Part shown: positions 1-64,000 of the stretch, in pieces | Layout of the letters: each line of letters starts with the position of its first letter | Numbering within the stretch: the stretch's first letter is position 1 | Assembly: GCA_965248755.1 (NCBI GenBank) | Contig: OZ252149.1 | Location: forward strand, 4,252,314 to 4,316,313 | DNA length: 64,000 nt | Direction of reading: 5' to 3' | Source of the DNA: Candidatus Latescibacterota bacterium | GTDB lineage: Bacteria; Latescibacterota; CBDEFO01 | Made by a program: the position numbers and the translations under genes | The notes under the pieces: model-generated | The model's database searches: none | The model's input: the letters and a program-made list of their open reading frames with translations, nothing else | What the model was told of the DNA's origin: nothing

Positions 1-18
1 CTAGATTAGAACCATCTA

Positions 19-255
19 TTACCTTGGCTGCACTCTTATCATTAGAACTTTCGGGACTGGTAAGACAGCTTTCGGGGAAGATGTTTTTAAGACAAGTATA
101 GAAAGGAGAGCATACGGGATGACTAAGACGCCGAGAAAATTGAGGATAAAAAAGAGAGCAAAGCAAAACGCCGCCGACAGGAGGGCTACAAGAAAGGCAA
201 GCAGAAAAAAGGTCAAAAGACAGTTGTGATTCCAAAGCCCTGCCGAAGTTGGCAA
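19..255 (-). CDS. small hydrophobic membrane protein (hypothetical)
   Basis: 78-aa ORF, strongly hydrophobic, same strand and just downstream of the thioredoxin-like gene; no recognisable motif. Confidence 0.25.
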   Translation of the reverse strand: MPTSAGLWNHNCLLTFFLLAFLVALLSAAFCFALFFILNFLGVLVIPYALLSILVLKTSSPKAVLPVPKVLMIRVQPR

Positions 256-276
256 CGCTCTCCTTTCTCTTCGGGC

Positions 277-810
277 TTATTTCCACTTTATAGTGCAGCC
301 AACAGCCTCCGTCTCAGTTACCGCAACTTCTGCTCCTGAAAGGACAGCGTCGATGGCGTTTCTGAGATCCGGGGATTTGATGCTGTCGGGGTCCTCCCAG
401 TTGTCGTCAATTCTGCCTTGATAGCGCAGTGTGCGTTGGGAATCGAACAGGAACATCTCAGGAGTCCTCTCAGCTCCGTAGGCGGAGGCGGCACTCTGAG
501 CTTCGTCTCTCAAATATGGAAAGTTGAAGCCCCTTTCCTCTGCCCGTATAACCATATTGTCGAAACCGTCTTCCGGGTGGTTCATATCCTCGTTGGGGTT
601 GATAGCTACAAGAGCCACACCATTGTCCTGGTAGTCTTTCTGTATGGCAATAATTCTCTCTTCGTATGCCTGCGCATAGGGACAGTGGTTGCAAGTGAAT
701 ACCACGATTAACACTTCTTTATCCTTGAAATCGTCCATACTGTGATTCACCCCGTCCACACCGGGAAGATCAAAAGGCGGTGCTTTGTCGCCTATCTTCA
801 GATCTGCCAT
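277..810 (-). CDS. thioredoxin-fold thiol:disulfide oxidoreductase (redoxin/AhpC-TSA-like)
   Basis: 177 aa; CxxC-type motif CNHCPY in the context VVFTCNHCPYAQ; typical redoxin length and layout. Confidence 0.8.
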   Translation of the reverse strand: MADLKIGDKAPPFDLPGVDGVNHSMDDFKDKEVLIVVFTCNHCPYAQAYEERIIAIQKDYQDNGVALVAINPNEDMNHPEDGFDNMVIRAEERGFNFPYLRDEAQSAASAYGAERTPEMFLFDSQRTLRYQGRIDDNWEDPDSIKSPDLRNAIDAVLSGAEVAVTETEAVGCTIKWK

Positions 811-892
811 GCTATTTTCCTTCCTTTATATGATTAAGCTCTGCTCGTGGCATCACTTAGGAAGAATCAGTATTAATGCTTCCGTTGCGATT

Positions 893-1756
893 TCATCTTA
901 GTAGAACCATCTTTCTTGTGGCGGTAAAGTCCCCCGCTTTCAAGATGTAGAAATAGACTCCGCTCGCCACGCTCCTGCCCTCTTCATCCAGACCGTTCCA
1001 CACTAAAGAATAGCTTCCTGCGTCTGCCTGACCCTCCATAAGCTTCCTTACTGCCTGTCCGTTGATGTTGTAAATGACAAGCTTTGCCCTTGAGTCTTCG
1101 GGCACATCGTAAGCTATGGTGGTCTCGGGGTTGAAGGGATTGGGATAGTTCTGGGAGAGAGAATAGACGGTCGGTATATCCTGTGTGTCTTTGAAGCCTG
1201 ACCGGGTCCGTCTGACGACGATCTGAACTGGATCCAGGGATTCTATCAGGTCAATGTCGTCTTTAGCGATCCCTTTAAGCTCTATTCTGGCGAGAGTGAA
1301 AGTGACCTCAGATCCTACGGGAAGTTCACCTGAAGGTATAAATGAGATTACCCCCAGAAGTCCCTCTCCAGAGGGAGCTGTCCTATGGTCGGGCTTCACA
1401 ATGGCGTTGGCTACGATGACCCTGTTCTCCCTTTGCGTCTTCAAAGAGATGGGTGTTGCACCTCCCCTGGAGGATAGTATGTTGCGCTTCCCTTCACAAG
1501 ATGCCAGCGTGGAAGGCTCGTTCCAGGAGAAAAGCTCGCTGTCATATAGGAGGTCTATGCGGTAAGCAGTCAGGTCAGATACGCCTTCTGCATAGACAGC
1601 CACATCTACAGTCTGCTGATTGGACTTATACAGATCGAGTCTCAGTGAGGCTGCGCTGTTTGTGCCTGCCATTGGCTCCGATATAGGCATCAGAGCGACA
1701 GTCAGAAGGATAGCTCCAATAACGATGACTCTGGATATCATGATTTCCTCCTCCAT
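893..1756 (-). CDS. secreted cohesin-like domain protein with T9SS type-A C-terminal sorting domain
   Basis: N-terminal hydrophobic signal segment; C-terminal about 80 aa (YPNPFNPETTIAYDV...GVYFYILKAGDFTATRKMVLLR) matches the Por/T9SS C-terminal sorting domain pattern; central region resembles cohesin beta-sandwich domains (weaker, by recall only). Confidence 0.6.
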   Translation of the reverse strand: MEEEIMISRVIVIGAILLTVALMPISEPMAGTNSAASLRLDLYKSNQQTVDVAVYAEGVSDLTAYRIDLLYDSELFSWNEPSTLASCEGKRNILSSRGGATPISLKTQRENRVIVANAIVKPDHRTAPSGEGLLGVISFIPSGELPVGSEVTFTLARIELKGIAKDDIDLIESLDPVQIVVRRTRSGFKDTQDIPTVYSLSQNYPNPFNPETTIAYDVPEDSRAKLVIYNINGQAVRKLMEGQADAGSYSLVWNGLDEEGRSVASGVYFYILKAGDFTATRKMVLLR

Positions 1757-1906
1757 TTAGGGTTGAATTGAGATTATGCTCGATCTTTGTGAGTATGTTT
1801 ACTGATTATGTTTACAGTTCTTATGCGTACAATATACAATATAATCGCTCAAAAGCCAAATCTTTTTTTTCATCAGAGAATATTTAGTCAATATACAACC
1901 GTAAAG

Positions 1907-2599
1907 CTATCCTGTTTTGCCGAAGTTATCCAGAAAAAGGACAAAGTCGGAAAGGCCTACCTCTTCATCATTATCCAAATCAAATGTAGAATCCCAATTG
2001 GTAGAACTGGACGTCGTCCCGAACACATCCAGAAAAAGGACAAAGTCGGAAAGACCTACTTCATTGTCGCCGTCGAAGTCTCCTACAAGTCGGATGGCAG
2101 CGCCGTCTGAGCTGAGGAACTGTATTTCATAAATGACAGCGCCACCGACAACCTGGAAGCTGATGTTATCAATGGCAAATTCCGGCGAACCAGGGATATC
2201 GTACCAACCGGTGACTCCAGCGGGTACAACCGCCTCATGTCCGTAGAGCGACGTCAGCCCACCTACACGAAAGCCCTCCTCAGTGAAGCCCCCTCCTAAA
2301 TAGCCGAATACTCTGTATTGGTACATCTCTCCGAGATAGACCCGGATAGTCTGAAGCCGTACAGTGTCAGGCCACGATACAGCCAACAAACCGATCCAAT
2401 CCCATACAAAAGCGGGAGCGTCCGGGTCAATATCGGGCGTGCGCCCATCGGTGAGTGAGGCTACATCGCCTGTCCAGGTGTTGTGCGTGGTGGCCATGGT
2501 AATTGCATCGGGGGTGATGTCTTTGGCAGAAAAGCTTCCTATGGTCGCGAGGATGATAGGAACTCCCACGATCACTAATATAAGGATAATCTTATACAA
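1907..2599 (-). CDS. exported protein with C-terminal dockerin-like double repeat
   Basis: N-terminal hydrophobic segment MYKIILILVIVGVPIILATIG; C-terminus has two Ca-binding-loop-like repeats DFDGDNEVGLSDFVLFLDVFG ... DLDNDEEVGLSDFVLFLDNFG. Confidence 0.6.
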   Translation of the reverse strand: MYKIILILVIVGVPIILATIGSFSAKDITPDAITMATTHNTWTGDVASLTDGRTPDIDPDAPAFVWDWIGLLAVSWPDTVRLQTIRVYLGEMYQYRVFGYLGGGFTEEGFRVGGLTSLYGHEAVVPAGVTGWYDIPGSPEFAIDNISFQVVGGAVIYEIQFLSSDGAAIRLVGDFDGDNEVGLSDFVLFLDVFGTTSSSTNWDSTFDLDNDEEVGLSDFVLFLDNFGKTG

Positions 2600-2684
2600 G
2601 GAGTTCTTATCCTATTCCCACTGACAGATTTGAGGAGGACTTTCCTGGTGCACTCAAAGAGAAAACCCTGAAGGTGAGAAAAGC

Positions 2685-3809
2685 TTATGCCTTCCACTCT
2701 TCAAGCCATTTATACTTCTCCGGCAAGTAGTCTCCCTGGCTCTCGTCGGCTGCTTGAGCATAGATCTGCAAAAGTCGGATGTCCATCTCAGATAAGCCAT
2801 CGCCCTGCGTCGCTCCTACGTTCTCTACAACTTCATCTATAGAATTCATCGCCGGGATCGTGCTGGCAATCTCCTTGGCTTCCAGGATAAACCTCAATGC
2901 CGCCTGAGGGAGACTTGACTCGATGCCCTCTAGCTCCGCTAGAAGAGGATCTGAGGGCTCCAGGTTAAGCAAAGCTCCTCCGGCAAATGGCTTGATCCCT
3001 ATGAGCCCCAGGCCGGCTTCGCTGATCCGGGTGGCAAAGTCGGGCTCGTCACAAGGCTCGAAGAAGCAGTCGACAGTTTGCTGAGCGGCTTTCGGCGCTC
3101 GGTCAGCAGTCACTCCCGCCTTGATCTGTCCCCAGGAAGAGGCCTGAGCTGAGGTGACAGGAGATAATCTCCGATGCCGGAAGTTATACGGTAGGAACAG
3201 GTAGTCCAATTCCGGATTGTCGCTAAGTAGCTCCAGCAATCTTTTCTGATCGTGATTCGTTACCCCAATGGCCCTTATCTTGCCCTGCTCCTTGGCCTGC
3301 TGCAAAATTTTGAAACGCCCGGTCTCGCCGCGCGCGTCGCGATAGAGATCGATGTAATCGGTATTGAAGGTCTTCAAGGCAAATTCGATCTCCCCCATGA
3401 GGTCGCTCTCCACGGCGACTAGAGATATTACGACATCTTGGCGCACCGGTCCCAACACCTCGCTCATCAGATCAAACTGATGATAATTGTGCTCATAGAT
3501 GTCGAAGAGGTTTATGCCTAACTCTAAGCCTTTTCTGATTACCGCTGCTCTCGCCTGGGGATCACCCCTTTTGTCTTGATTGAGATGAGATCCAAAGCCC
3601 ATCTCTGAGACGCGGATTCCTGTTTTACCCAGTGTTCTATATTTCATGTCCCCTGAAGCAGTCGTAGAGCCGGAACTTGCAACAGCAGGGGTTAACAATG
3701 CTCCAGCCCCTAAAGCAGCAGCACTCATCTTATGGATAAATTCTCGACGGGTGAGTTCTGTGGCCTTCGTTGACTGCAATCTATGATTAGAAGATCGAAT
3801 AGACTTCAT
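2685..3809 (-). CDS. aldo/keto reductase with twin-arginine (Tat) signal peptide
   Basis: 374 aa; N-terminus TRREFIHKMSAAALGAGALL fits a Tat signal; body has aldo/keto reductase character (GINLFDIYEHNYHQ etc.). Confidence 0.75.
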   Translation of the reverse strand: MKSIRSSNHRLQSTKATELTRREFIHKMSAAALGAGALLTPAVASSGSTTASGDMKYRTLGKTGIRVSEMGFGSHLNQDKRGDPQARAAVIRKGLELGINLFDIYEHNYHQFDLMSEVLGPVRQDVVISLVAVESDLMGEIEFALKTFNTDYIDLYRDARGETGRFKILQQAKEQGKIRAIGVTNHDQKRLLELLSDNPELDYLFLPYNFRHRRLSPVTSAQASSWGQIKAGVTADRAPKAAQQTVDCFFEPCDEPDFATRISEAGLGLIGIKPFAGGALLNLEPSDPLLAELEGIESSLPQAALRFILEAKEIASTIPAMNSIDEVVENVGATQGDGLSEMDIRLLQIYAQAADESQGDYLPEKYKWLEEWKA

Positions 3810-4021
3810 ATCAGTACCCTTTCATTTGGGTTTATGTGATGACGGAACTAATGGACTTTAAGATACGAACAAGCAGGTCAAAGTCAATTCCTTTTTCACG
3901 GCGAATGACGACCATTATCGAGCGAACTGCGATTATTTGTATAACTTCATAATGCAAAGGATACTATCTGATTAAGATCAATTTCCTTGTCTGTACGGAT
4001 CCATCTGCTTTCGATCCATAC

Positions 4022-4915
4022 TTAGTTGGAGAAAGTTGACTTCATGCGGCCCCAGGTGTCAGCTTCGACCGATGTTGCAGGTACCCAGATGCTGGAATCA
4101 AAGGGGGCCAGGAGATAGTCGACGCAGTTGTCGGCATGATTGTCCAATCTTGTGGCCCCGCTGTTCGTCCAGAAGCCGTTGTAGCCCCCAACTTCGAGAT
4201 CGTCATCGTCCATAACAGCAAAGCCTATTCCGATGATGGCCCCCTCTTCATAGGTATGTATTATGCTATCATCTACACTATTAAAATCTATATCGTCAAA
4301 TCCCATGAAGTATGTCTCCACATTCAGCGTGCCCGGTCCACCAATTACACCAGCAAAGGTCCAGGTAAGGTCGGCATAAGGAGGCAATCCTGCCCATGCG
4401 GCCGCTCCCCAAAACCAGATGGGATTCTCTCTGTTCAGAAAATAGTGATAGTTTTGCGCCTGAGCTGAGTTGTACCTGTCGGGATCCAGATCGAGATCTT
4501 GCATGACCTGGTACTGTCCTCCGCTGTGGTCAGCATCGATGACCCACTCGATCATCTCCCGAATGTCCACCCCTGCGAAGGAAAGAGAGACATCGTCGTA
4601 CCTATCTTCCATTGTATATATCAGGTTAGTCACCGGACTCCATCCTACGATTATCCGTTCGGCAAGGTTAGAGGAGTCCGGATCCCCCAGGCCTCTGACA
4701 GTCTCTATCAGATCGTCATGCGTCACCCAGAACTCTGAGGGAACGTTAGCCCACTCGCTTAGATCGCTGTCTACTTCAATGTTCTGGAACTCATCGGTGC
4801 CAATCGGCACCTGGACAGCAACGAAGTTCCTATCCGACCTCAAATGAGCAGAACCCGTACTTATAGCAAAAAGAACAAATCCCAGGGCTGTAAATATCGC
4901 AAATATTGTCTTCAT
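4022..4915 (-). CDS. secreted hypothetical protein
   Basis: 297 aa; N-terminal signal peptide MKTIFAIFTALGFVLFAISTGSA; acidic, Trp-rich; function not recognisable. Confidence 0.5.
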   Translation of the reverse strand: MKTIFAIFTALGFVLFAISTGSAHLRSDRNFVAVQVPIGTDEFQNIEVDSDLSEWANVPSEFWVTHDDLIETVRGLGDPDSSNLAERIIVGWSPVTNLIYTMEDRYDDVSLSFAGVDIREMIEWVIDADHSGGQYQVMQDLDLDPDRYNSAQAQNYHYFLNRENPIWFWGAAAWAGLPPYADLTWTFAGVIGGPGTLNVETYFMGFDDIDFNSVDDSIIHTYEEGAIIGIGFAVMDDDDLEVGGYNGFWTNSGATRLDNHADNCVDYLLAPFDSSIWVPATSVEADTWGRMKSTFSN

Positions 4916-4953
4916 GGCGCTATCCTTTCATTGTGAATAATTAGACTCCGAAA

Positions 4954-7900
4954 TTATTGTGTCCTTCCGAAGTTATCCAGAAAAAGGACAAAGTCAGAAA
5001 GACCGATCTCTCCATTGCCGTCTAAATCAAATATAGAATTGGCTGAAGTGGTCGTTGTCCCGAACGCATCTAGAAACAGGACAAAGTCGGCAAGGCCTAC
5101 TTCATTGTTCCCATCGAAATCTGCTGCAAGGTCTGGGGGAACAGCAGATATATCAGAGAGATTCAACAACACTGATACATTATCGCTGTTCCAATTAGCC
5201 ACAGCCAGGTCATTTGTCTCATCGCCATCTAAATCTGAAATAAATACGGAATGGGGACCGTCTCCAGCATCAAAGTCCAGCTTATCTTCGAATGTCCCAT
5301 CTCCTTTATTCAAGAATACTGACACATTATCGCTGAAAGAATTAGCGACAACCATGTCATTATCCTCATCACCATCTAAATCCGCGATGAAAACTGAGCG
5401 GGGAAAACTTCCGGCGTCGTAGTCTATCTTAGGTGCAAATGTCCCATCGCCATGGTTCAACAACACAGATGCGTTGTCGTTGAAAAAATTTGCCACAGCT
5501 ATGTCATTATCTCCATCAGCATCTACATCCGAAACGAAAACGGATATGGGACCATTCCCAGTGGGATAGTCCACCTTGTCTGCAAATGTCTCATCTCCAT
5601 TATTCATCAGCACTGATACGTTGTGGCTGGACGTATTAGCTACAGTCAGATCATTATCTCCATCCCCATCGAGATCCGAAGCGAAAATCGAATGAGGACC
5701 AGCGCCAGCGGCGTAGTCGCTCCTATCTGGAAATATTCCATCTCCTTTATTCAGCAACACTGACACACTATTGCTGAGCTGATTTGCCACAGCTAAATCA
5801 TTATCTCCATCGCTATCTATATCCGAACTATAAACCGATATAGGACCATCACCGGCAGCATAATCTATCTTAGGCGCAAATGTGCCATCGCCATTATTCA
5901 ACAGTATTGATACATTGTCGCTGCTGAAATTAGCTACAGCTAAATCGTTATCCCCATCGCCATCTAAATCACCAATGAATACTGATTGAGGAACATCTCC
6001 AGCGGGATAGTCTATCTTGGGCGCAAACTTCCCGTCTCCATCATTAAGTAGCACAGAAACAATATCATTGCTCAGATTAGCTACAGCTAAATCGTTATCC
6101 CCATCGCCATCTAAATCTCCACTGAATACTGATTCCGGTTTTTCCCCGGTGGCGTAGTCAGTCGGAAGTCCGAAAAAGACAAAAGCAAACGCAAATCCAT
6201 TCTCAAGTGTGTCTGCCTTACCGTCAGCATTTGCAACTATCACATCGACAGTACCGACAGGGTGTGCGGGAGGCAGAGCGGTAATTCTATTGCTGGCCAC
6301 TACGACTACATCTATGGCTGCCATATCCCCGAAAGTGACAGTCGCTCCGATCCCGAAATTACTCCCCGTAATCGTCACAAGCGTACCGCCCGATTCTGAG
6401 CCGACACCGGGCCTGATAGATGTCACAACAAGAGGGGGAGGAACAATAAACTCAAAGGCGTTAAAGAGCGTGTCTGTCTGACCGTCTGGATATGTGAGTA
6501 TCACATCCACAGTACCAACAGGATGACCGGGAGTCAGAGCGGTAATTCTATTGCTGGCCACTACGACTACATCTGTGGCTGCCATATCCCCGAAAGTTAC
6601 AGTCGCTCCGATCCGGAAATTACTCCCTGTTATCGTCACGGACGTACCGCCCAATTCTAGGCCGGAAGTGGGACTGATAGATGTTACAACAGGAGGAGGA
6701 GGAACAATAAACTCAAATCCGTTAAAGAGTGTGTCTGTCTGACCGTCGGGATTTGTTACTATCACATCGACAGTACCGAGAGGATGAGCAGGAGTCACAG
6801 CCCTAATAGCAAGGGAGGATAGTACGGCTACGTCTATGCCTGCCATATCCCCGAAAGTAACGGTCGATCCGATCCGGAAAGTACTCCCTGTAATCGTCAC
6901 AGGCGTACCGCCCGATTCTGAGCCGACACCGGGCCTGATAGATGTCACAACAAGAGGTCCAGTAAGGACAAACTCAAAGCCACTAAAGAGCGTATCTGCC
7001 TGACCGTCGGGATTTGTTACTATCACATCCACAATACCGAGAGGATGAGCAGGAGTCTTGGCAGTAATAATACCCAGAAGTCCTACAGCTACATTTGTGG
7101 CTGCCATATCGCCGAAAGTAAGAGTCGCTCCACTCTGGAAATTGCTCCCCGTTATCGTCACAGGCATACCGCCCAATTCCGTGCCAGAGGTAGGACTAAT
7201 AGATGTCACAACTGGAGAAAGCGGCACATTAGACCGATTCAACAACACTGATACACCGTTGAGATGAGCCGTAACCAGGTCATTATCTCCATCCCCATCT
7301 AAATCTGCAATGAAGACTGATATGGAACCATCCCCAGCGGTGTAGTCCACCTTAGGTGCGAATGTACCATCTCCATTATTCAACAACACTGACACATTAG
7401 CGCTTTCCAAATTAGCCACAGCAAGGTCATTATCCCTATCACCATCTAAATCTGCAATGAAGACTGATATGGAACGATCCCCAGCGATGTAGTCCACCTT
7501 AGGTGCAAATGTACCATCTCCATTGTTCAATAGCACTGACACAATACCGGGCCTGCTACTAAAGCCTCTCGCATTAGCCACAGCAAGGTCATTATCTCCA
7601 TCTCCATCTAAATCCGCACTGAATACTGACCTGGGATCTTCCGTTGCGTGATAGTCCACCTTAGGTGCAAATGTACCATCCCCATTATTCATCAACACTG
7701 ATACAGTATTGCCGGGACGTCCACTAGCCACAGTCAAGTCATTATCTCCATCCCCATCTAAATCTGCACTGAAGACTGAATTGGAACCAGACTCAGTGGT
7801 ATAGTCCACTTTGTCTGCAAATGTCCCGTCTCCATTATTGAACAGTACTGATACAGTACCCACCACATTAGCCACAGCCAGATCATTATCCCCATCCCCA

Positions 7901-8634
7901 TCTAAATCAACACTGAAAACTGATTGGGGACTATCCCCAGCGGGATAGTCTACCCTAGGTGCAAATGTTCCATTTCCATTATTCATCAACACTGATATAC
8001 TACCGATGTCAACAAATGAAAATAAAGCAGAATTAGCCACAGCCAGGTCATTATCCCCATCTCCATCTAAATCTGCACTGAATACTGAATTGGGAACACG
8101 CCCAGTGGGATAGTCCACTTTAGGTGCAAATGTACCATCTCCATTATTCATCAAGACTGATACAGTGCTGTCGGGGGTGGGGGTGAAACCCCCGAAACCC
8201 CCATTGGCCACAGCCAGGTCATTATCTCCATCTCCATCTAAATCCACGCTGAATACTGACGAGGGTTTATGCCCAGCGGGATAGCTTGTCGGAAGTCCGA
8301 AAAGGGTAAAAAGAAACTCAAATCCATTCTTAAGTGTGTCTGCCTGACCGTCGGGATTTGTGACTATCACGTCCACAGTGTCAGCAGGATGAGCGGGACT
8401 CACAGCTCCAATAGCGAAGGAGAATTTACGGTTTACATCTGTGGCCGCACGATCTCCGAAAGTGACAGTCACTCCGCTTTGGAAATTGCTCCCTCTTATG
8501 CCCACAGCCGTGCGCACGAATTCCGGTCCGGAACTGGGAGTAATAGATGTAACGACAGGAGGTTCCTGTGCATAGGCAGTCGCATTCAAAGCGTACAGCA
8601 GTGCCAGCGCAGTGTAGAGTATGGTTAATTTCAT
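4954..8634 (-). CDS. giant secreted surface protein: FG-GAP/VCBS repeats + four IPT/TIG domains + C-terminal dockerin-like module
   Basis: 1226 aa; signal peptide MKLTILYTALALLYALNATAYA; more than 15 repeats of the type SVFSADLDGDGDNDLAVAN...SVLLNNGDGTFAPKVDY; four modules VVTSISPTSG...TITGSNF...TFGD...VTNPDGQ (IPT/TIG-like); dockerin-like tail DFDGNNEVGLADFVLFLDAFG...DLDGNGEIGLSDFVLFLDNFG. Confidence 0.85.
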   Translation of the reverse strand: MKLTILYTALALLYALNATAYAQEPPVVTSITPSSGPEFVRTAVGIRGSNFQSGVTVTFGDRAATDVNRKFSFAIGAVSPAHPADTVDVIVTNPDGQADTLKNGFEFLFTLFGLPTSYPAGHKPSSVFSVDLDGDGDNDLAVANGGFGGFTPTPDSTVSVLMNNGDGTFAPKVDYPTGRVPNSVFSADLDGDGDNDLAVANSALFSFVDIGSISVLMNNGNGTFAPRVDYPAGDSPQSVFSVDLDGDGDNDLAVANVVGTVSVLFNNGDGTFADKVDYTTESGSNSVFSADLDGDGDNDLTVASGRPGNTVSVLMNNGDGTFAPKVDYHATEDPRSVFSADLDGDGDNDLAVANARGFSSRPGIVSVLLNNGDGTFAPKVDYIAGDRSISVFIADLDGDRDNDLAVANLESANVSVLLNNGDGTFAPKVDYTAGDGSISVFIADLDGDGDNDLVTAHLNGVSVLLNRSNVPLSPVVTSISPTSGTELGGMPVTITGSNFQSGATLTFGDMAATNVAVGLLGIITAKTPAHPLGIVDVIVTNPDGQADTLFSGFEFVLTGPLVVTSIRPGVGSESGGTPVTITGSTFRIGSTVTFGDMAGIDVAVLSSLAIRAVTPAHPLGTVDVIVTNPDGQTDTLFNGFEFIVPPPPVVTSISPTSGLELGGTSVTITGSNFRIGATVTFGDMAATDVVVVASNRITALTPGHPVGTVDVILTYPDGQTDTLFNAFEFIVPPPLVVTSIRPGVGSESGGTLVTITGSNFGIGATVTFGDMAAIDVVVVASNRITALPPAHPVGTVDVIVANADGKADTLENGFAFAFVFFGLPTDYATGEKPESVFSGDLDGDGDNDLAVANLSNDIVSVLLNDGDGKFAPKIDYPAGDVPQSVFIGDLDGDGDNDLAVANFSSDNVSILLNNGDGTFAPKIDYAAGDGPISVYSSDIDSDGDNDLAVANQLSNSVSVLLNKGDGIFPDRSDYAAGAGPHSIFASDLDGDGDNDLTVANTSSHNVSVLMNNGDETFADKVDYPTGNGPISVFVSDVDADGDNDIAVANFFNDNASVLLNHGDGTFAPKIDYDAGSFPRSVFIADLDGDEDNDMVVANSFSDNVSVFLNKGDGTFEDKLDFDAGDGPHSVFISDLDGDETNDLAVANWNSDNVSVLLNLSDISAVPPDLAADFDGNNEVGLADFVLFLDAFGTTTTSANSIFDLDGNGEIGLSDFVLFLDNFGRTQ

Positions 8635-8688
8635 TTTAGATCCCCCCTCAATTTTTGGTCGATCCGGTATAACTGCTCAGAAGCGGCT

Positions 8689-8880
8689 TCATAGAAAAGA
8701 AATTATAATATATGTAAGCAACGCTAACACCAAAAATCCGATCACGATTCTTATGACGAACGCTCCGATTTTCATCGCTATCCACAGAAGGACAAGGACT
8801 GCTATCGCGGCTATTATGATTTCTACTTGCGTGAGTTCGCCTGTGGAGAATCTTTCGACTATCGTATCGAGAAGCCCCAC
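8689..8880 (-). CDS. small two-helix membrane protein (hypothetical)
   Basis: 63 aa; GTG start preceded by AAGGAGGA about 8 nt upstream; two hydrophobic helices. Confidence 0.4.
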   Translation of the reverse strand: MGLLDTIVERFSTGELTQVEIIIAAIAVLVLLWIAMKIGAFVIRIVIGFLVLALLTYIIISFL

Positions 8881-9463
8881 TTTGAAGGATCCTCCTTACT
8901 TTCTTATTGACTTTATCCCAAGGTATATCTATATTACTCCTTCGTTTCGGCAGAATATAATCAAGTTTCTTTTCAAAGTCAAGCGGATTTAGTCAACGCA
9001 AAACAGTCGGGGAATTTTGATAAATGAAGCATCATCAACAGCAAACAACGTTAAGCTCCTCATCGCAGACGTGGATGAAGTCCCGACCCCACGCAGCAAA
9101 GACGATACATTGTTGGTACTAAGGGCATGTAGGCCATGTACAGAAGAAATTCAACTCCAAGGACGGAAGTGGGATTTTATTTCTGAGAGAACTCGCAAAG
9201 CTCGAGGCTATGCTTTTCTCCCAGGATGGCACGCAAGTTATCTCAAAAAAAGCAGAATGGCTAAATATACGAGGGCTTCATCAGGGAGTGGAGCACAAAG
9301 TCTCGTATGAAGAAGGTCGGATTCTCGGTCGCAGTCCATGACGTTGTTACAGCCGTAAGACAGATCGTCCGCTATGTGACCTCGCGCTCGTGTAGCAGAT
9401 GGAGCCTTCTGCGAGGTCTGTGAGATAATACTCAAAGCCAGAGGCGTAGGCCTAACGTGAGCA

Positions 9464-10273
9464 TTGCTGGCATTTGATCGTAGTTCACAGGAATCAGATC
9501 TAGAGATGACAATTGGTTATGTAATAAAAGGTGCGCTTAAGAATCTGAGACATCATAAGATCGGGAAATGTAATATATGTGGCAACTTCACAGTCTTTAT
9601 CTGCACAGACTTGATGACAGCGACCAACAACATGTACTGCCTTTTCTGCGTCAGCTCATCCCGGAAAAGACATGTTGCAAAAATGATCATTGAAGAGGTT
9701 ATTCAGGGTATCTCCTCTATCTCCAAGATTCCGAAAGGTAAGGATATCAAGATTTACAATACAGATGTAGGTGAATCATTTTATAGAGTGTTACATAAGC
9801 ACGAGTCATATATTTGCTCCGGTCTGTTCCCTGATGTTGAACCGGGGACTCAGATTAGGAAGAGGGTATTTTGCCAAAACATAGAGAATTTGACATTCCA
9901 GAACGATACTTTTGAGCTGGTAATAAGCGAAGATGTCTTTGAGCATGTAAGAGATCACGAAAAGGGATTTCGAGAGATTTGTCGTGTATTGAAAGTCGGT
10001 GGTTATCATATTTTTACAGTTCCCTGCTATTTCGATAGACCTAGCATCGCTTATGTTGATACCTCTGGCGACGAGGATGTCCATATTCACCCACCGCGGT
10101 ACCACGGTGATAAAATCCGGGGCAAGATACTGGCTTATAGGATGTTTGGGATCGATATTTACGATCTTCTCAAATCTATCGGCTTCGAAACGAAAGTGAA
10201 TTTTCCCAGATATGTGGATCGAAAGTACGGGATTTTTGATAGTCATGTATTCATCTCTAAGAAATTGGGTTAG
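9464..10273 (+). CDS. SAM-dependent methyltransferase with N-terminal Cys-rich (zinc-ribbon-like) segment
   Basis: Class I methyltransferase-like core (VISEDVFEHVRDHEKGFREICRVLKVGGYHIFTVP); N-terminal CNICG...CLFC; true start may be the internal MTIGYV. Confidence 0.6.
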   Translation: MLAFDRSSQESDLEMTIGYVIKGALKNLRHHKIGKCNICGNFTVFICTDLMTATNNMYCLFCVSSSRKRHVAKMIIEEVIQGISSISKIPKGKDIKIYNTDVGESFYRVLHKHESYICSGLFPDVEPGTQIRKRVFCQNIENLTFQNDTFELVISEDVFEHVRDHEKGFREICRVLKVGGYHIFTVPCYFDRPSIAYVDTSGDEDVHIHPPRYHGDKIRGKILAYRMFGIDIYDLLKSIGFETKVNFPRYVDRKYGIFDSHVFISKKLG

Positions 10274-10375
10274 CATCGCGTTCTAGCGATCTCTCTTGGA
10301 GTTGACTCAAATGACTTCGGGATTTTAGATAAACATGAACTGTAATTAAGCGGTTGTGATTTCAAGAGTGAACTT

Positions 10376-11245
10376 GTGATACTTCAGATACTGATATCCA
10401 TGCGGCCCAGGCAGTGGATTAAGAACTTCTTCGTACTGGCGGCCCTGGTCTTTTCAAAGAATCTCCTCGATACCGATTCCCTGTACAAGAGCCTTGAAGC
10501 CTTTGGACTTTTCTGTCTCATTTCAAGTTCTGTATATATAATCAACGACATCCTCGATCTGGAAAAGGATAAAAGACATCCTGAAAAAAGAAAAAGGCCC
10601 TTGGCCGCCGGGAAGATGAGCGTCCCGACAGCTTGGGCCGCGGCTGTCACAATGTTGTCCCTTTCCCTATTACTTTCCTTTTGGCTTAAAACATCTTTCG
10701 GAGCCGTAAGCTCTGTATACTTGGTGCTCAACCTTGCGTATTCTGTCTACCTTAAGCACATAGTTATCGTAGATGTTATGATGGTAGCCTTCGGATTTCT
10801 GCTGAGAGCTGTTGCAGGAGCTGTCGTCATAAATGTTGATATATCATCCTGGTTTATGCTGTGCACCGTGCTTTTGGCGCTCTTTTTAGGGTTCGTCAAG
10901 AGGAGACACGAGCTTGTTATCCTCAAGGAAGGCGCATCAGATCACAGAAAGTCGCTCGAAGAATACAGCTCCCTGTTCCTCGATCAGATGATAGCCGTCG
11001 TCACCTCTGCCACTTTAATTTGCTACGCCCTCTACACCATGTCGCCTGAGGTCGTACGCAAACTCGGAACGGAGCGTCTGGACCTGACCGTTCCCTTTGT
11101 CCTCTACGGAATCTTGAGATACCTATATCTGGCCTACGAAAAGAGCGAAGGTGGTAATCCCACTACGACCATCTTACACGATGGTCCGCTTCTGATAGAC
11201 CTGGGACTCTGGCTCTTGACTTTGGTGCTTATCCTCTACACTTAG
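10376..11245 (+). CDS. UbiA-family prenyltransferase, decaprenyl-phosphate phosphoribosyltransferase-like
   Basis: 289 aa polytopic membrane protein; N-terminal RPRQWIKNFFVLAALVFS and Asp-rich YIINDILDLEKDKRH motif typical of the UbiA/DPPR-synthase family. Confidence 0.75.
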   Translation: MILQILISMRPRQWIKNFFVLAALVFSKNLLDTDSLYKSLEAFGLFCLISSSVYIINDILDLEKDKRHPEKRKRPLAAGKMSVPTAWAAAVTMLSLSLLLSFWLKTSFGAVSSVYLVLNLAYSVYLKHIVIVDVMMVAFGFLLRAVAGAVVINVDISSWFMLCTVLLALFLGFVKRRHELVILKEGASDHRKSLEEYSSLFLDQMIAVVTSATLICYALYTMSPEVVRKLGTERLDLTVPFVLYGILRYLYLAYEKSEGGNPTTTILHDGPLLIDLGLWLLTLVLILYT

Positions 11246-12605
11246 CAAGTAGCAGCATCTCTTCCCGAAAAGAAGTCAGGTTACTTTGTGTTCTTCGCGC
11301 CTTGACGCTATATCCTGTTCAACCTGGCGCGGTAGCAATGCCCACAGCGCCCGTGAGACCTGCATGACTTAGATACGTTTCGGATAACCTCAGTATAACC
11401 GAAAGCCGATCAAAAGCCTCCAGACCTGATGCGTATTGTCCTCTTTGGGCCCTGCTCCCTTTTCAAATCTGCGAGAGAACTTGTACACTTTCCCCTGAAG
11501 ATGGAGGTAAAACCTGTCACCTTCCTTGCGGCGTTTTATGTCGACTCCGATGTAATCTAATCCTTCCTCCATCCTGTCTATGCCCTCGTCTCCCGAAAAA
11601 GGCACAAGTGCCTCAGCCCTTTCACGGTCGTATTCAAAACCCACCCTAATGTCATTCCAGATCTGATAAGTCGTCCTGAAGAAAGCGTCTCTTTCTTCAT
11701 TCCTGAAGCCCTGCTCTTCTGTGCCTCTCCCGACGTGGTGTCCTACAATCCAATCCCTGTAGATATAGGGGAAGTTGCCAGCGACATCCCCGCTGTGCGC
11801 ATACCAGCCGTTCGGCGCCGAGATCCCTCTCCTCAAAAACCTACTTTCGACGACCTGAAATAGCCTTGCTAACTCTATCCTCAGATCCGCCCTTCCGTCC
11901 CTAAATAGGTCTCCAAGGTACGCACCTATCAAATAAGCACTATTGCGGCCCCAAGGTATTACCCTCCTTGCAAACCCCGGGTACCACACATCGTCTCCGG
12001 CTGTTAAACCATAGAGCTTAACGTAATCGTATAGATATACACTCCCCCCCACCTCAGCGATGGCATTGCCTCTTATATCCCCTGCTGTCTGATTAAGAAT
12101 GCTCTCTATGGGGTTCTCCTTAATGACGCCCCCGACGCTTGCTCCTACAGCGATCTTGTTTAGACCGACATTCCCCATATCACATTCATGAGGGATTGTA
12201 TTTCGATACAATCTTGTTTGTGAATGAATATTACCACTTTTACATTTTTCAACAAGTATTTTTTTCAATTAATTATAGTATTTTCCTCTGAATTATCACT
12301 TTCTTTGTGTTTAAATCCTCCAAATCGGAGACACCTCTCCATCGACTCACAAAAAAATGTGGCAGTTTAAACAGAGTAATATCGCAATCGTTCAATCCGG
12401 GATAATATTTCGGTAAATAAGCTCTTGTCTATCCCAACCTCAGCCATCTGAAACGTGATGTATCTGCTGTGCCTGACAAGCTTCGCGCCAATCTTGATCA
12501 ATGTCACGAGGAGGCTGCCAAGAGACCCCGGGATAATATCAGTGTTTGATTCTCCCTGGAAGAACCAACCGCCTTAGCCCGATTAATTCATAAACTTGCT
12601 GGAGT

Positions 12606-12628
12606 TATTGCGAGGAGCAAAGCGGTCC
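12606..12628. repeat. palindromic element copy (TCCCCGATTGAGTCTATCGGGGA)
   Basis: 7-8 bp perfect stem with 7-nt loop; member of a dispersed family (see findings). Confidence 0.8.
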
Positions 12629-12714
12629 CCGATTGAGTCTATCGGGGAAGCAATCTCAAGGTTTTATAGTGGTCTCCTATGAGAGTCGGAGAGTATTACA
12701 TCTACCACAAGTAA

Positions 12715-12738
12715 CCCCCGATTAAATCTATCGGGGGG
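12715..12738. repeat. palindromic element copy (CCCCCGATTAAATCTATCGGGGGG)
   Basis: Same stem and loop architecture, 109 bp from the previous copy in direct orientation. Confidence 0.8.
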
Positions 12739-12933
12739 ATTGCTTCGCCTTCGGCTTGCAATGACACCGAAGGTGGTTAAACGGCATAACTATAATATAA
12801 TACAATCCCTTAATTAATACACGGACTTTTTTTGTGAATTATTCGCCTCAGAAAGTTTCCAAGATTATAGGCCAGAAGAAATAACCAGAGCCTCACCTGA
12901 TCCCTTTCTGAACCCACATAGCATTGATATCTG

Positions 12934-13317
12934 TCAGGTGATATCTGACAGGCTGTTGAGATTTTCCAACTGAGTCAGTATCTCCGTTTCAAAACGTCCT
13001 ATCGTGTTGGCGCTGGCGGCGTGCTTGCCTTTGCCCTTCTTTCCGGTAATCGCTCGCATTACTGGGTCAACTGGTAAAGGATGAGCATTATTCACAGCTT
13101 CATATCCTGCAAGACGACTGTAAATCGATTGACGCATCAGTGTGGGCATATCATGTTGGATATTAAGTCCTCTTCGTAGATCGTTAAAAAGACTAGATAC
13201 TGAGTCGAATAATCCTAAAACGTCATCGAGGTCACGATACGCAAGAAGACCACCATCAGATGTCACCTTGGCACGATCAAATTCAAGCTTAATAGTTCCA
13301 TCAAATCCCATATTCAT
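12934..13317 (-). pseudogene. IS1380-family transposase, N-terminal fragment
   Basis: 127-aa ORF LEFDRAKVTSDGGLLAYRDLDDVLGL...YSRLAGYEAVNNA matches the conserved N-terminus of IS4/IS1380-type DDE transposases; the catalytic core is missing. Confidence 0.6.
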
Positions 13318-14278
13318 CCTTTCACCCTCTGGATGATCAATACTTATCCGCCATTTCCGAGTCTTATTTATTGTAATCTAACATGTTCTGGTGACTTTGA
13401 CAACCGTTTTTCGGGTCTAATATGAGGAATGGTGGTTAGATATGTCCACTGGAGCCTTGCGGTAATAAGGCTTACCTCATCTCCGGTTCGACTTTGAAGA
13501 CCGTCGATAATAGAGGTGCTCCCGGACACTGGACCCAAACTATGTTCTATCTGAATGGACCTAAGAGGAGGAGCGTTGTCTGTCAACACAAAATTTCCAT
13601 GGTAGCCCGGTCCCCACCATTGTCTGCTCTTCCCAAATAAAAAATCGGTCCTCAGAAACCTTACTTTAAGATAGACCTCGTCTAACTTTGCTACGGTTCT
13701 CTCGTCCTTTCCGAAAAGGTAAGGAGATGCAAAAAAGGCAGCATAAGGCGTAATACTTGCTCCTACATCTATTTTGGCCCCGATGCTGCCGCCCTTGGAA
13801 AAGTGATAAGGCTCAATATTATCCACATTTTTAACTGCCGCTCTGGTAGCTCCAAAGAGGGTTAACTCCCCCTTTATGTAAGGGATAAAAAGTTTTTTCC
13901 TTTTTCCCCGCTCTGCCTTTGCTATATCCTCCAATTCGAGTCGAAACTCGTGCTCAAGGTCTAAGACCCATCTTTCTACCTCCAAAGACAATGCCGGCTT
14001 ACTCTTTGACAGTCCATAAACTAAAAGAGCGGCCTCATAACGTCCGATGGGTTTGCTCTCGGACGGAGGACGCTCTAAAAGTCCCTTTGTGTTTAACCTT
14101 TCCAGGATACCGTACGCCCAGTGATGCAGGGGCAAAGCGACAGATGCTCTCCTTTCCTGGAACGGAGTCCACGTTCTACCTTGTGCCCAAACCTTACCGG
14201 CGTTAGCAGTACTGAGGTTCCCAAGCAGTATCGGAGAACTTTTTGGGGAAAAGAGGATTAGGGCAACATACGCACAAC

Positions 14279-16113
14279 TTAAGAACTTCCACTTTGATGA
14301 TTTCTGCAAAACTCCTGAAGTCCCTTCAAAAGTCCCTCTCTGTCTACCCTATCGACGTAGTCGATAATGTTTTGGATCTTCTTGTCCAGCCCATCGATCC
14401 GATTAGAAGACGTGATCCTTAGTATCTTATCGTGCACAGTAGGCTCTACCTTTTCGTCTCCGTTCCAAAGTTCTTCGTGCATCTTTTCTCCGAGCATAAG
14501 TCCTGTGAAGACTATCTGTATATCCTTGTCCACTTCCAGTCCGGAAAGATGTATCATGTCCTTTGCCAGATCCAATATTTTGATCGGGCGTCCCATGTTC
14601 AATATGAATATATCTCCCCTATTTCCTATCGCCGCTGCCTCCAATACCAACTGTGCCGCCTCTGGGATTGTCATAAAGTAGCGGGCTATATCAGGGTGAG
14701 ATACTGTAACGGGGCCTCCTTCTGCTATCTGTTTCCTGAATATAGGGATGACACTTCCGTCGCTGTCCAGGACGTTGCCGAATCTGACTGTGACAAACTT
14801 GGCCCTGCTTTGTCTGCCGAAATCCTGGATGAAGAACTCCGCCAGCTTCTTGGATACACCCATAACTCCCACCGGATTAACTGCCTTGTCTGTTGAGATA
14901 TTAACAAAGGTCTCCACACCGCCTTCCTCTGACAGCTGTGCCGCAGCTATAGTCCCAGCTAAATTGTTCTTTATGGCTTCCTCAGGGTTCAACTCCATCA
15001 AAAGCACGTGCTTATGAGCCGCAGCGTGAAAGACGATCTGTGGCTTGTGTTCGCCTATCATGGCCCTGAACTTTGCCCGGTCGTTAATATCTCCTATTAT
15101 CTGGACAATCTCCGTATCTCTTGCAATCTTTTCAAATTCAATTCCCAAAAAGTGCATATTGTTCTCAGCTTTGTCATAGAGCACAATTTTGAAGGGATTA
15201 TAAGCAGAAGTTGGCGGCATATCTCCGCACCGATAGAGCCCGCTGCTCCGGTTACTAATACAGTTTTATTTGCTATAAACGAGCGTAACTTCTTAGTATC
15301 TAAATTCACCTCCTCTCTACCTAAAAGGTCCTCAACCTTGACGTCCCTGAGTTGATTTATAGGAGATTTTCCATTTACCATCTCGGAGGATGCGGGTGCG
15401 ATCTTGAAATCGATGTTGCATTCTGAGCATATATCTACGATCTCCCTGATCTCTTGTCCACTCGCATCTGGAACCGCCATGATCACTTGCCTGATCTGTC
15501 TGCTTTGAATGATGTTTTTCATCTTCTCCACCCCGCCTAAAATCTCGATTCAGTGAATCCGCATGCCCACATTGGCGCCCGAATTGTCTATGAATCCCTC
15601 GATCTTATACTGCTCCCGATGGTTATTCTCCACCTCCCTGACGATCAGCTCTGCTGTGCTTCCTATGCCGTATATTAGGACAGGTGCGGCAGATCCTCGC
15701 GGTCTCAGCACAGACTCCAAACTCGACCGGAATCTGATAACAAATCTGCTACCCCCGATAAGCAGGATCATAGACATCCAGTCCAGCAAGAAGACACGCC
15801 TTGGGAAGTCCACCGTGCGCAGGACGTATACCAAAGCGATCAGAACTATACTCCCTATCGTAATACTCTTGCATATCTGAACTAAGTCCTCAACACTTGC
15901 ATATTTCCATAGTCTGCGATAGAGATTCGTAACTGAGAATATGCCTATCCTCACTGGGATCGCCAATACCACCATAAGCATCAGGTTATACCTCTGAGCT
16001 TCGGGGAATGAGAAGTTAGAGATCACCCCGAACGATAGGAAAACCGAAATTGCTATAGACAGCAAGTCTGCTACTATCAGGAGGATTTGGTGTCTTTTTA
16101 ATCTTATGTTCAC
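14279..16113 (-). pseudogene. capD: CapD/PglF/WbpM-type UDP-sugar 4,6-dehydratase, disrupted by two frameshifts
   Basis: Three consecutive ORFs (15550..16293, 15097..15531, 14279..15220) together encode an N-terminal membrane domain, a linker with VLVTGAAGSIGAEICRQLL NAD-binding motif, and the epimerase/dehydratase domain; frame changes near 15545 and 15100-15230. Confidence 0.7.
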
Positions 16114-16138
16114 CGATTCGTGTCCCAGAATTTCAGCT

Positions 16139-17263
16139 TCAGAACAAAGCTTTTTTATTCTTACGTATTGCCTCTTTGAGTCTTTTGCACACGTAGTCAA
16201 TCTGTGCCTGGGATATATTTCCGAAGAAAGGCAGCGCCAGGACATATCTTGACGCCTCCTCACAGACTGGAAAATCTCCCACTTTATATCCAAACCTCTC
16301 CCTATAGAAGGGCTGAAGGTGTATAGGAGAAAAATAGGGTCGCGATTCTACACCATCTGCTCTCAAATCCCTCATAATTCCTTCTCTATCAACATTTGTA
16401 CTTAATCTTATTACATACACAAACCAGCTTATCTTCACACCCTTTGCCACATACTGAGTTCCTACTTCCTCTACATCTTTAAGGTTCTGATTGTACTTCT
16501 GTGCCGCCTCATCCCGCTTTGACAGCAATTCATCTATCCTTTCAAGTTGAGCCAGCCCCAGCGCTGAGCTCATCTCATCCAGGCGATAGTTAAATCCGAG
16601 TCTTTCGTGCTCAAGCCAACTTCCATTCTCCGAACGCCCCTGATTTCCCAGACTCCTCAAGAGCCTGGCTAATGCCTCATCATCAGTGACGACAACGCCC
16701 CCTTCTCCCATGGTCATCTGCTTGTTGGGATAGAAAGCAAAGACACCAGCCCTCCCGAAACTCCCCACGAGCTTGTCACCATACTTTGCTCCTGTTGCCT
16801 CACAGGCGTCCTCTACCACCTCCAGACTATGTTCTTGTGACAATTCCATAATAGCATCCATATCGCACGGATGTCCGAAGATGTGAACCGGAAGTATCGC
16901 CTTTGTCCTTTCTGTGATCGCCTCCTCTATCCTGCTTGGATCCATATTCAGAGTCAGAGGATCCACATCTACGAAGACCGGCTTGCCCCTGGCCATAAGG
17001 ATGCAGTTGCTCGAAGCCACGAAGCTGAACGGAGACGTAATCAGCTCATCGCCTGGTCCTATCCCGATTCCTATCAAACAAAGATGCAGTCCACCAGTCC
17101 CACTCGAGGCTCCTACGGCGAACCTGCTCCCTATGTACTCTGCAAACTTACGCTCAAAATCCCTCAGCTTCGGACCCAGAGAAAGCCGCCCCGAGCGGAG
17201 GACTTCATTTACCGATCTGATCTCGAGTTCGCCTATATCGGGCGAGGAAAGGGGCACTTGCAT
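16139..17263 (-). CDS. DegT/DnrJ/EryC1/StrS-family PLP-dependent sugar aminotransferase
   Basis: 374 aa; family-typical layout; directly upstream of capD on the same strand. Confidence 0.85.
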   Translation of the reverse strand: MQVPLSSPDIGELEIRSVNEVLRSGRLSLGPKLRDFERKFAEYIGSRFAVGASSGTGGLHLCLIGIGIGPGDELITSPFSFVASSNCILMARGKPVFVDVDPLTLNMDPSRIEEAITERTKAILPVHIFGHPCDMDAIMELSQEHSLEVVEDACEATGAKYGDKLVGSFGRAGVFAFYPNKQMTMGEGGVVVTDDEALARLLRSLGNQGRSENGSWLEHERLGFNYRLDEMSSALGLAQLERIDELLSKRDEAAQKYNQNLKDVEEVGTQYVAKGVKISWFVYVIRLSTNVDREGIMRDLRADGVESRPYFSPIHLQPFYRERFGYKVGDFPVCEEASRYVLALPFFGNISQAQIDYVCKRLKEAIRKNKKALF

Positions 17264-17322
17264 AGCAAAATATGGGTTGGACTAAACACCTTTACGTCCA
17301 GAGCGATTCTCTGATTGCTCTA

Positions 17323-18468
17323 TCAGATCGCAGATGATTTCAACTTCCGCGCTATAACTATAAGCCCTATTGTCTCCACAAAGATAAGACCCAGACCTAA
17401 CTCTATCGGTAGTTCGACTACAAAGAGCGCGGAAAGACCGAAGAAGAATCCCATCCCAGAGCAGATAAGAACTGTGTGCTCCTGGGAAAATCCCATATCA
17501 ATCAGCTTATCGTAGAAATGGCTTCGATCTCCTGAAAATATCGGCTTTCTGTTTGCTCTCCTTTGCACAACTGCCAGAAGCGTGTCGAAAATCGGCACGG
17601 TCACTACCAGAAGTGGTCCCAGGATCCACCTTAGATCGAATCTCTGCGACGGCAGGAGAAGGATCAGCATAAAGGCGCACATAAATCCCAAAAATAGACT
17701 CCCAGAGTCACCCATAAAGACGTCGGCAGGGTGCCAGTTGAAAAATAAAAATCCCAGGCAGATTCCCAAAAGACATAGGGATATAGCTATACCTATTGGA
17801 GACTCAGCCATGTAAGAAAGTAGCGCGAAGAATCCGAAGGCAATAGCAGACACCCCCCCTGCAAGTCCATCTATCCCATCCAGGAGATTCATAGCGTTGG
17901 AACTCCCCACTACATAGAGCACTACAAGAAGAACTCCCAAAAGTCCCAAAGGGATAACTTTTGTCATTCCGATCAACACAATTACAGCCGTTATCTGTCC
18001 CAAAAGCTTAGCAAAAGGTGAAATTCTCTTCATATCGTCAATAAGTCCTACTATAAAGATAACTCCTGACGACAAAATTGCTGTGATATAAATCACCAGA
18101 AAGTCCGAATTTAAATAATTAAATCGATATGCACCATATCCGACAACCGCAAATGTCAAAAACATAGCGATCCCTCCTGTTCTGGGGATCGGATAAGAGT
18201 GAACGTCCAACCTTCCCGGAGTATATACGATGTTCAATCTCTTTGCTGTCTCCTTTGCCAAAAAAGTTAAAGCTATAGATAGAGCAAGGCAGATCCAAAA
18301 TAGAGCCGCATTGACCTTGATTCCTGTCAACTCAAAGCTGGCCCCGACAAGCAGAGCAGCCCATAGTGGGAGACGAAGAAAACGCCTGGAAGATAAATTT
18401 TCCGTCCTTTGTGTAAGACTTTTGCTCATAACTGTGGAATCCAGACAAGACTGACGAAGATACCGCAA
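17323..18468 (-). CDS. polyprenyl-phosphate sugar-1-phosphate transferase (MraY/WecA/WbpL family)
   Basis: 381 aa, about 10 TM segments; motifs DDMKRISPFAKLLGQ and HPADVFMGDSGSLFLGF. Confidence 0.8.
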   Translation of the reverse strand: MRYLRQSCLDSTVMSKSLTQRTENLSSRRFLRLPLWAALLVGASFELTGIKVNAALFWICLALSIALTFLAKETAKRLNIVYTPGRLDVHSYPIPRTGGIAMFLTFAVVGYGAYRFNYLNSDFLVIYITAILSSGVIFIVGLIDDMKRISPFAKLLGQITAVIVLIGMTKVIPLGLLGVLLVVLYVVGSSNAMNLLDGIDGLAGGVSAIAFGFFALLSYMAESPIGIAISLCLLGICLGFLFFNWHPADVFMGDSGSLFLGFMCAFMLILLLPSQRFDLRWILGPLLVVTVPIFDTLLAVVQRRANRKPIFSGDRSHFYDKLIDMGFSQEHTVLICSGMGFFFGLSALFVVELPIELGLGLIFVETIGLIVIARKLKSSAI

Positions 18469-18504
18469 AGCCCAGCAGAAACGAGAATTAAAATATACGT
18501 TATT

Positions 18505-18957
18505 CTACGTCAAAACACAAGCATTATCCACATAAAAAAATGTGGAGAGGGAGGGATGTTTGATTGGCCATGCGATCACTGGCCCGCTGCACCAGAGAGT
18601 TAAGGGTCTGTCGAGATTTTCGGCGATCTCCAAAGGTTCTGGGGCAGAGGGAATCTTGAAGAGTTGGCAATACTCCTTGAGGAGGTCCACAACAATAACA
18701 TCAAGGGCTGTCGCTAATCTTCTCAGTGTCCTAATGGAAAAACTGCTGTCGGATTTCTCCCACTTCGTGATAACAGTCCTGTGAACGCCGACCTTCACCG
18801 CTAACTGATACTGTTTCAGCCCGCGCTCCTTGCGAATGTTTCTGAGGTTTTCTCCTACCGTCAAACTTGTCTTCTTTGCTAACGTATGGCTGTTCTGACA
18901 GGATGTCGGATACGTAAATAAAAAGGTAATGCAGTAGAAAACTTGCACCTGGTACAT
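18505..18957 (-). CDS. XRE-family helix-turn-helix transcriptional regulator
   Basis: HTH segment LRNIRKERGLKQYQLAVKVGVHRTVITKWEKS; start uncertain (ORF track extends to 18993). Confidence 0.6.
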   Translation of the reverse strand: MYQVQVFYCITFLFTYPTSCQNSHTLAKKTSLTVGENLRNIRKERGLKQYQLAVKVGVHRTVITKWEKSDSSFSIRTLRRLATALDVIVVDLLKEYCQLFKIPSAPEPLEIAENLDRPLTLWCSGPVIAWPIKHPSLSTFFYVDNACVLT

Positions 18958-18991
18958 TGACAATTTGTTGATCTGTAGCGATATTTGGGAC

Positions 18992-19776
18992 ATGAAAAAT
19001 TGCCCTCGCTGCAGGGGAAGAAAATTTTGGTTACTGAAGACTGGTCAGTTACGCTGTCGGAGGTGTAAATTGACTAGAAAGTTGACCTCCTCCTCCTGGG
19101 AGAAAACTCGAATGTCTCCGTACTGGAAGGGGAGGTTGGTTGAGTATTTTTGTCTTGGTGTTCCTGTTTACCGGTTGCGATTCCATGTTCCATACACGAG
19201 GAAGACTATGGAGCGCTGGTATCGGATCATTCGAAAGGAAATCTACCACCTCACCTTCAAGGAGCTTGAACTCCTTGAAGGTGAGGTGGAAATGGACGAA
19301 ACTCTCTTTGGTGGTAGAAGGCCTGGTAAGAGGGATTGGGGTGCTTTGGGCAAACAGATGGTCTTTGGGATCTATCAGAGAAAGGGTAAGGTGTTGACGT
19401 TTCCTATCTCGTCAAGGAGTCGTGACTCACTGTTGCCTCTTATTACCCAACACATCAAACCAGGGAGCTTATATTACACTGATGATTGGATAGCCTATGC
19501 CTCCCTTTCTATCAGTGGCAACCACGTGGTAGTGCCGAAAGAGAAGGGAATAGCTAGAGGAAGAGATCACCTTAATGGCGTGGAAGGTTTCTGGTCGTAT
19601 GCCAAACACTGGCTTTACCAGCGATCCCCGATTGATTCTATCGGGGAGGTGTTGACAAAAACTCCTTCCACCTTTACCTTAAGGAGATCGAGTGGTGCTT
19701 CAACCATCGCCACGAAAATCTCCTTCCACTTATAAGAAAGCTACTCGATCAACAAGCTGTCAAAGAGCTAAATTAG
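18992..19776 (+). pseudogene. IS1595-family transposase interrupted by a palindromic element
   Basis: N-terminal zinc ribbon CPRCRG...CRRC and DDE core with HLNGVEGFWSYAKHWLYQ; the family-typical C-terminus (KNSFHLYLKEIEWCFNHRHENLLPLIRKLL) is encoded in a different frame immediately after the palindrome at 19626-19648. Confidence 0.7.
19626..19648. repeat. palindromic element copy (TCCCCGATTGATTCTATCGGGGA) inside the IS1595 transposase gene
   Basis: Same family as 12606; sits exactly at the frame break. Confidence 0.8.
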
Positions 19777-19971
19777 TGCAACTTTAGTTATGCATTACCA
19801 ATAAAAATAACATATTTCTAGCGGCATTGGCAACTATTTTCTTGCACATGTAGAGATAATTTGTCATCTTGTGTGCCCAATATAGATTTTTTATTGCTTT
19901 TAACTCTAAAAAAGCTTATATTTTGACGTTGATTATCATCTGCCGATTTAACCTTAAAAGAGGCGTCCGTA

Positions 19972-21279
19972 ATGTTTGACCAGCTCACAGACAGCTTGGA
20001 GCAAGTGTTCAAGAAGCTAAGAGGACGCGGCAAGCTTTCGGAAAAGAATATAGAGGAAGCGCTGCGCGAGGTAAGACGCGCCCTTTTGGAGTCAGATGTC
20101 AATTACAAGGTAGCCAAAGACTTCATCGAGAAGGTGAAGCAAAAGGCCACAGGTCGGGAGGTCTTAAAGAGCCTTACTCCAGGTCAACAGGTCATAAAGG
20201 TAGTCCATCAGGAACTTGTACACCTTATGGGCGGGGATGAGAGAGCTGATATAAAGTTCGCTGGTTCTCCTCCCACTGCGATAATGCTCGTCGGGCTTCA
20301 GGGATCAGGCAAGACCACAGCCGCTGCCAAATTGGCAAGACACTTCAAATCTAAGGGCAGCTATCCCTTGCTGGTAGCTGCTGATGTGTATCGCCCCGCA
20401 GCTATAGATCAGTTAGAAACACTAGGCAAGTCCATAGACGTTCCCGTCTATAGAGCCTCGGAGGGGACTGACCCTGTGGACATCTGCCAGGACTCCCTGC
20501 GAAAGGCGAAGGCTACAAACCGAGACCTTATCATTCTGGACACCGCCGGTAGACTCCACATAGACGACGAGATGATGCGCCAACTTGAGAGGATAAAAGC
20601 GGAGACTGTTCCGGATGAGATCCTCTTTGTAGCTGATAGCATGACAGGTCAAGACGCAGTGGGCGCCGCCACCGAATTTAGAGAGCGTCTCAACTTTGAC
20701 GGTGTCTTTTTGACCAAGCTCGACGGAGACGCAAGGGGTGGAGCCGCTCTTTCTATAAGGGCTGTCACAGGTGCACCCATCAAATTCGTCGGAGTCGGAG
20801 AAAAAACAGATGCCATAGAACCTTTTTATCCCGACAGAATGGCGTCCAGAATTCTCGGTATGGGGGATATTCTGTCTCTTGTTGAGAAAGCGGAAAGATC
20901 TATAGATAGAGATAAGGCGCAGGAGCTTGAAGAAAAGCTCAAAAAGGATGCCTTCTCACTCGAGGACTTTATGGATCAACTCAAACAGATAAAGAATATG
21001 GGCCCTTTAGAGGAACTTCTGGGCTTAATCCCCGGAGCGGGTAAGGCTATGAAAGGGCTAAAGGTGGATGAAAAGGCCTTCATAACTATAGAAGCAGTAA
21101 TAAACTCGATGACCCCACAAGAGCGCAGAAAGCCCAATATAATAGACGGTAGAAGAAAAAAACGCATAGCAAAGGGGAGCGGGACCACAGTCCAGGATGT
21201 CAACAGGCTCCTCAAACAGTTCGGGATGGTGCAAAAGATGGCTAAGAATATGAATAAGGCCAATCTGTCGTGGATTTAA
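19972..21279 (+). CDS. ffh: signal recognition particle protein Ffh
   Basis: 435 aa; SRP54 N, G and M domain order with GTPase motifs; classic gene order with rpsP-rimM-trmD-rplS downstream. Confidence 0.95.
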
Positions 21280-21329
21280 GAAAACTATTTGGATATTGAC
21301 AAGAGAATCGATCTAAAAGGGAGGACAAT

Positions 21330-21722
21330 TTGTCAGTAAAACTAAGATTGATGAGGCTCGGAGGCAAAAAGAGGCCGTTTTACAGAGTCGTCGCAATGGA
21401 CATCAGAAGTCCCAGAGATGGCAGACCAATAGATACGCTGGGATACTACAATCCAATTCCGGAAGAGTCTGAAACAAAGATAGACGAGGATAAGGTCTTC
21501 CTCTGGCTTGAGCGCGGAGCTACGCTCAGCCAGACGGTCAAGAGCCTACTTAAAAGCCAGGGGATCCTTCAAAAGTGGAATCTGATGAAGTTCGGTTCTG
21601 GAGAAGTCGAAACACCGCCGGAGGAGCCTTTCGAGGGAGTAACGCTCAAGGGGAAGGACTCCACAGAAGAATCGTCGCAATCCGAAGAGACTACCGAAGA
21701 CGAATCTGACTCTTCCGAATAG
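21330..21722 (+). CDS. rpsP: 30S ribosomal protein S16 with acidic C-terminal extension
   Basis: TTG start after AAGGGAGGA; MSVKLRLMRLGGKKRPFYRVVAMDIRSPRDGRPID matches the S16 N-terminus. Confidence 0.9.
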   Translation: MSVKLRLMRLGGKKRPFYRVVAMDIRSPRDGRPIDTLGYYNPIPEESETKIDEDKVFLWLERGATLSQTVKSLLKSQGILQKWNLMKFGSGEVETPPEEPFEGVTLKGKDSTEESSQSEETTEDESDSSE

Positions 21723-21740
21723 TAGCTTCAACAGCAATAT

Positions 21741-22277
21741 ATGGCAGATACAGACAACGAAGTTTCTAGATTCGCGTTCGTCACGATAGGGGAAATAACA
21801 AAGACACGGGGCGTAAAAGGCGAAGTTAAAGTGGTTCCAGTTACGGATTGCCCCGAGAGGCTCTGCGATCTAGAATCTGTCTATGTCGAAGCGAAAGACG
21901 GGACGGTGCAGATCGCCCAGATAGAACGCGTGCGTCTTCATTCGGGCTTTGCGTCGTTCAAGTTCAGGGGCATAGAATCTCCTGAAGCCGCGGAAAAACT
22001 GCGCGGAGCTTTCATAATGGTTAAAAGAGAAGACGTATTCCCGCTTAAAGATGGGAAATTCTACGTATTTCAGCTTTTGGGCCTAGATGTTCAGACTGAG
22101 GACGGTACATTTGTTGGTACAGTGCATGAAGTCATACATTCTCCCGCTAACGATGTTTATGTCGTAAGAAACGGACAAAGGGAATACTTAATTCCCGCTG
22201 TTCGCCAGATTGTAAAAGACATAGACCCCGAAAGGGGGAAGATAACTATAGATGCCATAGATGGACTTTTGGGTTAG
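21741..22277 (+). CDS. rimM: 16S rRNA processing protein RimM
   Basis: 178 aa; position between rpsP and trmD; VKGEVKVVPVTDCPERL. Confidence 0.85.
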   Translation: MADTDNEVSRFAFVTIGEITKTRGVKGEVKVVPVTDCPERLCDLESVYVEAKDGTVQIAQIERVRLHSGFASFKFRGIESPEAAEKLRGAFIMVKREDVFPLKDGKFYVFQLLGLDVQTEDGTFVGTVHEVIHSPANDVYVVRNGQREYLIPAVRQIVKDIDPERGKITIDAIDGLLG

Positions 22278-22280
22278 AAG

Positions 22281-23030
22281 ATGCGTATAGATATACTCAC
22301 TATATTCCCAGGAATGTTCAACGGCCCCTTCGGTTGTGGCATAGTCAATAGGGCCCGGGAAAAAGGCCTAGTGGAGATAAATATAAACAATCTGAGGGAC
22401 TTCTCCCAGGACAAGCACAAACGGGTGGACGATTACCCTTATGGCGGTGGAGCCGGAATGGTCTTCAGACCCGAACCCATAGTTGGGGCTTTGAATTCCC
22501 TGAACTCCGATCAGGAAGGTTCAAGATCAAGGGTCATCTTCCTATCCGCCCAGGGGCGCACACTCAATCAGGCGCTTTTAAATGAGCTGTCCCTGGAAAA
22601 TCACCTTGTTCTTTTGTGTGGACACTACAAGGGTGTGGACGAAAGGGTCATAGAAAAGTACGTCACAGATGAGATTTCAATAGGAGACTACGTCCTTTCA
22701 GGGGGGGAGCCGGCGGCCGTAGTCATAACTGATGCTGTAGTCAGACTTATCCCGCAAGTGATAAGCGACTTTGAGTCTGCAATGGAAGACTCATTTCAAG
22801 ATGGCCTGCTGGACTGTCCCTGGTACACCAGACCGGTCGAATTTGAGGGCATGAAAGTTCCCCAGGTGGTCCTTTCCGGCGACCACAAAAAGATAAAAGA
22901 GTGGAGGAGACGGGAGTCCATCAGAAGGACGCTCCAAAGGAGACCCGATCTCCTTAAAGGGGCGCGCCTTTCGGATGAAGACAGAGAAATTCTGCAATCT
23001 CTAACTGAACAAGAGAACTTGAAAGTATAA
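22281..23030 (+). CDS. trmD: tRNA (guanine37-N1)-methyltransferase
   Basis: MRIDILTIFPGMF...YPYGGGAGMV motifs; 249 aa. Confidence 0.9.
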   Translation: MRIDILTIFPGMFNGPFGCGIVNRAREKGLVEININNLRDFSQDKHKRVDDYPYGGGAGMVFRPEPIVGALNSLNSDQEGSRSRVIFLSAQGRTLNQALLNELSLENHLVLLCGHYKGVDERVIEKYVTDEISIGDYVLSGGEPAAVVITDAVVRLIPQVISDFESAMEDSFQDGLLDCPWYTRPVEFEGMKVPQVVLSGDHKKIKEWRRRESIRRTLQRRPDLLKGARLSDEDREILQSLTEQENLKV

Positions 23031-23048
23031 GGCTATTAAGGAGGGAAA

Positions 23049-23390
23049 ATGGACGTTTTGCAAACCGTAGTGTCTCAACACCTGAAAGACAATGTTCCTG
23101 ACTTTGGCCCCGGCGATACGGTCAGGGTACATGTCAGAGTCATAGAAGGTGAAAAGGAGAGGACACAGATCTTTGAAGGGACAGTACTGCAAAGGAGAGG
23201 TGGGGGTATATCAGAGACATTCACAGTCCGAAAGGTATCCGCAGGTTACGGCACCGAAAGGATCTTCCCGCTCCACTCTCCTGGAGTAGCCAAGATCGAA
23301 CGCATCCGAAGAGGGAAAAGCAGACGAGCGAAACTCTTTTACCTCAGAAAGCTCAAAGGCAAAGCCGCCAGAGTTGCAGCAAGAAGGTAG
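23049..23390 (+). CDS. rplS: 50S ribosomal protein L19
   Basis: 113 aa; typical L19 sequence; last gene of the operon. Confidence 0.9.
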
Positions 23391-23433
23391 GTGGCGCACC
23401 TCTGCTAAGCGATGTTTCTTGCTCTTTTCCATT

Positions 23434-23470
23434 GCCCCATCACAGCTGTCCGATGGGGCGTTTTATTTAT
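23434..23470 (+). terminator. Rho-independent terminator of the ffh-rplS operon
   Basis: Stem GCCCCATC / GATGGGGC with 10-nt loop followed by GTTTTATTTAT. Confidence 0.6.
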
Positions 23471-23499
23471 CCGTCAAAGTGGTGCGACCGCTCCGTGAT

Positions 23500-25143
23500 A
23501 TGAAGAAGATCACACCTTTCCATATATTAGCGATCGTTCTTACAGTATTCTTCTGCGCCGTAAGATACATTAGATGGCAGGAGCCTATGGGACTTGACCA
23601 GGGTCTCTTTGCCTACTTCGGAAGACACATCCTCACCGGCAGTGTCCCCTACTTAGACATCTGGGACAGCAAACCTCCCGCTATATTCTATATATACTCC
23701 ATCAGCTTTGCTCTACTGGGGGACTCCTTTTTCAGCGTCTTTCTTAGCGAAACCCTATTCTTGGCTCTCACGGCCCTCTTGATCTATCTTCTGTGCGCAG
23801 AAGTTTTCGATAAGACAGTCGCCCTATTTGCCGCGGCCATCTACGTTCTCTTTTCCAACGCTTCTATATTCGACGGATTCTGGTCCACAGCACAGGCTGA
23901 GGTCTTCATGAACTTGCCCATAGTCGCAAGCTTCTACATCCTCACCAAGAACTTAAGGAGATGGCACTTTTTCGCCTCTGGGGTTCTTCTCGGACTGTCA
24001 GCGATGTTCAAACTTACCGCCCTATTCCTGCTACCCTCTTTTATCCTGTATCTCTACCTATCCTGCAAAGAGAGATCCCCGATTGAAGCTACCGGGGATG
24101 GGATTCACAGGTACACATATTTCGGCATCGGACTTATCATCCCCCTGTCAATCTGCGCCTTCTACTTCTGGATGCAGGGAGCCCTGGACGATATGATTTA
24201 CACACTTGTCTCTTACAGCTACCGGTACTCGCAAGCCATAAACCAGGGACATCCTTTTCTCAAGACTTCCCTTGGACAGGTCATAAGGTTTGTCTATTTC
24301 AACCCCACAGTATCCATTTTATCCCTCGTCGGACTTATATATCTCCTTGTAAAAAGACGTTCTAAAGAAACGTATCTTTTAATATCCTATCTTGTGCTAT
24401 CCTTTATTTCGGTCTGTGCGCAAAGACAGTTTGCAGGGTACCACTTCATCGTGCTCTCTCCTCCGCTTGCCGTTATCTGCGGCAGTGCATGCCCCGTTAT
24501 ATTCAACTGGATAGTCCAAGTCGTGCGACCACTCCGTAGTGCAAGGACGATCCTCCGCAAAAGATCCTCAAAGCCTCTGCTCAGGTCATCGGCAGCTATT
24601 ATGACAGTTGTATTATTAGCCTCCCTTCTTTACGCGGACATTTCCCGTTATTATCGGTACTACAAACCCGACATCGCCTATGCTCTTGGAAAGATCCCCG
24701 AAAGACAATATCTAAAGACCTTTGACAGGGGGGCAATATCCTTTCTGAATAACAACTCTGTAGCTGACTATATAAAAAATAGGACCGATAGTGACGACTA
24801 TGTCTTGGTATGGGGATTAGCTCCTGCTATATATTATCTGTCAGACAGAAAATCTCCCACAAAATACGTCTTCCACCACGTTCTGTTGACCGACGCTCCG
24901 CTGTCCCTCACTCTTGGCGGACTTGAAGAAAGGAGGAGGGAATTCATAGATAAAGTAAGTGAAAGCAAGCCCCGTTACATCGTCATAGGCATCAACGACA
25001 GGAACGGCTTTGAGCCGCAGGACTCCTACACTCAGCTTCTCAATTTCAAAGAGCTCAAGGACTATGTCTTTACAAACTACGATAGAGAGAAAAGAATCGG
25101 GAATTTCATCCTTATGAGGAGAAAAGACCAGAAAGTACTTTAA
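23500..25143 (+). CDS. polytopic membrane glycosyltransferase-like protein (GT39/GT83, ArnT/PMT-like)
   Basis: Start moved to the ATG after the terminator; multiple TM helices; family assignment tentative; contains an in-frame palindromic element at 24076-24098. Confidence 0.5.
   Translation: MKKITPFHILAIVLTVFFCAVRYIRWQEPMGLDQGLFAYFGRHILTGSVPYLDIWDSKPPAIFYIYSISFALLGDSFFSVFLSETLFLALTALLIYLLCAEVFDKTVALFAAAIYVLFSNASIFDGFWSTAQAEVFMNLPIVASFYILTKNLRRWHFFASGVLLGLSAMFKLTALFLLPSFILYLYLSCKERSPIEATGDGIHRYTYFGIGLIIPLSICAFYFWMQGALDDMIYTLVSYSYRYSQAINQGHPFLKTSLGQVIRFVYFNPTVSILSLVGLIYLLVKRRSKETYLLISYLVLSFISVCAQRQFAGYHFIVLSPPLAVICGSACPVIFNWIVQVVRPLRSARTILRKRSSKPLLRSSAAIMTVVLLASLLYADISRYYRYYKPDIAYALGKIPERQYLKTFDRGAISFLNNNSVADYIKNRTDSDDYVLVWGLAPAIYYLSDRKSPTKYVFHHVLLTDAPLSLTLGGLEERRREFIDKVSESKPRYIVIGINDRNGFEPQDSYTQLLNFKELKDYVFTNYDREKRIGNFILMRRKDQKVL
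24076..24098. repeat. palindromic element copy (TCCCCGATTGAAGCTACCGGGGA) inside a coding sequence
   Basis: 19 of 21 identity to the family consensus; 6-bp stem; read-through in frame as RSPIEATGDG. Confidence 0.6.
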
Positions 25144-25287
25144 GTAACACCTAATTTTTCATATCAAAGAGGATTCTGGGTATTTAATCCTTGCGCCATA
25201 AGATGAAAATCGCTATTTTCTGGTGTCGGTCTGCTGATATTAGGAATAATCGTTCAATGTCCACATCAAAAAAGGCGGCATTCGAAG

Positions 25288-25971
25288 ATGAAAAGAGAAC
25301 TCATAATCTTGTTGGCAGGATGTGTGCTCATTCTTTACGGCTGCGGCGAAGATGGAGGTCCCACCTCCGGGACAAAGAGCGGACAGGTTCTATACCAGGA
25401 GGACTTCGATTCATACATCGAAGCAACTCTGCCCGATTCCTGGGTGTGGACCGGTGACCCAACAGGTGGAGGCGCTTTCACTGTTGAGGATAAAGTGTTC
25501 AAACATACCGTGGAAGGGGACGTGTACTACTTCTATCAACGGCAGACGTTCGGCAGCGGGACATATGAGTTCGACGTGGATAGCGATGACACCTCGTGGA
25601 TCTTTGCCTGGAGGATTACGTCTTCAGATCCTTCGGAAGGGCAGGCGCTGCATCTCCAGTATAATATTCCGGTCGGCAGCAACAACCTGATCTTCTCCCA
25701 GTCGGATTGGTCCACACTGGAGCAACATCCGCACGGTCAATTTATGTGGCACAACGCATCCTTCACGACCCTCGCGGAAGCTAAATTACCCTTGTCCTCC
25801 GACGAACATCACATGAAAATCGAGGACAACGGAACAGGCGCTACCTTTCTCATTGACGATCAGATCGTATTGGGGGCCACACACGAGCTGGATTCTGAGG
25901 GATTTATCGGACTCGGGAGCCAAGATGCCTTAGGCATCGAATACGACAATATTTCGGTAAAGGCCCTCTGA
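25288..25971 (+). CDS. lipoprotein (hypothetical)
   Basis: Signal peptide with lipobox LILYGC; 227 aa. Confidence 0.5.
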   Translation: MKRELIILLAGCVLILYGCGEDGGPTSGTKSGQVLYQEDFDSYIEATLPDSWVWTGDPTGGGAFTVEDKVFKHTVEGDVYYFYQRQTFGSGTYEFDVDSDDTSWIFAWRITSSDPSEGQALHLQYNIPVGSNNLIFSQSDWSTLEQHPHGQFMWHNASFTTLAEAKLPLSSDEHHMKIEDNGTGATFLIDDQIVLGATHELDSEGFIGLGSQDALGIEYDNISVKAL

Positions 25972-26064
25972 TTCTAAAGTGAATTCAGGCTGATCCTGCG
26001 TCTTGTTTCTCCCTATCGCCAGCAACCCACCGATAGGGAGTCTTTACATATCCAAGACATAAAG

Positions 26065-27564
26065 ATGAACTACACAAAGAACATCGGTCTTGAGATACAT
26101 TGTCAACTCGACACGGAAAGCAAGCTGTTCTGCGAGTGTAGTGCCAGATATTTCCAGAAATACCAAAGGACAGGGACTTCCAAGATAAAACCAAATATGG
26201 AGATATGTCCTATCTGTCTCGGGTTTCCGGGGATACTCCCTGTTCCTAACTTTGAGGCGATAAGGCTCTGCGTTAAATTGTCTTTAGCCCTCAACTGCGT
26301 AATCTCAGAAGAAGTGATCTTCCACCGCAAGAGCTATACGTATCCAGATCTTCCAAAAAACTATCAGATCTCGCAGTTCAAAAACGCAATAGGCAGTAAC
26401 GGATACATGGACCTGGACCTGAATGGAGAGAATAAGAAAGTAACAATAACCGAAGTCCATCTGGAAGAGGATCCCGGAAAGCTCGAACATGAAAAAAGCG
26501 ACACGGGGATAGACTTCAACAGATGCGGCATACCGCTTGCGGAAATCGTCACTGACTACAGAGATATAACCACGTTCAGGGAGGCCCAGGCGTTTGTTCT
26601 AAAGCTCAGAGATATAGTCAGAGACACAGAAGTATCCAACGGAGATATGGAGAAAGGATCCTTACGGGTGGACATAAATATCTCCGTCCTCCCCCAAGAC
26701 GAAGGAAATTACGGCACCAAGACCGAGATCAAAAACCTGAACTCTATAAGAGCCGCAGGAGACGCTATTGACGCCGAATCTGAAAGACAGAGAAATCTCC
26801 TTGAATCAGGGGATAGAGTCAGACCGGTCACTTTAAGATGGGATGGTCACGGATTAAGCCTCCTCAGAGTTAAAGAAGAGGTCTCAGACTACAGATATTT
26901 TCCTGATCCTGACTTAGCCCCTATCAAATTAGACCTGGAACTTATAGAAGAGATAAAAAGCCAACTGCCGGAGGAAAGGGACGAGCTTTTCAGGCGACTT
27001 GTGGAAGAATATGCCTTGACGGAAGATCAGGCGGAAATCCTGATCTTCGAGAGGAGGCTTGCACGCTTCTTTGAACTTGGGGTCGCTGGGACAAAAGATG
27101 CGGAGCTTACTTATAACTTCCTTACATCCACGCTTCTTCCGAACCTTCAGAAGCGCAATTTGGAGCTTAAAGACGTTTCTTCTGAAAAGATAGCTCAATT
27201 CTTAAGGTACGTCAAAGATCACAACACTGATAAGACCCTTGTCCACCAGGCACTCAATCAGTCTATAGACCAAAAGACAGATCTTGTCGAGACTATAAAA
27301 GTAAAAGGCCTATCCTCCAAAAGAATAGGAACAGATGAGACCGAACGCATAGTGGATAAGACCATACAGAGTCTCAAGAAGGATGCCTCCGACGACAAGG
27401 GAAACGTAGTTGACAATGCCGTTGCGGAGTTTAAGGATATAGGGGAGTCCAAAGCCGTAAACGTTATAATAGGCGCCATAATGAGAGAATACGGCAGGAA
27501 GGTCGATCCCAAAGACGTAGGGAAATTGGTCAACCGGAAGATACAAGAGATGGTCGAAGCATAA
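26065..27564 (+). CDS. gatB: aspartyl/glutamyl-tRNA(Asn/Gln) amidotransferase subunit B
   Basis: 499 aa; N-terminal GLEIHCQLDT..., CPICLGFPGILPV and FHRKSYTYPDLPKNYQISQ motifs. Confidence 0.85.
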   Translation: MNYTKNIGLEIHCQLDTESKLFCECSARYFQKYQRTGTSKIKPNMEICPICLGFPGILPVPNFEAIRLCVKLSLALNCVISEEVIFHRKSYTYPDLPKNYQISQFKNAIGSNGYMDLDLNGENKKVTITEVHLEEDPGKLEHEKSDTGIDFNRCGIPLAEIVTDYRDITTFREAQAFVLKLRDIVRDTEVSNGDMEKGSLRVDINISVLPQDEGNYGTKTEIKNLNSIRAAGDAIDAESERQRNLLESGDRVRPVTLRWDGHGLSLLRVKEEVSDYRYFPDPDLAPIKLDLELIEEIKSQLPEERDELFRRLVEEYALTEDQAEILIFERRLARFFELGVAGTKDAELTYNFLTSTLLPNLQKRNLELKDVSSEKIAQFLRYVKDHNTDKTLVHQALNQSIDQKTDLVETIKVKGLSSKRIGTDETERIVDKTIQSLKKDASDDKGNVVDNAVAEFKDIGESKAVNVIIGAIMREYGRKVDPKDVGKLVNRKIQEMVEA

Positions 27565-27570
27565 GGATTA

Positions 27571-28530
27571 TTATGTTCGCTGGTCAGCCGTGTAGACATC
27601 TACTGTCTCCACAGGGCGGAATTTTCTCTTAAACTGTCTTAAGCCAGCACTTCCCAAATCGCTCGCATCGTTTACAAGCTCGAACTTTCTCATTTCACTA
27701 AAGAAACAATATCTCGTATATTCTGATAGTCCTTTTATGTCCAGATCACCTTTGGAGACGAAGAAATTAGCCATCTCCTCCCACATCCTTCCCCCCATCC
27801 AGAATCCCCTTATCTTCCCATCTATCTCGGCAACCCACCCGGAAAGATCTGGAACTTTTGCATAATACTCTAAAGCGGATCTCGTATAAGCCCAGTCCAA
27901 GAGCCTCAGTGAACGTCCCTCTCTCCCATGTCTTTTAGCCTTTCTCCATGCACGCATAATTTCCATGCACCCGTCCACATCTTCTTTCCCCATCTTTCTA
28001 CATAGGACTTTATAATCCTTTTCAGTCCGACGTATTCTCTTCCTCAGGTCACTGTAAGCGCTCCCTTCCATCTGCACAATCTTCTTTGGGTCATATATAT
28101 ACTCCGCCTCCTTCCACCTGAGATAGCAGACGCCCATCTTATCCATCGCCACTTTGTCACACCTGTCCACCCACAAGATTCTCCCCTCTTTATCTTCGTT
28201 AAAAGAGTTCATCAACTCTGTGCACTGCACAAGAGCACTATCTGAAAAGGGCAGGGGAGGGAAAAACATATTCATCCTGACGCCCTCAGGTCTGTGATTT
28301 ACCACAAAGACACAGAGACACCCACTTATCTTCATCCAGAATATGTCTCTTGAGGGGGAGGCCCCGTAGCAGAAGATAAACGGAAAGTAGTAACACCAGG
28401 TCTTCTTTCGATTCTCGCTAAATGTCTCTCTGAACAGATCCGCATCCTCAAGCGTCAGGCGCTTTAAGTGTGTCTCAAAGAGGGCTATTTTACTATCTGC
28501 AGTAAGAAGGGCACTATCCGCGCTCTGCAT
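27571..28530 (-). CDS. DUF2156-like (MprF C-terminal domain-like) acyltransferase-fold protein
   Basis: 319 aa; C-terminal GLRQFKRKFRP motif and overall layout recall the aminoacyl-phosphatidylglycerol synthase C-terminal domain; overlaps speH by 17 nt. Confidence 0.45.
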   Translation of the reverse strand: MQSADSALLTADSKIALFETHLKRLTLEDADLFRETFSENRKKTWCYYFPFIFCYGASPSRDIFWMKISGCLCVFVVNHRPEGVRMNMFFPPLPFSDSALVQCTELMNSFNEDKEGRILWVDRCDKVAMDKMGVCYLRWKEAEYIYDPKKIVQMEGSAYSDLRKRIRRTEKDYKVLCRKMGKEDVDGCMEIMRAWRKAKRHGREGRSLRLLDWAYTRSALEYYAKVPDLSGWVAEIDGKIRGFWMGGRMWEEMANFFVSKGDLDIKGLSEYTRYCFFSEMRKFELVNDASDLGSAGLRQFKRKFRPVETVDVYTADQRT

Positions 28531-28903
28531 CGAACAACCTCGTCCTTGAAGGCTTCAGCACCTTCTTCAGATGATCTACAATTACCGAACTGTCCATCCC
28601 ACCTGGTGGCTTGCTGCCGCCCCTGAAAGAATCATTCGGGGACTGTTCGTCCCTCCCGTCACAGGTCAGAATATCCACAGCCATAAATCCCTCCTCAGCC
28701 CAGGTGTGGACGCTCACGTGCGACTCGGAGATCATGACAAATCCGCTGAATCCGTAAGGCTCGAACTGATGAAAGTGATGGTGCACGATCCTGGCACCTG
28801 AAAGCTTCACAGCCTCTATCAATACGCTCTTGACAGGCTCTACCTGCTTCAAGAGGTCTATGTTATCAAACCACATATCCAAAAGGATGTGGCTCCTTGT
28901 CAT
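28514..28903 (-). CDS. speH: S-adenosylmethionine decarboxylase proenzyme (small bacterial/archaeal type)
   Basis: 129 aa; processing-site motif in FVMISESHVSVHTWAEEG. Confidence 0.8.
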   Translation of the reverse strand: MTRSHILLDMWFDNIDLLKQVEPVKSVLIEAVKLSGARIVHHHFHQFEPYGFSGFVMISESHVSVHTWAEEGFMAVDILTCDGRDEQSPNDSFRGGSKPPGGMDSSVIVDHLKKVLKPSRTRLFDAERG

Positions 28904-29943
28904 CTTTTCCTTTTCTCCCTCTTTTTCACCTGTAATGTGTACAGTTGTCCTTCATAGACGCTCCTTACAGAAGAGCGAGCTGAAGGCGTAGTCAGGGCGT
29001 GGATCAACTGACTCGATCCCGCCAGAATCTGAGACCCTTCATATCTATTGAACCCGGGAATAATCTCTCTTATAAGTAGACCCATAGAAATAGCGCTCTT
29101 GTGTATCCTTATCATCTCGTTCCACCCTTTATGAGCAAATGAAATGAACATCTGCTGTCCTTGATCATCTTTTAGTCCCTCAAGTCCTCGCGATACGAAA
29201 AGCTCAAACCCTTCCAGGGTATAAGGGGGATCTGTCGCAAGGACATTGAAACTGTTTTGGAATCTTTTGGGAAGAGGCGTCCTCAAGTCGTGCTGCACAG
29301 CCTCGATCATCAGATCCTCTTTTTTTGAAGTGTGCGATATATAATCTACTATCCTTCCATCTACTTCCAGGACGCATATACTCCCCTTCATATTCTCACT
29401 TTTGCAATATAGCTCCCTTTTCAAGAGTCCCAGAGCCAAAGACGCCAGATCGTCATCTCCCAGGATCAGAACATCCCTGCCCTCTACAGCATCGTTTTCA
29501 TACATATACAGAGCCCTGTTCAAGGCCGTCTGTGGAGTATCGTGTGACTGATCCAGGGACCTGTCCACAGATGGCCTTTCCCTGCAATAGTGAGTCAGGG
29601 TTTCCAACAGCGGCTCTAATTCAGAAGACGCCAGGATTCCTCTCGCTTGGCAATGTGGGCAGTTAAAACGCTCTCTGCTCCATATCCCCATATCCTCCTT
29701 CAAAATATCATTTCCCACCTCCGAAAGACATAATCCGCTTTTTCTAACTAATATGCCCCTCTTTTCTAATTCTCTCCTCACAGCCGACACCACGGGCAAA
29801 GGGAGGTGGACCGACTGAGAGAGTTCCCAAAGACTTACGTTTCCCCTCCTGTAGACCTCCCTTAGAATGCGCCTTATAGCCTCAGGCCCTTCGTATATTT
29901 GTGTTGCTGCTGAAACCTCCGAAAGGAGATCGTCGCCTGTCAC
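28900..29943 (-). CDS. DUF43-family aminopropyltransferase-like protein (branched-chain polyamine synthase BpsA-like)
   Basis: 347 aa; ILGDDDLASLALG and ATDPPYT motifs; 4-nt overlap with speH. Confidence 0.55.
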   Translation of the reverse strand: MTGDDLLSEVSAATQIYEGPEAIRRILREVYRRGNVSLWELSQSVHLPLPVVSAVRRELEKRGILVRKSGLCLSEVGNDILKEDMGIWSRERFNCPHCQARGILASSELEPLLETLTHYCRERPSVDRSLDQSHDTPQTALNRALYMYENDAVEGRDVLILGDDDLASLALGLLKRELYCKSENMKGSICVLEVDGRIVDYISHTSKKEDLMIEAVQHDLRTPLPKRFQNSFNVLATDPPYTLEGFELFVSRGLEGLKDDQGQQMFISFAHKGWNEMIRIHKSAISMGLLIREIIPGFNRYEGSQILAGSSQLIHALTTPSARSSVRSVYEGQLYTLQVKKREKRKR

Positions 29944-30056
29944 TATTTTCTCACTTTCTTGCTTACGGCTATCCTTAATCTACGACTTTCAAATAAGCCT
30001 ATTTTATCAAAGTCAGCTTCCTCGTCTGCACAAATTCATCCGCCTCTAACTGTAAA

Positions 30057-32622
30057 CTATCCTGTCGTGCCGAAGTTATCCAGAAAGATCACAAAGTCAG
30101 ATAGACCTACTTCTCCATCGCTGTCCAAGTCATACGCAGAATCCCAATCGACTGAACTGGTAGTTGTTCCGAACACATCTAGAAAACGGACAAAATCGGA
30201 GAGACCTACTTCATTATCCCCGTCGAAATCTCCTACAAGGTCAGGGACGACAGTAAAGTCAGAGATATTCAACAACACTGACACACTGTCGCTCCATCTA
30301 TTAGTCACAACAAGGTCATTATTTCCATCTCCATCCAAATCCGCACTAAAAACTGACACGGGACCATTCCCAACACTATAGGCCGCATTAATTTCAAATG
30401 TCCCATTTCCATCATTCAACAACACTGACACATTATCACTGTTCTCATTAGCTACAGCCAAGTCATTATCCCCATCCCCGTCTAAATCCACACTGAAAAT
30501 TGATATAGGACTGTCCCCAACAGCATAGTTCATCTTAGGAGCAAATGTTCCATTTCCATTATTCAACAACACTGATACACTATCGCTGCCAATATTAGCT
30601 GTTGCTAAGTCATTATCTCCATCTCCATCTAAATCTGTACTGAATACTGATGCGGGTTCATTTCCAGCGTCATAGTCTGCCCTAAATGGAAATGCTCCAT
30701 CTCCACTATTCAACAACACCGATACATTTTCGCTAATAAGATTAGCCACAACTAATTCATTATCCCCATCCCCATCTAAATCCACACTGAAAATTGATAT
30801 AGGACCCTCCCCAACAGCATAGTCCACCTTAGGTGCAAATGTGCCATTCCCATTATTCAACAACACTGATACATTATCGCTGTTCCAATTAGCCACAGCC
30901 AAGTCATCATCCCCATCTCCATCTAAATCTGTAATGAATACTGACTCGGGACTACCCCCAACTGCATAGTCAGTCCTGGGTCCGAAAAGGACATCGACAA
31001 AAGCAAATCCGTCAGAGAGTGTGTCTGTCAGACCATTGGGATTTGTAACTATTACGTCTACAGTGCTAATAGGATGAGCGGGAATCACAGCGGTGATCGT
31101 ACTGGAGGATACTATGACTACGTCTGTGGCTGCTCTATCTCCGAAAGTAACAGTTGCTCCACTTTGGAAATCGCGGCCTTTTATCGTCACAGATGTACCA
31201 CCCAATTTCGTGCCGAAAATAGGATCAATAGATGTCACAATAGGGGGAACCCCAATAAAAGCAAATCCATTAGACAGTGTGCCAGCCTGACCGTCGGGAT
31301 TTGTGACTGTCACATCCACAATGCCAACGGGATGAGCGGGAGTTGTTGCGGTAATGGTACCCCAAAGTCCTACAGCTACATTTGTGGCATCGCTCTCGCC
31401 GAAAATAACAGTCGCTCCACTTTGGAAATTGCTCCCTGTTATCGTCACAGACGTACCCTCTAATTCCAGGCCAGAAGTGGGATTGATAGAGGTTACAGCC
31501 AGAGAAGGTATCACATCGGAGAGATTCAACAACACTGATACATTATCGCTACCCAAATTAGCCACAGCCAAGTCGTTATCACCATCTCCATCTAAATCCA
31601 CACTGAATACTGATTCGGGACGACTCCCAGCGGCATAGTCTACCTTAGGTGCAAATGGTCCCATTCCCATTATTCAATAACACTGATACATTATCGCTGA
31701 GGAAATTAGCCACAGCTAAGTCGTTATCTTCATCACCATCTAAATCTGCAATGAATACTGAATAGGCATGATCCCCAGCGGGATAGTCCACCTTAGTTAC
31801 AAATGTCCCATTCCCATTATTCAATAACACTGATACAGTACCGTCGAATACAGAATTAGCCACAGCCAAGTCATTATCCCCATCTCCATCTAAATCTGCA
31901 ATGAATACTGAAGAGGGACCAAGCCCGGCGTTATAGTCTGTCTTAGGTGCAAATGTCCCATCTCCTTTGTTCAACAACACTGATACATTATAGCTGTTCC
32001 TGTTAGCCACAGCCATGTCATTATCCCCGTCTCCATCTAAATCTGCGATGAAAACTGAAACGGGATTATCCCCAACAATCAAGTCTACCTTAGGTACAAA
32101 TGTTCCGTTCCCATTGTTCAATAATACTGAAACGCTATCGCTCCCTGCATTAGCCACAGCGAGGTCATTATCTCCATCCCCATCTAAATCTGCAATGAAT
32201 ACTGAACGGGGGAAAACCCCAGTGCCATAATCCACCTTATGCCCAAATGTTCCATCCCCATTATTTAACAACACTGATACAGTACCTGGGGGGATGTTAT
32301 TAGCCACAGCTAAGTCATTATCCCCATCTCCATCTAAATCCGCACTGAATACTGAACGGGGATATTCCGTAACACCATAGTCCACCTTAGGTGCAAATGT
32401 ACCATCGCCATTATTCAACAACACTGATACAGTACCTGGGGAGATGCTATTAGCCACAGCTAAGTCATTATCCCCATCTCCATCTAAATCCGCACTGAAT
32501 ACTGAACGGGGTTTATCCCCAGTGGCATAGGAAGTCGGAGGCCCCAAAAGGGCTTGTGCATAGACAGGCGCATACAAAGCGACTAACAGGATCAAAGCAG
32601 TATATAAGATTGCACACCTCAT
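30057..32622 (-). CDS. secreted FG-GAP/VCBS + IPT/TIG + dockerin-like surface protein, second paralogue, with apparent 1-nt frameshift near 31650
   Basis: ORFs 31645..32622 (signal peptide MRCAILYTALILLVALYAPVYAQA plus FG-GAP repeats) and 30057..31670 (FG-GAP, three IPT/TIG, dockerin-like tail) overlap; the frame break lies inside a conserved NNGNGTFAPK repeat. Confidence 0.7.
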
Positions 32623-32653
32623 TTTATTATCTCTTAACGGAAAGATCCGAGAG

Positions 32654-33976
32654 TTAAGCGACTCGCTTTAAGACTCGTTCGAAAGCGCTGATAGCCTCGT
32701 CTATATTTTCTCTACCGGTCGGGATGGAGATACTGTGCATTGTCAGACCGGGATTTGTGTGAACGCCCTCCTCAAGGAGTCCGAGATATAGCCTGTATGA
32801 CAGCGCTCTATCACTCGCAGCGCCGGCGCGATAGTTGAGGATCTCCTGATTAGTGAAATAGATGCCGAATAGCGGCCCGATACCGATCACACAAGTTGCA
32901 ATGCCGACCCGGTCTGCGGCTTCTTTTAATCCTCTTCGGATTCGGTCGCCCAGTGTTTTAAGGTGAACGTACATCTCATCTGTCAGGAGCCGCAGAGTGG
33001 CAAGGCCCGCGGTGGTCGACATGGGGTTGCCCGCAAATGTGCCGCTTTGAAAGAAACCCTTACCGGTCCTTGCGTCCAGAACGTCCATAAGTTCAGCTCG
33101 TCCGCCGAGCGCGCCGCCGGGGAATCCGCCCGCGATAATCTTTCCAAAGAGTGTAAGGTCAGGTTCAAAACCGTAGAGTTCCTGGACACCTCCGGGGGCA
33201 ACAGAGAAGCTGACGACTTCGTCAAGGATAAGGTAGAGGTCGTACTTGTGAGTGATGTTCCGAACAAAGCGCGAAAATTCAGGACCTACTGACATAACGC
33301 CTGCCCGGACATCAAAAAGTACGCCCGCCAATTCATCCCGGTGTTCCGCCAATATGCGATCTACAGATTCAGGGTCATTCAGCGGCAGGACAACAGTATC
33401 CTCAGCCACGTGGCACGACACTCCTTTGACTGTCACGACAGGTTCAGGTGAATCGGCCGGACCTGCCATATCGGTCGGCGGAGCTACGCTGACCTCAACA
33501 GCGTCGTGGCTGCCATGAAAGGCCCCCTCAAATTTCGCGATTTTCTCCTTTCCGGTCAGGCCGCGCACCAACCTTACTGCGTTGAGGCTTGCTTCTGTGC
33601 CTGAGTTAGTAAACCGGACCCGCTCGACGGATGGGACCCGCCGACATATCTCCTCGGCAAGTTCAGCCTCTACACCGACTTGGCGGCCAAGGGCAAAGCC
33701 CCTGCCAATCTGGCTTTGCACAGCTTCAACGACATTCGGATGGCGATAGCCCGCTATAGCCGCCGTATGGTGATTAGCTACATCCAAGTAACGATGGCCG
33801 TCAACGTCATAAAGGTAACATCCCTCGCCACGCTCCATATAGAGCGGAAAGGGGAAGGTATCATAAGCCCCTTTGGCGACGCCTCCCGGCATAGAGGACA
33901 GACCTTTTTCGTAAAGGGCCAAAGACCTGGGGTTGTTCTTGAGATATCGAGATTCCAGGGTTTCGATAGATTCCAC
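32654..33976 (-). CDS. class-III PLP aminotransferase, glutamate-1-semialdehyde 2,1-aminomutase-like
   Basis: 440 aa; ILDEVVSFSVAPGG...FGKIIAGGFPGGALGGR pattern resembles HemL. Confidence 0.65.
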   Translation of the reverse strand: MESIETLESRYLKNNPRSLALYEKGLSSMPGGVAKGAYDTFPFPLYMERGEGCYLYDVDGHRYLDVANHHTAAIAGYRHPNVVEAVQSQIGRGFALGRQVGVEAELAEEICRRVPSVERVRFTNSGTEASLNAVRLVRGLTGKEKIAKFEGAFHGSHDAVEVSVAPPTDMAGPADSPEPVVTVKGVSCHVAEDTVVLPLNDPESVDRILAEHRDELAGVLFDVRAGVMSVGPEFSRFVRNITHKYDLYLILDEVVSFSVAPGGVQELYGFEPDLTLFGKIIAGGFPGGALGGRAELMDVLDARTGKGFFQSGTFAGNPMSTTAGLATLRLLTDEMYVHLKTLGDRIRRGLKEAADRVGIATCVIGIGPLFGIYFTNQEILNYRAGAASDRALSYRLYLGLLEEGVHTNPGLTMHSISIPTGRENIDEAISAFERVLKRVA

Positions 33977-34076
33977 GTTGTATTCTCCTTTGCACGCTGT
34001 GACGGACGCGGCTGGACATGCCTCATTCTAAAATAACCTGATAAAGATGGAAAATCAAGTCAAATCATTTTTTTGG

Positions 34077-34099
34077 TCCCCGATAGATTCAATCCGGGA
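34077..34099. repeat. palindromic element copy, inverted orientation (TCCCCGATAGATTCAATCCGGGA)
   Basis: Reverse complement matches the family consensus with one mismatch; intergenic. Confidence 0.7.
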
Positions 34100-34197
34100 A
34101 AAGAAAATCCTTGCTTTGTGTCTCGATCTGCATTATCATATTTCAATCTGCTACGTTCCTTGCTATCTTAGGCTACTTTCAATCAGAGAATATTCAA

Positions 34198-35214
34198 ATG
34201 GAAACTCCCCTTTTTCCCGGCAAACTGCCGCCCGGTCTCCTTAAACGCCTGACAGAGACGTACACAACATCAGACGAAAGAGTAGTAATAGGCTCAAAGT
34301 TAGGGGAAGACGCCACAGTCATAGACTTCCATGATACCTATCTTGTTGCGAAGACAGATCCCATCACTTTTGCGACCGACCAGGCAGGCTGGTACGCTGT
34401 CAACGTCAACGCCAACGATATAGCCGCAATGGGTGCAAGACCCAAATGGTTTCTGGCAACAGCTCTCCTTCCTGAAAGAGACGCTACGCCGCAACTTGCC
34501 GAAGAGATCTTCAGGCAGATCAGTCAGGCCTCCTCATCTTTAGGCATAGCCTTCTGCGGAGGACATACGGAGATAACTTACGGCCTCGACAGACCCATAC
34601 TCATAGGCTGCATGCTCGGCGAAGTTCCGAAAGAAGGGCTCGTCAGATCGTCCGGCTTGATTCCCGGAGATAGGATCATCCTGACGAAGGGACTCGGCAT
34701 AGAAGCCACATCCATCATTGCAAGAGAAAAAGAGGAGCAACTAAAAGAAAAGTGGGGGAAGGAATTTGTTCAAAGATGTAAGGACTACCTCTACAAGCCC
34801 GGTATAAGTGTAGTCAAAGACTCAGAGATAGCCTGCGCCACAGCCCGAATAAAGGCCATGCACGATCCGACCGAGGGCGGAGTAGCCACAGGATTGTGGG
34901 AACTTGCCCAGGCATCACAGGTTGGGATCGAAATATATGGTGAAAGGCTCTATATTTCAGAAGAATCCAAAGCCCTCTGCGAGGAATTCGACATCGTCCC
35001 TCTAGGGGCTATCTCATCAGGCGCCCTCCTGATAGGTGTCAATCGGACTGATGTTCAACCTGTACTTCAAGCCCTGCGGAGGGCCGAGATCGAATCTGAG
35101 GAGATAGGACAAGCTAAAGACAAGGACTTCGGATTAAGGCTGAACACAAAAGGAAAGCTTTCCGAGCTTCCCCGCTTCGACAGAGACGAAATAACGAAGC
35201 TCTTTGAGGGCTGA
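34198..35214 (+). CDS. AIR-synthase-related (PurM-like superfamily) protein
   Basis: GEDATVID...DQAGWYAVNVNANDIAAMGARPKWFL and HDPTEGG regions typical of PurM/HypE/ThiL-like folds; start taken at the internal ATG. Confidence 0.55.
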   Translation: METPLFPGKLPPGLLKRLTETYTTSDERVVIGSKLGEDATVIDFHDTYLVAKTDPITFATDQAGWYAVNVNANDIAAMGARPKWFLATALLPERDATPQLAEEIFRQISQASSSLGIAFCGGHTEITYGLDRPILIGCMLGEVPKEGLVRSSGLIPGDRIILTKGLGIEATSIIAREKEEQLKEKWGKEFVQRCKDYLYKPGISVVKDSEIACATARIKAMHDPTEGGVATGLWELAQASQVGIEIYGERLYISEESKALCEEFDIVPLGAISSGALLIGVNRTDVQPVLQALRRAEIESEEIGQAKDKDFGLRLNTKGKLSELPRFDRDEITKLFEG

Positions 35215-35347
35215 TCTTATTATATTTGATTCTCCTCTGCAGCCCTGTAACAATTTTGCATCTTTTTGGACGACACAAGTAGTTTGGAATACATATAGGT
35301 ACTGCATAGATTTAAGGATCGGTTCAGAATAGTCTGGACAAGATTAT

Positions 35348-35386
35348 GGATATCTCAAATGGATATCTCAAATGGACATCTAAAAT
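35348..35386. repeat. three tandem 13-bp direct repeats (GGATATCTCAAAT x2, GGACATCTAAAAT)
   Basis: Read directly; about 170 bp upstream of the methyltransferase gene at 35559. Confidence 0.7.
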
Positions 35387-35558
35387 AGTAGACAGCATAG
35401 AGGGAGGGGGCGGTCTAACGAGATTGCTTCGCTTCGCTTGCAGCGACATCGCGGCCTTTCGGTACAGTCATTGCGAGGAGTGAAACCATGAAGGAATCAC
35501 AAGAGATGGACAGGGCTGTCCTATTTTCTGTCTTCTACTTACTGTCGAGTTATTCAGT

Positions 35559-36407
35559 ATGGGCATTACGGTATCCTATAAATCTCTGAAAGAATCGCCC
35601 GTCCCTGATGCATTTTGGGCTCAGATCGGGCTGGCAGGTCCTGACGGGTCGGTGGATCGAGCTAAGATCAAGAAGTACCAAGAGGTTGTGGGATTCAGCC
35701 GATATATTGTGGAAGCTGTCGAGACGTTGCCCGAAGATCAGGAGATCACCATTTTAGACTGCGGCTGTGGGAAGTCGTATCTGTCGTTTGTGGTAAACGA
35801 TCTGTTGACGCGCCAGATGGGTAGGTCTGCCTACTTCATCGGCGTGGACACCAACGACGCGGTCATCCAGATGTGCGAACAGACTCGGGAGGGGCTTGGG
35901 TTCGATAATATGGTCTTTCACGTCGCCCGGACGCTCGATTTTGAGCCGGACAGAAGTGTGGATGTTGTGATCGCTCTCCACGCCTGCAACACGGCCACAG
36001 ACGAGGCCATCGCAAGGGGGATATCCCTGGGGGCCAGGTACATAATGACAATGCCGTGCTGCCAGAATCAAGTCCGGGGACAACTCAAGGATAAGCATCC
36101 GCTGGCTGACCTGACCCAGTTCGGCCTTCTGAAGTACGCCTTTGCCAGCACGCTCACCGATGGCCTTAGGTCTTTGATCCTCAAGGGAGTCGGATATGAG
36201 GTCAAGCACTTTGAAGTGGTTCCTCCCAAGTGCACACCCAAGAATGTTCTGATCCAAGCCCGAAAGATTAAGCGCAAGCGGGAGCCGAATCTGTCTGAGT
36301 ACGTGCGGGTAAGTCGTCAGTTCGGTGTGCGGATTGCCCTGGAGCATATGCTGCCTGAGGAATTGCGGGAAGTGCTGGCAAGGGCAGATATAGGATACAA
36401 TGTGTAG
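35559..36407 (+). CDS. SAM-dependent methyltransferase
   Basis: ILDCGCGKSYLSFVV (motif I-like) and DVVIALHACNTATDEAI. Confidence 0.65.
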   Translation: MGITVSYKSLKESPVPDAFWAQIGLAGPDGSVDRAKIKKYQEVVGFSRYIVEAVETLPEDQEITILDCGCGKSYLSFVVNDLLTRQMGRSAYFIGVDTNDAVIQMCEQTREGLGFDNMVFHVARTLDFEPDRSVDVVIALHACNTATDEAIARGISLGARYIMTMPCCQNQVRGQLKDKHPLADLTQFGLLKYAFASTLTDGLRSLILKGVGYEVKHFEVVPPKCTPKNVLIQARKIKRKREPNLSEYVRVSRQFGVRIALEHMLPEELREVLARADIGYNV

Positions 36408-36601
36408 GAGCGATTCACACTGCGTGCATTGCGACAGAGACGACAGCGATCTTTCGTTAATTGATTCTCCTTGACAGCCCTGCGACGAATTAGTATCTTT
36501 TAACCAAGTGCAAGGCTATTTTTTTGAAAGTAAAGGATATATCGATGAGATCTTATGGGGTATGATCCATTCTGGGAAATTACCAAGACTAAGGAACAGA
36601 T

Positions 36602-37613
36602 ATGGCAAGAGATATTAGAGACTTCATAATGAACTTGAGGTATTCACGAAAACCGGCGGACATTGTGATCGAGAATATGATTGAAGAAGTTCGTGATGGT
36701 ACGCTTATTGTCGACCACCCTTTAACGGTAAAGCAATTTCTGGAAGTCGTTGAAAAAAGGTGGGCAGAAATTTCGCCTCGTCTAATTCAATTACTCTTCA
36801 AGCTCTTACTAAGTGAGTCTGAAAAAGCAGAGCTGCCTCCATCTTCTCATGATCAAATCCGCTCTATGTTGGTGGAGATACTAGGTAAGTTCAAGACTTC
36901 ACCTCTTATTGAGGATGAAGTGGTGATAAGGAAAAGACGGGAAAAGAATCTGGAATATGCGCTGCAAGCTGTGGAGGAGATCTAAATCCAAGAAAAGGAT
37001 AGACTTCTCTTCTTCCTAGGAGCAGGAGCTTCAAAGCCAGAGCCTTCAAATATCCCGACAATAAACGAATTGCTCCCAGAGATTTGGAAAAAATCAAGTC
37101 GAATGGAATCAAGGCCTCTTGAAAAACTTCAGCTATGGTGCACTGAAAACAACATATAAAACATCGAAGAAATGCTTACCGCAGTGACCCTCTCCAATTC
37201 TATAATCAAGGACTCGAAGGTTCACGGGCTTTTTAATTCGGTACTATATCCTGACGATACTTCGGAACAGACTTCCATTAGGGACATAGACACTTGATGA
37301 TTACATTTCAAAAATGTTAGTCAAAGCAGTAGGTCAAGATCCAGAAAAACATGTAATCGCTGTTAATATTGATCACGAAGCAATCGATAGATGCAAATCC
37401 TTTATTAAACTACACGTGGAAGCTTTTGATGAAGATAAGAGGTTCTTTTCTATGCGAGGAGATGGAACCGAGCTTGTACCCAAGATAACAAGAGTGCTCA
37501 CTGAAGTCCCGAAGAAAATATCAAAAAAACGCTCAATAGACCCGTCGAACAGGAATGGAGACTCTAAACCTCCGTCAGATCTACGGGCAACCGCGGACCT
37601 CTCTACAGACTAG
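36602..37613 (+). pseudogene. degraded SIR2-like (DHS-like NAD-binding) gene
   Basis: ORF 36602..36985 ends at TAA; in the same frame follows IQEKDRLLFFLGAGASKPEPSNIPTINELLPEIW (FLGAGxS...IP...EL, SIR2_2-like); later segments in other frames include HVIAVNIDHEAIDR (TTNYD-like); at least one in-frame stop and two frame changes. Confidence 0.35.
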
Positions 37614-37638
37614 CCATAATCATCAGACGAGGCTCACA

Positions 37639-38217
37639 ATGACCCTCAAGGTCGTAATCTTCGACATGGACGGGACTATAACGAAGCCTTATATAGACTG
37701 GAAATCCCTCAGAGATGAAATAGGCATCCCACAGAATGAAATAATTATTGACTACATCGAATCTCTACCTTTCCAAGAAAGAAAAAGGGCTAACCGAATC
37801 CTTGAAATGCTAGAAGGGGAAGCCGCCCAAAACTCTGAGATCAACGAAGGAGCTGAAGAACTCCTTCAATTCCTTAAAGAAAAAGGCATAAAGACGGCCC
37901 TGGTCACGAATAACAACAGGCGGGCGATGGAACACGTCCTTGAAAGACACAGTCTGGATTTTGATATCCTGTTAAGCAGGGAAGATGGATCGGTCAAGCC
38001 CTCGGAAGAGTTGATATTAAGAGCCCTCGACCGCACAGGAGCAGAAAAAGATCAAGCCATCGCAGTGGGAGATGGACGATTTGATTTAGAAGCGAGCAAG
38101 AAAGCAGGAGTCAGATGCATTTACCTATCCAACTCTACCCCTGCGTTAGAACATAACTTCACAGCGCATACCTTACACGACGTAGTGGAAATAATAGACA
38201 AACTCACAGAGGCATAA
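37639..38217 (+). CDS. HAD-superfamily hydrolase
   Basis: N-terminal VVIFDMDGTIT (HAD motif I) and later GDGRFD; start at internal ATG. Confidence 0.7.
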   Translation: MTLKVVIFDMDGTITKPYIDWKSLRDEIGIPQNEIIIDYIESLPFQERKRANRILEMLEGEAAQNSEINEGAEELLQFLKEKGIKTALVTNNNRRAMEHVLERHSLDFDILLSREDGSVKPSEELILRALDRTGAEKDQAIAVGDGRFDLEASKKAGVRCIYLSNSTPALEHNFTAHTLHDVVEIIDKLTEA

Positions 38218-38239
38218 ACTAAGGAGTGAGGCGATCACT

Positions 38240-38413
38240 GTGCGAAAGCTTGCGCTTTTTGTCACAATTGCAGGACTTTCAGCGACGGGAGCCATTTTTT
38301 TCCTGGGAAAGAGGAGGAGGGTCTGCCCTGAGTGCAAAAGACGAGTGCAGGGTAATTGGAAATATTGTCCCCACGACGGCGCGAAGACTGAAGCCAAATA
38401 CGAATGGGATTAA
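38240..38413 (+). CDS. small membrane-anchored zinc-ribbon protein (not in ORF track)
   Basis: 57 codons from GTG with AAGGAG about 13 nt upstream; one TM helix then [19 protein letters not shown]. Confidence 0.35.
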
Positions 38414-38865
38414 GCGGGAGAATTGGCGTGCCAAAGATACTGGTCATACATGGTCCAAACCTCAATTTACTCGGCACAAGAGAGCCCGAAATATACGGTT
38501 TACAAACTTTACAGGATATAAATAAAGCTGTAGAGGACTTATCTTGTGAATTAGACGCAGATGTGCAAATATTCCAGTCTAACCACGAAGGCGAAATCGT
38601 AGACCAGATCCAAAAGGCGGGGGAGTGGGCGGACGGCATCCTCATCAACCCCGGAGCATTTACACACTACAGTATCGCAATAAGAGACGCCCTTTCCGCG
38701 GTAGATCTTCCTGCAGTAGAGGTCCATCTGTCAAACCTACACGCAAGGGAAGATTTCAGAAAGAATTCTGTCATAGCTTCCGTATGCACAGGACAAATAT
38801 CCGGATTTGAGGCAAGCAGCTATCTTTTGGGACTCAGAGCCTTAGTAGGTAAACTGAAAGAATAG
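38404..38865 (+). CDS. aroQ: 3-dehydroquinate dehydratase, type II
   Basis: [23 protein letters not shown]...[12 protein letters not shown] motifs; start may be a few codons downstream. Confidence 0.85.
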
Positions 38866-38880
38866 CTTTGGAACTTCGAT

Positions 38881-39984
38881 ATGGCCAGATCGTACACACA
38901 TAAGATAAAACCCCAGGTGAGAGGGCTAACTCCCTATACTCTCAAGCAGTACGACTACGACGTGAAGCTCAATCAGAACGAAAATCCATTCGACTTTCCG
39001 CAAGAGATAAAAGAAGAAGTCCTTCAATTTGCCCGGGAAAGATGTTGGTCGAGATATCCAGACTTCACACAGAAAGATATGGTACAAGCCCTCTCAAGGT
39101 ACACAGGATGGCCGGAAGATGGAATTTTGGTCGGAAACGGTTCAAACGAACTGGTGCAGGCTACCCTCATAACTTTTATAGACGCTCCAGACACGACCGT
39201 GCTCATACCTACTCCCACGTTCACGCTCTACAGGCTGCTCTGCAAAGCCTTGGGAGCCAATGTCCTTGAGGTCTATCTTACTGAGAACTACAGATTCGAC
39301 ATAGAAGCTATAAAAGATGCCACTGAGACAAATTTTCCCGACGTTATGATATTCTGCTCTCCCAACAATCCGACAGGATGTGTCCTGGAAAACAGCGACA
39401 TTGAAGACCTTCTAAACCTCTCTGACGGCCTGATCGTAGTGGACGAAGCCTACTATGAATTCAGGGGCGAAACCTGCTTTTGCCTTTTGAAGGACTATCC
39501 CAATCTGATAATCTTTAGGACCTTCTCAAAAGCCCTTAGTCTTGCTGGACTCAGAATCGGATATCTTATGGCACATCCTGAGCTTGTAGAGCAAATATCT
39601 AAAGTCAAACTCCCGTACAACCTCAATTTCTTCTCACAGATAGCGGCGATGAAAGCCCTCGAAAATAGAGATCTACTGCAAAAGAACATAGACTATCTTA
39701 TCGGACAAAGGGACATCCTCTACAATGCACTCAAAGACATAGAGGGCGTGGTACCCTATCCCTCCTACGCCAACTTCATCCTCTTTGAGACACAATCGAA
39801 TTCTAAAGATATATTTGAGGGACTACTTCAGCAAGGCGTTCTAATTAGGGATGTCAGCGGTTATCCGATGCTTTCTCGTGCCCTAAGATTCAACGTCGGC
39901 ATCCAAGAGGAGAATACAAGATTTCTGGATGCCCTAAAAGAGACAGTGCGCTCGGCGCTTCGAAAAGGAAGTTTAAGCGTATGA
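38881..39984 (+). CDS. hisC: histidinol-phosphate aminotransferase
   Basis: 367 aa; class II aminotransferase layout, LNQNENPF start region. Confidence 0.85.
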
Positions 39985-40577
39985 GCTCTAAAAGACAGAG
40001 TCGTATAGAAAGAGGGACTGCAGAGACACAGATAGAACTCGTGCTCGACCTTGACGGAAGAGGGAAAGCCGACATCGATACGGGAATCGGCTTTTTTGAC
40101 CACATGCTCGAGCTTTTTGCAAAGCATGGGTTCTTCGACCTTACTGTCAAATGTAAGGGCGACCTTAGTGTAGATCCGCATCATACGGTCGAAGACACAG
40201 GGATATGTCTGGGGTCCGCTATCGTTCAGGCTTCAGGGGACAAATCTGGCATCGTAAGATACGGATGCAGCTACGTGCCTATGGACGAAGCCCTTGCAAG
40301 GGTCGTTGTAGATCTTTCAGGACGCTCATCTTTCATCTTTAACGCTGAGATAAGGGACCGAAAGATAGGCCAGTTCCCGATGGAACTCTTGCCGGACTTC
40401 TTCAAAGCCGCAGCCGACAACGCTAAGATGAACCTGCATATAGACCTTATTAGGGGAGAAAATAGCCATCACTCGTCAGAGGCCATCTTTAAAGCCTTCG
40501 CCAGGGCCCTTGACCAGGCCTCGTCAATAAGCCAAAGAGTTCAGGGCGTCCTGTCTACCAAGGGGACTCTGCAGTGA
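39981..40577 (+). CDS. hisB: imidazoleglycerol-phosphate dehydratase
   Basis: 198 aa; [16 protein letters not shown] and [11 protein letters not shown] motifs; 4-nt overlap with hisC. Confidence 0.9.
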
Positions 40578-41665
40578 GTACAGAGGTAAAATACGACTGC
40601 AGATACTTCAAAGGCGACGTCCCCTGCAAATTCAATAAATTAGACGGCTCCGTCTGCGAGTGCTGTGGGCACTACGATAAGGTGGAGGGGAAGATACTCA
40701 TTATAAAGCTCGGCAGGGCCGGAGACGTTATAAGGACCACCCCTCTTTTGAGAAGACTCAAATATGTCTATCCAAAATCCCACATAACGTGGCTCACATG
40801 CTTTCCAGAATTCGTTCCGGATATAGTGGACTGCGTATTTACGTTCGATCCTCAAAACATCCTGTATCTCCAGCAGGTGCACTTTGATATCCTTTACAAC
40901 CTGGACAAGGATGTGGAAGGCTGCACCCTTGCTAACATAGTTTCCGCGGCCACAAAAAAAGGCTTCCACCTCAAAGACGGAAAATGCCATCCTATAGACA
41001 AAGACGCAGAGCACAAGTTCCTCACAGGCATATTCGATCAGGTGAGCAAAGCCAACACCAAAAGCTATCCTCATGAAATTTTCGAGATATGCGGCTTTGA
41101 ATTTAAAGGGGAGGAGTATATCCTCGAGAACTTCGCATCAGAGGGCTATAACTGGAGGATAGAGGAGCCGAAGCCCCTTGTAGGATTAAACACCGGCTGC
41201 GGTGGCACGTGGAGATCCAGACTCTGGGGCCAGGAAAAGTGGGTAGAGCTGGCACAGAGCCTCAAATCACAAGGCATAGGCGTCGTGCTACTGGGCGGAG
41301 AGGGGGAACACGAAAGGAATACATATATCTCAAAAGAAAGCAAAGCAAGCTATCTGGGATACTTCCCTATCAGGAAATTCGTCAACCTGATAGATCAATG
41401 TAACACCGTAGTGACAGCCGTCACCATGGCTACCCACATAGCTATAGGGCGTAGAAAAGGCATAGTCCTCTTAAACAACACGTTCAACCCCAGCGAATTT
41501 GAACTCTACGAATTGGGACAGATTGTAGAGCCTGACTTTGACTGTGACTGCTACTATTCTCCGATATGTCCCAACGACTGCATGCAGTACATCAGTCCCC
41601 AGAAGGTCTTTAACACATGTCTTGCAGTCCTCGAAAGCCAGGGGGAAAATCTTAATCTCTTATGA
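40574..41665 (+). CDS. glycosyltransferase family 9 (heptosyltransferase-like) with N-terminal Cys-rich segment
   Basis: [19 protein letters not shown] and GLNTGCGG...VVLLGGEGE pattern of GT9; N-terminal C-x7-C...C-x-CC. Confidence 0.7.
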
Positions 41666-42822
41666 GAATTTACTTCATAGCTCCTGCTTATCCTCTAAGA
41701 GGTGGCATAGCTCAATACACAGCTCTACTTTACAAGAAAATGCAAGAGAGAGGACACGGGGTGAAAATCATCTCGTTCAAACGGCAGTACCCGGAGTTCC
41801 TCTTCCCCGGAAAGACACAGAAGGAGAGTGGAAAACAGATCATTCGTACCGATAGCGAGGCCATAATCGACACTCTCAATCCGCTGACCTGGCTTAAGGC
41901 TTTTGCAAAGATCAAAGCCGAGCGACCTGACCTGATAATCTTCAAGTACTGGCTCCCTTTCTTTGCTCCCTGCTATATCACCATCTCACTCTTGGTGCGC
42001 CTTTTTACAGAGTATAAAGTCCTTTACATCTGCCACAACATAATCCCTCACGAAAAGCGTCTGGGAGACACTGTACTTACAAAGATAGCCCTGAGATACT
42101 CAGACTACTTCATCGTCCTATCGGACGCGGTCAAAGGTGATCTCCTCAGATTCCGTCCCGACGCTGTGTATAGAAAAGTGCCGCTTCCTGTCTATGATTT
42201 ATTCCACACAAACTACGATAAAATTACAGCCAGACGAAAGCTCAAAATCCAAAAGGAGAGGGTCATCCTGTTTTTCGGATACATAAGGGCTTATAAGGGC
42301 CTGCATCTTATTTTGCAGGCTATGCCCTACGTCCTTAAGCACATAGACATCACCCTCGTAGTTGCCGGAGAGTTTTACGATTCGAAAGAGAAGTACACAG
42401 ACCTTATTGAAGAGCTCAATCTAAATGATCACGTGGAGATATTCGACAGCTTTATACCGGACGAAGAAGTAGGGACCTATTTTGCCGCCGCAGACGCCGT
42501 AGTACTCCCCTATATATCCGCCACGCAGAGCGCAATCGCTCAGATAGCCTACAACTTCGATAAGCCGGTCATAGCCACAGATGTTGGAGGTCTTTCAGAA
42601 GTCGTAGTCAACGAAAAGACAGGCTACATCGTCTGCCCCGAAGATCCTGAGGCTTTCGCAGATGCCATCGTCAAATTCTACTCCCAGAACAAAAATCGGG
42701 AATTCGTTTCGAACGTCAAAGTGGAAAAGGGCAAATATTCGTGGGACAGGATGGCAGAGGCTGTAGAGAGCCTGTTAGCCACAGGGTCAAGCCGTTCCTC
42801 GAAGAGAGGAGAGTCCCGATAA
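41662..42822 (+). CDS. glycosyltransferase family 4 (group 1)
   Basis: C-terminal GT4-like core VVLPYISATQSAIAQIAYNFDKPVIATDVGGLSEVV. Confidence 0.75.
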   Translation: MRIYFIAPAYPLRGGIAQYTALLYKKMQERGHGVKIISFKRQYPEFLFPGKTQKESGKQIIRTDSEAIIDTLNPLTWLKAFAKIKAERPDLIIFKYWLPFFAPCYITISLLVRLFTEYKVLYICHNIIPHEKRLGDTVLTKIALRYSDYFIVLSDAVKGDLLRFRPDAVYRKVPLPVYDLFHTNYDKITARRKLKIQKERVILFFGYIRAYKGLHLILQAMPYVLKHIDITLVVAGEFYDSKEKYTDLIEELNLNDHVEIFDSFIPDEEVGTYFAAADAVVLPYISATQSAIAQIAYNFDKPVIATDVGGLSEVVVNEKTGYIVCPEDPEAFADAIVKFYSQNKNREFVSNVKVEKGKYSWDRMAEAVESLLATGSSRSSKRGESR

Positions 42823-42828
42823 GAAAGT

Positions 42829-43782
42829 ATGGATGAAAAGAAAGAGACATCACAGAACAGCGTTGCAAGTTCCGATCTGCCGTTGGTCTTTGTGATCGTT
42901 TTAAACTGGAACGGGAAAGAGGATCTGTTGCGGTGTCTGGGTTCACTTTCCGGGGTCGAATACGGCAATTTCAAAACGCTGGTGGTTGACAACGCTTCTG
43001 AGGACGGCTCCGTCCAGGCAGTCAGGGAGAATTTCCCCGAAGTTAAGGTCATCCAGAACAGCCGGAACTTGATGTTCTCCGAGGGTAACAACGTCGGGAT
43101 GGAATATGCTTTAAGCCAAAGCTCCGATTATGTTCTCCTGCTAAATAATGACATTGTAGTCGCTCCGCAGTTTCTAACCGAGATGGTCTTGGTGGCTCAA
43201 AGCGATCCTCTTATCGGGATGGTAGGACCCAAAATATACTATTATGATAATCCCCAAAGGTTATGGTTCGCAGGTGGAAAGGTGGAATTATGGAGGGGAA
43301 GGATAAGCCATTTAGGAATAAGAGAGTTCGATTCTGGGCAGTACGATTCTACAAGGGATATAGATTATGTAACAGGCTGTGCGATTCTGGTCAAAAGAGA
43401 AGTCATAGCAAAAGTCGGTATGCTCGATGCTTCGTATTATATTTACTCGGAGGATGTGGACTGGTGCTGGAGAGCTAAAAACGCCCAATATAGATCGGTA
43501 TTAGCACCAAAGGCTAAAATCTGGCATAGGATTTCAGCCTCTACAGGAGGAGAATTGACGCCGTTCAAGGTATACTGGAGGATAAAAAGCAGCTTAAGAT
43601 TCTACAGAAGATACGCAAGTTGGTATCATTGGCTGACGGTGCCTATATTCGTCTCTTTTGACACAGCCAAGTTTGCATTAAGGCAGATATTTAAGGGGAA
43701 TTTTGAGATAGTGTCCTCACTGTTGAGAGGCTTTAAGGACTCGCTTACAGGGAGCAAAGTTCCGACTGGAACAATACGATAA
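42829..43782 (+). CDS. glycosyltransferase family 2
   Basis: VIVLNWNGKEDLLRCL...VVDNASEDGS...LLLNNDIVV pattern. Confidence 0.75.
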   Translation: MDEKKETSQNSVASSDLPLVFVIVLNWNGKEDLLRCLGSLSGVEYGNFKTLVVDNASEDGSVQAVRENFPEVKVIQNSRNLMFSEGNNVGMEYALSQSSDYVLLLNNDIVVAPQFLTEMVLVAQSDPLIGMVGPKIYYYDNPQRLWFAGGKVELWRGRISHLGIREFDSGQYDSTRDIDYVTGCAILVKREVIAKVGMLDASYYIYSEDVDWCWRAKNAQYRSVLAPKAKIWHRISASTGGELTPFKVYWRIKSSLRFYRRYASWYHWLTVPIFVSFDTAKFALRQIFKGNFEIVSSLLRGFKDSLTGSKVPTGTIR

Positions 43783-43800
43783 GCGGCCGAATATAAATAG

Positions 43801-45141
43801 ATGCAACTGAGCAGGTATCTACACGAGGGCATCTGGGCGTTTCTGGATAAGTCCCTGCCCCTTATTTACGGCGTCTTTTTTATAGTCCTTGTGATTCGGA
43901 CACTGCCTGAGGAGGAATATGGACTCTTTGTTTTAACTTATAATGGCATATTCATCACACTGACGTTAATTAGCAAGACTCTGATACTACAGCCGATGAT
44001 AAAATATGTATCAGAAAAGGATGATACTAAAGCTGTAGTTACCCAAACGATATTTCTCAATTTTGCCATATTAGCGCTCTTTGTGCTTATCGTTATCCCG
44101 TCTTCGCCGATTGTAGCCAGGTTATTCCATTCATCTCGACTTGTTCCCCTTTTGAAGTTTGTGCCCTTTTTGTTAGCAGCCCACTTTATGAAGGACATAA
44201 CCTTGGGACTGCTCACCGCCAAATATCGGATGAAGGAGGTATTTTGTCTTGACGCTGTCTATTTTCTCGGCTCTGCCCTTTTGATGCTGGTCTATAATCT
44301 GATGGGCCGTATGGACAGCGCACAAGACGTGTTGACGATTACGTGTTTTACGGCACTGGCAGCCTCGATAGCAGGGACTTTCCTGTCGAGGGACCTGTTA
44401 AGGCTCGACTGGAAAATAGACTTCAACACTATAAGGACAATTCTTAACTTCGGCAAGTACACTTTGGGTTCGGGCGTTGGAAATATACTGCATACTCAGA
44501 TAGACACCCTTATGATCGGCTACTTTTACGATCCCTTTCAGGTCGCCTTGTACAACGCCGCCAAGATCTTTTTCAAGATATACAATGTCTTCTCACAGGC
44601 AATAAGCATGTTAGTTTTCCCGTTAGTCTCGAAGTTGCACGCAGAGGGCAAGCAAGATGAGATCAAAGCGCTCTTTGAAAAGATGGTCTGTTTTTATTAT
44701 ATTATTCTGATCCCCTTTAATTTAGTGCTGTTGGTACTTTCAAAAGAGATATTTGAAATTGCCTATGCAGGCAGATATCCTGACTCTGCTAAGATATTTA
44801 TAGTTTTAATTATCGGGACGTTCCTAAGCCCATTAGGAACTGTAGGTTCTAACATTATCCTTGGAATCGAAAAGCCCAAGATCAATTTTAGAATTACCTG
44901 GCTTGCGGTAGCCTCCAATGTAATCTTGAATCTTCTATTTATTCCCAGATATGGAGCCTTCGGAGCCGCGGTTGCCACTGTTTTCTCCATGGGGATCGGT
45001 TATATACTTATTGCTGTGTTCACAAAAAGGATAACCGGCGCAACCTTTACAGGTGTCCTTGTAAGAGTGAAAGATGCGGCAAACTTTGGGAGGGAGATAT
45101 TGAGTAATGTGCAAAAAAACTTTTCTGGAGAGATACGATAG
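43801..45141 (+). CDS. polysaccharide biosynthesis membrane protein (Wzx-like flippase, MOP superfamily)
   Basis: 446 aa, about 12 predicted TM helices, position within GT cluster. Confidence 0.6.
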   Translation: MQLSRYLHEGIWAFLDKSLPLIYGVFFIVLVIRTLPEEEYGLFVLTYNGIFITLTLISKTLILQPMIKYVSEKDDTKAVVTQTIFLNFAILALFVLIVIPSSPIVARLFHSSRLVPLLKFVPFLLAAHFMKDITLGLLTAKYRMKEVFCLDAVYFLGSALLMLVYNLMGRMDSAQDVLTITCFTALAASIAGTFLSRDLLRLDWKIDFNTIRTILNFGKYTLGSGVGNILHTQIDTLMIGYFYDPFQVALYNAAKIFFKIYNVFSQAISMLVFPLVSKLHAEGKQDEIKALFEKMVCFYYIILIPFNLVLLVLSKEIFEIAYAGRYPDSAKIFIVLIIGTFLSPLGTVGSNIILGIEKPKINFRITWLAVASNVILNLLFIPRYGAFGAAVATVFSMGIGYILIAVFTKRITGATFTGVLVRVKDAANFGREILSNVQKNFSGEIR

Positions 45142-45168
45142 GGATTTATCCTGACGGGGAAGTTCCGA

Positions 45169-45828
45169 ATGAAATTTAATCCTTCATATGTGGAAGAACG
45201 TCCTGATGTACTTTCACTAATCCGGCCTGGCATAAGAAATTTGCTTGACATTGGCTGTAGTGATGGAACATTTGCCCTGTCTGTGAAGAATAAATTCAAA
45301 TCTGTAGAGGTCTTAGGAGTTGAACTTGATCCTTCTATGGCTTCTGTTGCTAAACAAAGATTAGATATGGTTCATATTGCTGATTTAAACAAGGTTAATC
45401 TCAGTAATCTTTTTCCAGAGAAAACATTTGATTGTATAGTAATGGCAGATGTTTTAGAGCACCTTATTGATCCATGGAATATCATCAAACAAGCTTCATC
45501 TCTTTTGGCTGACAATGGAAGGATTGTTACAAGTATCCCAAATGTTCGTCACATTTCTACAGTTATAAGTCTAGTATTGAAAGGGAAATGGCCATACAGA
45601 AAACGTGGCATTCATGACATGAACCATCTACGATTCTTTACTCATTCAAACATTGTCGAAATGTTTGATAAAGCAGAATTGAAAATAGTTAGAGAAAAAA
45701 GGAATATGAGGATTGTTGAGCGCAGTTTTAAAAAAATAGATATATTTGCTAAGTTATTTGATATTCTAGGATTAAGAGAGTTTTTTACAATTCAGTATTT
45801 ACATGAATGTGTTCTATCTGACGAATAA
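45169..45828 (+). CDS. SAM-dependent methyltransferase
   Basis: LLDIGCSDGTFALSV (motif I) and IVMADVLEHLIDP. Confidence 0.7.
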   Translation: MKFNPSYVEERPDVLSLIRPGIRNLLDIGCSDGTFALSVKNKFKSVEVLGVELDPSMASVAKQRLDMVHIADLNKVNLSNLFPEKTFDCIVMADVLEHLIDPWNIIKQASSLLADNGRIVTSIPNVRHISTVISLVLKGKWPYRKRGIHDMNHLRFFTHSNIVEMFDKAELKIVREKRNMRIVERSFKKIDIFAKLFDILGLREFFTIQYLHECVLSDE

Positions 45829-45994
45829 AAGAATCCGTGGTTTTCAGCGGGCTTACAGCGTCTAAGAGAGTAACATCTGGATGGTCACTATTCATCATTA
45901 GACTCAGGGAATTCGCGATGCTCAAGATCGCTTTCGCCAGGAAACTTATCCAGGGGAACATAACCGTAAGACGCGTTGAAGGAGCAAAGCCAAG

Positions 45995-46927
45995 ATGGAT
46001 AGAAGGGTTAGCATCTTTATTCTTAACTACAACGGAAGAGATCTTTTAGAGGAATATCTTCCTTCTGTAATGGAGGCTGTGGAGTACGATAGCGGCGGAC
46101 ACGAGATTGTCGTTGTAGACAATCTCAGCACGGATGACAGCGTGGAGTTTGTGGAGAGGAACTTCCCTGGGGTCTGTGTCAAGAGGATGGAGGTAAACAG
46201 ACTGTTCTTTTCTTATAATCGGGTCGTAAAAGAGTGTAAAAACGATTATATTATCCTCCTAAACACCGATGTGAAGGTTGTAGAGCCCCACTTTGTAAGT
46301 CCTCTTTTAAGACATTTTTCTGATCCCGATGTCTTTGCAGTTATGCCCAAGGTCCTATCCGACAATCCTTCAGCAGAGTACCTTTGCAGATGTCCCGGTG
46401 TCTTTTGGCGGGGTTTTCTAAAGGCAGAGAAACGGGAAAAGTTTCCGGGGAGCGGATTTACACTCTTTGCGCTTGGAGGAGCAGCCGCCTACGACAGAGA
46501 GAAGTTTTTGGAACTCGGTGGATTCGATGATATTTATTACCCCGGGTATTCTGAAGACGTGGATATTTCCTATTTAGCGTGGATGAGAGGATGGAAGATT
46601 ATCTTTGAACCTGAAAGCGTGGTGTTTCACAAGAAAGGCACTACGTTCAAAAGGACTTATAAAGATGATATGATACAGGCGCAAGAGGAGAAGGTAGCGA
46701 TGCTCTTTGTCCTAAAGAATATATCTGATAGAAAGCTATTAGCAAGTTTTCTCTTTTGGTCGGTGCTCAGATTGGGTCAAAGGATTTTACAAACTAACTA
46801 CCCTAAAATAAAGGCTTATTGGAATATTATAAAAGATTTACCCAGGATTTTGTCGTCTCGAAACAGGACGAAGGCTTTCAGGAAGATTTCAGATAGGGAG
46901 ATACTTCAAATCATAAGGGATAATTAG
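45995..46927 (+). CDS. glycosyltransferase family 2
   Basis: VSIFILNYNGRDLLEEYL...VVDNLSTDDS...LLNTDVKV pattern. Confidence 0.75.
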   Translation: MDRRVSIFILNYNGRDLLEEYLPSVMEAVEYDSGGHEIVVVDNLSTDDSVEFVERNFPGVCVKRMEVNRLFFSYNRVVKECKNDYIILLNTDVKVVEPHFVSPLLRHFSDPDVFAVMPKVLSDNPSAEYLCRCPGVFWRGFLKAEKREKFPGSGFTLFALGGAAAYDREKFLELGGFDDIYYPGYSEDVDISYLAWMRGWKIIFEPESVVFHKKGTTFKRTYKDDMIQAQEEKVAMLFVLKNISDRKLLASFLFWSVLRLGQRILQTNYPKIKAYWNIIKDLPRILSSRNRTKAFRKISDREILQIIRDN

Positions 46928-47084
46928 TTTGAACGCTTGCAGGGGAGCATTTCATAGTCAGCCGGAAGTTCCTTGGAAGAGATAGTTTCTATGGCAGAGG
47001 AACTGTAGGTCCTGCCGGGGAAGACAGTGCGGTTCAGCTCCTTGCAGAATATAAAAAACTGTGTAAGGAGAAAAGGGAACAAAA

Positions 47085-48176
47085 TTGAAGATCATCTTAT
47101 CAGCAGGGGTTCGACCTAAGTTTATGAAGGTTGCACCGCTTGTGGAGGAGATTAGGAAGTTTCCGGAGAATCTTCAGGCTTCTCTCATTCACACAGGATA
47201 GCACTACGATGATCCAATGTCCAGGGTGTTCTTCTGTGATCTGAAACTTCCCAAACCGGACAGATATTTGAACGTGGGATCGGGAACTCACGCAGTCCAG
47301 ACGGCCGGAGTGATGGTGGTATTTGAGCAGGTACTTTTAGAGGAAATGCCAGATTTAGTAATAGTGGTGGGAGATGTGAACTCGACTTTAGGGTGCGCAC
47401 TTATCGCCGCCAAACTGGGCATTAAGCTGGCGCACGTGGAAGCAGGACTGCGCAGTTGGGACCGCACGATGCCTGAGGAGATTAATCGGGTTGTGACCGA
47501 CTTAATTTCGGATCTACTGTTCACACCTTCGGAGCATGCAGACGAGAACCTACTCCACGAGGGGATACCCCAAGAGAAGATATTTTTCGTGGGGAATATA
47601 ATGGTCGATTCTCTGCTTAGATCTAAGCGGATAGCGTTAAGATCCAAGATCCTGGAAGAGATAGGTTCAGCAGAAGACAACTACTGTCTGGTGACGCTGC
47701 ACCGTCCATCTAACGTCGATGTAAAGGGGGTCCTATCTGGAATCATCAATGCATTAGACAAGATTCAGGAGCAGATTAAGGTAGTCTTTCCCGCTCATCC
47801 CAGGACGCAAAAGATGCTCCGGGACTTTGAACTGCTCAGAGTCTTGGAGGGTATGGATAATCTGACTTTGATAGAACCCTTAGGCTATCTGGATTTCTTG
47901 AAGCTTGAGATATGCGCAGAGGTAGTGTTGACCGATTCCGGTGGGATACAAGCGGAGACGACAGTTTTAGGGGTGCCGTGTCTAACTTTGAGGGAGAATA
48001 CGGAAAGCCCCACGACTGTCGAGATCGGGACAAATCTGGTCGTGGGAAACCGAGAAGATGATATCGTGGTTGCAGTATATAAGGTTCTACAAAGTAAGGG
48101 TAAAAAGTGGAGCATTACAAAATTCTGGGATGGTCGAACATCAGAGCGGATCGTCAGGATATTGAAAGGTATTTAA
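47085..48176 (+). pseudogene. wecB: UDP-N-acetylglucosamine 2-epimerase (non-hydrolysing) with in-frame amber codon at 47199-47201
   Basis: TTG start after GGAG; translation LKIILSAGVRPKFMKVAPLVEE...SLIHTG-stop-HYDDPMS continues in the same frame into ORF 47217..48176; the stop sits where this family usually has Gln. Confidence 0.65.
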
Positions 48177-48234
48177 GCCTGATTTAAGTGCGCCGTTATC
48201 CAATGCACAAGATCGATACCGTCAGCATTAACAG

Positions 48235-49395
48235 GTGACAAGACAGATGTTAAAACTTGTGGTCTTTTCGGAGATCAAGTGGAGTTACCTAAAAACTCGC
48301 AAACAACAGATCATAAGTCGATTTCCAAAAGATTGGCGCATACTTTTCATTGAGCCTTTTGTCCTCGGCACACGCAATCAGTTCTTGCCAAAAAAGACAC
48401 AAAACGTCATACACGCAACAGTCCCGTTTTTCAAAATCGTTCCGGAGGGGGTTGTACGAAGAACATTAGATGAGAGAATCGCCAGAGCTATTATCAGTAC
48501 TTTAGTCTTTTTATGGGTAAAAGCGATCTTCTTATTAACCGGCTTCACCGGAAAAAAGAGGGTCTTTTTCGTATCTAATATATACTACTCTTATGTTGTG
48601 CAAAGGCTTGCCAAAGCTCTCGTGCTATACGACTGCAACGACAATCCTTTAGCATTTCCCGGCACTCCCGGGTGGGCTGAAGGTTATTTTCATAAACTCA
48701 GTCGGCTCTCCGACGTGATATTTTACTCCGCTGTGGAGCTCAGCAAAAAGGTAGATTCTTGCCAAAGGCACAAGACAGTTTTCATCGGCAACGGAGTCGA
48801 TTTCGAACTCTTTCAAGGAGAGCTAGTACACGACGAAGGGGCCCTGGAACTTAATCGCATTTCTGGGACGATTATCGCTTATGTTGGAGCTATCGATAGT
48901 CGGATGGATTTCCAGTTATTGGCTAAGATCGCCTCTGCATATCCGTCTGCTTCGATGGTATTCATAGGCCCGGTGGCTCCCAAGGTATCCGAAGAAGTCC
49001 AAGAGCTGAAGGAATACCCCAATATTTTTCTTTTAGGCACGAAGGTGCACGATGTTCTACCGTCGTATTTGAAAAGGGCTAAGGTATGTATTATCCCATT
49101 TGTAAAAAATGAGCTTACCGCCTCAGTAAATCCGGATAAGCTATATGAGTACTTAGCGGCAGGAAAGCCTGTAGTGACGTTGGATTTTTCCCCTGAAGTG
49201 TCTCAATACAGTGAGATCATTTATGTAGCTTGTGACCACGAAGATTTTACCAAGAAGGTGGGCCTGGCTCTAAGTAAGGAGCATGATACGGAGAAAATGA
49301 AGGCTATAGCCCGGGCAAACGATTGGAGTCAGAAGGCAAAGCAGATGATAGCTATTATTGACGAGTGCCTTAATAATAAGAAAGATTGCTCGTAG
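48235..49395 (+). CDS. glycosyltransferase, group 1-like
   Basis: C-terminal half has GT1/GT4 pattern (AYVGAIDSRMD...FIGPVAP...IPF...KLYEYLAAGKPVV). Confidence 0.6.
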   Translation: MTRQMLKLVVFSEIKWSYLKTRKQQIISRFPKDWRILFIEPFVLGTRNQFLPKKTQNVIHATVPFFKIVPEGVVRRTLDERIARAIISTLVFLWVKAIFLLTGFTGKKRVFFVSNIYYSYVVQRLAKALVLYDCNDNPLAFPGTPGWAEGYFHKLSRLSDVIFYSAVELSKKVDSCQRHKTVFIGNGVDFELFQGELVHDEGALELNRISGTIIAYVGAIDSRMDFQLLAKIASAYPSASMVFIGPVAPKVSEEVQELKEYPNIFLLGTKVHDVLPSYLKRAKVCIIPFVKNELTASVNPDKLYEYLAAGKPVVTLDFSPEVSQYSEIIYVACDHEDFTKKVGLALSKEHDTEKMKAIARANDWSQKAKQMIAIIDECLNNKKDCS

Positions 49396-49495
49396 GCGAT
49401 ACACTGCTCCCCATCCTCAAAGAGAGTTTCACTGGGAACTTGTCTCCTTGTGTCTTAGCTTCTTCACTGTACCATCCCCAAAGTGTTGAACACAG

Positions 49496-49717
49496 TTGAC
49501 AGCTTGCCTGAAAGAATATTACACCATACTGTTCCCCGTGGAATGCATGGGATTTAATTCTGCCCCTGAGGTTACCGCCAAAGTGTTAAAGAGGGGATAT
49601 AAAATCTACGAAGTACCGATTTCATACGGTCCGAGAGGAAAAGAAAAGGGCAAGAAGCTACGCTGGAACGTCGGCTTAAAGGCTATTTGTACTCTGATAA
49701 AATATCGTTTTCTGTAA
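49496..49717 (+). pseudogene. C-terminal fragment of a GT2 polyprenyl-phosphate glycosyltransferase (gene remnant)
   Basis: Only about 50 aa (RGYKIYEVPISYGPRGKEKGKKLRW...) resembling the tail of GtrB/ArnC-like GT2 enzymes such as the intact paralogue at 52257..53225. Confidence 0.4.
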
Positions 49718-49801
49718 GGTTTTTATCAGGAGGAGGTTGTCATTAATTCCAAAAGACAAAAAAGGGCCCAAAAAAGGAAACCGAGCGCAGGGGAGCCCAA
49801 A

Positions 49802-52279
49802 ATGTCAGCCTTCGTATTCTCCGAAAGAGGAAAAGAACTGATAGCGTGCTGTTTAATATTCGTATTAGTCCTGATATTGTTTCGCGAAGTGATCTTTCAG
49901 AATAAGAGCTTTGTCGTTCCGGACAGCAAGGCTCCCGCCGCTTTGACGGCACCTATGAGCGAGTCGTTGAACAACGATGGTATCTATCCGCTCTGGCATC
50001 CCTATATCTTCAGCGGTATGCCCTCCTTTGCAAGTCTGATATACAACCCCTATGTCTATGTACTCGGTGCCCTTATGTCTATATTCAATTTTGTTCTGCC
50101 TCCACTGAGCTGGCTTTGGATACACTATTTTCTGGCTGGATTTTTTACATTTATCTTGATGAGGTCGAAGAAGATAAGCATTTCGGGAGCTCTCCTTTCG
50201 GCAGTGACCTTTACCTTCACGCCGTACTTGGTGGCTATGGGGACGTTCGGGCACGGGAGCCAGATGATGACAGCTGCATATATACCCTTGGCTTTTTGGG
50301 CAGTCGACAGGCTCCTCGAAAAGAGGAGCATCCTGTATATCGCCTTGACGGCGTTAGCGCTCGGCCTTCAACTGCAAAGAGGTCACGTCCAGATTGCGTA
50401 CTACACCTGGATGATGCTCGGCCTCTACTTTGTCTATTTTTCGTACTTGAGGCTTCGATCCGGAGCATCGGCTACGGACGTCTTGAAAACTGGCGGACTT
50501 TTAGCCATAGCCCTGGTATGGGCGTTTGCCTTAGCCTCTGTCCTCTACCTGCCCGTTTACAACTATACTCCCTATTCCATACGGGGCGGCGGTTCAGAAG
50601 GTGGCGTGGGATTCGAATATGCCACTGGTTGGTCGTTTCATCCTAAGGAGATGCTGACCTTCTTGGTGCCCTCTTTCTTCGGCTTCGGCGGCATTACCTA
50701 CTGGGGAAAGATGCCCTTCACCGATTTCCCCAACTATATGGGCCTAATCCCGCTTTTTCTTGCAATCTTAGCGCTGATCTGGAGGAGGAACAAGACTACC
50801 GTCTTTTTCGGAATCCTCATATTCGTCTCACTTTTGGCATCCTTCGGCAGACATTTTTTCTTCTACCAGTTCCTCTACGACTTTCTGCCCTTCTTCAAAA
50901 AGTTCCGCGTGCCCGTCATGATCCTTATAATGGTTCAATTTTCCGTCGCCGTGATGGCGGGCTATGGGCTGGACAATCTGATTAGATTTTCCCGGGAAAA
51001 GATGGAAAAAACTACAAGCGAAAAGATTAAGAGGCTCACAAAGCGCCTCGCCATCGCCATCGGAGTCCTGATAGCCGCAGGCTTGATCCTGAGCCTTGGA
51101 AAGAAGTCGTTTTTCGGGACAATGTCAGAGATATATCCCCAAAGTGCCAGATACACCATTTTGGAACTTAATCAGATGAGATTCGACATGTTCTATAAGG
51201 ATACCTGGAAGATGATATTTCTCTTTGCTATCGGGGGCGGCATAACTATCGGACTTTTAAAAAGATATGTAAGGCCTCATCTTTTCGGAATAGCTCTCCT
51301 TTTTCTGGCGACAGCAGACCTGTGGTTGGTAGACTTTAAGCTCATTCGTCCCTCTGGGCGGGGAGAGATGAACCGGTATTTAGCTCAGGATGAGACGATA
51401 GAGTTCATAAAAAGGGATGAGGACATCTTTCGAATATTCCCTGTAGGCAGGCTCTTTTCGGATAACAAATGGGCCGCACATCGCATCTTTTCTATCGGGG
51501 GATACCACGCGGCCAAGTTGAAGATATATCAGGAATTTTTGAGCGAGCAAGGCATCCCCGAGGGATTCCTTGCGAAGTACCTGAAGCCCTCTCGTACCAC
51601 CGAGCAGGGCTACGTCCTGAAGGATATAGACGAAGTTTCACTCAAAGATCGCCGCGCCCACTCTGCGGCTCTGGACATGCTGAATGTCAAATACGTCGTC
51701 TCTCCATATCCTATCCCCGATCCACAGTACAGGTTAGTGGCACAGAAGAAGGGCTATATAGACCGACATGAAACTTCACTGAACATCTATCAAAAGCAGA
51801 GTGTGCTCCCGAGAACCTTTCTTGTCGGGAAAGTCAAAGTCGTCCCAGACGAAAACAAAATCCTGGATGAGATGAGATCCGGGGCGTTCGACCCCCACGA
51901 GTATGCCCTTTTGGAGGAAGTTCCCGAGTTTGAACCTGAAAGTGTCGAAAGCAGCTTTGCAAGGATCACAGATTATGGAATTCATAACATAAAGCTTGAG
52001 GCTTCCAACCTCAAGCCCTGTCTTTTGGTCTTAAGTGAGATATATTATCCTGAAGGTTGGAAAGCTCGTCTGGATGGGGAAGAGGTAAAAATATACAAGA
52101 CTAACTACCTGCTCAGGTCAATCCTCCTTCCTCCCGGTGATCACAGGGTTGAGTTTGTCTTCGATCCCTGGGATTTTAAGTTGGGGCTTTGGATAAGCGT
52201 TGGGGCATGGGCACTGCTGATAGGCTTACTTTCTCTGAAAGGGGTACGATATTATCGTGCAGAAAGAGGACAAAAGTAG
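49802..52279 (+). CDS. YfhO-family polytopic membrane protein (GT-C-like glycosyltransferase)
   Basis: 825 aa; N-terminal multi-TM domain, large extracytoplasmic domain, C-terminal TM; family assignment by overall architecture. Confidence 0.65.
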   Translation: MSAFVFSERGKELIACCLIFVLVLILFREVIFQNKSFVVPDSKAPAALTAPMSESLNNDGIYPLWHPYIFSGMPSFASLIYNPYVYVLGALMSIFNFVLPPLSWLWIHYFLAGFFTFILMRSKKISISGALLSAVTFTFTPYLVAMGTFGHGSQMMTAAYIPLAFWAVDRLLEKRSILYIALTALALGLQLQRGHVQIAYYTWMMLGLYFVYFSYLRLRSGASATDVLKTGGLLAIALVWAFALASVLYLPVYNYTPYSIRGGGSEGGVGFEYATGWSFHPKEMLTFLVPSFFGFGGITYWGKMPFTDFPNYMGLIPLFLAILALIWRRNKTTVFFGILIFVSLLASFGRHFFFYQFLYDFLPFFKKFRVPVMILIMVQFSVAVMAGYGLDNLIRFSREKMEKTTSEKIKRLTKRLAIAIGVLIAAGLILSLGKKSFFGTMSEIYPQSARYTILELNQMRFDMFYKDTWKMIFLFAIGGGITIGLLKRYVRPHLFGIALLFLATADLWLVDFKLIRPSGRGEMNRYLAQDETIEFIKRDEDIFRIFPVGRLFSDNKWAAHRIFSIGGYHAAKLKIYQEFLSEQGIPEGFLAKYLKPSRTTEQGYVLKDIDEVSLKDRRAHSAALDMLNVKYVVSPYPIPDPQYRLVAQKKGYIDRHETSLNIYQKQSVLPRTFLVGKVKVVPDENKILDEMRSGAFDPHEYALLEEVPEFEPESVESSFARITDYGIHNIKLEASNLKPCLLVLSEIYYPEGWKARLDGEEVKIYKTNYLLRSILLPPGDHRVEFVFDPWDFKLGLWISVGAWALLIGLLSLKGVRYYRAERGQK

Positions 52280-53225
52280 AGCTGAAGACGCGAAAAGAAA
52301 GAGCTTTTTTTCGATTGTGATCCCCCTCTTGAACGAGAGACCAAGCCTCAAAGAGCTCTTTTTCAGGATCAAGAGCGTAATGGGGGAGGTGGAGAAAGGA
52401 TACGAGGTAATCTTTATAGACGACGGGAGCACGGACGGCTCGTTTGAGATCTTAGAGGAATTGAAAAAAGATAACAAAGAGGTGGTAGCGATTCAGTTCA
52501 GAAGGAACTGCGGGAAAGCTGCCGCTCTATCTGCGGGATTTGAACAGGCACAGGGCGAGGTTATCGTAACGATGGACGCCGATCTTCAGGACGATCCTGA
52601 GGAGATACCCAATGTCATACAGAAGATAAACGAGGGTTATGACATCGTCTCCGGATGGAAGAAAGAGAGGAAGGACCCTATAGGGAAGCGGCTCTCCTCC
52701 AAGGTCTTCAACTTCGTCACTTCGCTTGTCACAGGTGTGCATCTCCACGACATCAACTGTGGGCTTAAGGCCTACAGATGGGAAGTGGCAAAGGACATCA
52801 CTCTTTACGGAGAACTCCACAGGTACGTCCCTGTCCTCGCCTACTGGAAGGGGTACAAAGTAGGAGAACTCGCCGTGGTGCATCACCCCCGAAAGTTCGG
52901 AAAGAGCAAATACGGAGTAAAGAGGTTTCTAAGCGGTTTCTTCGATCTTTTGACGGTTATGATGATAACCAGATACCTTACAAAGCCCCTGCACCTCTTC
53001 GGCACAGTTGGAGTCATACTCACACTGGCAGGAACGGCCATAAACTCATATCTTACGTACCACAAACTCACAACCGGTTCACTCGGTGGACGTTATCCAC
53101 TTTTGATGTTGGGAATCCTTTTGATGATAGTAGGCATACAATTTGTCTCAACTGGACTCCTTGCTGAGATAATGACGACCTCGATGGGAAAAGAGAAATA
53201 CCCCATCAGAAAGATATTGGAGTAG
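52257..53225 (+). CDS. GT2 polyprenyl-phosphate sugar synthase (GtrB/CsbB/ArnC-like)
   Basis: FSIVIPLLNE...IFIDDGSTDGS...VTMDADLQDDPEEIP and two C-terminal TM helices. Confidence 0.8.
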   Translation: MQKEDKSRAEDAKRKSFFSIVIPLLNERPSLKELFFRIKSVMGEVEKGYEVIFIDDGSTDGSFEILEELKKDNKEVVAIQFRRNCGKAAALSAGFEQAQGEVIVTMDADLQDDPEEIPNVIQKINEGYDIVSGWKKERKDPIGKRLSSKVFNFVTSLVTGVHLHDINCGLKAYRWEVAKDITLYGELHRYVPVLAYWKGYKVGELAVVHHPRKFGKSKYGVKRFLSGFFDLLTVMMITRYLTKPLHLFGTVGVILTLAGTAINSYLTYHKLTTGSLGGRYPLLMLGILLMIVGIQFVSTGLLAEIMTTSMGKEKYPIRKILE

Positions 53226-53301
53226 GACATTAGGCTTAAAGACGTATGTAAAGTTAAAGTTGCCGAAGATTCTTACTTCCAGACTCCCCATCCGTGTCCT
53301 G

Positions 53302-54003
53302 TTACGCAGCTTCTTTTTTCCCTTCGTCTTTTTTCGCTTTTCTGGCCTCTATTTCCTCTTTGAGATGGTCTATCATACGGGACGCCTTTCTCATTATTGG
53401 ATTGTCCTTGAGGAAATTACGTGCTTTTTGTCGTTCCTCCTCTGTGAAGACTTCCTCTTCGACGAGCTTGGATATGAGGTCTTTTTGCTCTTTGGAGGCA
53501 GTTTTCCCGTTCCCGTTGCTTCCGAACCCACCGTTTCTCGTGCCTGTATGTTCCCGGGGAGGCTCCTTTATCTCATCCACAGAGCACATTCCTGTGGCGG
53601 TCGCCAACCGCATAGCCCTGTTGGTAGCTCTCCTTGTCGCCATTTCGATCGGATATTCTGGGAACTTTACAAAGCCCTTCAGGTTATGAGGGCTCGCCGT
53701 GCCGTAATCTACGAAGGGCTTTTCGAATCCTTCGACCCAGACTTCCCCTTTCATGACAACGAGGGGATCTCCCTCCTTGAGAGCTATCATCGCCCTCAGG
53801 AGTCTGTACTCCTCAACTGAGGGGGGGAGTGCCTGAACAGCGAATCTTCCTGCTCCGTACTTCTGCAGCATCTTATACTGGAGGCCCGCTCCGGTTATGT
53901 AAGGTTCACCATCTATAAATACCACAAATTCCTCAACCTTTTGGATAGGGAAGCGCTCAGAATCTGCGATCTCTTTTTGCATCTCTTTCAATGTCTTTTC
54001 CAT
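53302..54003 (-). CDS. hypothetical protein with Gly-rich linker
   Basis: 233 aa, charged, no signal peptide; no recognisable family. Confidence 0.4.
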   Translation of the reverse strand: MEKTLKEMQKEIADSERFPIQKVEEFVVFIDGEPYITGAGLQYKMLQKYGAGRFAVQALPPSVEEYRLLRAMIALKEGDPLVVMKGEVWVEGFEKPFVDYGTASPHNLKGFVKFPEYPIEMATRRATNRAMRLATATGMCSVDEIKEPPREHTGTRNGGFGSNGNGKTASKEQKDLISKLVEEEVFTEEERQKARNFLKDNPIMRKASRMIDHLKEEIEARKAKKDEGKKEAA

Positions 54004-54378
54004 CTGAAACCTCCACTCTAAAATAATAATCTAAAGGAACAATTCCCGAATAGTGTCGACACTACGAATATACTGTACATTAGTGTATTTGTCAAGGAAA
54101 AAATAAAGATTTTTCCAGATATTTAAAAAAAATGGAACGATCATCCGTAACGGTTTCTTGATGCTTAATTTTGTGGAACTGATAGGGCTATAAATACGGA
54201 CTAAATCAGCTTGTAAAACCCTTACGAGATTTTGCATAGGTTTTGATTTTACTTGATTTCTGCGCATCAGATGAATATATTATCGATGTGCTCTTTGGAC
54301 GTATTTCGTTTGTGGAAGAATAGAGTTGATCTGTCATCGGTGCACTGATAGAATCCAGGTAAGTGGGAGAAAAGGTGA

Positions 54379-54990
54379 ATGGTTGAGCTTTTCAGTAAGG
54401 GCGGATCTTTTATGTATCCGCTCCTGTTCTTATTTGTCGTCGGAGTAGCTATAATTTTGGAGCGCATCTGGACACTCACCAGGGCTTCTGTCAATACGAA
54501 GAGATTCTTCTTTCGGCTCCAAACCGCCCTTGAGGAAAATGGTCCTGAAGGAGCAGCTATGGTCTGCGCTGATACAAGGGGTCCCGCTGCGACTGTCATC
54601 CATGCCGGACTTCTAAGGCTCCCAAGGGGAATTGATCACGTAGAAAAGGCAATTGGTGATTCAGGAGCTATCGAAATGGCATTTTTGGAAAAGGGGATGG
54701 TCTGGCTCGCTACGGTTGCCAACATAGCTCCCATGATAGGCTTCTTAGGGACCGTACGGGGTATGATAAGGGCGTTTCAAGCCATCGCTGAGGCGGGGGA
54801 TGTGGAGCCCACGCTCGTGGCTTCTGGAATATCCGAAGCGCTCATTACCACTGCAGCCGGACTCGCCGTGGCTATACCGATGCAGTTCTTTCACAATCTC
54901 TTCGTCTCCAGAATTGACAAGATCGTTATCGAAATGCAGGAGACCTCTACAGCCTTTGTGGATAGTCTTATCGAAAAAGAGTTTGGTTAG
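54379..54990 (+). CDS. exbB: MotA/TolQ/ExbB proton-channel protein
   Basis: 203 aa, three TM segments, IAPMIGFLGTVRGMI motif. Confidence 0.85.
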   Translation: MVELFSKGGSFMYPLLFLFVVGVAIILERIWTLTRASVNTKRFFFRLQTALEENGPEGAAMVCADTRGPAATVIHAGLLRLPRGIDHVEKAIGDSGAIEMAFLEKGMVWLATVANIAPMIGFLGTVRGMIRAFQAIAEAGDVEPTLVASGISEALITTAAGLAVAIPMQFFHNLFVSRIDKIVIEMQETSTAFVDSLIEKEFG

Positions 54991-55016
54991 GTGCGGCACG
55001 ACGCAGAGGAAACAAC

Positions 55017-55433
55017 GTGAGATTCGAGAGGAAATCGAGGATCGACCAGACAGTTCCGACCGCTTCGATGGCTGACATTGCCTTTTTATTGCTTATATTC
55101 TTTATGGTCTCGACGGTATTCATTACCTACCGGGGGCTACCTGTGATATTGCCCAAGGCCCAGAAGATAGAGGAACTCAAAACCAGAAGGAATATAGCAA
55201 ACCTGTGGATAGGAACCGACGGCACCCTCGTTATTGATGACGATAAAGTGGACATCTCATCGATAAGGTCAGTTATGTACAACAAGCTGTCGGAAAATCC
55301 GAGGATCATAGTTTCGCTTAAGTGCGATGAGGAGGCACCCTGCGGCGTCCTGTACGACGTTCTGGTGGAATTAAGAGAATCTCAGGCTCTAAGGGTCAAC
55401 TTCGCCACAGACAGGAAGAAGGAGACACGTTGA
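55017..55433 (+). CDS. exbD: ExbD/TolR biopolymer transport protein
   Basis: ASMADIAFLLLIFFMVSTVF N-terminal TM region. Confidence 0.85.
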   Translation: MRFERKSRIDQTVPTASMADIAFLLLIFFMVSTVFITYRGLPVILPKAQKIEELKTRRNIANLWIGTDGTLVIDDDKVDISSIRSVMYNKLSENPRIIVSLKCDEEAPCGVLYDVLVELRESQALRVNFATDRKKETR

Positions 55434-56089
55434 TCAGAAAGAAGAACCCCAAGGTGGATCTCAAGCTCGAATATAAAAAGGTCTTTCCAGTATGCCTCTT
55501 CGTATCGGTCCTGCTGACCTTTTTGGTATTCTTCTTCAGCAGGGAATTTGACGTTAAAGCGTACGCCAAGCCGCCACAGAGAATAATCCTGCAGATTGAG
55601 GACATACCCGAGACTCATCAGATCAAAAGACCACCTCCGCCTCCGAGGCCCTCTGTTCCGATAGAAGTTGAGGCCGAAGATCTCGTAGATGATGTGACAA
55701 TAGAAAGCACGGACCTAGACTTGAGCCAGATTCCAGCGGATATTCCTCCACCGCCCCCTCTGATTGAGACTTTTCCCGTTGAGCATTTGGCCGATGAGGA
55801 GGAGATAGTCGAGTTCTGGCATGCGGAGGTAAAGCCGAAGCTGGTTAAGTCTGTGGTCCCGGAGTATCCTGAGATCGCACGTAAGGCTGGGATAGAGGGG
55901 AAAGTCTCTCTGCGTCTTTTAATCGGTAAGGACGGTAAAGTGGAGGAAGTGGAGTTCCTGAAGGGCCCCGTAGTATTCAAAGATTCGGCAATAGAAGCGG
56001 TGATGCAATACTTATTTTCACCGGCTATGCAGAACGATAAGCCTGTGAGGGTATGGGCGGCTCAGATGATCAGGTTCAAATTGAAATGA
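55430..56089 (+). CDS. tonB: TonB-family energy transducer
   Basis: N-terminal TM anchor, Pro-rich spacer PPPPPRPSVP, C-terminal TonB-like domain. Confidence 0.75.
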   Translation: MIRKKNPKVDLKLEYKKVFPVCLFVSVLLTFLVFFFSREFDVKAYAKPPQRIILQIEDIPETHQIKRPPPPPRPSVPIEVEAEDLVDDVTIESTDLDLSQIPADIPPPPPLIETFPVEHLADEEEIVEFWHAEVKPKLVKSVVPEYPEIARKAGIEGKVSLRLLIGKDGKVEEVEFLKGPVVFKDSAIEAVMQYLFSPAMQNDKPVRVWAAQMIRFKLK

Positions 56090-56092
56090 CTG

Positions 56093-56150
56093 AATGTAGG
56101 AGCTGGGTTTCCCAGCCCTTGTGGCGAGCGAACCTCGCCCCTACATCTTA
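56093..56150. terminator. nested stem-loops between convergent tonB and exbD (probable bidirectional terminator)
   Basis: GCTGGG-TTT-CCCAGC and GGCGAG-CGAAC-CTCGCC hairpins enclosed by GTAGG/CCTAC. Confidence 0.45.
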
Positions 56151-56158
56151 TTTGGGAA

Positions 56159-56563
56159 TTACTTTATAGGAGAGGCTATAGATATTCTGGTGGCTCCCGC
56201 TAACTTGAGTTCATCTAATACATCGACAAAGGCTCTGTACGGGGTCTCCCTGTCCGACTGCAGAGATACTATAAGCTTATCATTTTCGGAGAGTCTTCGC
56301 TTTATCTCATCTGTAAGGTTAAACAGACTGATCTCCTCTCCATCTACGGCGATATCCCCGGCGGCGTTGAGCCAGATGTTGCAGATGTTTTTCTTGGGAA
56401 CGGGCTTTGTCTTACCGGCGGAAGGCAGAATTAGTCCTATACCTTTATCCCTGTTTAAAGTGGTGGTCACCAGGAAAAATATGATCAGCAAAAAGGCGAT
56501 GTCCGCCATAGCCACAACGGGGATGAAGACCGTTACCTTTCTTTTCCTTTTGGGTATCAACAT
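56159..56563 (-). CDS. ExbD/TolR biopolymer transport protein (second copy)
   Basis: VVAMADIAFLLIIFFLVTTTL. Confidence 0.8.
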   Translation of the reverse strand: MLIPKRKRKVTVFIPVVAMADIAFLLIIFFLVTTTLNRDKGIGLILPSAGKTKPVPKKNICNIWLNAAGDIAVDGEEISLFNLTDEIKRRLSENDKLIVSLQSDRETPYRAFVDVLDELKLAGATRISIASPIK

Positions 56564-56593
56564 CTGTGATGTCCTACTGTTTTCGGTGGACGT

Positions 56594-57820
56594 TCACTTG
56601 CCTGCTTTTTTCTTCCCCTTTTTAAAGAAATTGAGTTTTTTCTTCTCCTCCTCCGATATAGCTGGTCTTATAGACCATATCATCTGCTGAGCGTGCTCTC
56701 TCCATGTGGAGTCGTTCAAAGCTGATGTGAACTCCCGTATTGCCTCATCCTCCTTGCCTTTTTCCAGATAATATTCCCCGTTGAGTACCCTCAAGTGGCC
56801 ATTTTGTGGGTCAATGGACAAGCCCATATTGATCCGGGCTTCGGCGCTTTCCATGTCTCCAGACTTGAGACTTCCTTCCGCCAGTTGAATAATGGAGGAA
56901 ATATCGTGGGGCCTTATGCGCACCATCCCTTCCAATGCAAATATGGCATCCTCATCTTTTCCTAACTTCTGGGCGATCGAGCGTATCTTGGAAAATGTCG
57001 CATAGCTTGTCGAATCTATCTTTGCAATAGTTTTATATGACTCTAAGGCATCTTCATAGTAACCCATCTTGGACTGAAGACCCGCCAATTTGGTCAAGAC
57101 TGTCATATTTTGGGGATTTAGTCGTAAGAGCTCTTTATAGGTTCTGATAGCTTCATCGTCCAAGGCGAGATAGACGCAAAGTTGGCCTATACGATTTAAC
57201 ATAGTACTATCCTTTTCCACAAGTTTGGACAATTTCCGCAGGTACGCTAACTCATCCAGGTGTAGGCCTTTATAGCGGTATAGGCCGGACAAGGTCCTCA
57301 AAACAGGTTCCTGCTCCGGTTCTATAGCAAGTATCGTTTCATATTCTCTTATAGCCGAATCGTACTGAGCATCTACATGGTAGATATTAGCAAGCATAAG
57401 ATGCGCGTTAATATGCGTGGAATCTGCCTTTATCGCCTCAAGATATGCGGCTTTTGCAGCGTCGGTGTTCCCTTTTACCTTATGGTAGATACTTCCCAGG
57501 GCGTAGTGAGCTTTGGCATTATGGGGATTAAAGGATAAAGATTTTCTGTATTGCTGTATCGCGTCATCGTACATCTTATTTTGATCGTACTGCACGGCAA
57601 AGCTATAGTGTTTCCTCGCCTCAAGTACAGATACCGAATCGACATCAGCCGACCTTGCAAAAGTGGTGCTATCTGGCGTGTTTGCTGACGGAGTGGTCGC
57701 ACCACCCCAAGAGGGTTCGGCAGACAACATAAAGGACGAAAAGAGTATTAAGAGTGAAATGACCAATTTCTTATCCATCAAAATATAGTAACTTACTGAT
57801 GGGGACTTCGGGCTTATCAA
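56594..57820 (-). CDS. secreted tetratricopeptide-repeat protein
   Basis: Signal peptide; repeated A-x-x-Y-Y-x-L-G TPR-like units. Confidence 0.7.
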   Translation of the reverse strand: MISPKSPSVSYYILMDKKLVISLLILFSSFMLSAEPSWGGATTPSANTPDSTTFARSADVDSVSVLEARKHYSFAVQYDQNKMYDDAIQQYRKSLSFNPHNAKAHYALGSIYHKVKGNTDAAKAAYLEAIKADSTHINAHLMLANIYHVDAQYDSAIREYETILAIEPEQEPVLRTLSGLYRYKGLHLDELAYLRKLSKLVEKDSTMLNRIGQLCVYLALDDEAIRTYKELLRLNPQNMTVLTKLAGLQSKMGYYEDALESYKTIAKIDSTSYATFSKIRSIAQKLGKDEDAIFALEGMVRIRPHDISSIIQLAEGSLKSGDMESAEARINMGLSIDPQNGHLRVLNGEYYLEKGKEDEAIREFTSALNDSTWREHAQQMIWSIRPAISEEEKKKLNFFKKGKKKAGK

Positions 57821-58019
57821 AAATAAATCCGATTACCCCATAAAGTCAAGATATATCGGGATAGATAGAAACATAGGTAATAGTGAAGTAGTAAGGAGGG
57901 AGAAAGGCAGATGCGCTGAATTCACAGAAGGTAAAAGTCTATCGGAAGATTCTTAAATTGTCAACTTTAGAGCGCGATTCATCACTGAGATTCTGTAACA
58001 GGGGAGTCGCCTCTATATC

Positions 58020-59365
58020 GGGTCTGTCAGTTTTTTTGTGTAAATGGGATTTTCTTCTGTACCCTTTTCGGCTTATTCTATACCAAATCTCCCCTCGAAG
58101 TGGATGGAGAATTGGTGAATGGCCAAGCTCCAGTTCCTGATCGGCATCGTCCATTTTTTCTTGATATTCTTGAGTGTCATATAGAGTAACTTAATCGCTG
58201 TCTCGTCGTTTGGGAAGCTATTTCTGTTCTTTATTACTTTCCGTAGAGAGTTATTAAGCGATTCGATGGCGTTTGTGGTATAGATCACCCTTCGGATCTC
58301 TTCAGAGTAGGCGAAAAACGGGATGATCCGAGACCAGTTATTCTGCCACGATTTACTTATCATCGGATAACGGCTGTCCCAAGCCTCCTGAAAATCTCCA
58401 AGGGCCTCTTCAGCCTGTTCTACCGTGGGGGCTCGGTATATATTCTTGAGGTCGGCGGCAATCTTCTTACGATCCCTATACGACACGAACTTCAAGGAAT
58501 TCCTCACCACATGGACAATACAGAGCTGGACCTCTGCTTGGGGAAATACGGATTCAATAGCCTCTGGAAGACCCTGGAGACCATCCACGCAAGCTATCAA
58601 CACATCGTTCATCCCCCGATTCTTAAGCTCCGTGAAAACTTGCAGCCAGAACTTCGCCCCCTCGCTCTTTGCAATCCAGATACCCAAAACGTCTTTCATC
58701 CCATCCAGACCGACCCCTACCGCAAGATACACCGCCTTGTTTACGATCCGGCCTTCGTCTCTAATCTTCATCACCAGAGAATCAAAGAATACTATGGGAT
58801 ACACCCCTTCCAAAGGACGATCCTGCCACTGCTTCACCTCTGATATGATCCCATCGGTCACAGTCGATATCAAATCAGGGGCACCTCTACACCGTATATC
58901 TCCTCCAAATGAGCCTGTATATCACGTGTGGTCATCCCTCGGGCATACATAGACAGTATCTTATCATCAAAACCTGTAAATCGCCTCTGCCCCTTCCTCA
59001 CTATCTGCGGATCAAACTGACTGTTCCGATCCCGTGGCACCGATATCTCCAGATCACCATAATCTGTCTTCAATCCCTTTGTGCTCCTACCGTTGCGCGA
59101 ATTACCGCTGTTCCTCCCTTCTGGAGAACTCTTATCGTAGCCTAACTCATACGTAAGCTCTGACTCCAGAGCCCGCTCAAGAATCGCCTTCGTCAACTGC
59201 TTCAAAAGACCTTCCTAACCAATTATGTCTTCCGGCTTCTTGTAATCCTTCAAAAGCTCATCAATCAACTTCGGGTCTAGCTTGTCCATGTAAGAACTCC
59301 TTATGTAAATGGTGGACAACTAATATAACTCATTTCCCCATTTACACAAATTTCCTTACACACCC
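58020..59365 (-). mobile_element. IS256-family insertion sequence, copy 1 (inactivated), flanked by 8-bp TSD TCTATATC
   Basis: Termini GGGTCTGTCAGTTTTTTTGTGTAAATGGG / CCCCATTTACACAAATTTCCTTACACACCC form imperfect IRs; identical 8-mers at 58012-58019 and 59366-59373. Confidence 0.85.
58073..59319 (-). pseudogene. IS256-family transposase, inactivated (1-nt deletion plus nonsense codon)
   Basis: Split into ORFs 58073..58873 and 58870..59205; relative to copy 2 lacks one A near 58878 and has GAG to TAG near 59203; also a Q to R substitution. Confidence 0.85.
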
Positions 59366-59366
59366 T

Positions 59367-60374
59367 CTATATCTCCCCTTCAATCTCCTTTCTCATTAAA
59401 GAGCAGAAACTGATCGCCCTCTTCAGACATCCCTCAGCCTTCTTTTGATCTACCTTGTTCTCTTTCTCAAGCATGTCCCTCTTTTGGGGCAACCATACAT
59501 TTTCCAGATAGTCCATCTGCTCGTTCAGATTCGGGTCGTCCGCGCAGCTTATGAAGTAGTCGATGATCCCCAACAGTCCAAATTTCAAGCTTACAGAATA
59601 TGATTTCGTCTCCTCATCCAAATCTAGGCAGATGTTTTTGCTTCTGTTCTGCCGTGCCGTTGCCAGTTTCCCGGCAGAAACGGTCAAAAGTGTATTTACA
59701 AAACTGTCCTTGTTCTGTACCCAGTCCGCCAGCCCCTCTACGTAGTCCAGAAGGTCCACCTTTTCGCCTCTAGAGATAACCGAGTAGGCTCGTATCTGCA
59801 CGTTTCTGAAGAACGCCACGAGTCCAATGTTGGCGTCTATAGTGTCAGCATCGTACAGTATCCTCTTCTCCAGGGAGGAATATTCTCTCTCCACATCGCT
59901 TGGGCTTAATCTACTGGACTTGAGGTGGCCTACGATAATATCTGCTATCTTCTGACAGAACGTTTCGGGGAAATTCCTCATCCTTAATATCTCTTCTGAG
60001 ATGAAAGCACCAGATACATTATGTATTTCTCCGAACAGATTGTACTTCTCGTATAGTTGAGTTACAATATTGTTTCCTGTGGGCAGCAGAGAATCGTTCA
60101 GCCAGAAACCATGCTCATTTAGAAGCCTGTTTCCGTTTTCATCCATGCTAACAGGACCGTCGTATCTTTTTGTAATATCGTGGAGCGTAGCTGCATATTT
60201 CAACTGATCTATGTCTCCACCTTCATCTTCACCCAAGGATACGCTCAGGTTCCTTACTCTCATCGTATGATTGAAGTAATAGTGTCTCCACAAAAAGCCC
60301 ACCCGCTTTTCGTCCCACAGATTGAAAGTGGACCCTACAAGATCTTCTAACTCCTTCAATCTATTGTCTTCCAT
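59367..60374 (-). CDS. HD-domain phosphohydrolase-like protein
   Basis: 335 aa; H...HD motif region HYYFNHTMRV...AATLHDITK and later LYDADTIDANIG; stop codon lies inside the right TSD of IS256 copy 1. Confidence 0.65.
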   Translation of the reverse strand: MEDNRLKELEDLVGSTFNLWDEKRVGFLWRHYYFNHTMRVRNLSVSLGEDEGGDIDQLKYAATLHDITKRYDGPVSMDENGNRLLNEHGFWLNDSLLPTGNNIVTQLYEKYNLFGEIHNVSGAFISEEILRMRNFPETFCQKIADIIVGHLKSSRLSPSDVEREYSSLEKRILYDADTIDANIGLVAFFRNVQIRAYSVISRGEKVDLLDYVEGLADWVQNKDSFVNTLLTVSAGKLATARQNRSKNICLDLDEETKSYSVSLKFGLLGIIDYFISCADDPNLNEQMDYLENVWLPQKRDMLEKENKVDQKKAEGCLKRAISFCSLMRKEIEGEI

Positions 60375-60860
60375 TCTTTTCTCCTGAAAGTATAGAACAA
60401 AGAGTCTAAAGTTGCCTTTCTTCTCCCCGTTTCAAAAGATATTCCTGAATATACGGAAAAGTTCCCAAGGCTGCAACAAGGGTTTCCCGCATCTAGAAGA
60501 ATAAAGATACATGGTATCCACCCACACGGGACGCTCTTGCCTGTTGGGCGTAATCAGATGTTGACTGTGGAAGGTTACCTCTTGCCGTGAGAAGATCTCC
60601 AACAAGATGGTGCGGATGGGCTTCTTGGCGTTAGACCACTATGGAGTGGATCATCCCATGGATAGGGTCAGGTAGTTCCTATTGAGCCATCGCACACCAA
60701 ACAGAGATATTCGAAGGCTTTGCCCTGGAATTTCCTGTCACCACCTATGTCTAAGACCAAAGGAGTATTCCACTTGGCTGTTTTCCTCAGTTTTGCGCGA
60801 GGGACTTGACAAGATCTCACAAATTTGCTATCTTTACAACGATTAGGGGTAAGATCTTGC

Positions 60861-60938
60861 GCGCCCATGGCTCAATTTGGATAGAGCATCTGACTACGGA
60901 TCAGAAGGTTGGGGGTTCGAGTCCCTCTGGGCGTGCCA
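60861..60938 (+). tRNA. tRNA-Arg (anticodon ACG)
   Basis: Cloverleaf folded by hand: acceptor GCGCCCA/TGGGCGT, D-stem GCTC/GAGC, anticodon stem TCTGA/TCAGA with loop CTACGGA, T-stem GGGGG/CCCTC with loop TTCGAGT, discriminator G, encoded CCA. Confidence 0.8.
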
Positions 60939-60943
60939 GAAAA

Positions 60944-60981
60944 AACAACGGGTTACGACAATTAGATCGTAGCCCGTTGTT
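60944..60981 (+). terminator. stem-loop downstream of tRNA-Arg
   Basis: AACAACGGG ... CCCGTTGTT 9-bp stem. Confidence 0.4.
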
Positions 60982-60985
60982 CGTT

Positions 60986-61022
60986 TGGTGACATATTGGT
61001 GACAGAAAGCGGGCTGGTGACA
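60986..61022. repeat. three direct TGGTGACA repeats
   Basis: Copies at 60986, 60997 and 61015, immediately downstream of the tRNA. Confidence 0.6.
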
Positions 61023-61534
61023 GCTGAAAAGAGCCTGGTAACTCTTCTATGTACACGTCAGTAACAAATCATAATATTGACGGAATCTATTCCATAGCGG
61101 CTTCGGAGGAAAAAAGGCAGTTGATGCAAATACACATCAACGAACTCATCTGGACGTTCGCTGAAGTGAAGCCACGTTGAGCCACCACCTTCAGCGTGGC
61201 TCAACATAGGTACTCCGCAGAGCGGAGCTTCAAACCCCATGCTTGGGTGCTATCCCCTACACCCCCCGAGATTGCATTCATTCGCACTTACGCGCGATGG
61301 TATTCTGTCATAACTTTTGGTTCTTCTCCAAAAAGTGTAGTTATTGACGGAAGTAGTTTTTTGAGAATTTAATATTGAAAGGCATCTGTCTGTTCCTGTA
61401 TAGTTTATAGTAGTAAGAACAAACAAATACAGGAGGGGGACAGGATGCCTAGTGACATGAGAGCATAATGGCTTAACCTGCCGAAAGTAAGAGTTAATCG
61501 CGTAACGATCCATAGTGACAGCACCGAAATTTAT

Positions 61535-61819
61535 GTGGATCGAGATGCTCTCTTCGACTTTACTTGCTCTGGCTGTGGCCAGACATCCTTCTGGAGTTGG
61601 GATTGTCGGCAATTCAGGATTAGGGATCTGTCAGTTTTTGAATTTAAGGCCTACCTGATCATAGATAAATATCGCACCAATTGTCCAATCTGCGGGGTGA
61701 AGATTGAAGGACTTGACTTTGTTGATTCTTATTACCGATGCACTGCCGAACAATGGATTAAGGTAGGCAAATATGCTCTGAACTGGGTCCGGCTATCATG
61801 CCAGCGTCCCCGATTGTGA
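61535..61819 (+). pseudogene. ISL3-family transposase, N-terminal fragment
   Basis: CSGCG...RIRDLSVFEFKAYLIIDKYRTNCPICG matches the zf-ISL3 N-terminal pattern; ORF stops at the palindromic element. Confidence 0.5.
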
Positions 61820-61852
61820 TCCCCTATTGAATCTATAGGGGAGCGGGGATCA
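61807..61852. repeat. compound palindromic element (TCCCCGATTG + TGATCCCCTATTGAATCTATAGGGGAGCGGGGATCA)
   Basis: Contains the family loop TGAATCT in a nested hairpin; sits between the ISL3 and IS1380 fragments. Confidence 0.7.
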
Positions 61853-61853
61853 G

Positions 61854-62096
61854 GTGAGGCTCTGGTTATTTGTTCTGGCCAATAATCTTGGAAACTTTCT
61901 GAGGCGGTTGGTTCTTCCAGGGATAATCAAATACCGCTCTCTTGGCAGCCTCCTTGTGAAATTGATCAAGATTGGCGCGCAGATTGTCAGGCACAGCAGA
62001 TACATCACGTTTCAGATGGTTGAGGTTGGGATAGACATGAGGTTATTTGCCGAAATATTATCCCGGATTGAACGATTGCGATGTTACTCTGTTTAG
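61854..62096 (+). pseudogene. IS1380-family transposase, C-terminal fragment
   Basis: LANNLGNFLRRLVLPGIIKYRSLGSLLVKLIKIGAQIVRHSRYITFQMVEV matches the conserved C-terminus; near-identical DNA to 12368-12560 on the opposite strand. Confidence 0.6.
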
Positions 62097-62263
62097 AAGC
62101 CTTGTGAAATAGTTATCTTGTAGGCAGCGTCTGAAACGTCTATTATGGGTCAAACAGTAGCATATCGTATCGTTTTGCTATGGAATAAGCAAAATAGTCT
62201 CATCAGAGTTCTGGTCAGCAAGGAATAGAAGCTGTTTGAAGAACAGGATGCACTGTCTTTGAA

Positions 62264-63610
62264 GGGTCTGTCAGTTTTTTTGTGTAAATGGGATTTTCTT
62301 CTGTACCCTTTTCGGCTTATTCTATACCAAATCTCCCCTCGAAGTGGATGGAGAATTGGTGAATGGCCAAGCTCCAGTTCCTGATCGGCATCGTCCATTT
62401 TTTCTTGATATTCTTGAGTGTCATATAGAGTAACTTAATCGCTGTCTCGTCGTTTGGGAAGCTATTTCTGTTCTTTATTACTTTCCGTAGAGAGTTATTA
62501 AGCGATTCGATGGCGTTTGTGGTATAGATCACCCTTCGGATCTCTTCAGAGTAGGCGAAAAACGGGATGATCCGAGACCAGTTATTCTGCCACGATTTAC
62601 TTATCATCGGATAACGGCTGTCCCAAGCCTCCTGAAAATCTCCAAGGGCCTCTTCAGCCTGTTCTACCGTGGGGGCTCGGTATATATTCTTGAGGTCGGC
62701 GGCAATCTTCTTACGATCCCTATACGACACGAACTTCAAGGAATTCCTCACCACATGGACAATACAGAGCTGGACCTCTGCTTGGGGAAATACGGATTCA
62801 ATAGCCTCTGGAAGACCCTGGAGACCATCCACGCAAGCTATCAACACATCGTTCATCCCCTGATTCTTAAGCTCCGTGAAAACTTGCAGCCAGAACTTCG
62901 CCCCCTCGCTCTTTGCAATCCAGATACCCAAAACGTCTTTCATCCCATCCAGACCGACCCCTACCGCAAGATACACCGCCTTGTTTACGATCCGGCCTTC
63001 GTCTCTAATCTTCATCACCAGAGAATCAAAGAATACTATGGGATACACCCCTTCCAAAGGACGATCCTGCCACTGCTTCACCTCTGATATGATCCCATCG
63101 GTCACAGTCGATATCAAATCAGGGGACACCTCTACACCGTATATCTCCTCCAAATGAGCCTGTATATCACGTGTGGTCATCCCTCGGGCATACATAGACA
63201 GTATCTTATCATCAAAACCTGTAAATCGCCTCTGCCCCTTCCTCACTATCTGCGGATCAAACTGACTGTTCCGATCCCGTGGCACCGATATCTCCAGATC
63301 ACCATAATCTGTCTTCAATCCCTTTGTGCTCCTACCGTTGCGCGAATTACCGCTGTTCCTCCCTTCTGGAGAACTCTTATCGTAGCCTAACTCATACGTA
63401 AGCTCTGACTCCAGAGCCCGCTCAAGAATCGCCTTCGTCAACTGCTTCAAAAGACCTTCCTCACCAATTATGTCTTCCGGCTTCTTGTAGTCCTTCAAAA
63501 GCTCATCAATCAACTTCGGGTCTAGCTTGTCCATGTAAGAACTCCTTATGTAAATGGTGGCCAACTAATATAACTCATTTCCCCATTTACACAAATTTCC
63601 TTACACACCC
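62264..63610 (-). mobile_element. IS256-family insertion sequence, copy 2 (intact transposase), no TSD
   Basis: Same termini as copy 1; flanks TCTTTGAA and ACGAAATC differ. Confidence 0.85.
62317..63564 (-). CDS. IS256-family (mutator-type) transposase
   Basis: 415 aa uninterrupted; typical IS256 sequence features. Confidence 0.9.
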   Translation of the reverse strand: MATIYIRSSYMDKLDPKLIDELLKDYKKPEDIIGEEGLLKQLTKAILERALESELTYELGYDKSSPEGRNSGNSRNGRSTKGLKTDYGDLEISVPRDRNSQFDPQIVRKGQRRFTGFDDKILSMYARGMTTRDIQAHLEEIYGVEVSPDLISTVTDGIISEVKQWQDRPLEGVYPIVFFDSLVMKIRDEGRIVNKAVYLAVGVGLDGMKDVLGIWIAKSEGAKFWLQVFTELKNQGMNDVLIACVDGLQGLPEAIESVFPQAEVQLCIVHVVRNSLKFVSYRDRKKIAADLKNIYRAPTVEQAEEALGDFQEAWDSRYPMISKSWQNNWSRIIPFFAYSEEIRRVIYTTNAIESLNNSLRKVIKNRNSFPNDETAIKLLYMTLKNIKKKWTMPIRNWSLAIHQFSIHFEGRFGIE

Positions 63611-63625
63611 ACGAAATCGGACGGG

Positions 63626-64000
63626 TTAAGCAAGTTTTTTGCAATTTTGTGCTTCATACTGTGCCTCGAATTCTCCAGGCGTCAGATAACCAAGTGCTGA
63701 GTGGATACGCTGATCATTGTAAACCACATCCAGAAAGTGACTCAAATGCACCAAAGCGTCCTCAAAATGCACGTATTCTTGCTGCCATACTTCCTCATCC
63801 TTCAGATGACCAATCGCGCTTTCTACAAACGGGTTCTCCCAAGCTTTGGCCTCAGATGCCATGCTTATCTCGGCACTTACTTCCCCAAGCATCTTACGGT
63901 AGCCAGCCGCCGTGTATTGAGACCCCCGATCCGAATGGTGTATCTCCGGTCGGTGTCCTTTCTTGAATGCTTTGGAAAGTGCTTCTTGGGGCAAGGCACA
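63626..64000 (-). CDS. IS3-family transposase (integrase core), 3' part; continues beyond window edge
   Basis: HHSDRGSQYTAAGY...HSALGYLTPGEFE; rve-type integrase core; N-terminus lies beyond 64000. Confidence 0.7.
   Translation of the reverse strand, partial: CALPQEALSKAFKKGHRPEIHHSDRGSQYTAAGYRKMLGEVSAEISMASEAKAWENPFVESAIGHLKDEEVWQQEYVHFEDALVHLSHFLDVVYNDQRIHSALGYLTPGEFEAQYEAQNCKKLA

Follow-up and report, generated by a model that had tools for sequence, protein, structure and literature searches.

A probable remnant of a single-gene SIR2-family protein in a variable slot between a methyltransferase and a HAD hydrolase gene of Candidatus Latescibacterota

The locus and its variable slot

The window, meaning the whole 64,000-nucleotide stretch of DNA analysed here, has the gene order aminotransferase, AIR-synthase-like, methyltransferase, slot, HAD hydrolase, aroQ, hisC, hisB and GT9 in common with the related loci L011 and L012. 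The conserved left flank of the slot is formed by a class I SAM methyltransferase gene of the Methyltransf_32 type (35559..36407, + strand; Pfam PF13679, E 4.9e-35). Its product shares 95% identity with P0128 from the nearest relative that was found, and its homologues at about 50-58% identity are Brocadiales/Scalindua proteins. In the Candidatus Scalindua MAG GCA_031316155.1 the Methyltransf_32 orthologue is part of the ribosomal protein cluster, with S13 on one side and S11 on the other (L016:6001-6783), a position that hints at a translation-related methyltransferase, perhaps one for rRNA or tRNA. The conserved right flank begins with the gene of a HAD-family hydrolase (37639..38217, + strand; Pfam HAD_2, E 1.5e-25), the first of a HAD-aroQ-hisC-hisB block, and its start at 37639 agrees with that of the 192-aa orthologue in L011. 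Between the HAD gene and aroQ lies a 57-aa ORF (38240-38413, + strand) with a hydrophobic N-terminal helix and a CxxC...CxxD zinc-ribbon-like tail; a gene call is absent at this position in L011.

The flanks of the window and of L011 are 90-97% identical at the DNA level, and in blastn this homology stops at 36549 and restarts at 37607. The sequence in between (36550..37606) is a lineage-specific cassette of 1,057 bp that holds the remnant described below, while L011 carries 1,874 bp with other genes in its place. The GC content of the cassette is 0.412 compared with 0.466 for the window, and its GC3 is 0.35-0.42 compared with 0.48-0.66 in the flanking genes. Upstream of the cassette and still within the conserved left flank is a promoter-like site, TTGACA-17-TATCTT (36471..36499, + strand), which matches the consensus at 10 of 12 positions. 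Both hexamers are identical in L011 and L012 (alignment A3) despite the different cargo there, and the site may function as a promoter.

The slot of L011 and L012 (L011:9002-10901; ENA ERZ25766727 ctg360826) holds genes for an ABC-type ATPase (425 aa) and a DUF4276/TOPRIM-like protein (210 aa), which match the two components of the PADLOC candidate system HEC-01 (A, 1e-59; B, 9e-7). HEC-01 is an ATPase and TOPRIM pair which gave no protection in the one published assay. In L011 the last gene of the slot overlaps the start of the HAD gene by 4 bp. Searches for a SIR2 remnant in the slot of the relative and for a HEC-01 remnant in the window found neither. At the cassette borders, a search for flanking repeats or att-like sites gave only short repeats at chance level; there is no integrase at the cassette and no tRNA or Rfam element near the locus, the sole tRNA of the window being at 60.9 kb. 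A metagenome scan with the conserved promoter region for further alleles of the slot returned 0 matches. For more distant methyltransferase orthologues, from Scalindua and others, synteny was not found, so that they are silent on any ancestral empty site.

In a more distant lineage, in which the methyltransferase is about 57% identical, a nucleotidyltransferase and HEPN pair of the MNT-HEPN type comes directly after the methyltransferase (L013:8827-9583), while at another locus of the same lineage the methyltransferase leads straight to a creatininase gene (L017:6810-6831). The position just downstream of the methyltransferase is thus variable there too. Elsewhere in the window, internally repetitive FG-GAP/TIG-type genes (29000-32650, - strand) give many staggered blastn matches of 70-80% to L011, with gene sizes of 537 and 325 aa in the window and of 272, 345 and 737 aa in L011, an indication that the repeats have driven rearrangement between close relatives.

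Reading frames and retained segments of the remnant

From the ATG at 36602 a reading frame is open for 127 codons, meets a TAA at 36983-85 and goes on as IQEKDRLLFFLGAGASKPEPSNIPTINELLPEIW; past a second TAA (37157-59) the same frame reaches TGA TGA at 37295-37300. From about 37293 the next frame reads LDDYISKMLVKAVGQDPEKHVIAVNIDHEAIDR..., has HVIAVNIDHEAIDR in its course and closes at the TAG at 37611-13. The preliminary description of this DNA was correct in the peptides and coordinates that it quoted, among them the in-frame TAA after the N-terminal region. It counted a single stop, however, and had missed the second one.

Segment 1 (36602..36982, + strand) is an open frame of 127 codons for an N-terminal α-helical domain and aligns with residues 1 to about 127 of the intact proteins P0083, P0047, P0063, P0058 and P0126. 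Its counterpart is helical in the AlphaFold2 model of P0048. The likeness can be followed in the alignment of the window copy (MARDIRDFIMNLRY) with P0083 (MPKDIKEFIEKIRY) and P0047 (MPRDFREFLMMLRH). An N-terminal region had been noted before and is indeed present, but it is a conserved domain of the same gene instead of a separate unit. Segment 2 (36986..37156, + strand) covers the first Rossmann strand and the NAD-binding loop. The stretch LLFFLGAGASKPEPSNIPT at about 37004-37060 keeps the strand and the GAGxS loop that are characteristic of SIR2_2/SIRim proteins, and the residues G, A, G, P, P, S, I and P that are invariant in alignment A5 are all retained in the window copy. Segment 3 (37160..37294, + strand) corresponds to a helical part of the small subdomain and ends with SIRDIDT, the tblastn HSPs of all full-length relatives ending at 37291-37294. 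Segment 4 (37296..37613, + strand) comprises a C-terminal helix, a strand and a basic tail (DDYISKMLVKAVGQDPEKHVIAVNIDHEAIDR...) up to the TAG at 37611-13, and matches residues ~408-490 of the relatives in tblastn with E values down to 6e-28.

The peptide AVNIDHEAIDR had been called TTNYD-like, which was mistaken. It aligns with the C-terminal strand after the GYSFsDaD motif (HVVIIDMSQRTIDH in P0002) and lies past the deletion described below, while the genuine TTNYD motif belongs to the segment that is missing from the window.

Lesions

The first nonsense lesion, a TAA at codon 128 (36983..36985, + strand), interrupts the frame after the N-terminal domain and ahead of the GAGAS motif; P0048, P0063 and P0058 have K at this position, P0047 has R and P0083 has E. 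As read from the sequence, none of the start codons ATG, GTG and TTG occurs from this stop to the GAGAS motif. The second TAA, at codon 186 (37157..37159, + strand), is opposite the E of NIENIEEML, and Glu occupies this position in 8 of the 11 relatives of alignment A2. One GAA to TAA change would explain it, and one base change would suffice for each of the stops.

The third lesion is a deletion, visible as a gap in tblastn with its junction at 37294..37296 (+ strand), which removed approximately 172-174 codons (~520 bp) and shifted the frame by +1, the two TGA codons being the next ones in the old frame. In tblastn, residues 234-407 of P0048 (236-409 of P0083, 245-416 of P0126) find no match at any position of the window. 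The fragments in other frames of the preliminary description therefore come down to a real frame change, but to a single switch caused by one internal deletion of ~173 codons. The lost segment holds the invariant residues N282, D284, H317, C325, C328, C355 and G401/S403 and the nearly invariant C358 (P0048 numbering). In structural terms, the deletion took the F..LL..M helix, TTNYD, KMHGSINW with its His, the four zinc-ribbon Cys, the VIGYSFS strand and the central β-strands. The Asn and Asp of TTNYD and the His of K-x-HGS are invariant in the relatives and absent from the window copy. As the catalytic Asn/Asp, the His, the zinc Cys and the central strands are all deleted, no NAD-processing activity can remain.

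In the retained segments, on the other hand, every family-invariant residue is still present and there are no further frameshifts, from which a recent inactivation can be inferred. Reassignment or readthrough of the stop codons was considered and rejected, as the adjoining HAD gene itself ends in TAA and the deletion is disabling by itself.

Evidence for a SIR2-family origin

In tblastn of six intact relatives against the whole window, each query gave exactly two collinear HSPs in two adjacent frames. The first joins residues 1 to ~240 to 36602-37294 (E 4e-45 to 6e-63) and the second joins residues ~408 to 490 to 37296-37535 (E 5e-22 to 6e-28); the N-terminally truncated P0002 gave E values of 5e-22 and 2e-15. 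The intact relatives have 480-510 aa and are up to 64% identical. With the tblastn E values just given, the similarity is far beyond what chance would be expected to give.

A search of the repaired translation against 5.8 billion proteins returned P0001, which is the 127-aa ORF itself, and three SIR2_2 proteins. A follow-up profile search extended this to at least 490 proteins, mostly of 480-510 aa. More than 100 intact proteins can be aligned over the length of the remnant, and all of them match Pfam SIR2_2. The PADLOC SIR2 profile PDLC04093 matches the repaired translation at residues 120-211 (E 4.2e-6), a match that is modest when taken by itself. No Pfam family, SIR2_2 (PF13289) included, matches the remnant either repaired or in pieces, because the region covered by the SIR2_2 model, from TTNYD onward, is deleted. 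On segment 4 a weak Spermine_synth match was seen below the cutoff (E 0.0025), and the idea that this segment is a methyltransferase fragment was rejected, since this segment is also part of the intact SIR2 relatives, two of which give the same match. We read it as a chance match to a Rossmann strand.

Taken together, tblastn, PADLOC and the alignments bear out what had been proposed from a first inspection, that a decayed gene of SIR2 type lies between the methyltransferase and the HAD hydrolase. The remnant is collinear with six intact homologues and is broken by two in-frame TAA codons and one out-of-frame deletion. By far the best explanation, held with high confidence on these grounds, is that 36602-37613 is the non-functional remnant, or pseudogene, of a single-gene SIR2-family protein of ~500 aa. 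The proper annotation would be a pseudogene and not a 127-aa hypothetical protein. As a dead accessory gene it is an ordinary pseudogene and of little importance by itself.

The intact family

The intact proteins share an architecture in which an N-terminal α-helical domain of ~125 aa is followed by a SIR2 Rossmann core with a CxxC...CxxC zinc-ribbon module. An AlphaFold2 model of P0048 (pLDDT 88, pTM 0.80) has a helical N-terminal domain at residues 1-127 and then the SIR2 core. Among the aligned members, PF13289 (SIR2_2) is found in 91 of 91 and PF02146 (canonical SIR2) in 88 of 91, and no other domain is recurrent. All members score higher on SIR2_2 than on canonical SIR2; P0048, for instance, reaches 37.1 bits against PF13289, for which the cutoff is 24.5. 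GAG, N282, D284, H317, C325, C328 and C355 are the invariant residues of the family.

An exhaustive profile search of 1.84 billion representatives gave 114 matches at E <= 1e-30 and 2,832 at 1e-10, the latter reaching into the general SIR2 superfamily. Counted at 50% identity, the family has ~114 representatives; it is small and patchy across bacterial and archaeal phyla. Eight contexts of intact members were inspected, from WOR-3, Anaerolineales, Phycisphaerae, Bathyarchaeia and several MAG or metagenome contigs. A neighbour in common was not found in these eight, nor was a HerA, TIR, pAgo or SLOG gene, in keeping with the earlier remark that no partner gene is obvious. The family would thus appear to act as a single, stand-alone gene.

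Most contexts of the intact members consist of housekeeping genes and are not defence islands. A patatin-like phospholipase gene lies upstream of one intact member (L018:5435-6475) and a DUF3800 gene downstream of another (L003:8939-9772); both are gene types met in defence neighbourhoods, and neither is conserved across the contexts. The protein P0003 (241 aa; L001:7433-8158) is otherwise close to P0004 but diverges at TTNY|E and ends soon after, and is probably another frameshifted or decayed copy of the SIR2 family. Its gene is near a Mu-like transposase (rve) and IstB pair and a ParB-like gene.

Possible function of the ancestral gene

The ancestral protein is envisaged as a NAD+-consuming enzyme that acted alone and in which sensing or oligomerisation would fall to the N-terminal helical domain. 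The gene would most likely have encoded a defence-type NADase of the SIR2_2/SIRim kind, with a deacylase role as a possibility. It would have been acquired horizontally into the variable slot between the methyltransferase and the HAD-aroQ-hisCB block, just downstream of the promoter-like site, and would then have decayed. The preliminary description was right about the SIR2 type, while the name NADase must be taken as an inference, since the family keeps the zinc-ribbon Cys typical of deacylating sirtuins.

The principal competing explanation is that the ancestral gene encoded a housekeeping protein deacylase or ADP-ribosyltransferase of the sirtuin type instead of an immune NADase, and that its loss was simple decay. 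This is unlikely on the present evidence but deserves serious weight. The housekeeping genes that dominate the contexts of intact members speak against a defence reading, as do the failure of HEC-01 to protect in the one published test and the fact that only two alleles of the slot have been seen. Several results count against the housekeeping alternative. SIR2_2 is the higher-scoring model for every member, an antiphage SIR2 gives the best match in structure, and P0002 and P0004 reach only 17-38 bits on the NCBIfam CobB-type models, far under the cutoffs of 221-395. The patchy phyletic spread and small size of the family also count against it, as does the location of the gene in a swap-in/swap-out slot where the relative has a candidate defence pair.

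A wider reading that joins the family and the slot is rather speculative and doubtful as a whole. According to it, the single-gene SIR2 enzymes to which the intact relatives belong would make up a so far undescribed clade which bridges the two sirtuin branches, having SIR2_2 catalytic motifs, a nearest likeness to antiphage SIR2, a zinc ribbon and an N-terminal helical domain, and which works as a solo defence NADase. Such defence cargo would be swapped at the promoter-proximal methyltransferase/HAD slot and would then decay there.

Is the remnant really dead?

The 127-codon ORF (36602-36985) might instead be a functional small gene, in which the N-terminal helical domain has been kept as a regulator or a dominant-negative partner. 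It is open, lies ~100 bp downstream of the near-consensus promoter-like site and is already present in public databases (sources NCBI and ENA) as the predicted protein P0001. Its sole relatives, however, are the N-terminal domains of full-length SIR2 proteins, and the short N-terminal-only entries in the profile search may have come from longer genes as fragments. Extra lesions are just as absent from the downstream segments, so that recent decay alone predicts an open frame here. A functional small gene is therefore improbable.

It is less probable still that the gene is intact in the organism and that errors of sequencing or assembly account for the stops and the deletion. The window lies on a single 4.54-Mb contig from a lineage of uncultured type, which would allow for such an error. 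The lesions consist of two substitutions to TAA and a clean loss of ~520 bp, though, and these are unlike the homopolymer indels that long-read sequencing typically introduces. On either side the genes are complete and collinear with L011 at the high DNA identity given above, and the missing segment has no second copy within the window.

Comparison with known systems

Decay of a stand-alone SIR2 gene in an accessory slot, the reading preferred here, can be set beside several known systems. Core-gene-flanked defence slots, or hotspots, likewise have sharp borders between housekeeping genes and differing accessory cargo in close relatives. At the methyltransferase/HAD slot, in contrast, only two alleles have been seen, for which reason the term hotspot stays a hypothesis, and integrase, tRNA and flanking repeats are absent. 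A core-gene-flanked slot in which accessory, probably defence-type, cargo turns over is nevertheless a modest lead.

Thoeris had been named as an example of a related system, but it is not the closest one. ThsA has in common with the family a SIR2_2-type NAD-binding domain with the FLGAGxS...P...L signature. Its C-terminal SLOG or Macro sensor was not found in the 91 family members, in which the extra domain is N-terminal and helical, and no gene for ThsB (TIR-domain) was found in the window flanks or in the eight contexts of intact homologues. The best structural match of the family comes from SIR2-HerA (Nezha), namely PsSIR2 from Paenibacillus (PDB 8W9L/8WLD; E. coli 8J4U, 8SUB), and the SIR2 fold of the family is closest to the PsSIR2/EcSIR2 type. 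The identity is only 16-20%, and the family differs in its additional N-terminal helical domain of ~125 aa and the four zinc-ribbon Cys, while the window copy is without the entire catalytic core. A HerA/DUF87 gene was found neither beside the examined family members nor in the window flanks. For SPARSA, which is represented in PADLOC by Aga_SIR2, the extra C-terminal domain (APAZ) and the Argonaute neighbour were not found among the examined members. With the defining partners missing, membership in Thoeris, SIR2-HerA and SPARSA fails in each case. An origin from a degraded ThsA, or from a two-gene system such as SIR2-HerA or SPARSA of which the partner was lost as well, is thus the least probable of all the alternatives, contradicted by these partner-gene and domain tests on the window and the intact members in spite of the common GAGxS motif and SIR2_2 similarity, the PADLOC SIR2 and Aga_SIR2 matches of intact members (E 1e-15 to 1e-18, with Aga_SIR2 at 1e-17 to 1e-18) and PsSIR2 as the best fold match.

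DSR1 and DSR2 are likewise single genes in which a SIR2 domain is fused to a non-catalytic domain. In DSR2, a protein of ~1,000 aa, the SIR2 domain is N-terminal and a large sensor occupies the C-terminal part, whereas the extra domain of the family is small and N-terminal, and the sequence match of the family to DSR2 is marginal (E 0.0056).

The literature distinguishes canonical sirtuins, which are zinc-bearing deacylases, from immune NADases of the SIR2_2/SIRim kind, said to be without the zinc module (PMC12700824; bioRxiv 10.1101/2024.09.18.613514). With the canonical sirtuins (PF02146; Sir2-Af1 1ICI, CobB, SIRT1-7) the family shares the zinc-binding CxxC...CxxC module, as predicted from the Cys residues; C325, C328 and C355 are invariant in alignment A5 and C358 nearly so, and all four are missing from the window copy. 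It differs from them in its TTNYD motif, which is as in SIR2_2, in the match of each member to SIR2_2 as well, and in proteins that are twice as long and carry the N-terminal helical domain. Contrary to the split drawn in the literature, the family thus combines SIR2_2 motifs with four conserved Cys at the zinc-ribbon position. This small stand-alone SIR2 family therefore bears on the relation of immune NADase sirtuins to deacylating sirtuins and, while modest, is a lead in that direction.

Follow-up and report, generated by a model that had tools for sequence, protein, structure and literature searches.

A distant YfhO relative in a Latescibacterota glycan-assembly cluster: a lineage-specific arrangement of a candidate envelope-glycosylation module of the FCB phyla

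In an uncultured MAG lineage of the Latescibacterota, a 12.6-kb cluster of 11 sugar-chain assembly genes, all on the same strand (positions 40574-53225, + strand), ends with a gene pair coding for a YfhO-like glycosyltransferase and a putative polyprenyl-phosphate sugar synthase. We tentatively read this locus as a lineage-specific arrangement of an FCB-wide envelope-glycosylation module that may serve the O-glycosylation of exported proteins. This reading builds on family and fold assignments, on a conserved association of genes and on a variable cluster middle, from which we infer the chemistry. The YfhO-like protein would then be an O-glycosyl- or oligosaccharyl-transferase, and Ser/Thr residues of exported proteins are probably its acceptor. 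Throughout the text, the window is the whole 64-kb stretch of DNA that was analyzed.

Organization and integrity of the cluster

The cluster is located directly downstream of aroQ, hisC and hisB, and the start of its first gene, coding for a GT9 glycosyltransferase, overlaps the hisB stop codon. The 11 same-strand genes that the original prediction had placed after aroQ-hisC-hisB were all found on the + strand and belong to the families proposed, except that the product described as GT1-like is a Glycos_transf_1 protein (CAZy GT4-type). The cluster genes and a nearby gene for a TPR protein are the following.

40574..41665, +, GT9 glycosyltransferase, heptosyltransferase-like (PF01075, 33 bits; cutoff 22)
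41662..42822, +, GT4a, the GT4 of the conserved module (PF00534, 103 bits)
42829..43782, +, GT2a, soluble-type GT2 of the conserved module (PF00535, 68 bits)
43801..45141, +, Wzx-like flippase of the MOP family (Polysacc_synt_3, 80 bits; also Polysacc_synt, MurJ and MatE)
45169..45828, +, SAM-dependent methyltransferase of the strain-variable cassette (Methyltransf_23, 72 bits)
45995..46927, +, GT2b, strain-variable cassette (PF00535, 58 bits)
47085..48176, +, wecB (UDP-GlcNAc 2-epimerase) with an in-frame TAG at 47199-47201 (TIGR00236)
48235..49395, +, GT4b, TuaH-like Glycos_transf_1 protein (NF047676 TuaH, 110 bits, below cutoff; PF13692, PF00534)
49496..49717, +, GT2 C-terminal remnant of 73 codons (tblastn)
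49802..52279, +, YfhO-like GT-C glycosyltransferase, 825 aa (Pfam YfhO, hhalign, AF2)
52257..53225, +, GT2c, polyprenyl-phosphate sugar synthase of GtrB/ArnC/CsbB type (PF00535, 108 bits)
56594..57820, -, secreted TPR protein, a recurrent neighbor of the module whose membership in the system is uncertain

Genes for TonB and ExbB/ExbD adjoin the cluster. Profile searches of the cluster detected neither a Wzy polymerase gene nor genes for a chain-length regulator, for export or for a ligase, and metG is absent from the window. A WecA-type initiating transferase is encoded 22 kb from the cluster, and the window also holds a WecA/DegT/CapD-like sugar cluster, Wzi-like genes, three transposase genes and, elsewhere, a CapD/PglF-like gene split into three ORFs. 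Promoter and terminator scans of positions 38000-54500 gave counts equal to the shuffled expectation and thus no information on operon boundaries, and the sole match in the Rfam and tRNA scans was a tRNA-Arg gene at 60861-60938, outside the cluster.

The family of wecB had been correctly assigned (TIGR00236), but the gene reads H-T-G-stop-H-Y-D around its in-frame TAG, and the 319-aa distal ORF downstream of this stop scores 306 bits against TIGR00236. At the same site the close relatives (loci L001 and L002) carry CAG within an intact gene of 350 aa. Because TAG is a normal stop in the window, where it terminates 9 of the 33 confident genes, and the relatives have CAG, recoding of the stop codon was rejected, which leaves a nonsense mutation of wecB or an erroneous base call as the explanation. 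The stretch upstream of the YfhO-like gene that had been called a GT2 remnant has no Pfam match, and tblastn bore out this designation by aligning it, at 39-51% identity, with the C termini of annotated GT2 proteins from Bacteroides, Chondrinema, Bernardetia and Hymenobacter; it also matches weakly residues 198-235 of GT2c. Since the remnant is common to the nearest (96%) relative, where it is kept at 84%, it is old.

A distant relative of YfhO with a predicted GT-C fold

The 825-aa protein was recognized in a profile search as a member of the YfhO family, with 40.0 bits against Pfam PF09586 (cutoff 28.5; E 2e-10) in a match limited to 54 residues towards the C terminus, 746-799 (profile positions 782-835). 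Failure of the protein in such a search would have refuted the original prediction, and it did not fail. BLAST alone likewise found only the C terminus when the protein was compared with canonical YfhO. When a profile of 37 sequences was aligned by hhalign with the canonical Lactobacillus reference, the YfhO of L. fermentum from a plasmid-database record (759 bits against PF09586 over its full length), a probability of 96.4% (E 1e-9) was obtained over 386 columns, corresponding to query residues 95-546, and a WxxxP...PxSFxF...MP...PN(Y/I)xG block is common to both proteins. The hhalign alignment with Bacteroides YfhO was full-length (probability 100%, E 6e-71, 768 columns), and the Bacteroides protein shows the same C-terminal-only Pfam pattern. 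These comparisons point to the 825-aa protein as a distant YfhO relative from a clade of the FCB superphylum that includes the Bacteroidota yfhO. When grouped at 50% identity, the YfhO-like family (E<=1e-30) comprises about 17,000 clusters, and some genomes have at least two paralogues, e.g. those of loci L024 and L026, which come from one MAG, and the tandem pair of L034.

Searching the PDB by sequence returned nothing meaningful for the 825-aa protein (best E 0.5). In its AF2 model (pLDDT 85.5, pTM 0.85), some 13 TM helices are predicted, along with a beta-rich domain in the periplasm (approximately 516-789) and a C-terminal TM helix. The top Foldseek matches of this model in the PDB were all GT-C enzymes (AftD, STT3, EmbA/B, AftA, PglB and PMT; E 1e-7 to 1e-2), with query-normalized TM-scores of only 0.23-0.43. 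In agreement with the GT-C-like character originally proposed for YfhO, the model is that of a GT-C fold. Residue Asp41 (D41), located in the first periplasmic loop, is invariant across the 37 homologues and is aligned by hhalign with D36 of Bacteroides YfhO.

GT2c, the Wzx-like protein and the search for a small flippase

The GT2c gene overlaps the stop codon of the YfhO-like gene by 23 nt. Its product carries the motifs DDGSTD and DADLQDDPEE, two C-terminal hydrophobic (TM) helices are seen in the translation, and its best NCBIfam matches are ArnC (NF007986, 210.7 bits; cutoff 529), PgfS (143 bits) and AglJ (75 bits). These properties support its description as a GT2 polyprenyl-phosphate sugar synthase; an ArnC identity was rejected on the score given, the likeness being one of subfamily type only. 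The Wzx-like protein has as its best NCBIfam match NF058658, 'O-glycosylation flippase' (72 bits; cutoff 720). The NCBIfam matches obtained for the cluster also include PgfM1/M2, with 22 bits at the C terminus, far below the equivalog cutoff. A GtrA/GtcA-type flippase was sought among the ORFs of 80-260 aa with at least three TM segments across the whole 64-kb window, the part of the genome that this search covered, and none was found; nor did any of the scanned window ORFs match PF04138 (GtrA).

Conservation of the module in FCB phyla and strain variation

An orthologous module with the order GT2c-GT4a-GT2a-(variable)-Wzx-YfhO recurs in several FCB phyla, among them KSB1, Marinimicrobia and Eisenbacteria. 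Of 52 loci belonging to other phyla, 27 have, within 10 kb of the YfhO-like gene, a same-strand GT2c orthologue with at least 40% identity, and GT2c, GT4a and GT2a occur all together in 17 of the 52. The GT2c orthologues show 44-58% identity in related loci and 48-51% in Bacteroidota. GT4a orthologues (38-60% identity) stand behind GT2c in a set of loci that includes those of KSB1 and Marinimicrobia, GT2a orthologues (37-54%) stand behind GT4a in 21 of 52 loci, and GT4b orthologues (39-42%) were found immediately 5' of YfhO in loci L026, L029, L031, L042 and L072. Furthermore, 24 of 64 related loci have a MOP flippase gene immediately before that for the YfhO-like protein, and compact operons are present in KSB1 (GT2c-GT4a-GT2a-Wzx-YfhO) and in Marinimicrobia. 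The adjacency of YfhO and GT2 at the end of the cluster is specific to the present lineage, the GT2 being the first gene of the operon in the others.

Pieces of the module are found in Bacteroidota, with GT2c and GT4a orthologues of 38-51% identity. GT2c and GT4a adjoin in Rufibacter, a GT9 orthologue (44%) adjoins the GT4a orthologue in Flammeovirga, and in Parabacteroides distasonis the GT4a orthologue (WP_121956197.1) is the neighbor of yfhO. The GT2c orthologue of Bacteroides adjoins a DUF4199 gene (e.g. WP_022275493.1 of B. finegoldii), and the yfhO of Bernardetia stands alone, in an uninformative context.

When the cluster was compared with that of the nearest relative, its flanks were 95-97% conserved, and window positions 45156-47014 were without a counterpart in the relative, which has a 396-aa GT4 there, so that a 1.86-kb cassette with the methyltransferase and GT2b is swapped for a GT4. 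A further difference is a 913-bp methyltransferase insertion/deletion. By analogy, conserved ends with a variable middle would mirror the logic of a glycan with a conserved core and a variable outer part. The general inference of the original prediction, that a surface polymer or a protein is glycosylated outside the cytoplasm, is supported by the YfhO family and GT-C fold assignments, by the hallmarks of GT2c and by the co-occurrence of both genes in 27 of 52 loci.

Proposed mechanism and comparison with known systems

In the mechanism that we tentatively propose, GT9, GT4a and GT2a, together with the strain-variable methyltransferase, GT2b, wecB and GT4b, would build a lipid-linked glycan in the cytoplasm, and the Wzx-type flippase would carry it to the periplasmic face. 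The GtrB/ArnC-type GT2c would put a sugar onto polyprenyl phosphate, and the YfhO-type GT-C, with Asp41 as its predicted catalytic residue, would carry out the transfer outside the cytoplasm, its donor being either the polyprenyl-phosphate sugar, from which one sugar would be moved as by PMT and PgtC2, or the entire flipped glycan. The acceptor would be Ser/Thr of exported proteins, and the system would be a non-Bacteroidota counterpart of the general O-glycosylation of Bacteroidota. The WecA-type transferase mentioned above bears on the lipid-linked donor of YfhO and counts against this proposal.

A broader alternative, possible but doubtful, is that the locus represents, complete and in a single operon, an FCB-wide pathway of protein O-glycosylation older than the Bacteroidota, with the YfhO-like GT-C as its O-glycosyl- or oligosaccharyl-transferase. 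GT2c would then make the polyprenyl-phosphate hexose that ends up as the sugar at the reducing end, the core would be built by GT4a, alone or together with GT9 and GT2a, and the outer glycan by the strain-variable cassette. In a stronger variant, polyprenyl monophosphate would be the lipid on which the glycan is assembled (cf. haloarchaeal AglJ), and once Wzx has flipped the glycan, YfhO would transfer it en bloc.

Pairs of a GT2 and a GT-C enzyme are not unusual in Gram-negative bacteria, ArnC/ArnT and GtrB/GtrC being established examples. As would be the case here, the proteobacterial ArnC/ArnT and GtrA/GtrB/GtrC systems make and flip an Und-P-sugar for transfer by a GT-C in a diderm periplasm, but the partner encoded in the present cluster is YfhO-type rather than ArnT/PMT_2-type or GtrC, and the window contains none of the ArnA/B/D/E/F and GtrA genes. 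The decoration of teichoic acids by canonical YfhO with CsbB is experimentally established (PMC8035078, PMC5836110). The CsbB-GtcA-YfhO systems of B. subtilis, S. aureus and L. monocytogenes, which act on LTA or WTA, resemble the present pair in combining a GT2 polyprenyl-phosphate sugar synthase with a YfhO-family GT-C, and the architecture also matches, a multi-TM domain being followed by a beta-rich domain outside the cytoplasm and then by a TM helix at the C terminus. They differ in that sequence kinship is remote (54 residues in Pfam; hhalign 96% over the TM domain), that the host is here Gram-negative-type (TonB, ExbB/ExbD), with no teichoic acid expected, and that the pair shares its cluster with a Wzx and another five or six GTs, with no GtrA-family flippase. 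The teichoic acid module to which the locus had originally been likened is therefore retained as far as the GT2/YfhO pair is concerned, but its small flippase is absent and the kinship to the teichoic acid enzymes is only distant.

In favor of a protein acceptor are the streptococcal YfhO-family proteins PgtC2 and PgfM1, which together with GtrB or PgfS O-glycosylate proteins, moving the sugar from polyprenyl phosphate to Ser/Thr residues in proteins that are exported or sit in the membrane (PMC12041528). The GtrB-PgtC2 and PgfS-PgfM1 pairs likewise consist of a YfhO-family GT-C and a GtrB-type GT2, and PgfS and PgfM1/M2 are among the NCBIfam matches obtained here; they differ as Firmicute systems that add single sugars to Ser/Thr-rich disordered regions, and the scores in the present cluster are far under the equivalog cutoffs. 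In Bacteroidota, yfhO has been predicted in silico to be the missing O-OTase and to be essential (bioRxiv 10.64898/2026.07.27.740950, a 2026 preprint), in a system whose OTase, core-glycan GTs and ligase have been unidentified for more than 15 years (PMC12871550; bioRxiv 10.64898/2026.07.27.740950). That system resembles the present one in its Wzx and GTs and in its conserved and variable parts, and the methyltransferases would fit methylated glycans. Its genes, in contrast, are dispersed (yfhO by sahH or luxS; LFG by metG) instead of forming one locus at hisB, the LFG order metG-wzx-...-two conserved terminal GTs is not matched here, where Wzx reaches 72 of the 720 bits of NF058658, and its OTase role is an in silico one; in addition, the organism studied here is not a member of the Bacteroidota, and beyond that phylum sequon enrichment is not reported.

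Protein sequons and the TPR family

The D-[ST]-[ALVIMT] sequon was counted in proteins from the window and from 79 FCB loci, with secreted proteins called by a crude signal-peptide caller. The observed/expected ratio (O/E) was 2.01 in 148 predicted secreted proteins versus 1.08 in cytoplasmic ones, with a positive control, Prevotella, that failed to separate the two classes (1.22 secreted versus 1.21 cytoplasmic); control motifs gave O/E values of 0.87-1.00. We do not rely on this 2.0-fold figure because the Prevotella control shows no separation and because one TPR family dominates it, and when this family was left out the O/E of the secreted proteins, by the same crude calls, was 1.53 (1.13-2.00). 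The window alone gave 1.26 secreted versus 1.22 cytoplasmic, Paenibacillus gave 0.74 versus 0.76, and the Sinorhizobium negative control had 10 predicted secreted proteins, too few for use.

The TPR family consists of 18 predicted secreted proteins from the neighborhood of the module, and two are encoded immediately 5' of GT2c, in the KSB1 locus L005 and the Marinimicrobia locus L062. The member at 56594-57820 contains 7 sequons versus 1.1 expected, at positions that are periodic modulo 34, and this recurrence at the same repeat position may be structural. Further observations count against exported proteins as acceptor. Sequon enrichment is reported mainly within Bacteroidota (review, PMC12871550), and P. 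gingivalis is without YfhO (bioRxiv 10.64898/2026.07.27.740950), yet has an O-glycoproteome (PMC8729774). The two or more YfhO paralogues of some genomes also fit enzymes that decorate polymers better than they fit one general OTase.

Alternative explanations

The main rival to exported proteins as acceptor is the LPS core. In a waa-like LPS/LOS core locus, GT9, GT4a and GT2a would extend Kdo-lipid A at the cytoplasmic face, lipid A or the core would receive a further sugar from GT2c and YfhO in the periplasm, and Wzx would serve the O-unit, an explanation that we regard as rather unlikely. Parallels for adding sugars to lipid A or the core exist in ArnC/ArnT, Rhizobium RgtE/RgtA-D, Bordetella LgmA/B and Francisella FlmF/FlmK, the characterized members of the GT9 family act on the LPS inner core, ArnC is the best NCBIfam match of GT2c, and GT9-GT4a is kept as a two-gene unit in Flammeovirga. 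The start with a GT9 gene is also that of the LOS cluster BT3362-BT3380 of B. thetaiotaomicron, which has many GTs and a GtrA-like gene (PMC5850320). Nevertheless, the GT9 protein scored 43, 37 and 30 bits against the NCBIfam models of heptosyltransferases I, II and III, whose cutoffs are 185, 135 and 170, and a heptosyltransferase identity was rejected, the scores being far under every equivalog cutoff; its next-best relatives in the plasmid database are from Streptomyces, an organism without LPS. Moreover, profile searches of 40574-53225 found no Kdo transferase, LPS kinase or Wzy_C/WaaL domain, the compact operons of KSB1 and Marinimicrobia wholly lack GT9, and an LPS core function leaves the adjacency of Wzx and YfhO unexplained.

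The pair could also form a Gtr-like side branch, in which the other GTs would make a Wzx-dependent glycan (O-antigen, capsule-like or S-layer-associated polysaccharide) attached elsewhere, and GT2c and YfhO would add only a single periplasmic sugar branch to it, as CsbB/YfhO and GtrB/GtrC do. This is unlikely in our view, even though it agrees with what canonical YfhO has been shown by experiment to do, with the YfhO paralogues of several genomes, with the Wzi-like genes and WecA/DegT/CapD-like sugar cluster of the window and with a predicted C-terminal beta-rich periplasmic domain that could bind a polymer. The cluster lacks the polymerase, chain-length regulator, export and ligase genes of such a polysaccharide, no GtrA-type flippase is encoded in the window, and both the conservation across phyla and the essentiality predicted in Bacteroidota are unusual for an accessory decoration of serotype type. 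Finally, the premature TAG in wecB, the GT2 remnant 5' of the YfhO gene, the CapD/PglF-like gene in three ORFs and the three transposase genes might indicate a decaying or non-functional cluster, from which no current mechanism could be inferred in the present strain. We consider such decay very improbable: the remaining cluster genes are intact, with 84-98% protein identity to the relative, YfhO (96%) and GT2c (98%) are among the best conserved of them, and the breaks may be assembly errors, the relatives being 5-8x long-read contigs that also have split genes. The wecB interruption does count against our preferred reading, O-glycosylation of exported proteins, to the extent that the pathway may be altered in the present strain.

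Significance

In Bacteroides, yfhO lies apart from the other glycosylation genes, and hence its role there draws no support from operon context. The Latescibacterota-like, KSB1, Marinimicrobia and Eisenbacteria loci have an orthologous YfhO in one operon with Wzx, a GtrB-type GT2 and two conserved GTs. The resulting candidates in Bacteroidota are yfhO itself, the GT2 encoded next to DUF4199 and the orthologue of GT4a. If, instead, the alternative to a protein acceptor is true, these operons would represent a widespread and unstudied YfhO-dependent modification of LPS or polysaccharide in diderms.

Gene Content of the Glycan Assembly Cluster

The ORF listing and profile searches identified 11 features on the + strand downstream of aroQ-hisC-hisB, and the gene list and coordinates of the original prediction were borne out with a single correction, an in-frame TAG in wecB.

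Genes of the glycan assembly cluster and its upstream neighbors (window coordinates)
38404-38865, upstream of the cluster: aroQ
38881-39984, upstream of the cluster: hisC
39981-40577, upstream of the cluster: hisB
40574-41665, +: GT9-family protein
41662-42822, +: GT4a (GT4)
42829-43782, +: GT2a (GT2)
43801-45141, +: MOP/Wzx flippase
45169-45828, +: SAM methyltransferase
45995-46927, +: GT2b (second GT2)
47085-48176, +: wecB, with in-frame TAG
48235-49395, +: GT4b, TuaH-like Glycos_transf_1 protein
49496-49717, +: 73-codon ORF, GT2 remnant
49802-52279, +: YfhO-like membrane protein, 825 aa
52257-53225, +: GT2c (GT2), 322 aa, 23-nt overlap with the preceding stop

The 73-codon ORF gave no match in a Pfam search, but tblastn aligned it with the C termini of GT2 proteins annotated in several Bacteroidota (39-51% identity) and, therefore, its designation as a GT2 remnant was right. 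The wecB gene lies where it had been placed, but at codon 39 an in-frame TAG (47199-47201) occupies the position of a conserved Gln within the H-T-G-Q-H-Y-D block. Two close relatives have CAG at this site and an intact 350-aa gene, and TAG is the normal stop of 9 of the 33 confident genes in the window; stop codon recoding was therefore rejected, and the TAG is either a nonsense allele or a base-call error.

The 825-aa Protein Is a GT-C-type Member of the YfhO Family

The sole family match of the 825-aa protein was Pfam YfhO (40 bits versus a gathering score of 28.5), confined to residues 746-799 and to the last stretch of the 835-position model, and NCBIfam gave only weak C-terminal matches, to the PgfM1 and PgfM2 models from streptococci. 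A profile of 37 homologues was aligned by hhalign with a canonical YfhO, the Limosilactobacillus fermentum protein that scores 759 bits full-length on PF09586, giving a probability of 96.4% (E 1e-9) across 386 columns that span the membrane domain, with a W..P...P.SF.F...MP...PN.(Y)xG block common to both. The AlphaFold2 model built from the 37-sequence alignment was confident (pLDDT 85.5, pTM 0.85) and consists of about 13 TM helices, a β-rich domain (residues ~516-789), and a final TM helix; its significant PDB matches were all GT-C enzymes (AftD, STT3/OST, EmbA/B, AftA, PglB, and PMT). Asp41, just past TM1, is invariant in 37/37 sequences, a position at which the catalytic acid of the GT-C fold is expected. 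Taken together, the Pfam score, the alignment to canonical YfhO, and the GT-C model indicated that the protein belongs, as predicted, to the YfhO family in the broad sense. Within the family it is a member of a distinct clade of the FCB superphylum (which includes Bacteroidota, KSB1, Marinimicrobia, and Eisenbacteria).

The YfhO-like family is very large, a search at E<=1e-30 giving 17,122 cluster representatives. One variant, the 1110-aa homologue P0111, has precomputed Pfam domains that include the protein-kinase families PF00069 and PF07714, a KSB1 locus carries a tandem pair of YfhO paralogues (L034:9113-15389), and one MAG has two separate YfhO loci (L024 and L026).

Conservation of the Module and Its Variable Center

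The partner GT2c contains the motifs DDGSTD and DADLQDDPEE and two C-terminal hydrophobic helices, and its top NCBIfam matches were ArnC (211 bits), PgfS (143 bits), and AglJ (75 bits), features that point to the polyprenyl-phosphate sugar synthase subfamily. Identity with ArnC itself was rejected because of the cutoff of 529 bits. In contrast to the classical three-component scheme, no GtrA-type flippase was found in the window.

The nearest YfhO relative, 96% identical, is from a MAG labelled Candidatus Latescibacterota, and the other homologues (≤49% identical) come from KSB1, Marinimicrobia/Neomarinimicrobiota, Calditrichota, Fidelibacterota, Zixibacteria, and Eisenbacteria MAGs. The window proteins were searched by tblastn against 79 homologue loci, and genes were counted in the 52 of these that have ≥8 kb of sequence upstream. 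In 27/52 loci, the same strand carried a GT2c orthologue (44-58% identity) no more than 10 kb upstream of YfhO; GT4a was present in 23, GT2a in 21, and all three together in 17. A MOP flippase lay directly upstream of YfhO in 24/64 loci and anywhere in the locus in 43/64. KSB1 members have a compact five-gene operon, GT2c-GT4a-GT2a-Wzx-YfhO, with unrelated genes on both sides, and in Marinimicrobia the order is GT2c-GT4a-GT2a-methyltransferase-CDP-alcohol phosphatidyltransferase-GT4-Wzx-YfhO. These associations indicated that the window carries a conserved module in rearranged form, with GT2c shifted to the tail. Hence, the YfhO and GT2 pairing that had been noted is general across loci, but the adjacency of the two genes at the end of the cluster is lineage-specific.

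The flanks of the cluster show 95-97% DNA identity to the 96% relative (locus L001), and three differences set the two apart. A 1.86-kb cassette with the methyltransferase and GT2b (45156-47014) stands in place of a 396-aa GT4 of the relative (L001 5184-6313), a 913-bp methyltransferase gene (251 aa) that L001 has before the GT2 remnant is absent (window 49525-49540; L001 8827-9739), and identity falls to 89% across the wecB-GT4b block. Loci that diversify a surface glycan typically combine conserved ends with a variable middle.

Convergent with GT2c is a gene for a 233-aa charged protein without family match (53302-54003, -), which is 100% identical in the relative versus 96-98% for neighboring proteins. 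The window also contains one IS1595-type and two Mutator-family transposase genes, at 18965-19735 (+), 58073-58873 (-), and 62317-63564 (-), of which a 266-aa one looks truncated; past the shared region, the relative has a DDE_Tnp_1 transposase instead.

Counterparts in Bacteroidota

In a tblastn search of a plasmid collection, which contains mislabelled chromosome pieces, the 825-aa protein gave full-length matches (23-25%) to annotated "YfhO family proteins" of Bacteroides, Parabacteroides, Phocaeicola, Prevotella, and Bernardetia, whereas one Firmicute YfhO matched at the C terminus only. The 37-homologue profile aligned with the Bacteroides finegoldii protein over 768 columns (hhalign probability 100%, E 6e-71), D41 pairing with D36, and the Pfam YfhO match of the latter is likewise C-terminal only. 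The full-length homology and this shared Pfam pattern place the window protein in an FCB-type clade of the family. Also encoded in the window is a protein ending in a type IX secretion sorting domain (Por_Secre_tail; 893-1756, -), which fits an FCB organism.

The other module genes have Bacteroidota orthologues in dispersed contexts. GT2c orthologues (48-51% identity) lie beside DUF4199 genes in B. finegoldii and Rufibacter, and in Rufibacter a 40% GT4a orthologue follows directly; GT9 (44%) and GT4a (39%) orthologues form an overlapping pair in Flammeovirga. The yfhO gene adjoins ahcY (sahH) in B. finegoldii, stands alone in Bernardetia, and ends an operon with further glycosyltransferases in Parabacteroides distasonis, where a 38.5% GT4a orthologue lies between ahcY and yfhO. 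Thus, genes scattered in Bacteroidota are gathered in one locus in the candidate phyla. The one or two DUF4199 membrane-protein genes preceding the GT2c orthologue (B. finegoldii, L085:578-2121; Rufibacter, L086:4891-6945), a conserved pairing, might encode a flippase or a partner.

According to a purely in silico prediction in a preprint of July 2026, the Bacteroidota yfhO that adjoins ahcY encodes the O-oligosaccharyltransferase (OTase) of phylum-wide protein O-glycosylation; the arguments are a resemblance to PMT in HHpred, broad conservation, predicted essentiality, and the presence of 12 TM helices (bioRxiv 10.64898/2026.07.27.740950). A 2025 review notes that no OTase, core-glycan flippase or enzymes, or ligase has yet been discovered for this system and that its reducing-end sugar is a hexose (mannose) (PMC12871550).

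Proposed Role and Acceptor

Judging from the protein families, GT2c would charge polyprenyl phosphate with a sugar at the cytoplasmic face, the soluble glycosyltransferases would build a lipid-linked oligosaccharide that Wzx would flip, and the YfhO-like enzyme would use a lipid-linked donor at the periplasmic face, passing on either one sugar, as canonical YfhO, PMT, and the streptococcal enzymes do, or the flipped glycan as a whole. The extracytoplasmic glycosylation of a surface polymer or protein originally proposed is supported in its general form. Exported proteins are the favored acceptor, because in streptococci YfhO-family enzymes paired with GtrB-type GT2s O-glycosylate proteins (PMC12041528), the clade includes the Bacteroidota OTase candidate, and profile searches found no polymerase, ligase, or export genes in the cluster. 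Against the OTase idea specifically, Porphyromonas gingivalis has an O-glycoproteome (PMC8729774) and reportedly lacks YfhO (bioRxiv 10.64898/2026.07.27.740950). A lack of YfhO is also reported for Alistipes.

With a crude ORF and signal-peptide caller, the proteins of the window and the 79 loci were sorted into predicted secreted, cytoplasmic, and membrane sets, and the Bacteroidota sequon D-[ST]-[ALVIMT] was counted in each. The observed/expected ratio (O/E) was 2.01 in secreted proteins (283 observed, 140.5 expected) and 1.08 in both cytoplasmic and membrane proteins, and four control motifs gave 0.87-1.00 in secreted proteins. Most of the signal came from a family of 18 predicted secreted TPR proteins neighboring the module (O/E 4.3, mostly DST, DTL, and DSL; window 56594-57820 (-), L005:2605-4446, L062:751-2394, and 15 more loci). 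Their motifs recur at fixed positions of a 34-residue repeat and, therefore, may be a structural quirk; alternatively, they may be glycosylation sites. Without this family the ratio was 1.53 (cluster bootstrap interval 1.13-2.00). On controls the same pipeline performed poorly, with no separation in Prevotella (300 kb; 1.22 secreted versus 1.21 cytoplasmic) and 0.74 versus 0.76 in Paenibacillus. The excess in secreted proteins is only a hint.

Under the strongest rival explanation, the locus would be an LPS/LOS core cluster whose product is decorated in the periplasm; in its favor, the LOS cluster of Bacteroides thetaiotaomicron likewise begins with a GT9 gene (PMC5850320) and GT2c resembles ArnC. 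However, the GT9 protein scores far under all NCBIfam heptosyltransferase cutoffs and has its next relatives in the plasmid database in Streptomyces, the compact operons lack GT9, and the cluster has no Kdo transferase, kinase, or ligase gene. It is also possible that the module adds Gtr-like side branches to a polysaccharide, which would agree with the YfhO paralogues within single genomes and with the WecA, DegT, CapD, and Wzi genes that form a separate set at 11-18.5 kb.

Separate sugar cluster (11390-18468), on the strand opposite to the glycan assembly cluster
17323-18468, -: WecA/MraY-type phosphoglycosyltransferase
16139-17263, -: DegT aminotransferase
15550-16293, -: CapD/PglF-like N-terminal TM part
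15097-15531, -: CapD/PglF-like Rossmann part
14279-15220, -: CapD/PglF-like catalytic part
11390-12268 and 13368-14309, -: two Wzi-like ORFs

This cluster could provide the initiating reaction or make another glycan. Its gene for a CapD/PglF-like sugar 4,6-dehydratase is broken into three ORFs (14279-16293), a sign of frameshifts or of errors in the assembly. Between trmD and gatB, the window encodes another GT-C enzyme (PMT_2/ArnT type, 589 aa; 23374-25143, +), possibly a further periplasmic glycosyltransferase or ligase.

The value of the locus is comparative, as its operon-level evidence and the candidate genes that it supplies bear on an outstanding question of Bacteroidota glycobiology.

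Follow-up and report, generated by a model that had tools for sequence, protein, structure and literature searches.

A premature amber codon at an invariant glutamine position of wecB in a Latescibacterota surface-polysaccharide cluster, probably a recent loss-of-function allele

O-antigen and capsule genes have been inactivated in several classic cases, among them the IS5 insertion in rfb/wbbL of Escherichia coli K-12 and the rough variants. Nonsense codons may also be read through: TAG-to-Gln is a reassignment known from some phages, and suppressors of the supE type insert glutamine at amber codons. The gene analyzed here belongs to the nonhydrolyzing UDP-GlcNAc 2-epimerases of the WecB/MnaA/RffE family (TIGR00236, PF02350), with solved examples from Methanocaldococcus jannaschii (4NEQ), Bacillus anthracis (3BEO), and E. 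coli (1F6D). The glutamine of the HTGQH motif belongs to the allosteric site, where it contacts the effector UDP-GlcNAc (PMC10622841); the enzymes of P. alvei and B. anthracis lose more than 50-fold in kcat/Km when it is replaced by alanine (PMC11464976). In the Thermus thermophilus enzyme, Arg12, Gln14, and Lys17 bind pyrophosphate and sugar (PMC10622841).

We examined a 64-kb stretch of Latescibacterota DNA, referred to here as the window, in which a wecB-type gene is interrupted at the codon for this glutamine. Orthologous DNA was compared in three contigs, L001 (from ENA), L002 (from JGI), and L003 (a MAG contig), whose WecB proteins share about 88% (L001 and L003) and 81% (L002) amino acid identity with the window protein. 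Among the proteins found by database search, P0002 (88% identity) and P0003 (81%) are orthologs. The gene and its surroundings are laid out as follows.

40574..53225, forward strand: polysaccharide-biosynthesis cluster (Pfam; gene-by-gene comparison with L003 and L001)
47085..48176, forward strand: frame of a wecB-type nonhydrolyzing UDP-GlcNAc 2-epimerase (translation; TIGR00236 with Gln restored)
47085..47087, forward strand: TTG start of wecB (position common to L001, L002, and L003; profile aligned from residue 1)
47199..47201, forward strand: premature amber TAG, Q39* (sequence; CAG in L001, L002, and L003)
47217..48176, forward strand: residual 319-amino-acid ORF from an ATG, Met45 (ORF list; P0001 identical)
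48235..49395, forward strand: intact GT1-family glycosyltransferase gene (Pfam Glyco_trans_1_4 / Glycos_transf_1)

On the forward strand, 47085-48176 reads as 363 sense codons with a single stop among them and TAA at the end. The initial annotation had described a frame open from TTG 47085 to 48176 save for a TAG at 47199-47201, and this proved exact. The amber triplet is codon 39 (context ...ASLIHTG*HYDDPMSRV...) and replaces the Gln of the HTGQHY motif through a single C-to-T change at 47199, at a site that the sequence places outside any homopolymer. There is no indel and no second stop in wecB; this is its one disabling lesion. In the ORF listing, the frame appears in two parts, a 38-codon ORF from TTG (47085-47201) and a 319-codon ORF from ATG (47217-48176). 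The TTG start is supported by the TIGR00236 profile, which aligns from residue 1, and it lies at the same place in all three orthologs; L001 is nearly identical over the preceding 45 bases, and a purine stretch (AAGGG/AAGGAG) is found 7-14 nt upstream of the TTG.

With Gln restored, the protein matches TIGR00236, the wecB equivalog, with 348.8 bits (E value 3.6e-104; cutoff 210.15) over profile positions 1-363 of 366, in agreement with the name wecB first given to the gene. The model for hydrolyzing NeuC enzymes scores 83.5 on the same protein, below its cutoff of 235.9. The segment after the stop, taken alone, matches Pfam Epimerase_2 (PF02350) with an E value of 1.7e-99 from profile position 24. 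Judged from these matches, which cover family sequence before as well as after the stop, the frame is a genuine gene rather than an ORF that arose by chance. The full-length match thus exceeds the equivalog cutoff, and the uninterrupted two-domain frame of the family is missing here, the longest ORF being without residues 1-44. The public protein P0001 is exactly the 319-amino-acid residual ORF starting at ATG 47217 (100% identity); the stop thus belongs to the public deposit itself and is no window artefact. Taken together, the profile matches suggest that the locus is most likely a nonsense-inactivated member of the WecB/MnaA family, functionally a pseudogene or null allele.

The Gln-restored protein is collinear over its full length with the WecB/MnaA/RffE family. 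It shares the motifs of the catalytic region (DxNS, HVEAGLRS, PEE, HR, and DSGG.QxE) as well as the setting in a polysaccharide cluster. Among solved structures, it is closest to the M. jannaschii UDP-GlcNAc 2-epimerase 4NEQ (E value 1e-102), followed by the T. thermophilus UDP-GlcNAc3NAcA 2-epimerase (WbpI/WlbD type; 8SXV-8SYH), with 303 bits. It shares the allosteric Gln-His pair with the latter enzyme, whose Trp307 corresponds to a Trp at position 308 in L001 and L003. In contrast to that enzyme, the window copy has Ser308 in place of Trp and Lys12 in place of Gln, and its match to the UDP-GlcNAc epimerase and to TIGR00236 is stronger than that to the UDP-GlcNAc3NAcA 2-epimerase. What sets it apart from the WecB/MnaA/RffE family is the break at codon 39 and the substitutions N12K, E290A, and R308S, two of which fall at sugar-contacting positions.

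Codon 39 is CAG in all three close orthologs, so the comparison of orthologs agrees with the proposed one-step change from CAG to TAG; CAG is the ancestral state. In a MAFFT alignment, the column of this codon holds Gln in 119 of the 119 other homologs, within a near-invariant H-T-G-Q-H-Y-D block. The earlier statement that the family usually has Gln here was therefore correct and, if anything, understated. The lesion is one C-to-T transition on a functionally important, invariant codon.

Among the 120 sequences, the window copy departs most often from columns with 99% conservation or higher, with four differences (N12K, the stop, E290A, and R308S); 89 sequences show none, and the next highest shows three, the maximum among the 119 others. 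In the T. thermophilus UDP-GlcNAc3NAcA epimerase (numbering of PMC10622841), the residues aligned with positions 12 and 308 are Gln14 and Trp307, both of which contact the sugar, and position 308 varies in the sister lineage too, being R308W in L001 and L003. The ribose-binding, bridging Glu is kept (T. thermophilus Glu290, here position 291). By comparison with the numbering of that enzyme, Arg10, Lys15, His40, and Glu291 are present in the window WecB; the Arg, the position two residues after it, and the Lys of the G-x-R-P-x-x-x-K loop align with T. thermophilus Arg12, Gln14, and Lys17. The equivalents of the catalytic acids (D96 and E118/E132) were read from the alignment, and most substrate and allosteric residues are present, with Gln39 a stop. 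Since positions 12 and 308 are substrate contacts, the sisters have R308W, and the ribose Glu is kept, the deviant columns do not prove decay, and we take N12K, E290A, and R308S as weak evidence of it. The changes at positions 12 and 308 may reflect a substrate shift in this clade; to judge by these residues, even the Gln-restored protein might differ in substrate or activity.

The pattern of substitution dates the lesion. Pairwise dN/dS (Nei-Gojobori) for wecB is 0.26-0.28 against L001 and L003 (0.28 against L003) and 0.19 against L002, and the intact neighbors have similar values against L003 (GT9, 0.30; GT4, 0.24; GT2a, 0.25; wzx, 0.30). Branch counts by parsimony, with L002 as the outgroup, give ratios of nonsynonymous to synonymous changes of 15:18 on the window branch, 10:12 on the sister branch, and 34:48 on the stem. 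A long-standing, decayed pseudogene is not supported, given a dN/dS far from 1 and like that of intact neighbors and the presence of a single disabling lesion. Because wecB matches its intact neighbors in dN/dS, it has been under selection for essentially its whole history, and the stop, if real, is recent. These values support the recent nonsense mutation that the initial annotation had listed among its explanations.

The cluster around wecB is otherwise intact. Its genes run in the order GT9, GT4, GT2, Wzx-type flippase, methyltransferase, GT2, wecB (with the stop), GT1, YfhO-like membrane protein, and GT2, and all members except wecB are undamaged. The GT1 gene begins 58 nt 3' of wecB, and an orthologous gene follows wecB in L001; its transferase is likely the consumer of the epimerase product. 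A putative C-terminal remnant of a GT2 gene lies at 49490-49714 and has no Pfam match. Comparison with L003 divides the region into segments of different similarity.

37607-45155: flank, 95.6% identity to L003
45155-47015: methyltransferase and GT2 genes, no counterpart in L003
47015-49524: wecB-GT1 segment, 89% nucleotide identity to L003
49541-57266: flank, 97.2% identity to L003

The stretch 44001-46000, where the segment without a counterpart begins, has a GC content of 0.40. Synonymous divergence from L003 (dS) is 0.03-0.08 at the cluster edges and rises to 0.19-0.23 at wzx and wecB. This profile suggests a surface-glycan locus that diversifies by recombination, a familiar pattern, with wecB apparently in its most variable part. 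No wecB paralog that could compensate for the broken copy was found within the window. In L001, a second, fragmented Epimerase_2 gene is located beside transposases.

Other genes in the window are also damaged.

~14279-16347, reverse strand: pglF/capD/wbpM-type UDP-sugar 4,6-dehydratase gene in three pieces (profile and homolog alignment)
13368-14309: N-terminal part of a split wzi-like gene, which adjoins the pglF-like gene
11393-12268: C-terminal part of the same wzi-like gene
12370-13377: internally deleted remnant of an IS1380-family transposase gene, between the wzi-like halves
58020-59365: IS256-family copy with a split transposase gene
62264-63610: IS256-family copy, intact

The pglF-like gene has an in-frame TGA at 15550-15552, a GGA-to-TGA transversion at a Gly conserved in 105 of 120 homologs, and a one-base frameshift near 15205-15215, between the conserved CRQ and (F/Y)NP motifs. 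When rejoined, its protein aligns without a break to Campylobacter jejuni PglF (5BJU) across the junction. A close ortholog was sought to compare the lesions of this pglF/capD-like gene, and the best match had only 47% identity. The two IS256 copies are 99.6% identical, and a single-base deletion at 58882 (GGGG-CACC) splits the transposase of the first. The wzi-like gene split by an IS is a structural lesion, which sequencing or base-calling error cannot produce. Gene decay in this genome is therefore demonstrably real, and it is concentrated in surface-glycan and mobile-element genes. Frames are unbroken in all 16 window genes that can be aligned to L003 at their ends, whereas frameshifted genes occur in L001 and L003 themselves.

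TAG is used as a normal stop codon in the window. The 63 long ORFs, a simple nonoverlapping set with a standard-code (code 11) coverage of 87% of the window, end in TAA (25), TAG (21, or 33%), and TGA (17). Five of the TAG terminators stand at identical aligned positions in both L003 and L001.

38863: TAG stop of aroQ
45139: TAG stop of wzx
49393: TAG stop of the GT1 gene
52277: TAG stop of yfhO
53223: TAG stop of a GT2 gene

We listed every same-frame pair of open segments in the window with a single intervening stop and checked the TAG cases by Pfam. Apart from wecB, no gene in the window has family-matching sequence flanking a TAG; the other TAG pairs are adjacent complete genes (rimM/trmD, aroQ/hisC, wzx/methyltransferase, and HTH/GT4) or antisense noise. 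At the end of exbB, a TAG (54988-54990) stands where relatives have TCG (Ser), a change that trims a nonconserved tail of 10 residues. We considered this TAG as support for Gln decoding and rejected it, since a Ser codon is replaced and only a variable tail is affected. Reassignment of TAG, whether code 15-like or to pyrrolysine, was rejected as well, because within the window TAG is not depleted as a terminator and in-frame TAG does not recur at conserved sense positions.

Three alternatives to a real null allele may be considered, and two of them accept the stop but keep a functional product. If TAG were decoded, through a code 15-like reassignment, a suppressor tRNA-Gln(CUA), pyrrolysine, or programmed readthrough, full-length WecB would be made. 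That the stop sits exactly on an invariant Gln codon would agree with such decoding, and exbB offers a second TAG facing a sense codon in relatives, yet the codon replaced there is for Ser and not Gln. Moreover, a third of the long ORFs end in TAG, five of these stops are positionally conserved in relatives, and wecB is the sole case among the window pairs in which one TAG is flanked on either side by homologous coding sequence. The other in-frame stop in the window is a TGA, the sole tRNA within the 64-kb window is Arg-ACG, and the region is chromosomal rather than phage-like. Programmed readthrough would predict a conserved amber, whereas L001, L002, and L003 all have CAG. With code 15 (some large phages) and supE suppression, the window shares only the coincidence of an amber for Gln; in contrast to those systems, TAG is here a used and conserved terminator, with no second case and no suppressor tRNA in the window. 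Decoding of the TAG is therefore very improbable, and the suppression or recoding that the initial annotation had raised found no support, its proposed scan for in-frame TAG, carried out across the 64-kb window, having yielded no second conserved gene. A weaker form is conceivable, in which the amber is real and partly decoded as Gln, either by a suppressor tRNA(CUA) encoded elsewhere in the 4.5-Mb genome, on the chromosome or a mobile element, or by unusually leaky termination at UAG-C, a comparatively weak terminator context in E. coli; the base after the wecB TAG is C. We give this form only a very slight chance. Were it true, wecB and, through it, a ManNAc-containing surface glycan would be produced weakly or only under certain conditions, with the stop codon serving as a “dimmer” for a surface-polysaccharide gene of an uncultured phylum. 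It is equally hard to believe that translation restarts at ATG 47217 (Met45) and that the N-truncated 319-amino-acid protein keeps an epimerase or other function. An in-frame ATG does follow the stop by 15 nt, the depositors annotated the ORF that begins there, and restarts near nonsense codons are known in bacteria, for example, in lacI and T4 rIIB. However, the missing 44 residues hold the conserved G-x-R-P-x-x-x-K loop and the allosteric Gln-His pair, this N-terminal segment is kept in 119 of 119 homologs, and no Shine-Dalgarno-like sequence is found 5-10 nt upstream of ATG 47217.

The third alternative is an assembly or consensus error, according to which the organism would carry CAG and an unbroken wecB, the T having arisen as an artefact of base calling or polishing, for example, at a modified cytosine, or as a minority strain variant fixed in the consensus. 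A single-base transition in an otherwise intact gene with a dN/dS of 0.28 has the look of an error in a functional gene. The source is a single contig of 4.54 Mb and hence probably a long-read assembly, and the L001 and L003 assemblies, with their Flye-style contig names, contain obvious frameshifts; likewise, the pglF-like gene and one IS256 copy each lack a single base, which could be an indel error. The C-to-T class is the one favored by modification-linked nanopore miscalls: two reports describe nanopore basecallers as preferring C-to-T errors (G-to-A on the other strand) at modified bases (bioRxiv 10.64898/2026.01.14.699587; PMC11610603). The TAG allele is carried by one assembly only (the P0001 cluster has one member), and two metagenome DNA-pattern scans, one allele specific and one degenerate, found no independent copy of the allele, with the known relative L002 also unmatched there. 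Against an error, the Q39* site is not in a homopolymer. The initial annotation had reasoned that a substitution is less likely to be a homopolymer error; this is fair as far as it goes, but a consensus substitution error could still produce the change. Of greater weight is how rarely a substitution creates a stop. In the coding sequence of the window, 3.9% of all substitutions and 1.6% of transitions do so; two nonsense codons arising by random error thus imply dozens of substitution errors per 64 kb, which is difficult to reconcile with the clean frames in the rest of the window, including those of the 16 genes aligned to L003. Both nonsense codons of the window lie in polysaccharide genes, and the second, a transversion, shares its gene with a frameshift and adjoins the IS-split gene. 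Such clustering of lesions in dispensable surface-glycan genes is to be expected from (relaxed) selection rather than from random error. We regard a consensus error as the main rival explanation, possible but rather unlikely; if the T were one, the case would serve as a small caution on nonsense calls in long-read metagenome-assembled genomes. The scenario that best accommodates our results is that the T is probably real and that the locus carries a recent loss-of-function (null) wecB allele in a fast-changing polysaccharide locus.

For such a null allele, the consequences can be proposed step by step. The C-to-T transition would have turned the invariant Gln39 codon from CAG into an amber, and translation from TTG 47085 would end after 38 residues. 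A product restarted at Met45 would lack both the opening strand-loop-helix of the N-terminal Rossmann domain and the HTGQH allosteric motif. We infer that neither product would be active and that no useful UDP-GlcNAc 2-epimerase would come from the locus. The supply of UDP-ManNAc, or of the corresponding 2-epimer in this clade, to the downstream GT1 transferase would most likely be lost. The surface glycan would then be altered or abolished, one more step in its remodeling or loss, and a polar effect on the downstream genes may add to this.

Nothing in this scenario lies outside known kinds of events, as nonsense and IS knockouts are commonplace in O-antigen and capsule loci. The window resembles the classic knockouts in that one gene is broken in an otherwise intact glycan cluster, cassettes are exchanged between close relatives, and a second glycan locus carries an IS insertion together with point lesions. 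It differs from them in that the organism is uncultured and is known here from sequence alone. For annotation, the public 319-amino-acid “protein” is the tail of a broken wecB, and the gene should be annotated as a pseudogene with a stop inside its frame. For this Latescibacterota lineage, the finding would mean that surface-polysaccharide loci are remodeled as cassettes are exchanged with close relatives, ISs insert, and genes are inactivated by point mutations. Remodeling of this type is what phage or environmental pressure on cell-surface glycans usually leaves behind, and such pressure may be the selective context in which the wecB allele arose.

The polysaccharide cluster (window 40574-53225, + strand) is a mosaic when set against its closest relative, the Candidatus Latescibacterota MAG contig L003: its flanks are 95.6-97.2% identical to that contig, whereas the segment spanning wecB and the GT1 gene (47015-49524) reaches just 89%. 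Alignment to L003 found no counterpart there of the methyltransferase and GT2 segment at window 45155-47015, and the stretch in which this segment begins (44001-46000) has a GC content of 0.40. In both L003 and L001, a related ENA contig, a methyltransferase is placed elsewhere, after the GT1 gene. Across the cluster, dS increases toward the centre. Other features of the window include the following:

4954-8634, - strand: large FG-GAP/TIG repeat protein
11393-14309, - strand: wzi-like capsule-assembly gene (Pfam Wzi), split
14279-16347, - strand: pglF/capD/wbpM-type UDP-sugar 4,6-dehydratase gene, broken into three ORFs
30057-32622, - strand: large FG-GAP/TIG repeat protein
49490-49714, + strand: 75-codon open segment, inside the 406 nt that separate the GT1 gene from yfhO
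58020-59365: IS256-family (Mutator-type transposase) copy 1, transposase split
61469-61816: ISL3 zinc-ribbon fragment
62264-63610: IS256-family (Mutator-type transposase) copy 2, transposase intact, 415 aa

Compared by eye, the 75-codon segment looks like the C-terminal end of a GT2 (DPM1-like) glycosyltransferase. It could be what is left of a gene, but a Pfam search of it gave no match.

The pglF-type gene, whose product usually has about 620 aa, carries two lesions. One is an in-frame TGA (15550-15552) at a Gly position, the Gly being kept in 105 of 120 homologues; the other shifts the reading frame by 1 nt near 15205-15215, after one of the motifs CRQ and (F/Y)NP and before the other. Once rejoined, the protein aligns without a break to Campylobacter jejuni PglF (5BJU). 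The wzi-like gene is in two parts, an N-terminal one at 13368-14309 (Pfam Wzi profile positions 30-116) and a C-terminal one at 11393-12268 (positions 227-337), and between them lies an internally deleted remnant of an IS1380-family (DDE_Tnp_1_4) transposase (12370-13377). Another IS1380-family fragment, at 61839-62093, shows 94% identity over 158 bp. The two IS256-family copies share 99.6% identity over 1347 bp; copy 1 has lost one base at 58882 (GGGG-CACC versus GGGGACACC), and this single deletion splits its transposase into ORFs of 111 and 266 aa. The exbB/motA-family gene ends at a TAG (54988-54990); the codon there is TCG (Ser) in L001 and L003, whose frames run 10 codons further to a TGA. 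The TAG is a C-to-A change, and the loss is limited to a non-conserved C-terminal tail.

Frameshifts split several genes in the related assemblies: a GT4 gene, a second Epimerase_2 gene adjoining transposases, and wzx in L001 (1366-2527, 6328-7444 and 7509-8848), and in L003 the GT1 gene that lies downstream of wecB (around 11150-12310). The contigs have Flye-style names, which suggests that the splits are indel errors of long-read sequencing or else that these genomes are truly decaying. Within the window, the FG-GAP/TIG loci contain internally repeated DNA, with 72-82% identity both within each locus and between the two.

The wecB product departs from its family at codon 308 (window 48006-48008): the TERP motif has an Arg here that is invariant elsewhere, but the window has Ser, and L001 and L003 have Trp. 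This Trp corresponds to the sugar-contacting Trp307 of the Thermus thermophilus UDP-GlcNAc3NAcA 2-epimerase. Position 12, which is Lys in the window copy, is equivalent to the sugar-contacting Gln14 of the same enzyme. Going by these aligned residues, positions 308 and 12 may reflect a shift in substrate specificity of the epimerase in this clade.

Follow-up and report, generated by a model that had tools for sequence, protein, structure and literature searches.

Layered mobile-element remnants downstream of a tRNA-Arg gene, next to a resident HD-domain gene, in a Latescibacterota genome

The locus and its counterparts in two relatives

The window analyzed here is a 64,000-nucleotide stretch of a Candidatus Latescibacterota contig, near the end of which a tRNA-Arg(ACG) gene and an HD-domain gene lie among pieces of several insertion sequence (IS) families (Table 1). 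Every element listed for this locus by a sequence-only reading was recovered at or near the place assigned to it, including the first IS256 copy, which is indeed present and decayed, although it starts at 58020 rather than at 57939. An additional IS1182/IS5-type piece was absent from that list.

The locus was compared with two relatives (L001 and L006, the latter labelled Latescibacterota) at ~97% DNA identity. Positions 59364-62095 of the window are collinear with both at 96% identity, and the HD gene, the tRNA-Arg gene, the TGGTGACA repeats, the ISL3 fragment, the palindrome and the IS1380 fragment are common to all three genomes; no relative was found that lacks this old layer or that lacks all IS material. 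The notion of a zone of repeated mobile-element traffic is borne out by the occurrence of six IS families within 6 kb and by differences among the three genomes in IS content and position, the term 'hotspot' being relative to the two or more IS remnants noticed elsewhere in the window.

Table 1. Features at the tRNA-Arg locus (window coordinates; '.', no strand assigned)
Feature	Coordinates	Strand	Basis or remark
Target-site duplication TCTATATC, left, of IS256 copy 1	58012..58019	.	sequence
IS256-family copy 1, 1346 bp	58020..59365	-	Transposase_mut matches; 29-nt terminal inverted repeats; alignment to copy 2
Target-site duplication TCTATATC, right, of IS256 copy 1	59366..59373	.	spans HD stop and last codon
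HD-domain phosphohydrolase gene, 335 aa	59367..60374	-	Pfam HD PF01966, E = 4e-10
Sigma-70-like promoter match (TTGACA, 17 nt, TATCTT), 5' of tRNA	60806..60834	+	consensus scan alone
tRNA-Arg(ACG) gene, CCA encoded	60861..60938	+	ARAGORN; Rfam RF00005, 63.7 bits
Terminator-like hairpin, 15-bp stem, directly 3' of tRNA	60944..60981	+	inverted repeat, 93% complementary; fold
Three direct TGGTGACA repeats (starts 60986, 60997, 61015)	60986..61022	+	putative integrase arm-type sites
Hairpin-rich non-coding remnant	61023..61315	.	fold z-scores
ISL3-family fragment	61316..61747 (end approximate)	+	PF14690 (Zn_ribbon_ISL3), NF033550
REP-like hairpin, CCCTATTGAATCTATAGGG core, at ISL3/IS1380 junction	61820..61843 (palindrome 61822-61840)	.	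pattern scan
IS1380-family C-terminal fragment, final ~80 codons	61843..62095	+	DDE_Tnp_1_4 positions 358-434/435; NF033539
IS1182/IS5-type 3' terminus, cut by IS256 copy 2	62096..62263	-	94% identity to full-length element of L001/L006
IS256-family copy 2, 1347 bp, intact 415-aa transposase	62264..63610	-	PF00872, E = 3e-127; NF033543; inverted repeats
IS3-family 3' part, orfB C-terminus	63611..64000	-	rve_3, rve, rve_2; NF033516 positions 262-369/369

The HD gene

The HD gene lies on the 5' side of tRNA-Arg, outside the scar. Its protein has 261 detected homologues and belongs to a family that is conserved in Poribacteria and Chloroflexota and is widespread in ordinary metabolic neighbourhoods. 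The dN/dS ratio of the gene is ~0.3, similar to that of the neighbouring genes, and the sequences indicate that it is under purifying selection. Profile searches matched HD hydrolases of known structure (PDB 2pq7, 3b57 and 5dqv), and the folds closest to an AlphaFold2 model of the protein (pLDDT 92.6) are YpgQ and 2pq7; as modelled, it resembles the fold of YpgQ, a nucleotide hydrolase, with a helical C-terminal extension added to this phosphohydrolase fold.

The sequence-only reading had proposed that this protein might be mobile-element cargo, which was not borne out, and had suggested a comparison with defence-associated HD families. The protein matched no defence family above noise, and both the HD, tRNA-Arg and the HD, TPR, ExbD, TonB gene orders are kept in L001 and L006, where the IS256 copies are lacking and the HD gene directly adjoins the TPR/ExbD/TonB genes. 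That reading had also pointed to IS-free relatives as the place to look for the HD-tRNA order; the order is indeed conserved without IS256, but neither relative is free of all IS. Given the position of the gene 5' of the tRNA, its gene order kept in the absence of IS256, the mismatch between the outer flanks of the IS256 pair (see below), its dN/dS, its widespread family and the lack of a defence match, HD is an ordinary resident gene, not cargo, and a chance neighbour of the IS zone.

The two IS256 copies

Both IS256 copies are private to this genome, being absent at this locus from L001 and L006; they are 99.4% identical (five differences) and are in the same orientation. Copy 1 inserted cleanly, a single base beyond the stop codon of the HD gene, and is flanked by the 8-bp direct repeat TCTATATC; the corresponding empty site in both relatives has a single TCTATATC, with the HD gene directly beside the TPR gene. 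A 1-nt deletion and a TAG nonsense codon split its transposase into ORFs of 266 and 111 aa. Copy 2, as previously noted, encodes an intact transposase; it lacks a target-site duplication, its flanks being dissimilar (TCTTTGAA versus ACGAAATC).

Because this nearly identical, similarly oriented pair encloses the HD gene, the tRNA gene and the scar, and because the intact copy 2 transposase could act on the outer ends, one might view the whole (58020-63610) as a Tn4001-like composite transposon carrying HD and tRNA-Arg as cargo. This is extremely improbable: the pair is bordered by unlike sequences (TCTATATC to the left and ACGAAATC to the right), copy 1 is itself framed by a perfect 8-bp duplication, and the entire interior occurs at the same locus, with the same neighbours, in two relatives without IS256 there.

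The right-hand end of copy 2 abuts an IS3 element whose orfB stop codon (63626-63628) is, as had been read from the sequence, 15 bp from the IS256 end and whose orfB runs off the end of the window. The gene order shared with L001 and L006 ends exactly at the left end of copy 2, and the hydantoinase genes of those relatives are absent from the window. This break and the missing duplication would both be expected if the junction were a chimeric assembly join, the true genome continuing, like those of the relatives, with the remainder of the IS1182/IS5-type element and the hydantoinase genes, and this genome, like L006, is apparently metagenome-assembled. Such an artefact is nevertheless unlikely, inasmuch as the contig spans two repeat copies while keeping five copy-specific differences (more typical of long-read assembly), as IS-mediated recombination that leaves hybrid flanks is common, and as the sequence itself gives no misjoin signal. 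We infer instead that copy 2 underwent recombination with a further IS256 copy located within or next to an IS3, which would explain both the absent duplication and the gene-order break; an assembly join through the 1.35-kb repeat would look alike.

Older and mobile IS remnants

The ISL3 fragment retains the left inverted repeat and the N-terminal zinc-ribbon part of the transposase, but has lost the start codon and the DDE domain. From its inverted repeat on, it is 75% identical in DNA to an ISL3 element in L217, at the opposite end of which its 17-nt repeat is matched in reverse; the limits given for the fragment come from this comparison. The adjoining IS1380 fragment is homologous to a decayed IS1380 copy at 12.2-13.3 kb of the window and extends ~215 bp further in L001 and L006. 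The REP-like hairpin between them is a dispersed repeat, with nine pattern matches at six sites in the window against 0.11 matches expected.

What remains of the IS1182/IS5-type element are its final 37 codons and a terminal repeat ending in TTTCACAAGGCTT. The full-length element in L001 and L006 matches DUF772, DDE_Tnp_1 and DDE_Tnp_1_6 and, best among NCBIfam models, IS1182. It occupies three sites in the three genomes, with authentic termini at each: this element is mobile and still moving.

It might be supposed that one or more of these IS specifically target tRNA genes or adjacent hairpins, given that the cluster starts ~380 bp past the tRNA in a hairpin-rich stretch and that REP-like hairpins occur within several IS remnants or border them. 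Yet none of the insertion points reaches the tRNA; no common target links the three IS1182/IS5-type sites, the site of IS256 copy 1 and the IS1380 copy at 12 kb (within a Wzi-like gene); and the other IS remnants of the window are not near tRNAs. Targeting of this kind is thus very unlikely.

The region 3' of tRNA-Arg

The tRNA-Arg sequence is identical in L001 and L006, and the promoter match upstream of it is kept in both. Downstream, a structured inverted-repeat region proposed from sequence was confirmed by fold z-scores over 60939-61350 of -5.3 (plus strand) and -4.1 (minus strand); this region has no Rfam match. Its hairpin-rich remnant contains hairpins at 61120-61141 (terminator-like, minus strand), 61176-61205 and 61213-61227, and yielded no Pfam match in six frames; no DNA resembling it was found in the rest of the window or among the viral loci considered below.

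Five copies of TGGTGACA occur in the whole window against 1.5 expected, three of them within 37 bp just past the tRNA, where L001 and L006 conserve the array as three copies of GGTGACA; an inverted copy at 60736, which the relatives do not share, is probably due to chance. The same triplet was found in 18 viral contigs, as compared with 0 and 4 for shuffled 7-mers. In provirus L205, a tRNA-Lys gene is followed by a hairpin and then by three repeats at offsets 0, 11 and 29, identical to those in the window. In L211 and the L198 podovirus group, a reversed tRNA 3' fragment is bracketed by arrays, whose orientation relative to that fragment is opposite to the window's; a tyrosine integrase gene begins ~60 bp after the second array cluster in L211 and lies 0.7-1.4 kb from the first array in the L198 group.

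By analogy with these loci, the triplet most likely represents leftover integrase arm sites, and, because it matches arrays flanking tRNA-derived attP cores, one older integrase-type event at tRNA-Arg is likely, as judged from one short array and its viral counterparts. The earlier association of this scar with tRNA genes as classic integration sites is thereby retained for the triplet, but not for the IS, which are DDE transposons showing no sign of targeting the tRNA. A search for an att-like repeat, that is, for a second copy of the tRNA 3' end or an attR, found none. Likewise, six-frame translation of 60939-61480 showed no integrase remnant, and three integrases used as tblastn queries found no match in the window or in the relatives.

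Alternatively, the triplet may consist of P4- or plasmid-like replication iterons or of a host-regulator operator belonging to a lost downstream gene, a reading that is possible but rather doubtful. In L195, L196, L197/L208, L207 and L210, arrays do occur at or just after the 3' end of primase/helicase genes (with D5_N and DUF5906 domains in L195 and L207, and VapE and PriCT_2 in L197; those of L196 and L210 were recognized by eye alone), extra copies of the motif in inverted orientation occur near those viral arrays, and neither integrase nor attR survives at the window locus. The closest layouts are, however, att-like: L205 shares the tRNA-hairpin-array arrangement with identical offsets, and the arrays of L211 and the L198 group flank a tRNA fragment. 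Moreover, the array is absent 3' of all 109 other tRNA-Arg loci examined, which argues against a tRNA-linked operator, and a replication-iteron remnant would be mobile-element debris in any case.

A probable layered landing zone

The stretch downstream of tRNA-Arg is probably a non-essential landing zone with layered mobile DNA, next to which HD is a resident gene. In the oldest layer, a tyrosine-recombinase element probably integrated at the 3' end of tRNA-Arg, in which case the terminator hairpin, the three TGGTGACA sites (for an integrase arm-binding domain) and ~300 bp of hairpin-rich DNA would be its relics, any integrase gene or far att site being now gone. Both relatives carry this old layer, so that its origin as foreign DNA is presumptive. 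Before the sampled strains diverged, as their shared fragments indicate, copies of ISL3 and IS1380 arrived and became truncated, the REP-like hairpin now marking their junction. Since that divergence, the IS1182/IS5-type element has moved, being at a different site in each genome, and, in this genome alone, IS256 inserted twice. Copy 1 landed past the HD stop codon, duplicating 8 bp and leaving HD intact, and later lost its own reading frame; copy 2 inserted into the IS1182/IS5-type transposase gene, with the presumed recombination following. IS would accumulate here because insertion into dead mobile DNA costs nothing, rather than through any aiming at the tRNA, and the pile-up of broken and intact jumping genes is, as such, ordinary.

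Comparison with known systems

The HD protein conserves the metal-binding residues of Bacillus subtilis YpgQ and of the stand-alone HD hydrolases (PDB 5dqv, 2pq7, 3b57 and 3djb) that are its best sequence-profile and fold matches, though at just ~14-20% identity; these structures lack its beta-hairpin insertion (residues ~72-95) and the ~130 aa of helical sequence that extend its C-terminus. The IS256 elements share with their family (e.g., the IS256 of Tn4001) a Mutator-type DDE transposase of ~400 aa (PF00872, NF033543), a length of ~1.35 kb and imperfect terminal inverted repeats of ~29 nt, and copy 1, though not copy 2, the 8-bp target duplication; they differ in that a frameshift and a nonsense codon make copy 1 a pseudo-element and in that the pair forms no transposed composite.

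The attP of phage lambda contains three tandem P' arm-type integrase sites. The putative arm sites in the window are similar in that they consist of three short sequences, repeated directly at intervals of about one helical turn, near a core (the tRNA 3' end), and their motif also flanks tRNA-derived cores in the integrase-encoding viral contigs (L211 and the L198 group); TGGTGACA is, however, unrelated to the lambda arm sequence, and the cognate integrase is missing at this locus. As a whole, the locus is like nested IS clusters ('IS graveyards') and decayed tRNA genomic islands in having truncated IS of multiple families, nested or side by side, in non-coding DNA beside a tRNA gene, with a content that varies among close strains. 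It differs from them in being without an integrase, flanking direct repeats of the tRNA end and cargo genes, and in that its old layer, rather than being variable, is fixed in all three available genomes.

Layers of insertion around tRNA-Arg

The segment running from the HD-domain gene to the IS1380 fragment is an old one: the HD gene, the tRNA gene, the TGGTGACA direct repeats, an ISL3 fragment, a palindrome and the IS1380 fragment all occur in two close relatives, and this layer thus predates the split of the three genomes. One relative (L001) is a 25-kb metagenome contig encoding the closest homologue of the HD protein (96% identity); the other (L006), obtained by a genome scan, is a 462-kb MAG contig (CBDEFO010000003.1). 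Between 49.3 kb and 62095 the window aligns collinearly with both (about 96-97% identical in DNA), IS256 copy 1 being the one exception; hydantoinase and dehydrogenase genes follow the IS1182/IS5-type element in the relatives and are missing from the window. Comparing the locus across relatives, as the sequence-only reading had suggested, defines the insertion of copy 1 but not that of the old layer, which is present in three of three genomes and hence shows no presence/absence variation. L006 carries the label Candidatus Latescibacterota, yet among the named close homologues of the HD protein (45-52% identity) almost all are assigned to Candidatus Poribacteria; the classification of this lineage may need checking.

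ORF listing, Pfam and NCBIfam confirmed each of the elements named in the sequence-only reading, which had placed the start of copy 1 at 57939 (actually 58020) and had left out the IS1182/IS5-type 3' end.

Features of the tRNA-Arg locus, in window coordinates
Feature	Coordinates	Strand	Remarks
IS256 copy 1	58020-59365	transposase (-)	1346 bp; Pfam, NCBIfam, ORF listing
HD-domain gene	59367-60374	(-)	between copy 1 and tRNA-Arg
tRNA-Arg(ACG)	60861-60938	(+)	
TGGTGACA array	60986, 60997, 61015		three direct repeats
ISL3 fragment	61316 to ~61747		left inverted repeat at 61316; limits from alignment with L217, an ISL3 element
IS1182/IS5-type 3' end	62096-62263		168 bp between IS1380 fragment and copy 2; comparison with relatives
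IS256 copy 2	62264-63610	transposase (-)	1347 bp; intact 415-aa Mutator-type transposase
IS3 orfB C-terminus			right of copy 2; stop codon 15 bp from IS256 end

Both IS256 copies combine a Mutator-type DDE transposase with imperfect terminal inverted repeats (29-30-nt arms, 79-80% complementary) and a length within the ~1.3-1.5 kb of that family, and they are 99.4% identical to each other. The copy 2 transposase matches PF00872 with E = 2.9e-127 over profile positions 14-377 of 379 and NF033543 with 421 bits (cutoff 150); in copy 1, whose gene is split by a 1-nt deletion and a TAG codon, the IS256-type profile matches are split in two. Copy 1 is flanked by a perfect 8-bp target-site duplication, TCTATATC. 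Because both relatives lack this copy and have one TCTATATC only at the empty site, copy 1 is a simple, recent insertion with an 8-bp duplication. Its insertion point lies one base past the HD stop codon, which the duplicated octamer restores, so that the HD gene was left unharmed.

Copy 2 interrupts the IS1182/IS5-type transposase gene. Inspection of its flanks for an 8-9-bp target-site duplication revealed none: the flanks, TCTTTGAA and ACGAAATC, are unrelated, the right one being the truncated IS3 end. The simplest reading of this junction is homologous recombination between copy 2 and a further IS256 element located elsewhere; alternatively, the assembly may have been joined across the repeat. 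Copy 2 thus marks a gene-order break or a possible misassembly, which is relevant to any user of the contig. A Tn4001-like composite transposon was considered and rejected: the outer IS256 flanks are unlike, so the 5.6-kb unit has not moved as such a transposon, and its interior is in place in relatives without IS256.

The remaining elements are remnants. What is left of ISL3 is one inverted repeat, the left one, plus the zinc-ribbon region (PF14690), and this remnant scores 32 bits against NF033550 (cutoff 180); it is an N-terminal fragment of an element that, when intact, has a zinc ribbon, DDE_Tnp_ISL3 and two inverted repeats. The IS1380 C-terminal remnant covers only positions 358-434 of 435 of DDE_Tnp_1_4 and is likewise a fragment, the full transposase being absent. 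Of the IS1182/IS5-type element the window keeps just the last 168 bp; the domain scores are those of the L006 element. Full-length elements are found in both relatives (transposase ~450-470 aa, with DUF772, DDE_Tnp_1 and DDE_Tnp_1_6); that of L006 scores 261 bits against NF033551 (IS1182), just below the cutoff of 270, and 151 bits against NF033581 (IS5; cutoff 140).

The place and orientation of the IS1182/IS5-type element differ between L001, where it lies beyond a 604-bp segment, and L006, where its position is between this segment and the end of IS1380; its remnant in the window directly adjoins 62095, within the IS1380 3' region. An authentic terminus is present at each of the three sites; the arrangement in the window may have arisen by a third insertion or, starting from an arrangement like that of L001, by deletion of 784 adjacent bp. 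The element is ~1.53 kb long, with ends AAAGCCTTGTGAAA...TTTCACAAGGCTTT. In the comparison of L001 (5975-8099) with L006 (5973-8099), the two copies lie on opposite sides of the 604-bp segment in opposite orientation, within shared blocks of ~98.5-99.7% identity; neither site has a clear target duplication, and the uncertainty of the junctions is at most 1 nt. As regards IS families in this poorly known lineage, IS256 and the IS1182/IS5-type are active, and ISL3 and IS1380 are dead.

The palindrome is a member of a dispersed hairpin repeat, CCCGATTGAnTCTATCGGG, whose pattern is matched 9 times in the window, at 6 sites, where 0.11 matches are expected. The sites (12628, 12717, 19627, 24078, 34079 and 61822) are ~21-23 nt long, with consensus TCCCCGATTGAnTCTATCGGGGA; at least four of them fall within an IS remnant or at its margin, suggesting a repeat that is mobile in its own right or a preferred target. 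Two of them lie within a decayed IS1380 at 12153-13340, which has cut a Wzi-like gene for capsule assembly into two pieces (the ORFs on either side, 11390-12268 and 13368-14309, are on the minus strand). This IS1380 retains its N-terminal 127 codons and the C-terminal part; ~730 bp are missing from the middle, and the deletion ends at the IS1380 position where the fragment at 61843 starts. It also contains a 266-bp insert (12578-12843) with no counterpart in the 61.8-kb copy or in the transposase profile; the two REP-like hairpins (12628, 12717) lie in this insert, within longer inverted repeats, and the insert may be a MITE-like element. Another hairpin, at 19627-19645, seems to be inserted in the frame of an IS1595 (ISXO2-like) transposase gene (18965-19735, plus strand), which takes a conserved C-terminal motif out of the reading frame; next to that gene, at 18505-18993, is an HTH (Cro/C1-type) gene.

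Divergence from the relatives is uneven. The non-coding spacer between the HD and tRNA genes (60291-60790) is ~9% diverged from both, the average being ~3%; the IS debris 3' of the tRNA is just 2-3% diverged, and elsewhere the values per 250-bp bin run from 0.4% up to 10% or more. Constraint on the debris was rejected as an explanation of its low divergence, since values from 0.4% to 10% per 250 bp occur over the whole shared region; the unevenness probably reflects recombination patches.

The HD gene is a resident

The sequence-only reading had allowed that the HD protein might be cargo, and had proposed profiling it against defence-associated HD families. It is not cargo: the gene lies 5' of the tRNA and not within the scar, and relatives that lack IS256 have it at the same position, directly beside TPR, ExbD, TonB, ExbD and ExbB genes. 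Its dN/dS against the relatives is ~0.3 (neighbours 0.1-0.6). The family has at least 261 members, with full-length homologues in Poribacteria (45-52% identity) and in Chloroflexota (32-45%), and homologue neighbourhoods are metabolic (truA, HD, PhyH in several Poribacteria contigs; UbiA, HD in another); none of 46 other loci has tRNA-Arg nearby. Look-ups of the exact HD, ExbD and IS256 transposase proteins of the window gave no recorded match.

A defence-associated HD nuclease was likewise rejected, given these metabolic neighbours and the lack of a significant defence-profile match. The best PADLOC match is Cas3-HD, below threshold (E = 0.0012, 17 bits); across 22 family members Cas3-HD reaches E = 1e-5, confined to the generic HD motif, and the NCBIfam cas3_HD score is 17 bits (cutoff 43). 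The metal-site residues H36, H65-D66, H118, H150 and D177 are invariant in 22 homologues, and the family profile matches the structural-genomics HD hydrolases 2pq7 (E = 2.6e-10), 3b57 and 5dqv. With an AlphaFold model (pLDDT 92.6) as the query, the top Foldseek matches are B. subtilis YpgQ and 2pq7 (target-normalised TM 0.65-0.80); the protein thus has both the H...HD...D metal site and the HD helical fold of YpgQ-like phosphohydrolases. We read it as a resident, predicted YpgQ-like phosphohydrolase with a lineage-specific helical extension. In annotation, the gene should not be labelled island cargo or a defence gene.

A repeat array resembling integrase arm sites

The tRNA-Arg gene has a promoter-like match (TTGACA, 17 nt, TATCTT) and is followed by a hairpin with a 15-bp stem and by three direct copies of TGGTGACA within 37 bp, a triplet that is not due to chance. 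The GGTGACA core of all three copies is kept in L001 and L006, both of which carry the array; an inverted copy upstream of the tRNA, at 60736, is not conserved in them. The array is not a general feature of this tRNA: a metagenome scan with a 40-nt tRNA core retrieved at least 120 loci, all of them from unrelated, mostly GC-rich taxa with other acceptor stems and none from an intermediate relative, and the array was missing downstream of tRNA-Arg at all 109 metagenomic loci sharing the core.

Viral contigs scanned for GGTGACA, N4, GGTGACA, N8-14, GGTGACA gave 18 contigs in ~11-12 distinct groups (by our own grouping), as against 0 and 4 for two composition-matched shuffled motifs in the same scan. 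One of these, the provirus contig L205, ends at a tRNA-Lys in exactly the layout and spacing of the window: tRNA, terminator hairpin and three copies of CTGGTGACAG at offsets 0, 11 and 29. In the viral contig L211 a reversed tRNA 3' fragment has one triplet to one side and, to the other, two further copies and an inverted one, directly followed by a gene for a tyrosine integrase with an Arm-DNA-binding domain. In a group of T7-like podovirus contigs (L198), an integrase gene lies 0.7-1.4 kb before a first triplet; next come the reversed 3' part of a tRNA-Leu, another triplet at a distance of 250 bp, and the RNA polymerase gene. L211 and the L198 group show the standard attP arrangement, a core derived from a tRNA between arm sites; the orientation of the array relative to the tRNA differs between these and the type shared by L205 and the window.

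By analogy with these contigs, the window's array is, with moderate confidence, the putative surviving arm of an old integration at tRNA-Arg. Other marks of an integrase-borne island or prophage were looked for. The window, L001 and L006 yielded no integrase by tblastn with three integrases as queries, and no presence/absence variation accompanies the array. A search for an att-like repeat of the tRNA 3' end (attR), as proposed in the sequence-only reading, found none in the window or in the 9.4 kb downstream in the relatives, at thresholds of 14 nt exact, 16-18 nt with one mismatch, or 20-24 nt with two mismatches.

Alternatively, the window's array may be made up of replication iterons: other viral contigs carry the motif beside primase/helicase genes and with inverted copies, and there it may act as an iteron. 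In five such contigs or groups (L195, L196, L197/L208, L207 and L210), (T)GGTGACA arrays with inverted copies lie at or after the 3' end of large primase/helicase genes, which encode D5_N and DUF5906 (L195, L207), VapE and PriCT_2 (L197) or, as judged by eye, toprim-type primases (L196, L210). The P4 alpha protein binds iterons, and the primase-side arrays resemble that arrangement; by this analogy they may represent a second use of the same motif.

The hairpin-rich stretch 3' of the tRNA folds far better than shuffled sequences (z = -5.3 and -4.1). Rfam, at the gathering threshold and at E <= 5, assigned a family to the tRNA only; six-frame translation of 60939-61480 gave no Pfam domain, integrase included; the hairpin at 61176-61205, used as a pattern, had 0 matches in viral contigs; and similarity searches with the 377-bp remnant returned nothing beyond the array itself. 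An 11-nt repeat, TATTGACGGAA (61074 and 61344), was rejected as a MITE duplication, its second copy lying within the ISL3 fragment. The minus strand has a terminator-like hairpin at 61120-61141, with TGCCTTTTTT after it, that points at the tRNA. It may once have ended a leftward gene that is now lost, for instance one for an integrase; no coding remnant was detected.

An arm-site-like motif with fixed spacing is found repeatedly at attachment sites derived from tRNAs, in viral contigs that are unrelated to one another. This is of modest wider interest: the triplet could help to find att sites and the traces of old integrations in genomes of uncultured organisms. It occurs in marine T7-like podoviruses, in GC-rich P4-type elements, in the tRNA-Lys provirus and in this Latescibacterota/Poribacteria-like chromosome; a literature text search for TGGTGACA or GGTGACA returned primer lists only. 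A bolder and improbable proposal is that TGGTGACA, N3, TGGTGACA, N10-13, TGGTGACA is the shared arm-site 'code' of one tRNA-targeting tyrosine integrase lineage and that the tRNA-Arg array is possibly a still-usable half-site. If so, the half-site would let related elements re-enter or recombine at tRNA-Arg, helping to explain the repeated traffic.

Origin of the pile-up

The description of the locus as a hotspot is supported. Support for a link to the tRNA comes from the arm-site analogy alone. No IS has inserted into the tRNA itself, no target sequence is common to the insertion points, and other IS remnants are far from any tRNA (IS1380 at 12.2-13.3 kb, IS1595 at 19 kb). An ordinary explanation, neutral accumulation, fits the pile-up: within dead mobile DNA, later insertions and IS-mediated deletions would be neutral, and hence would persist and nest. 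By comparison with known systems, the locus, involving neither a new mechanism nor cargo, is a nest of IS elements of the usual kind, on what is probably a decayed integration site, in which what is new consists only of copies of known IS families (IS256, ISL3, IS1380, IS1182/IS5-type and IS3).
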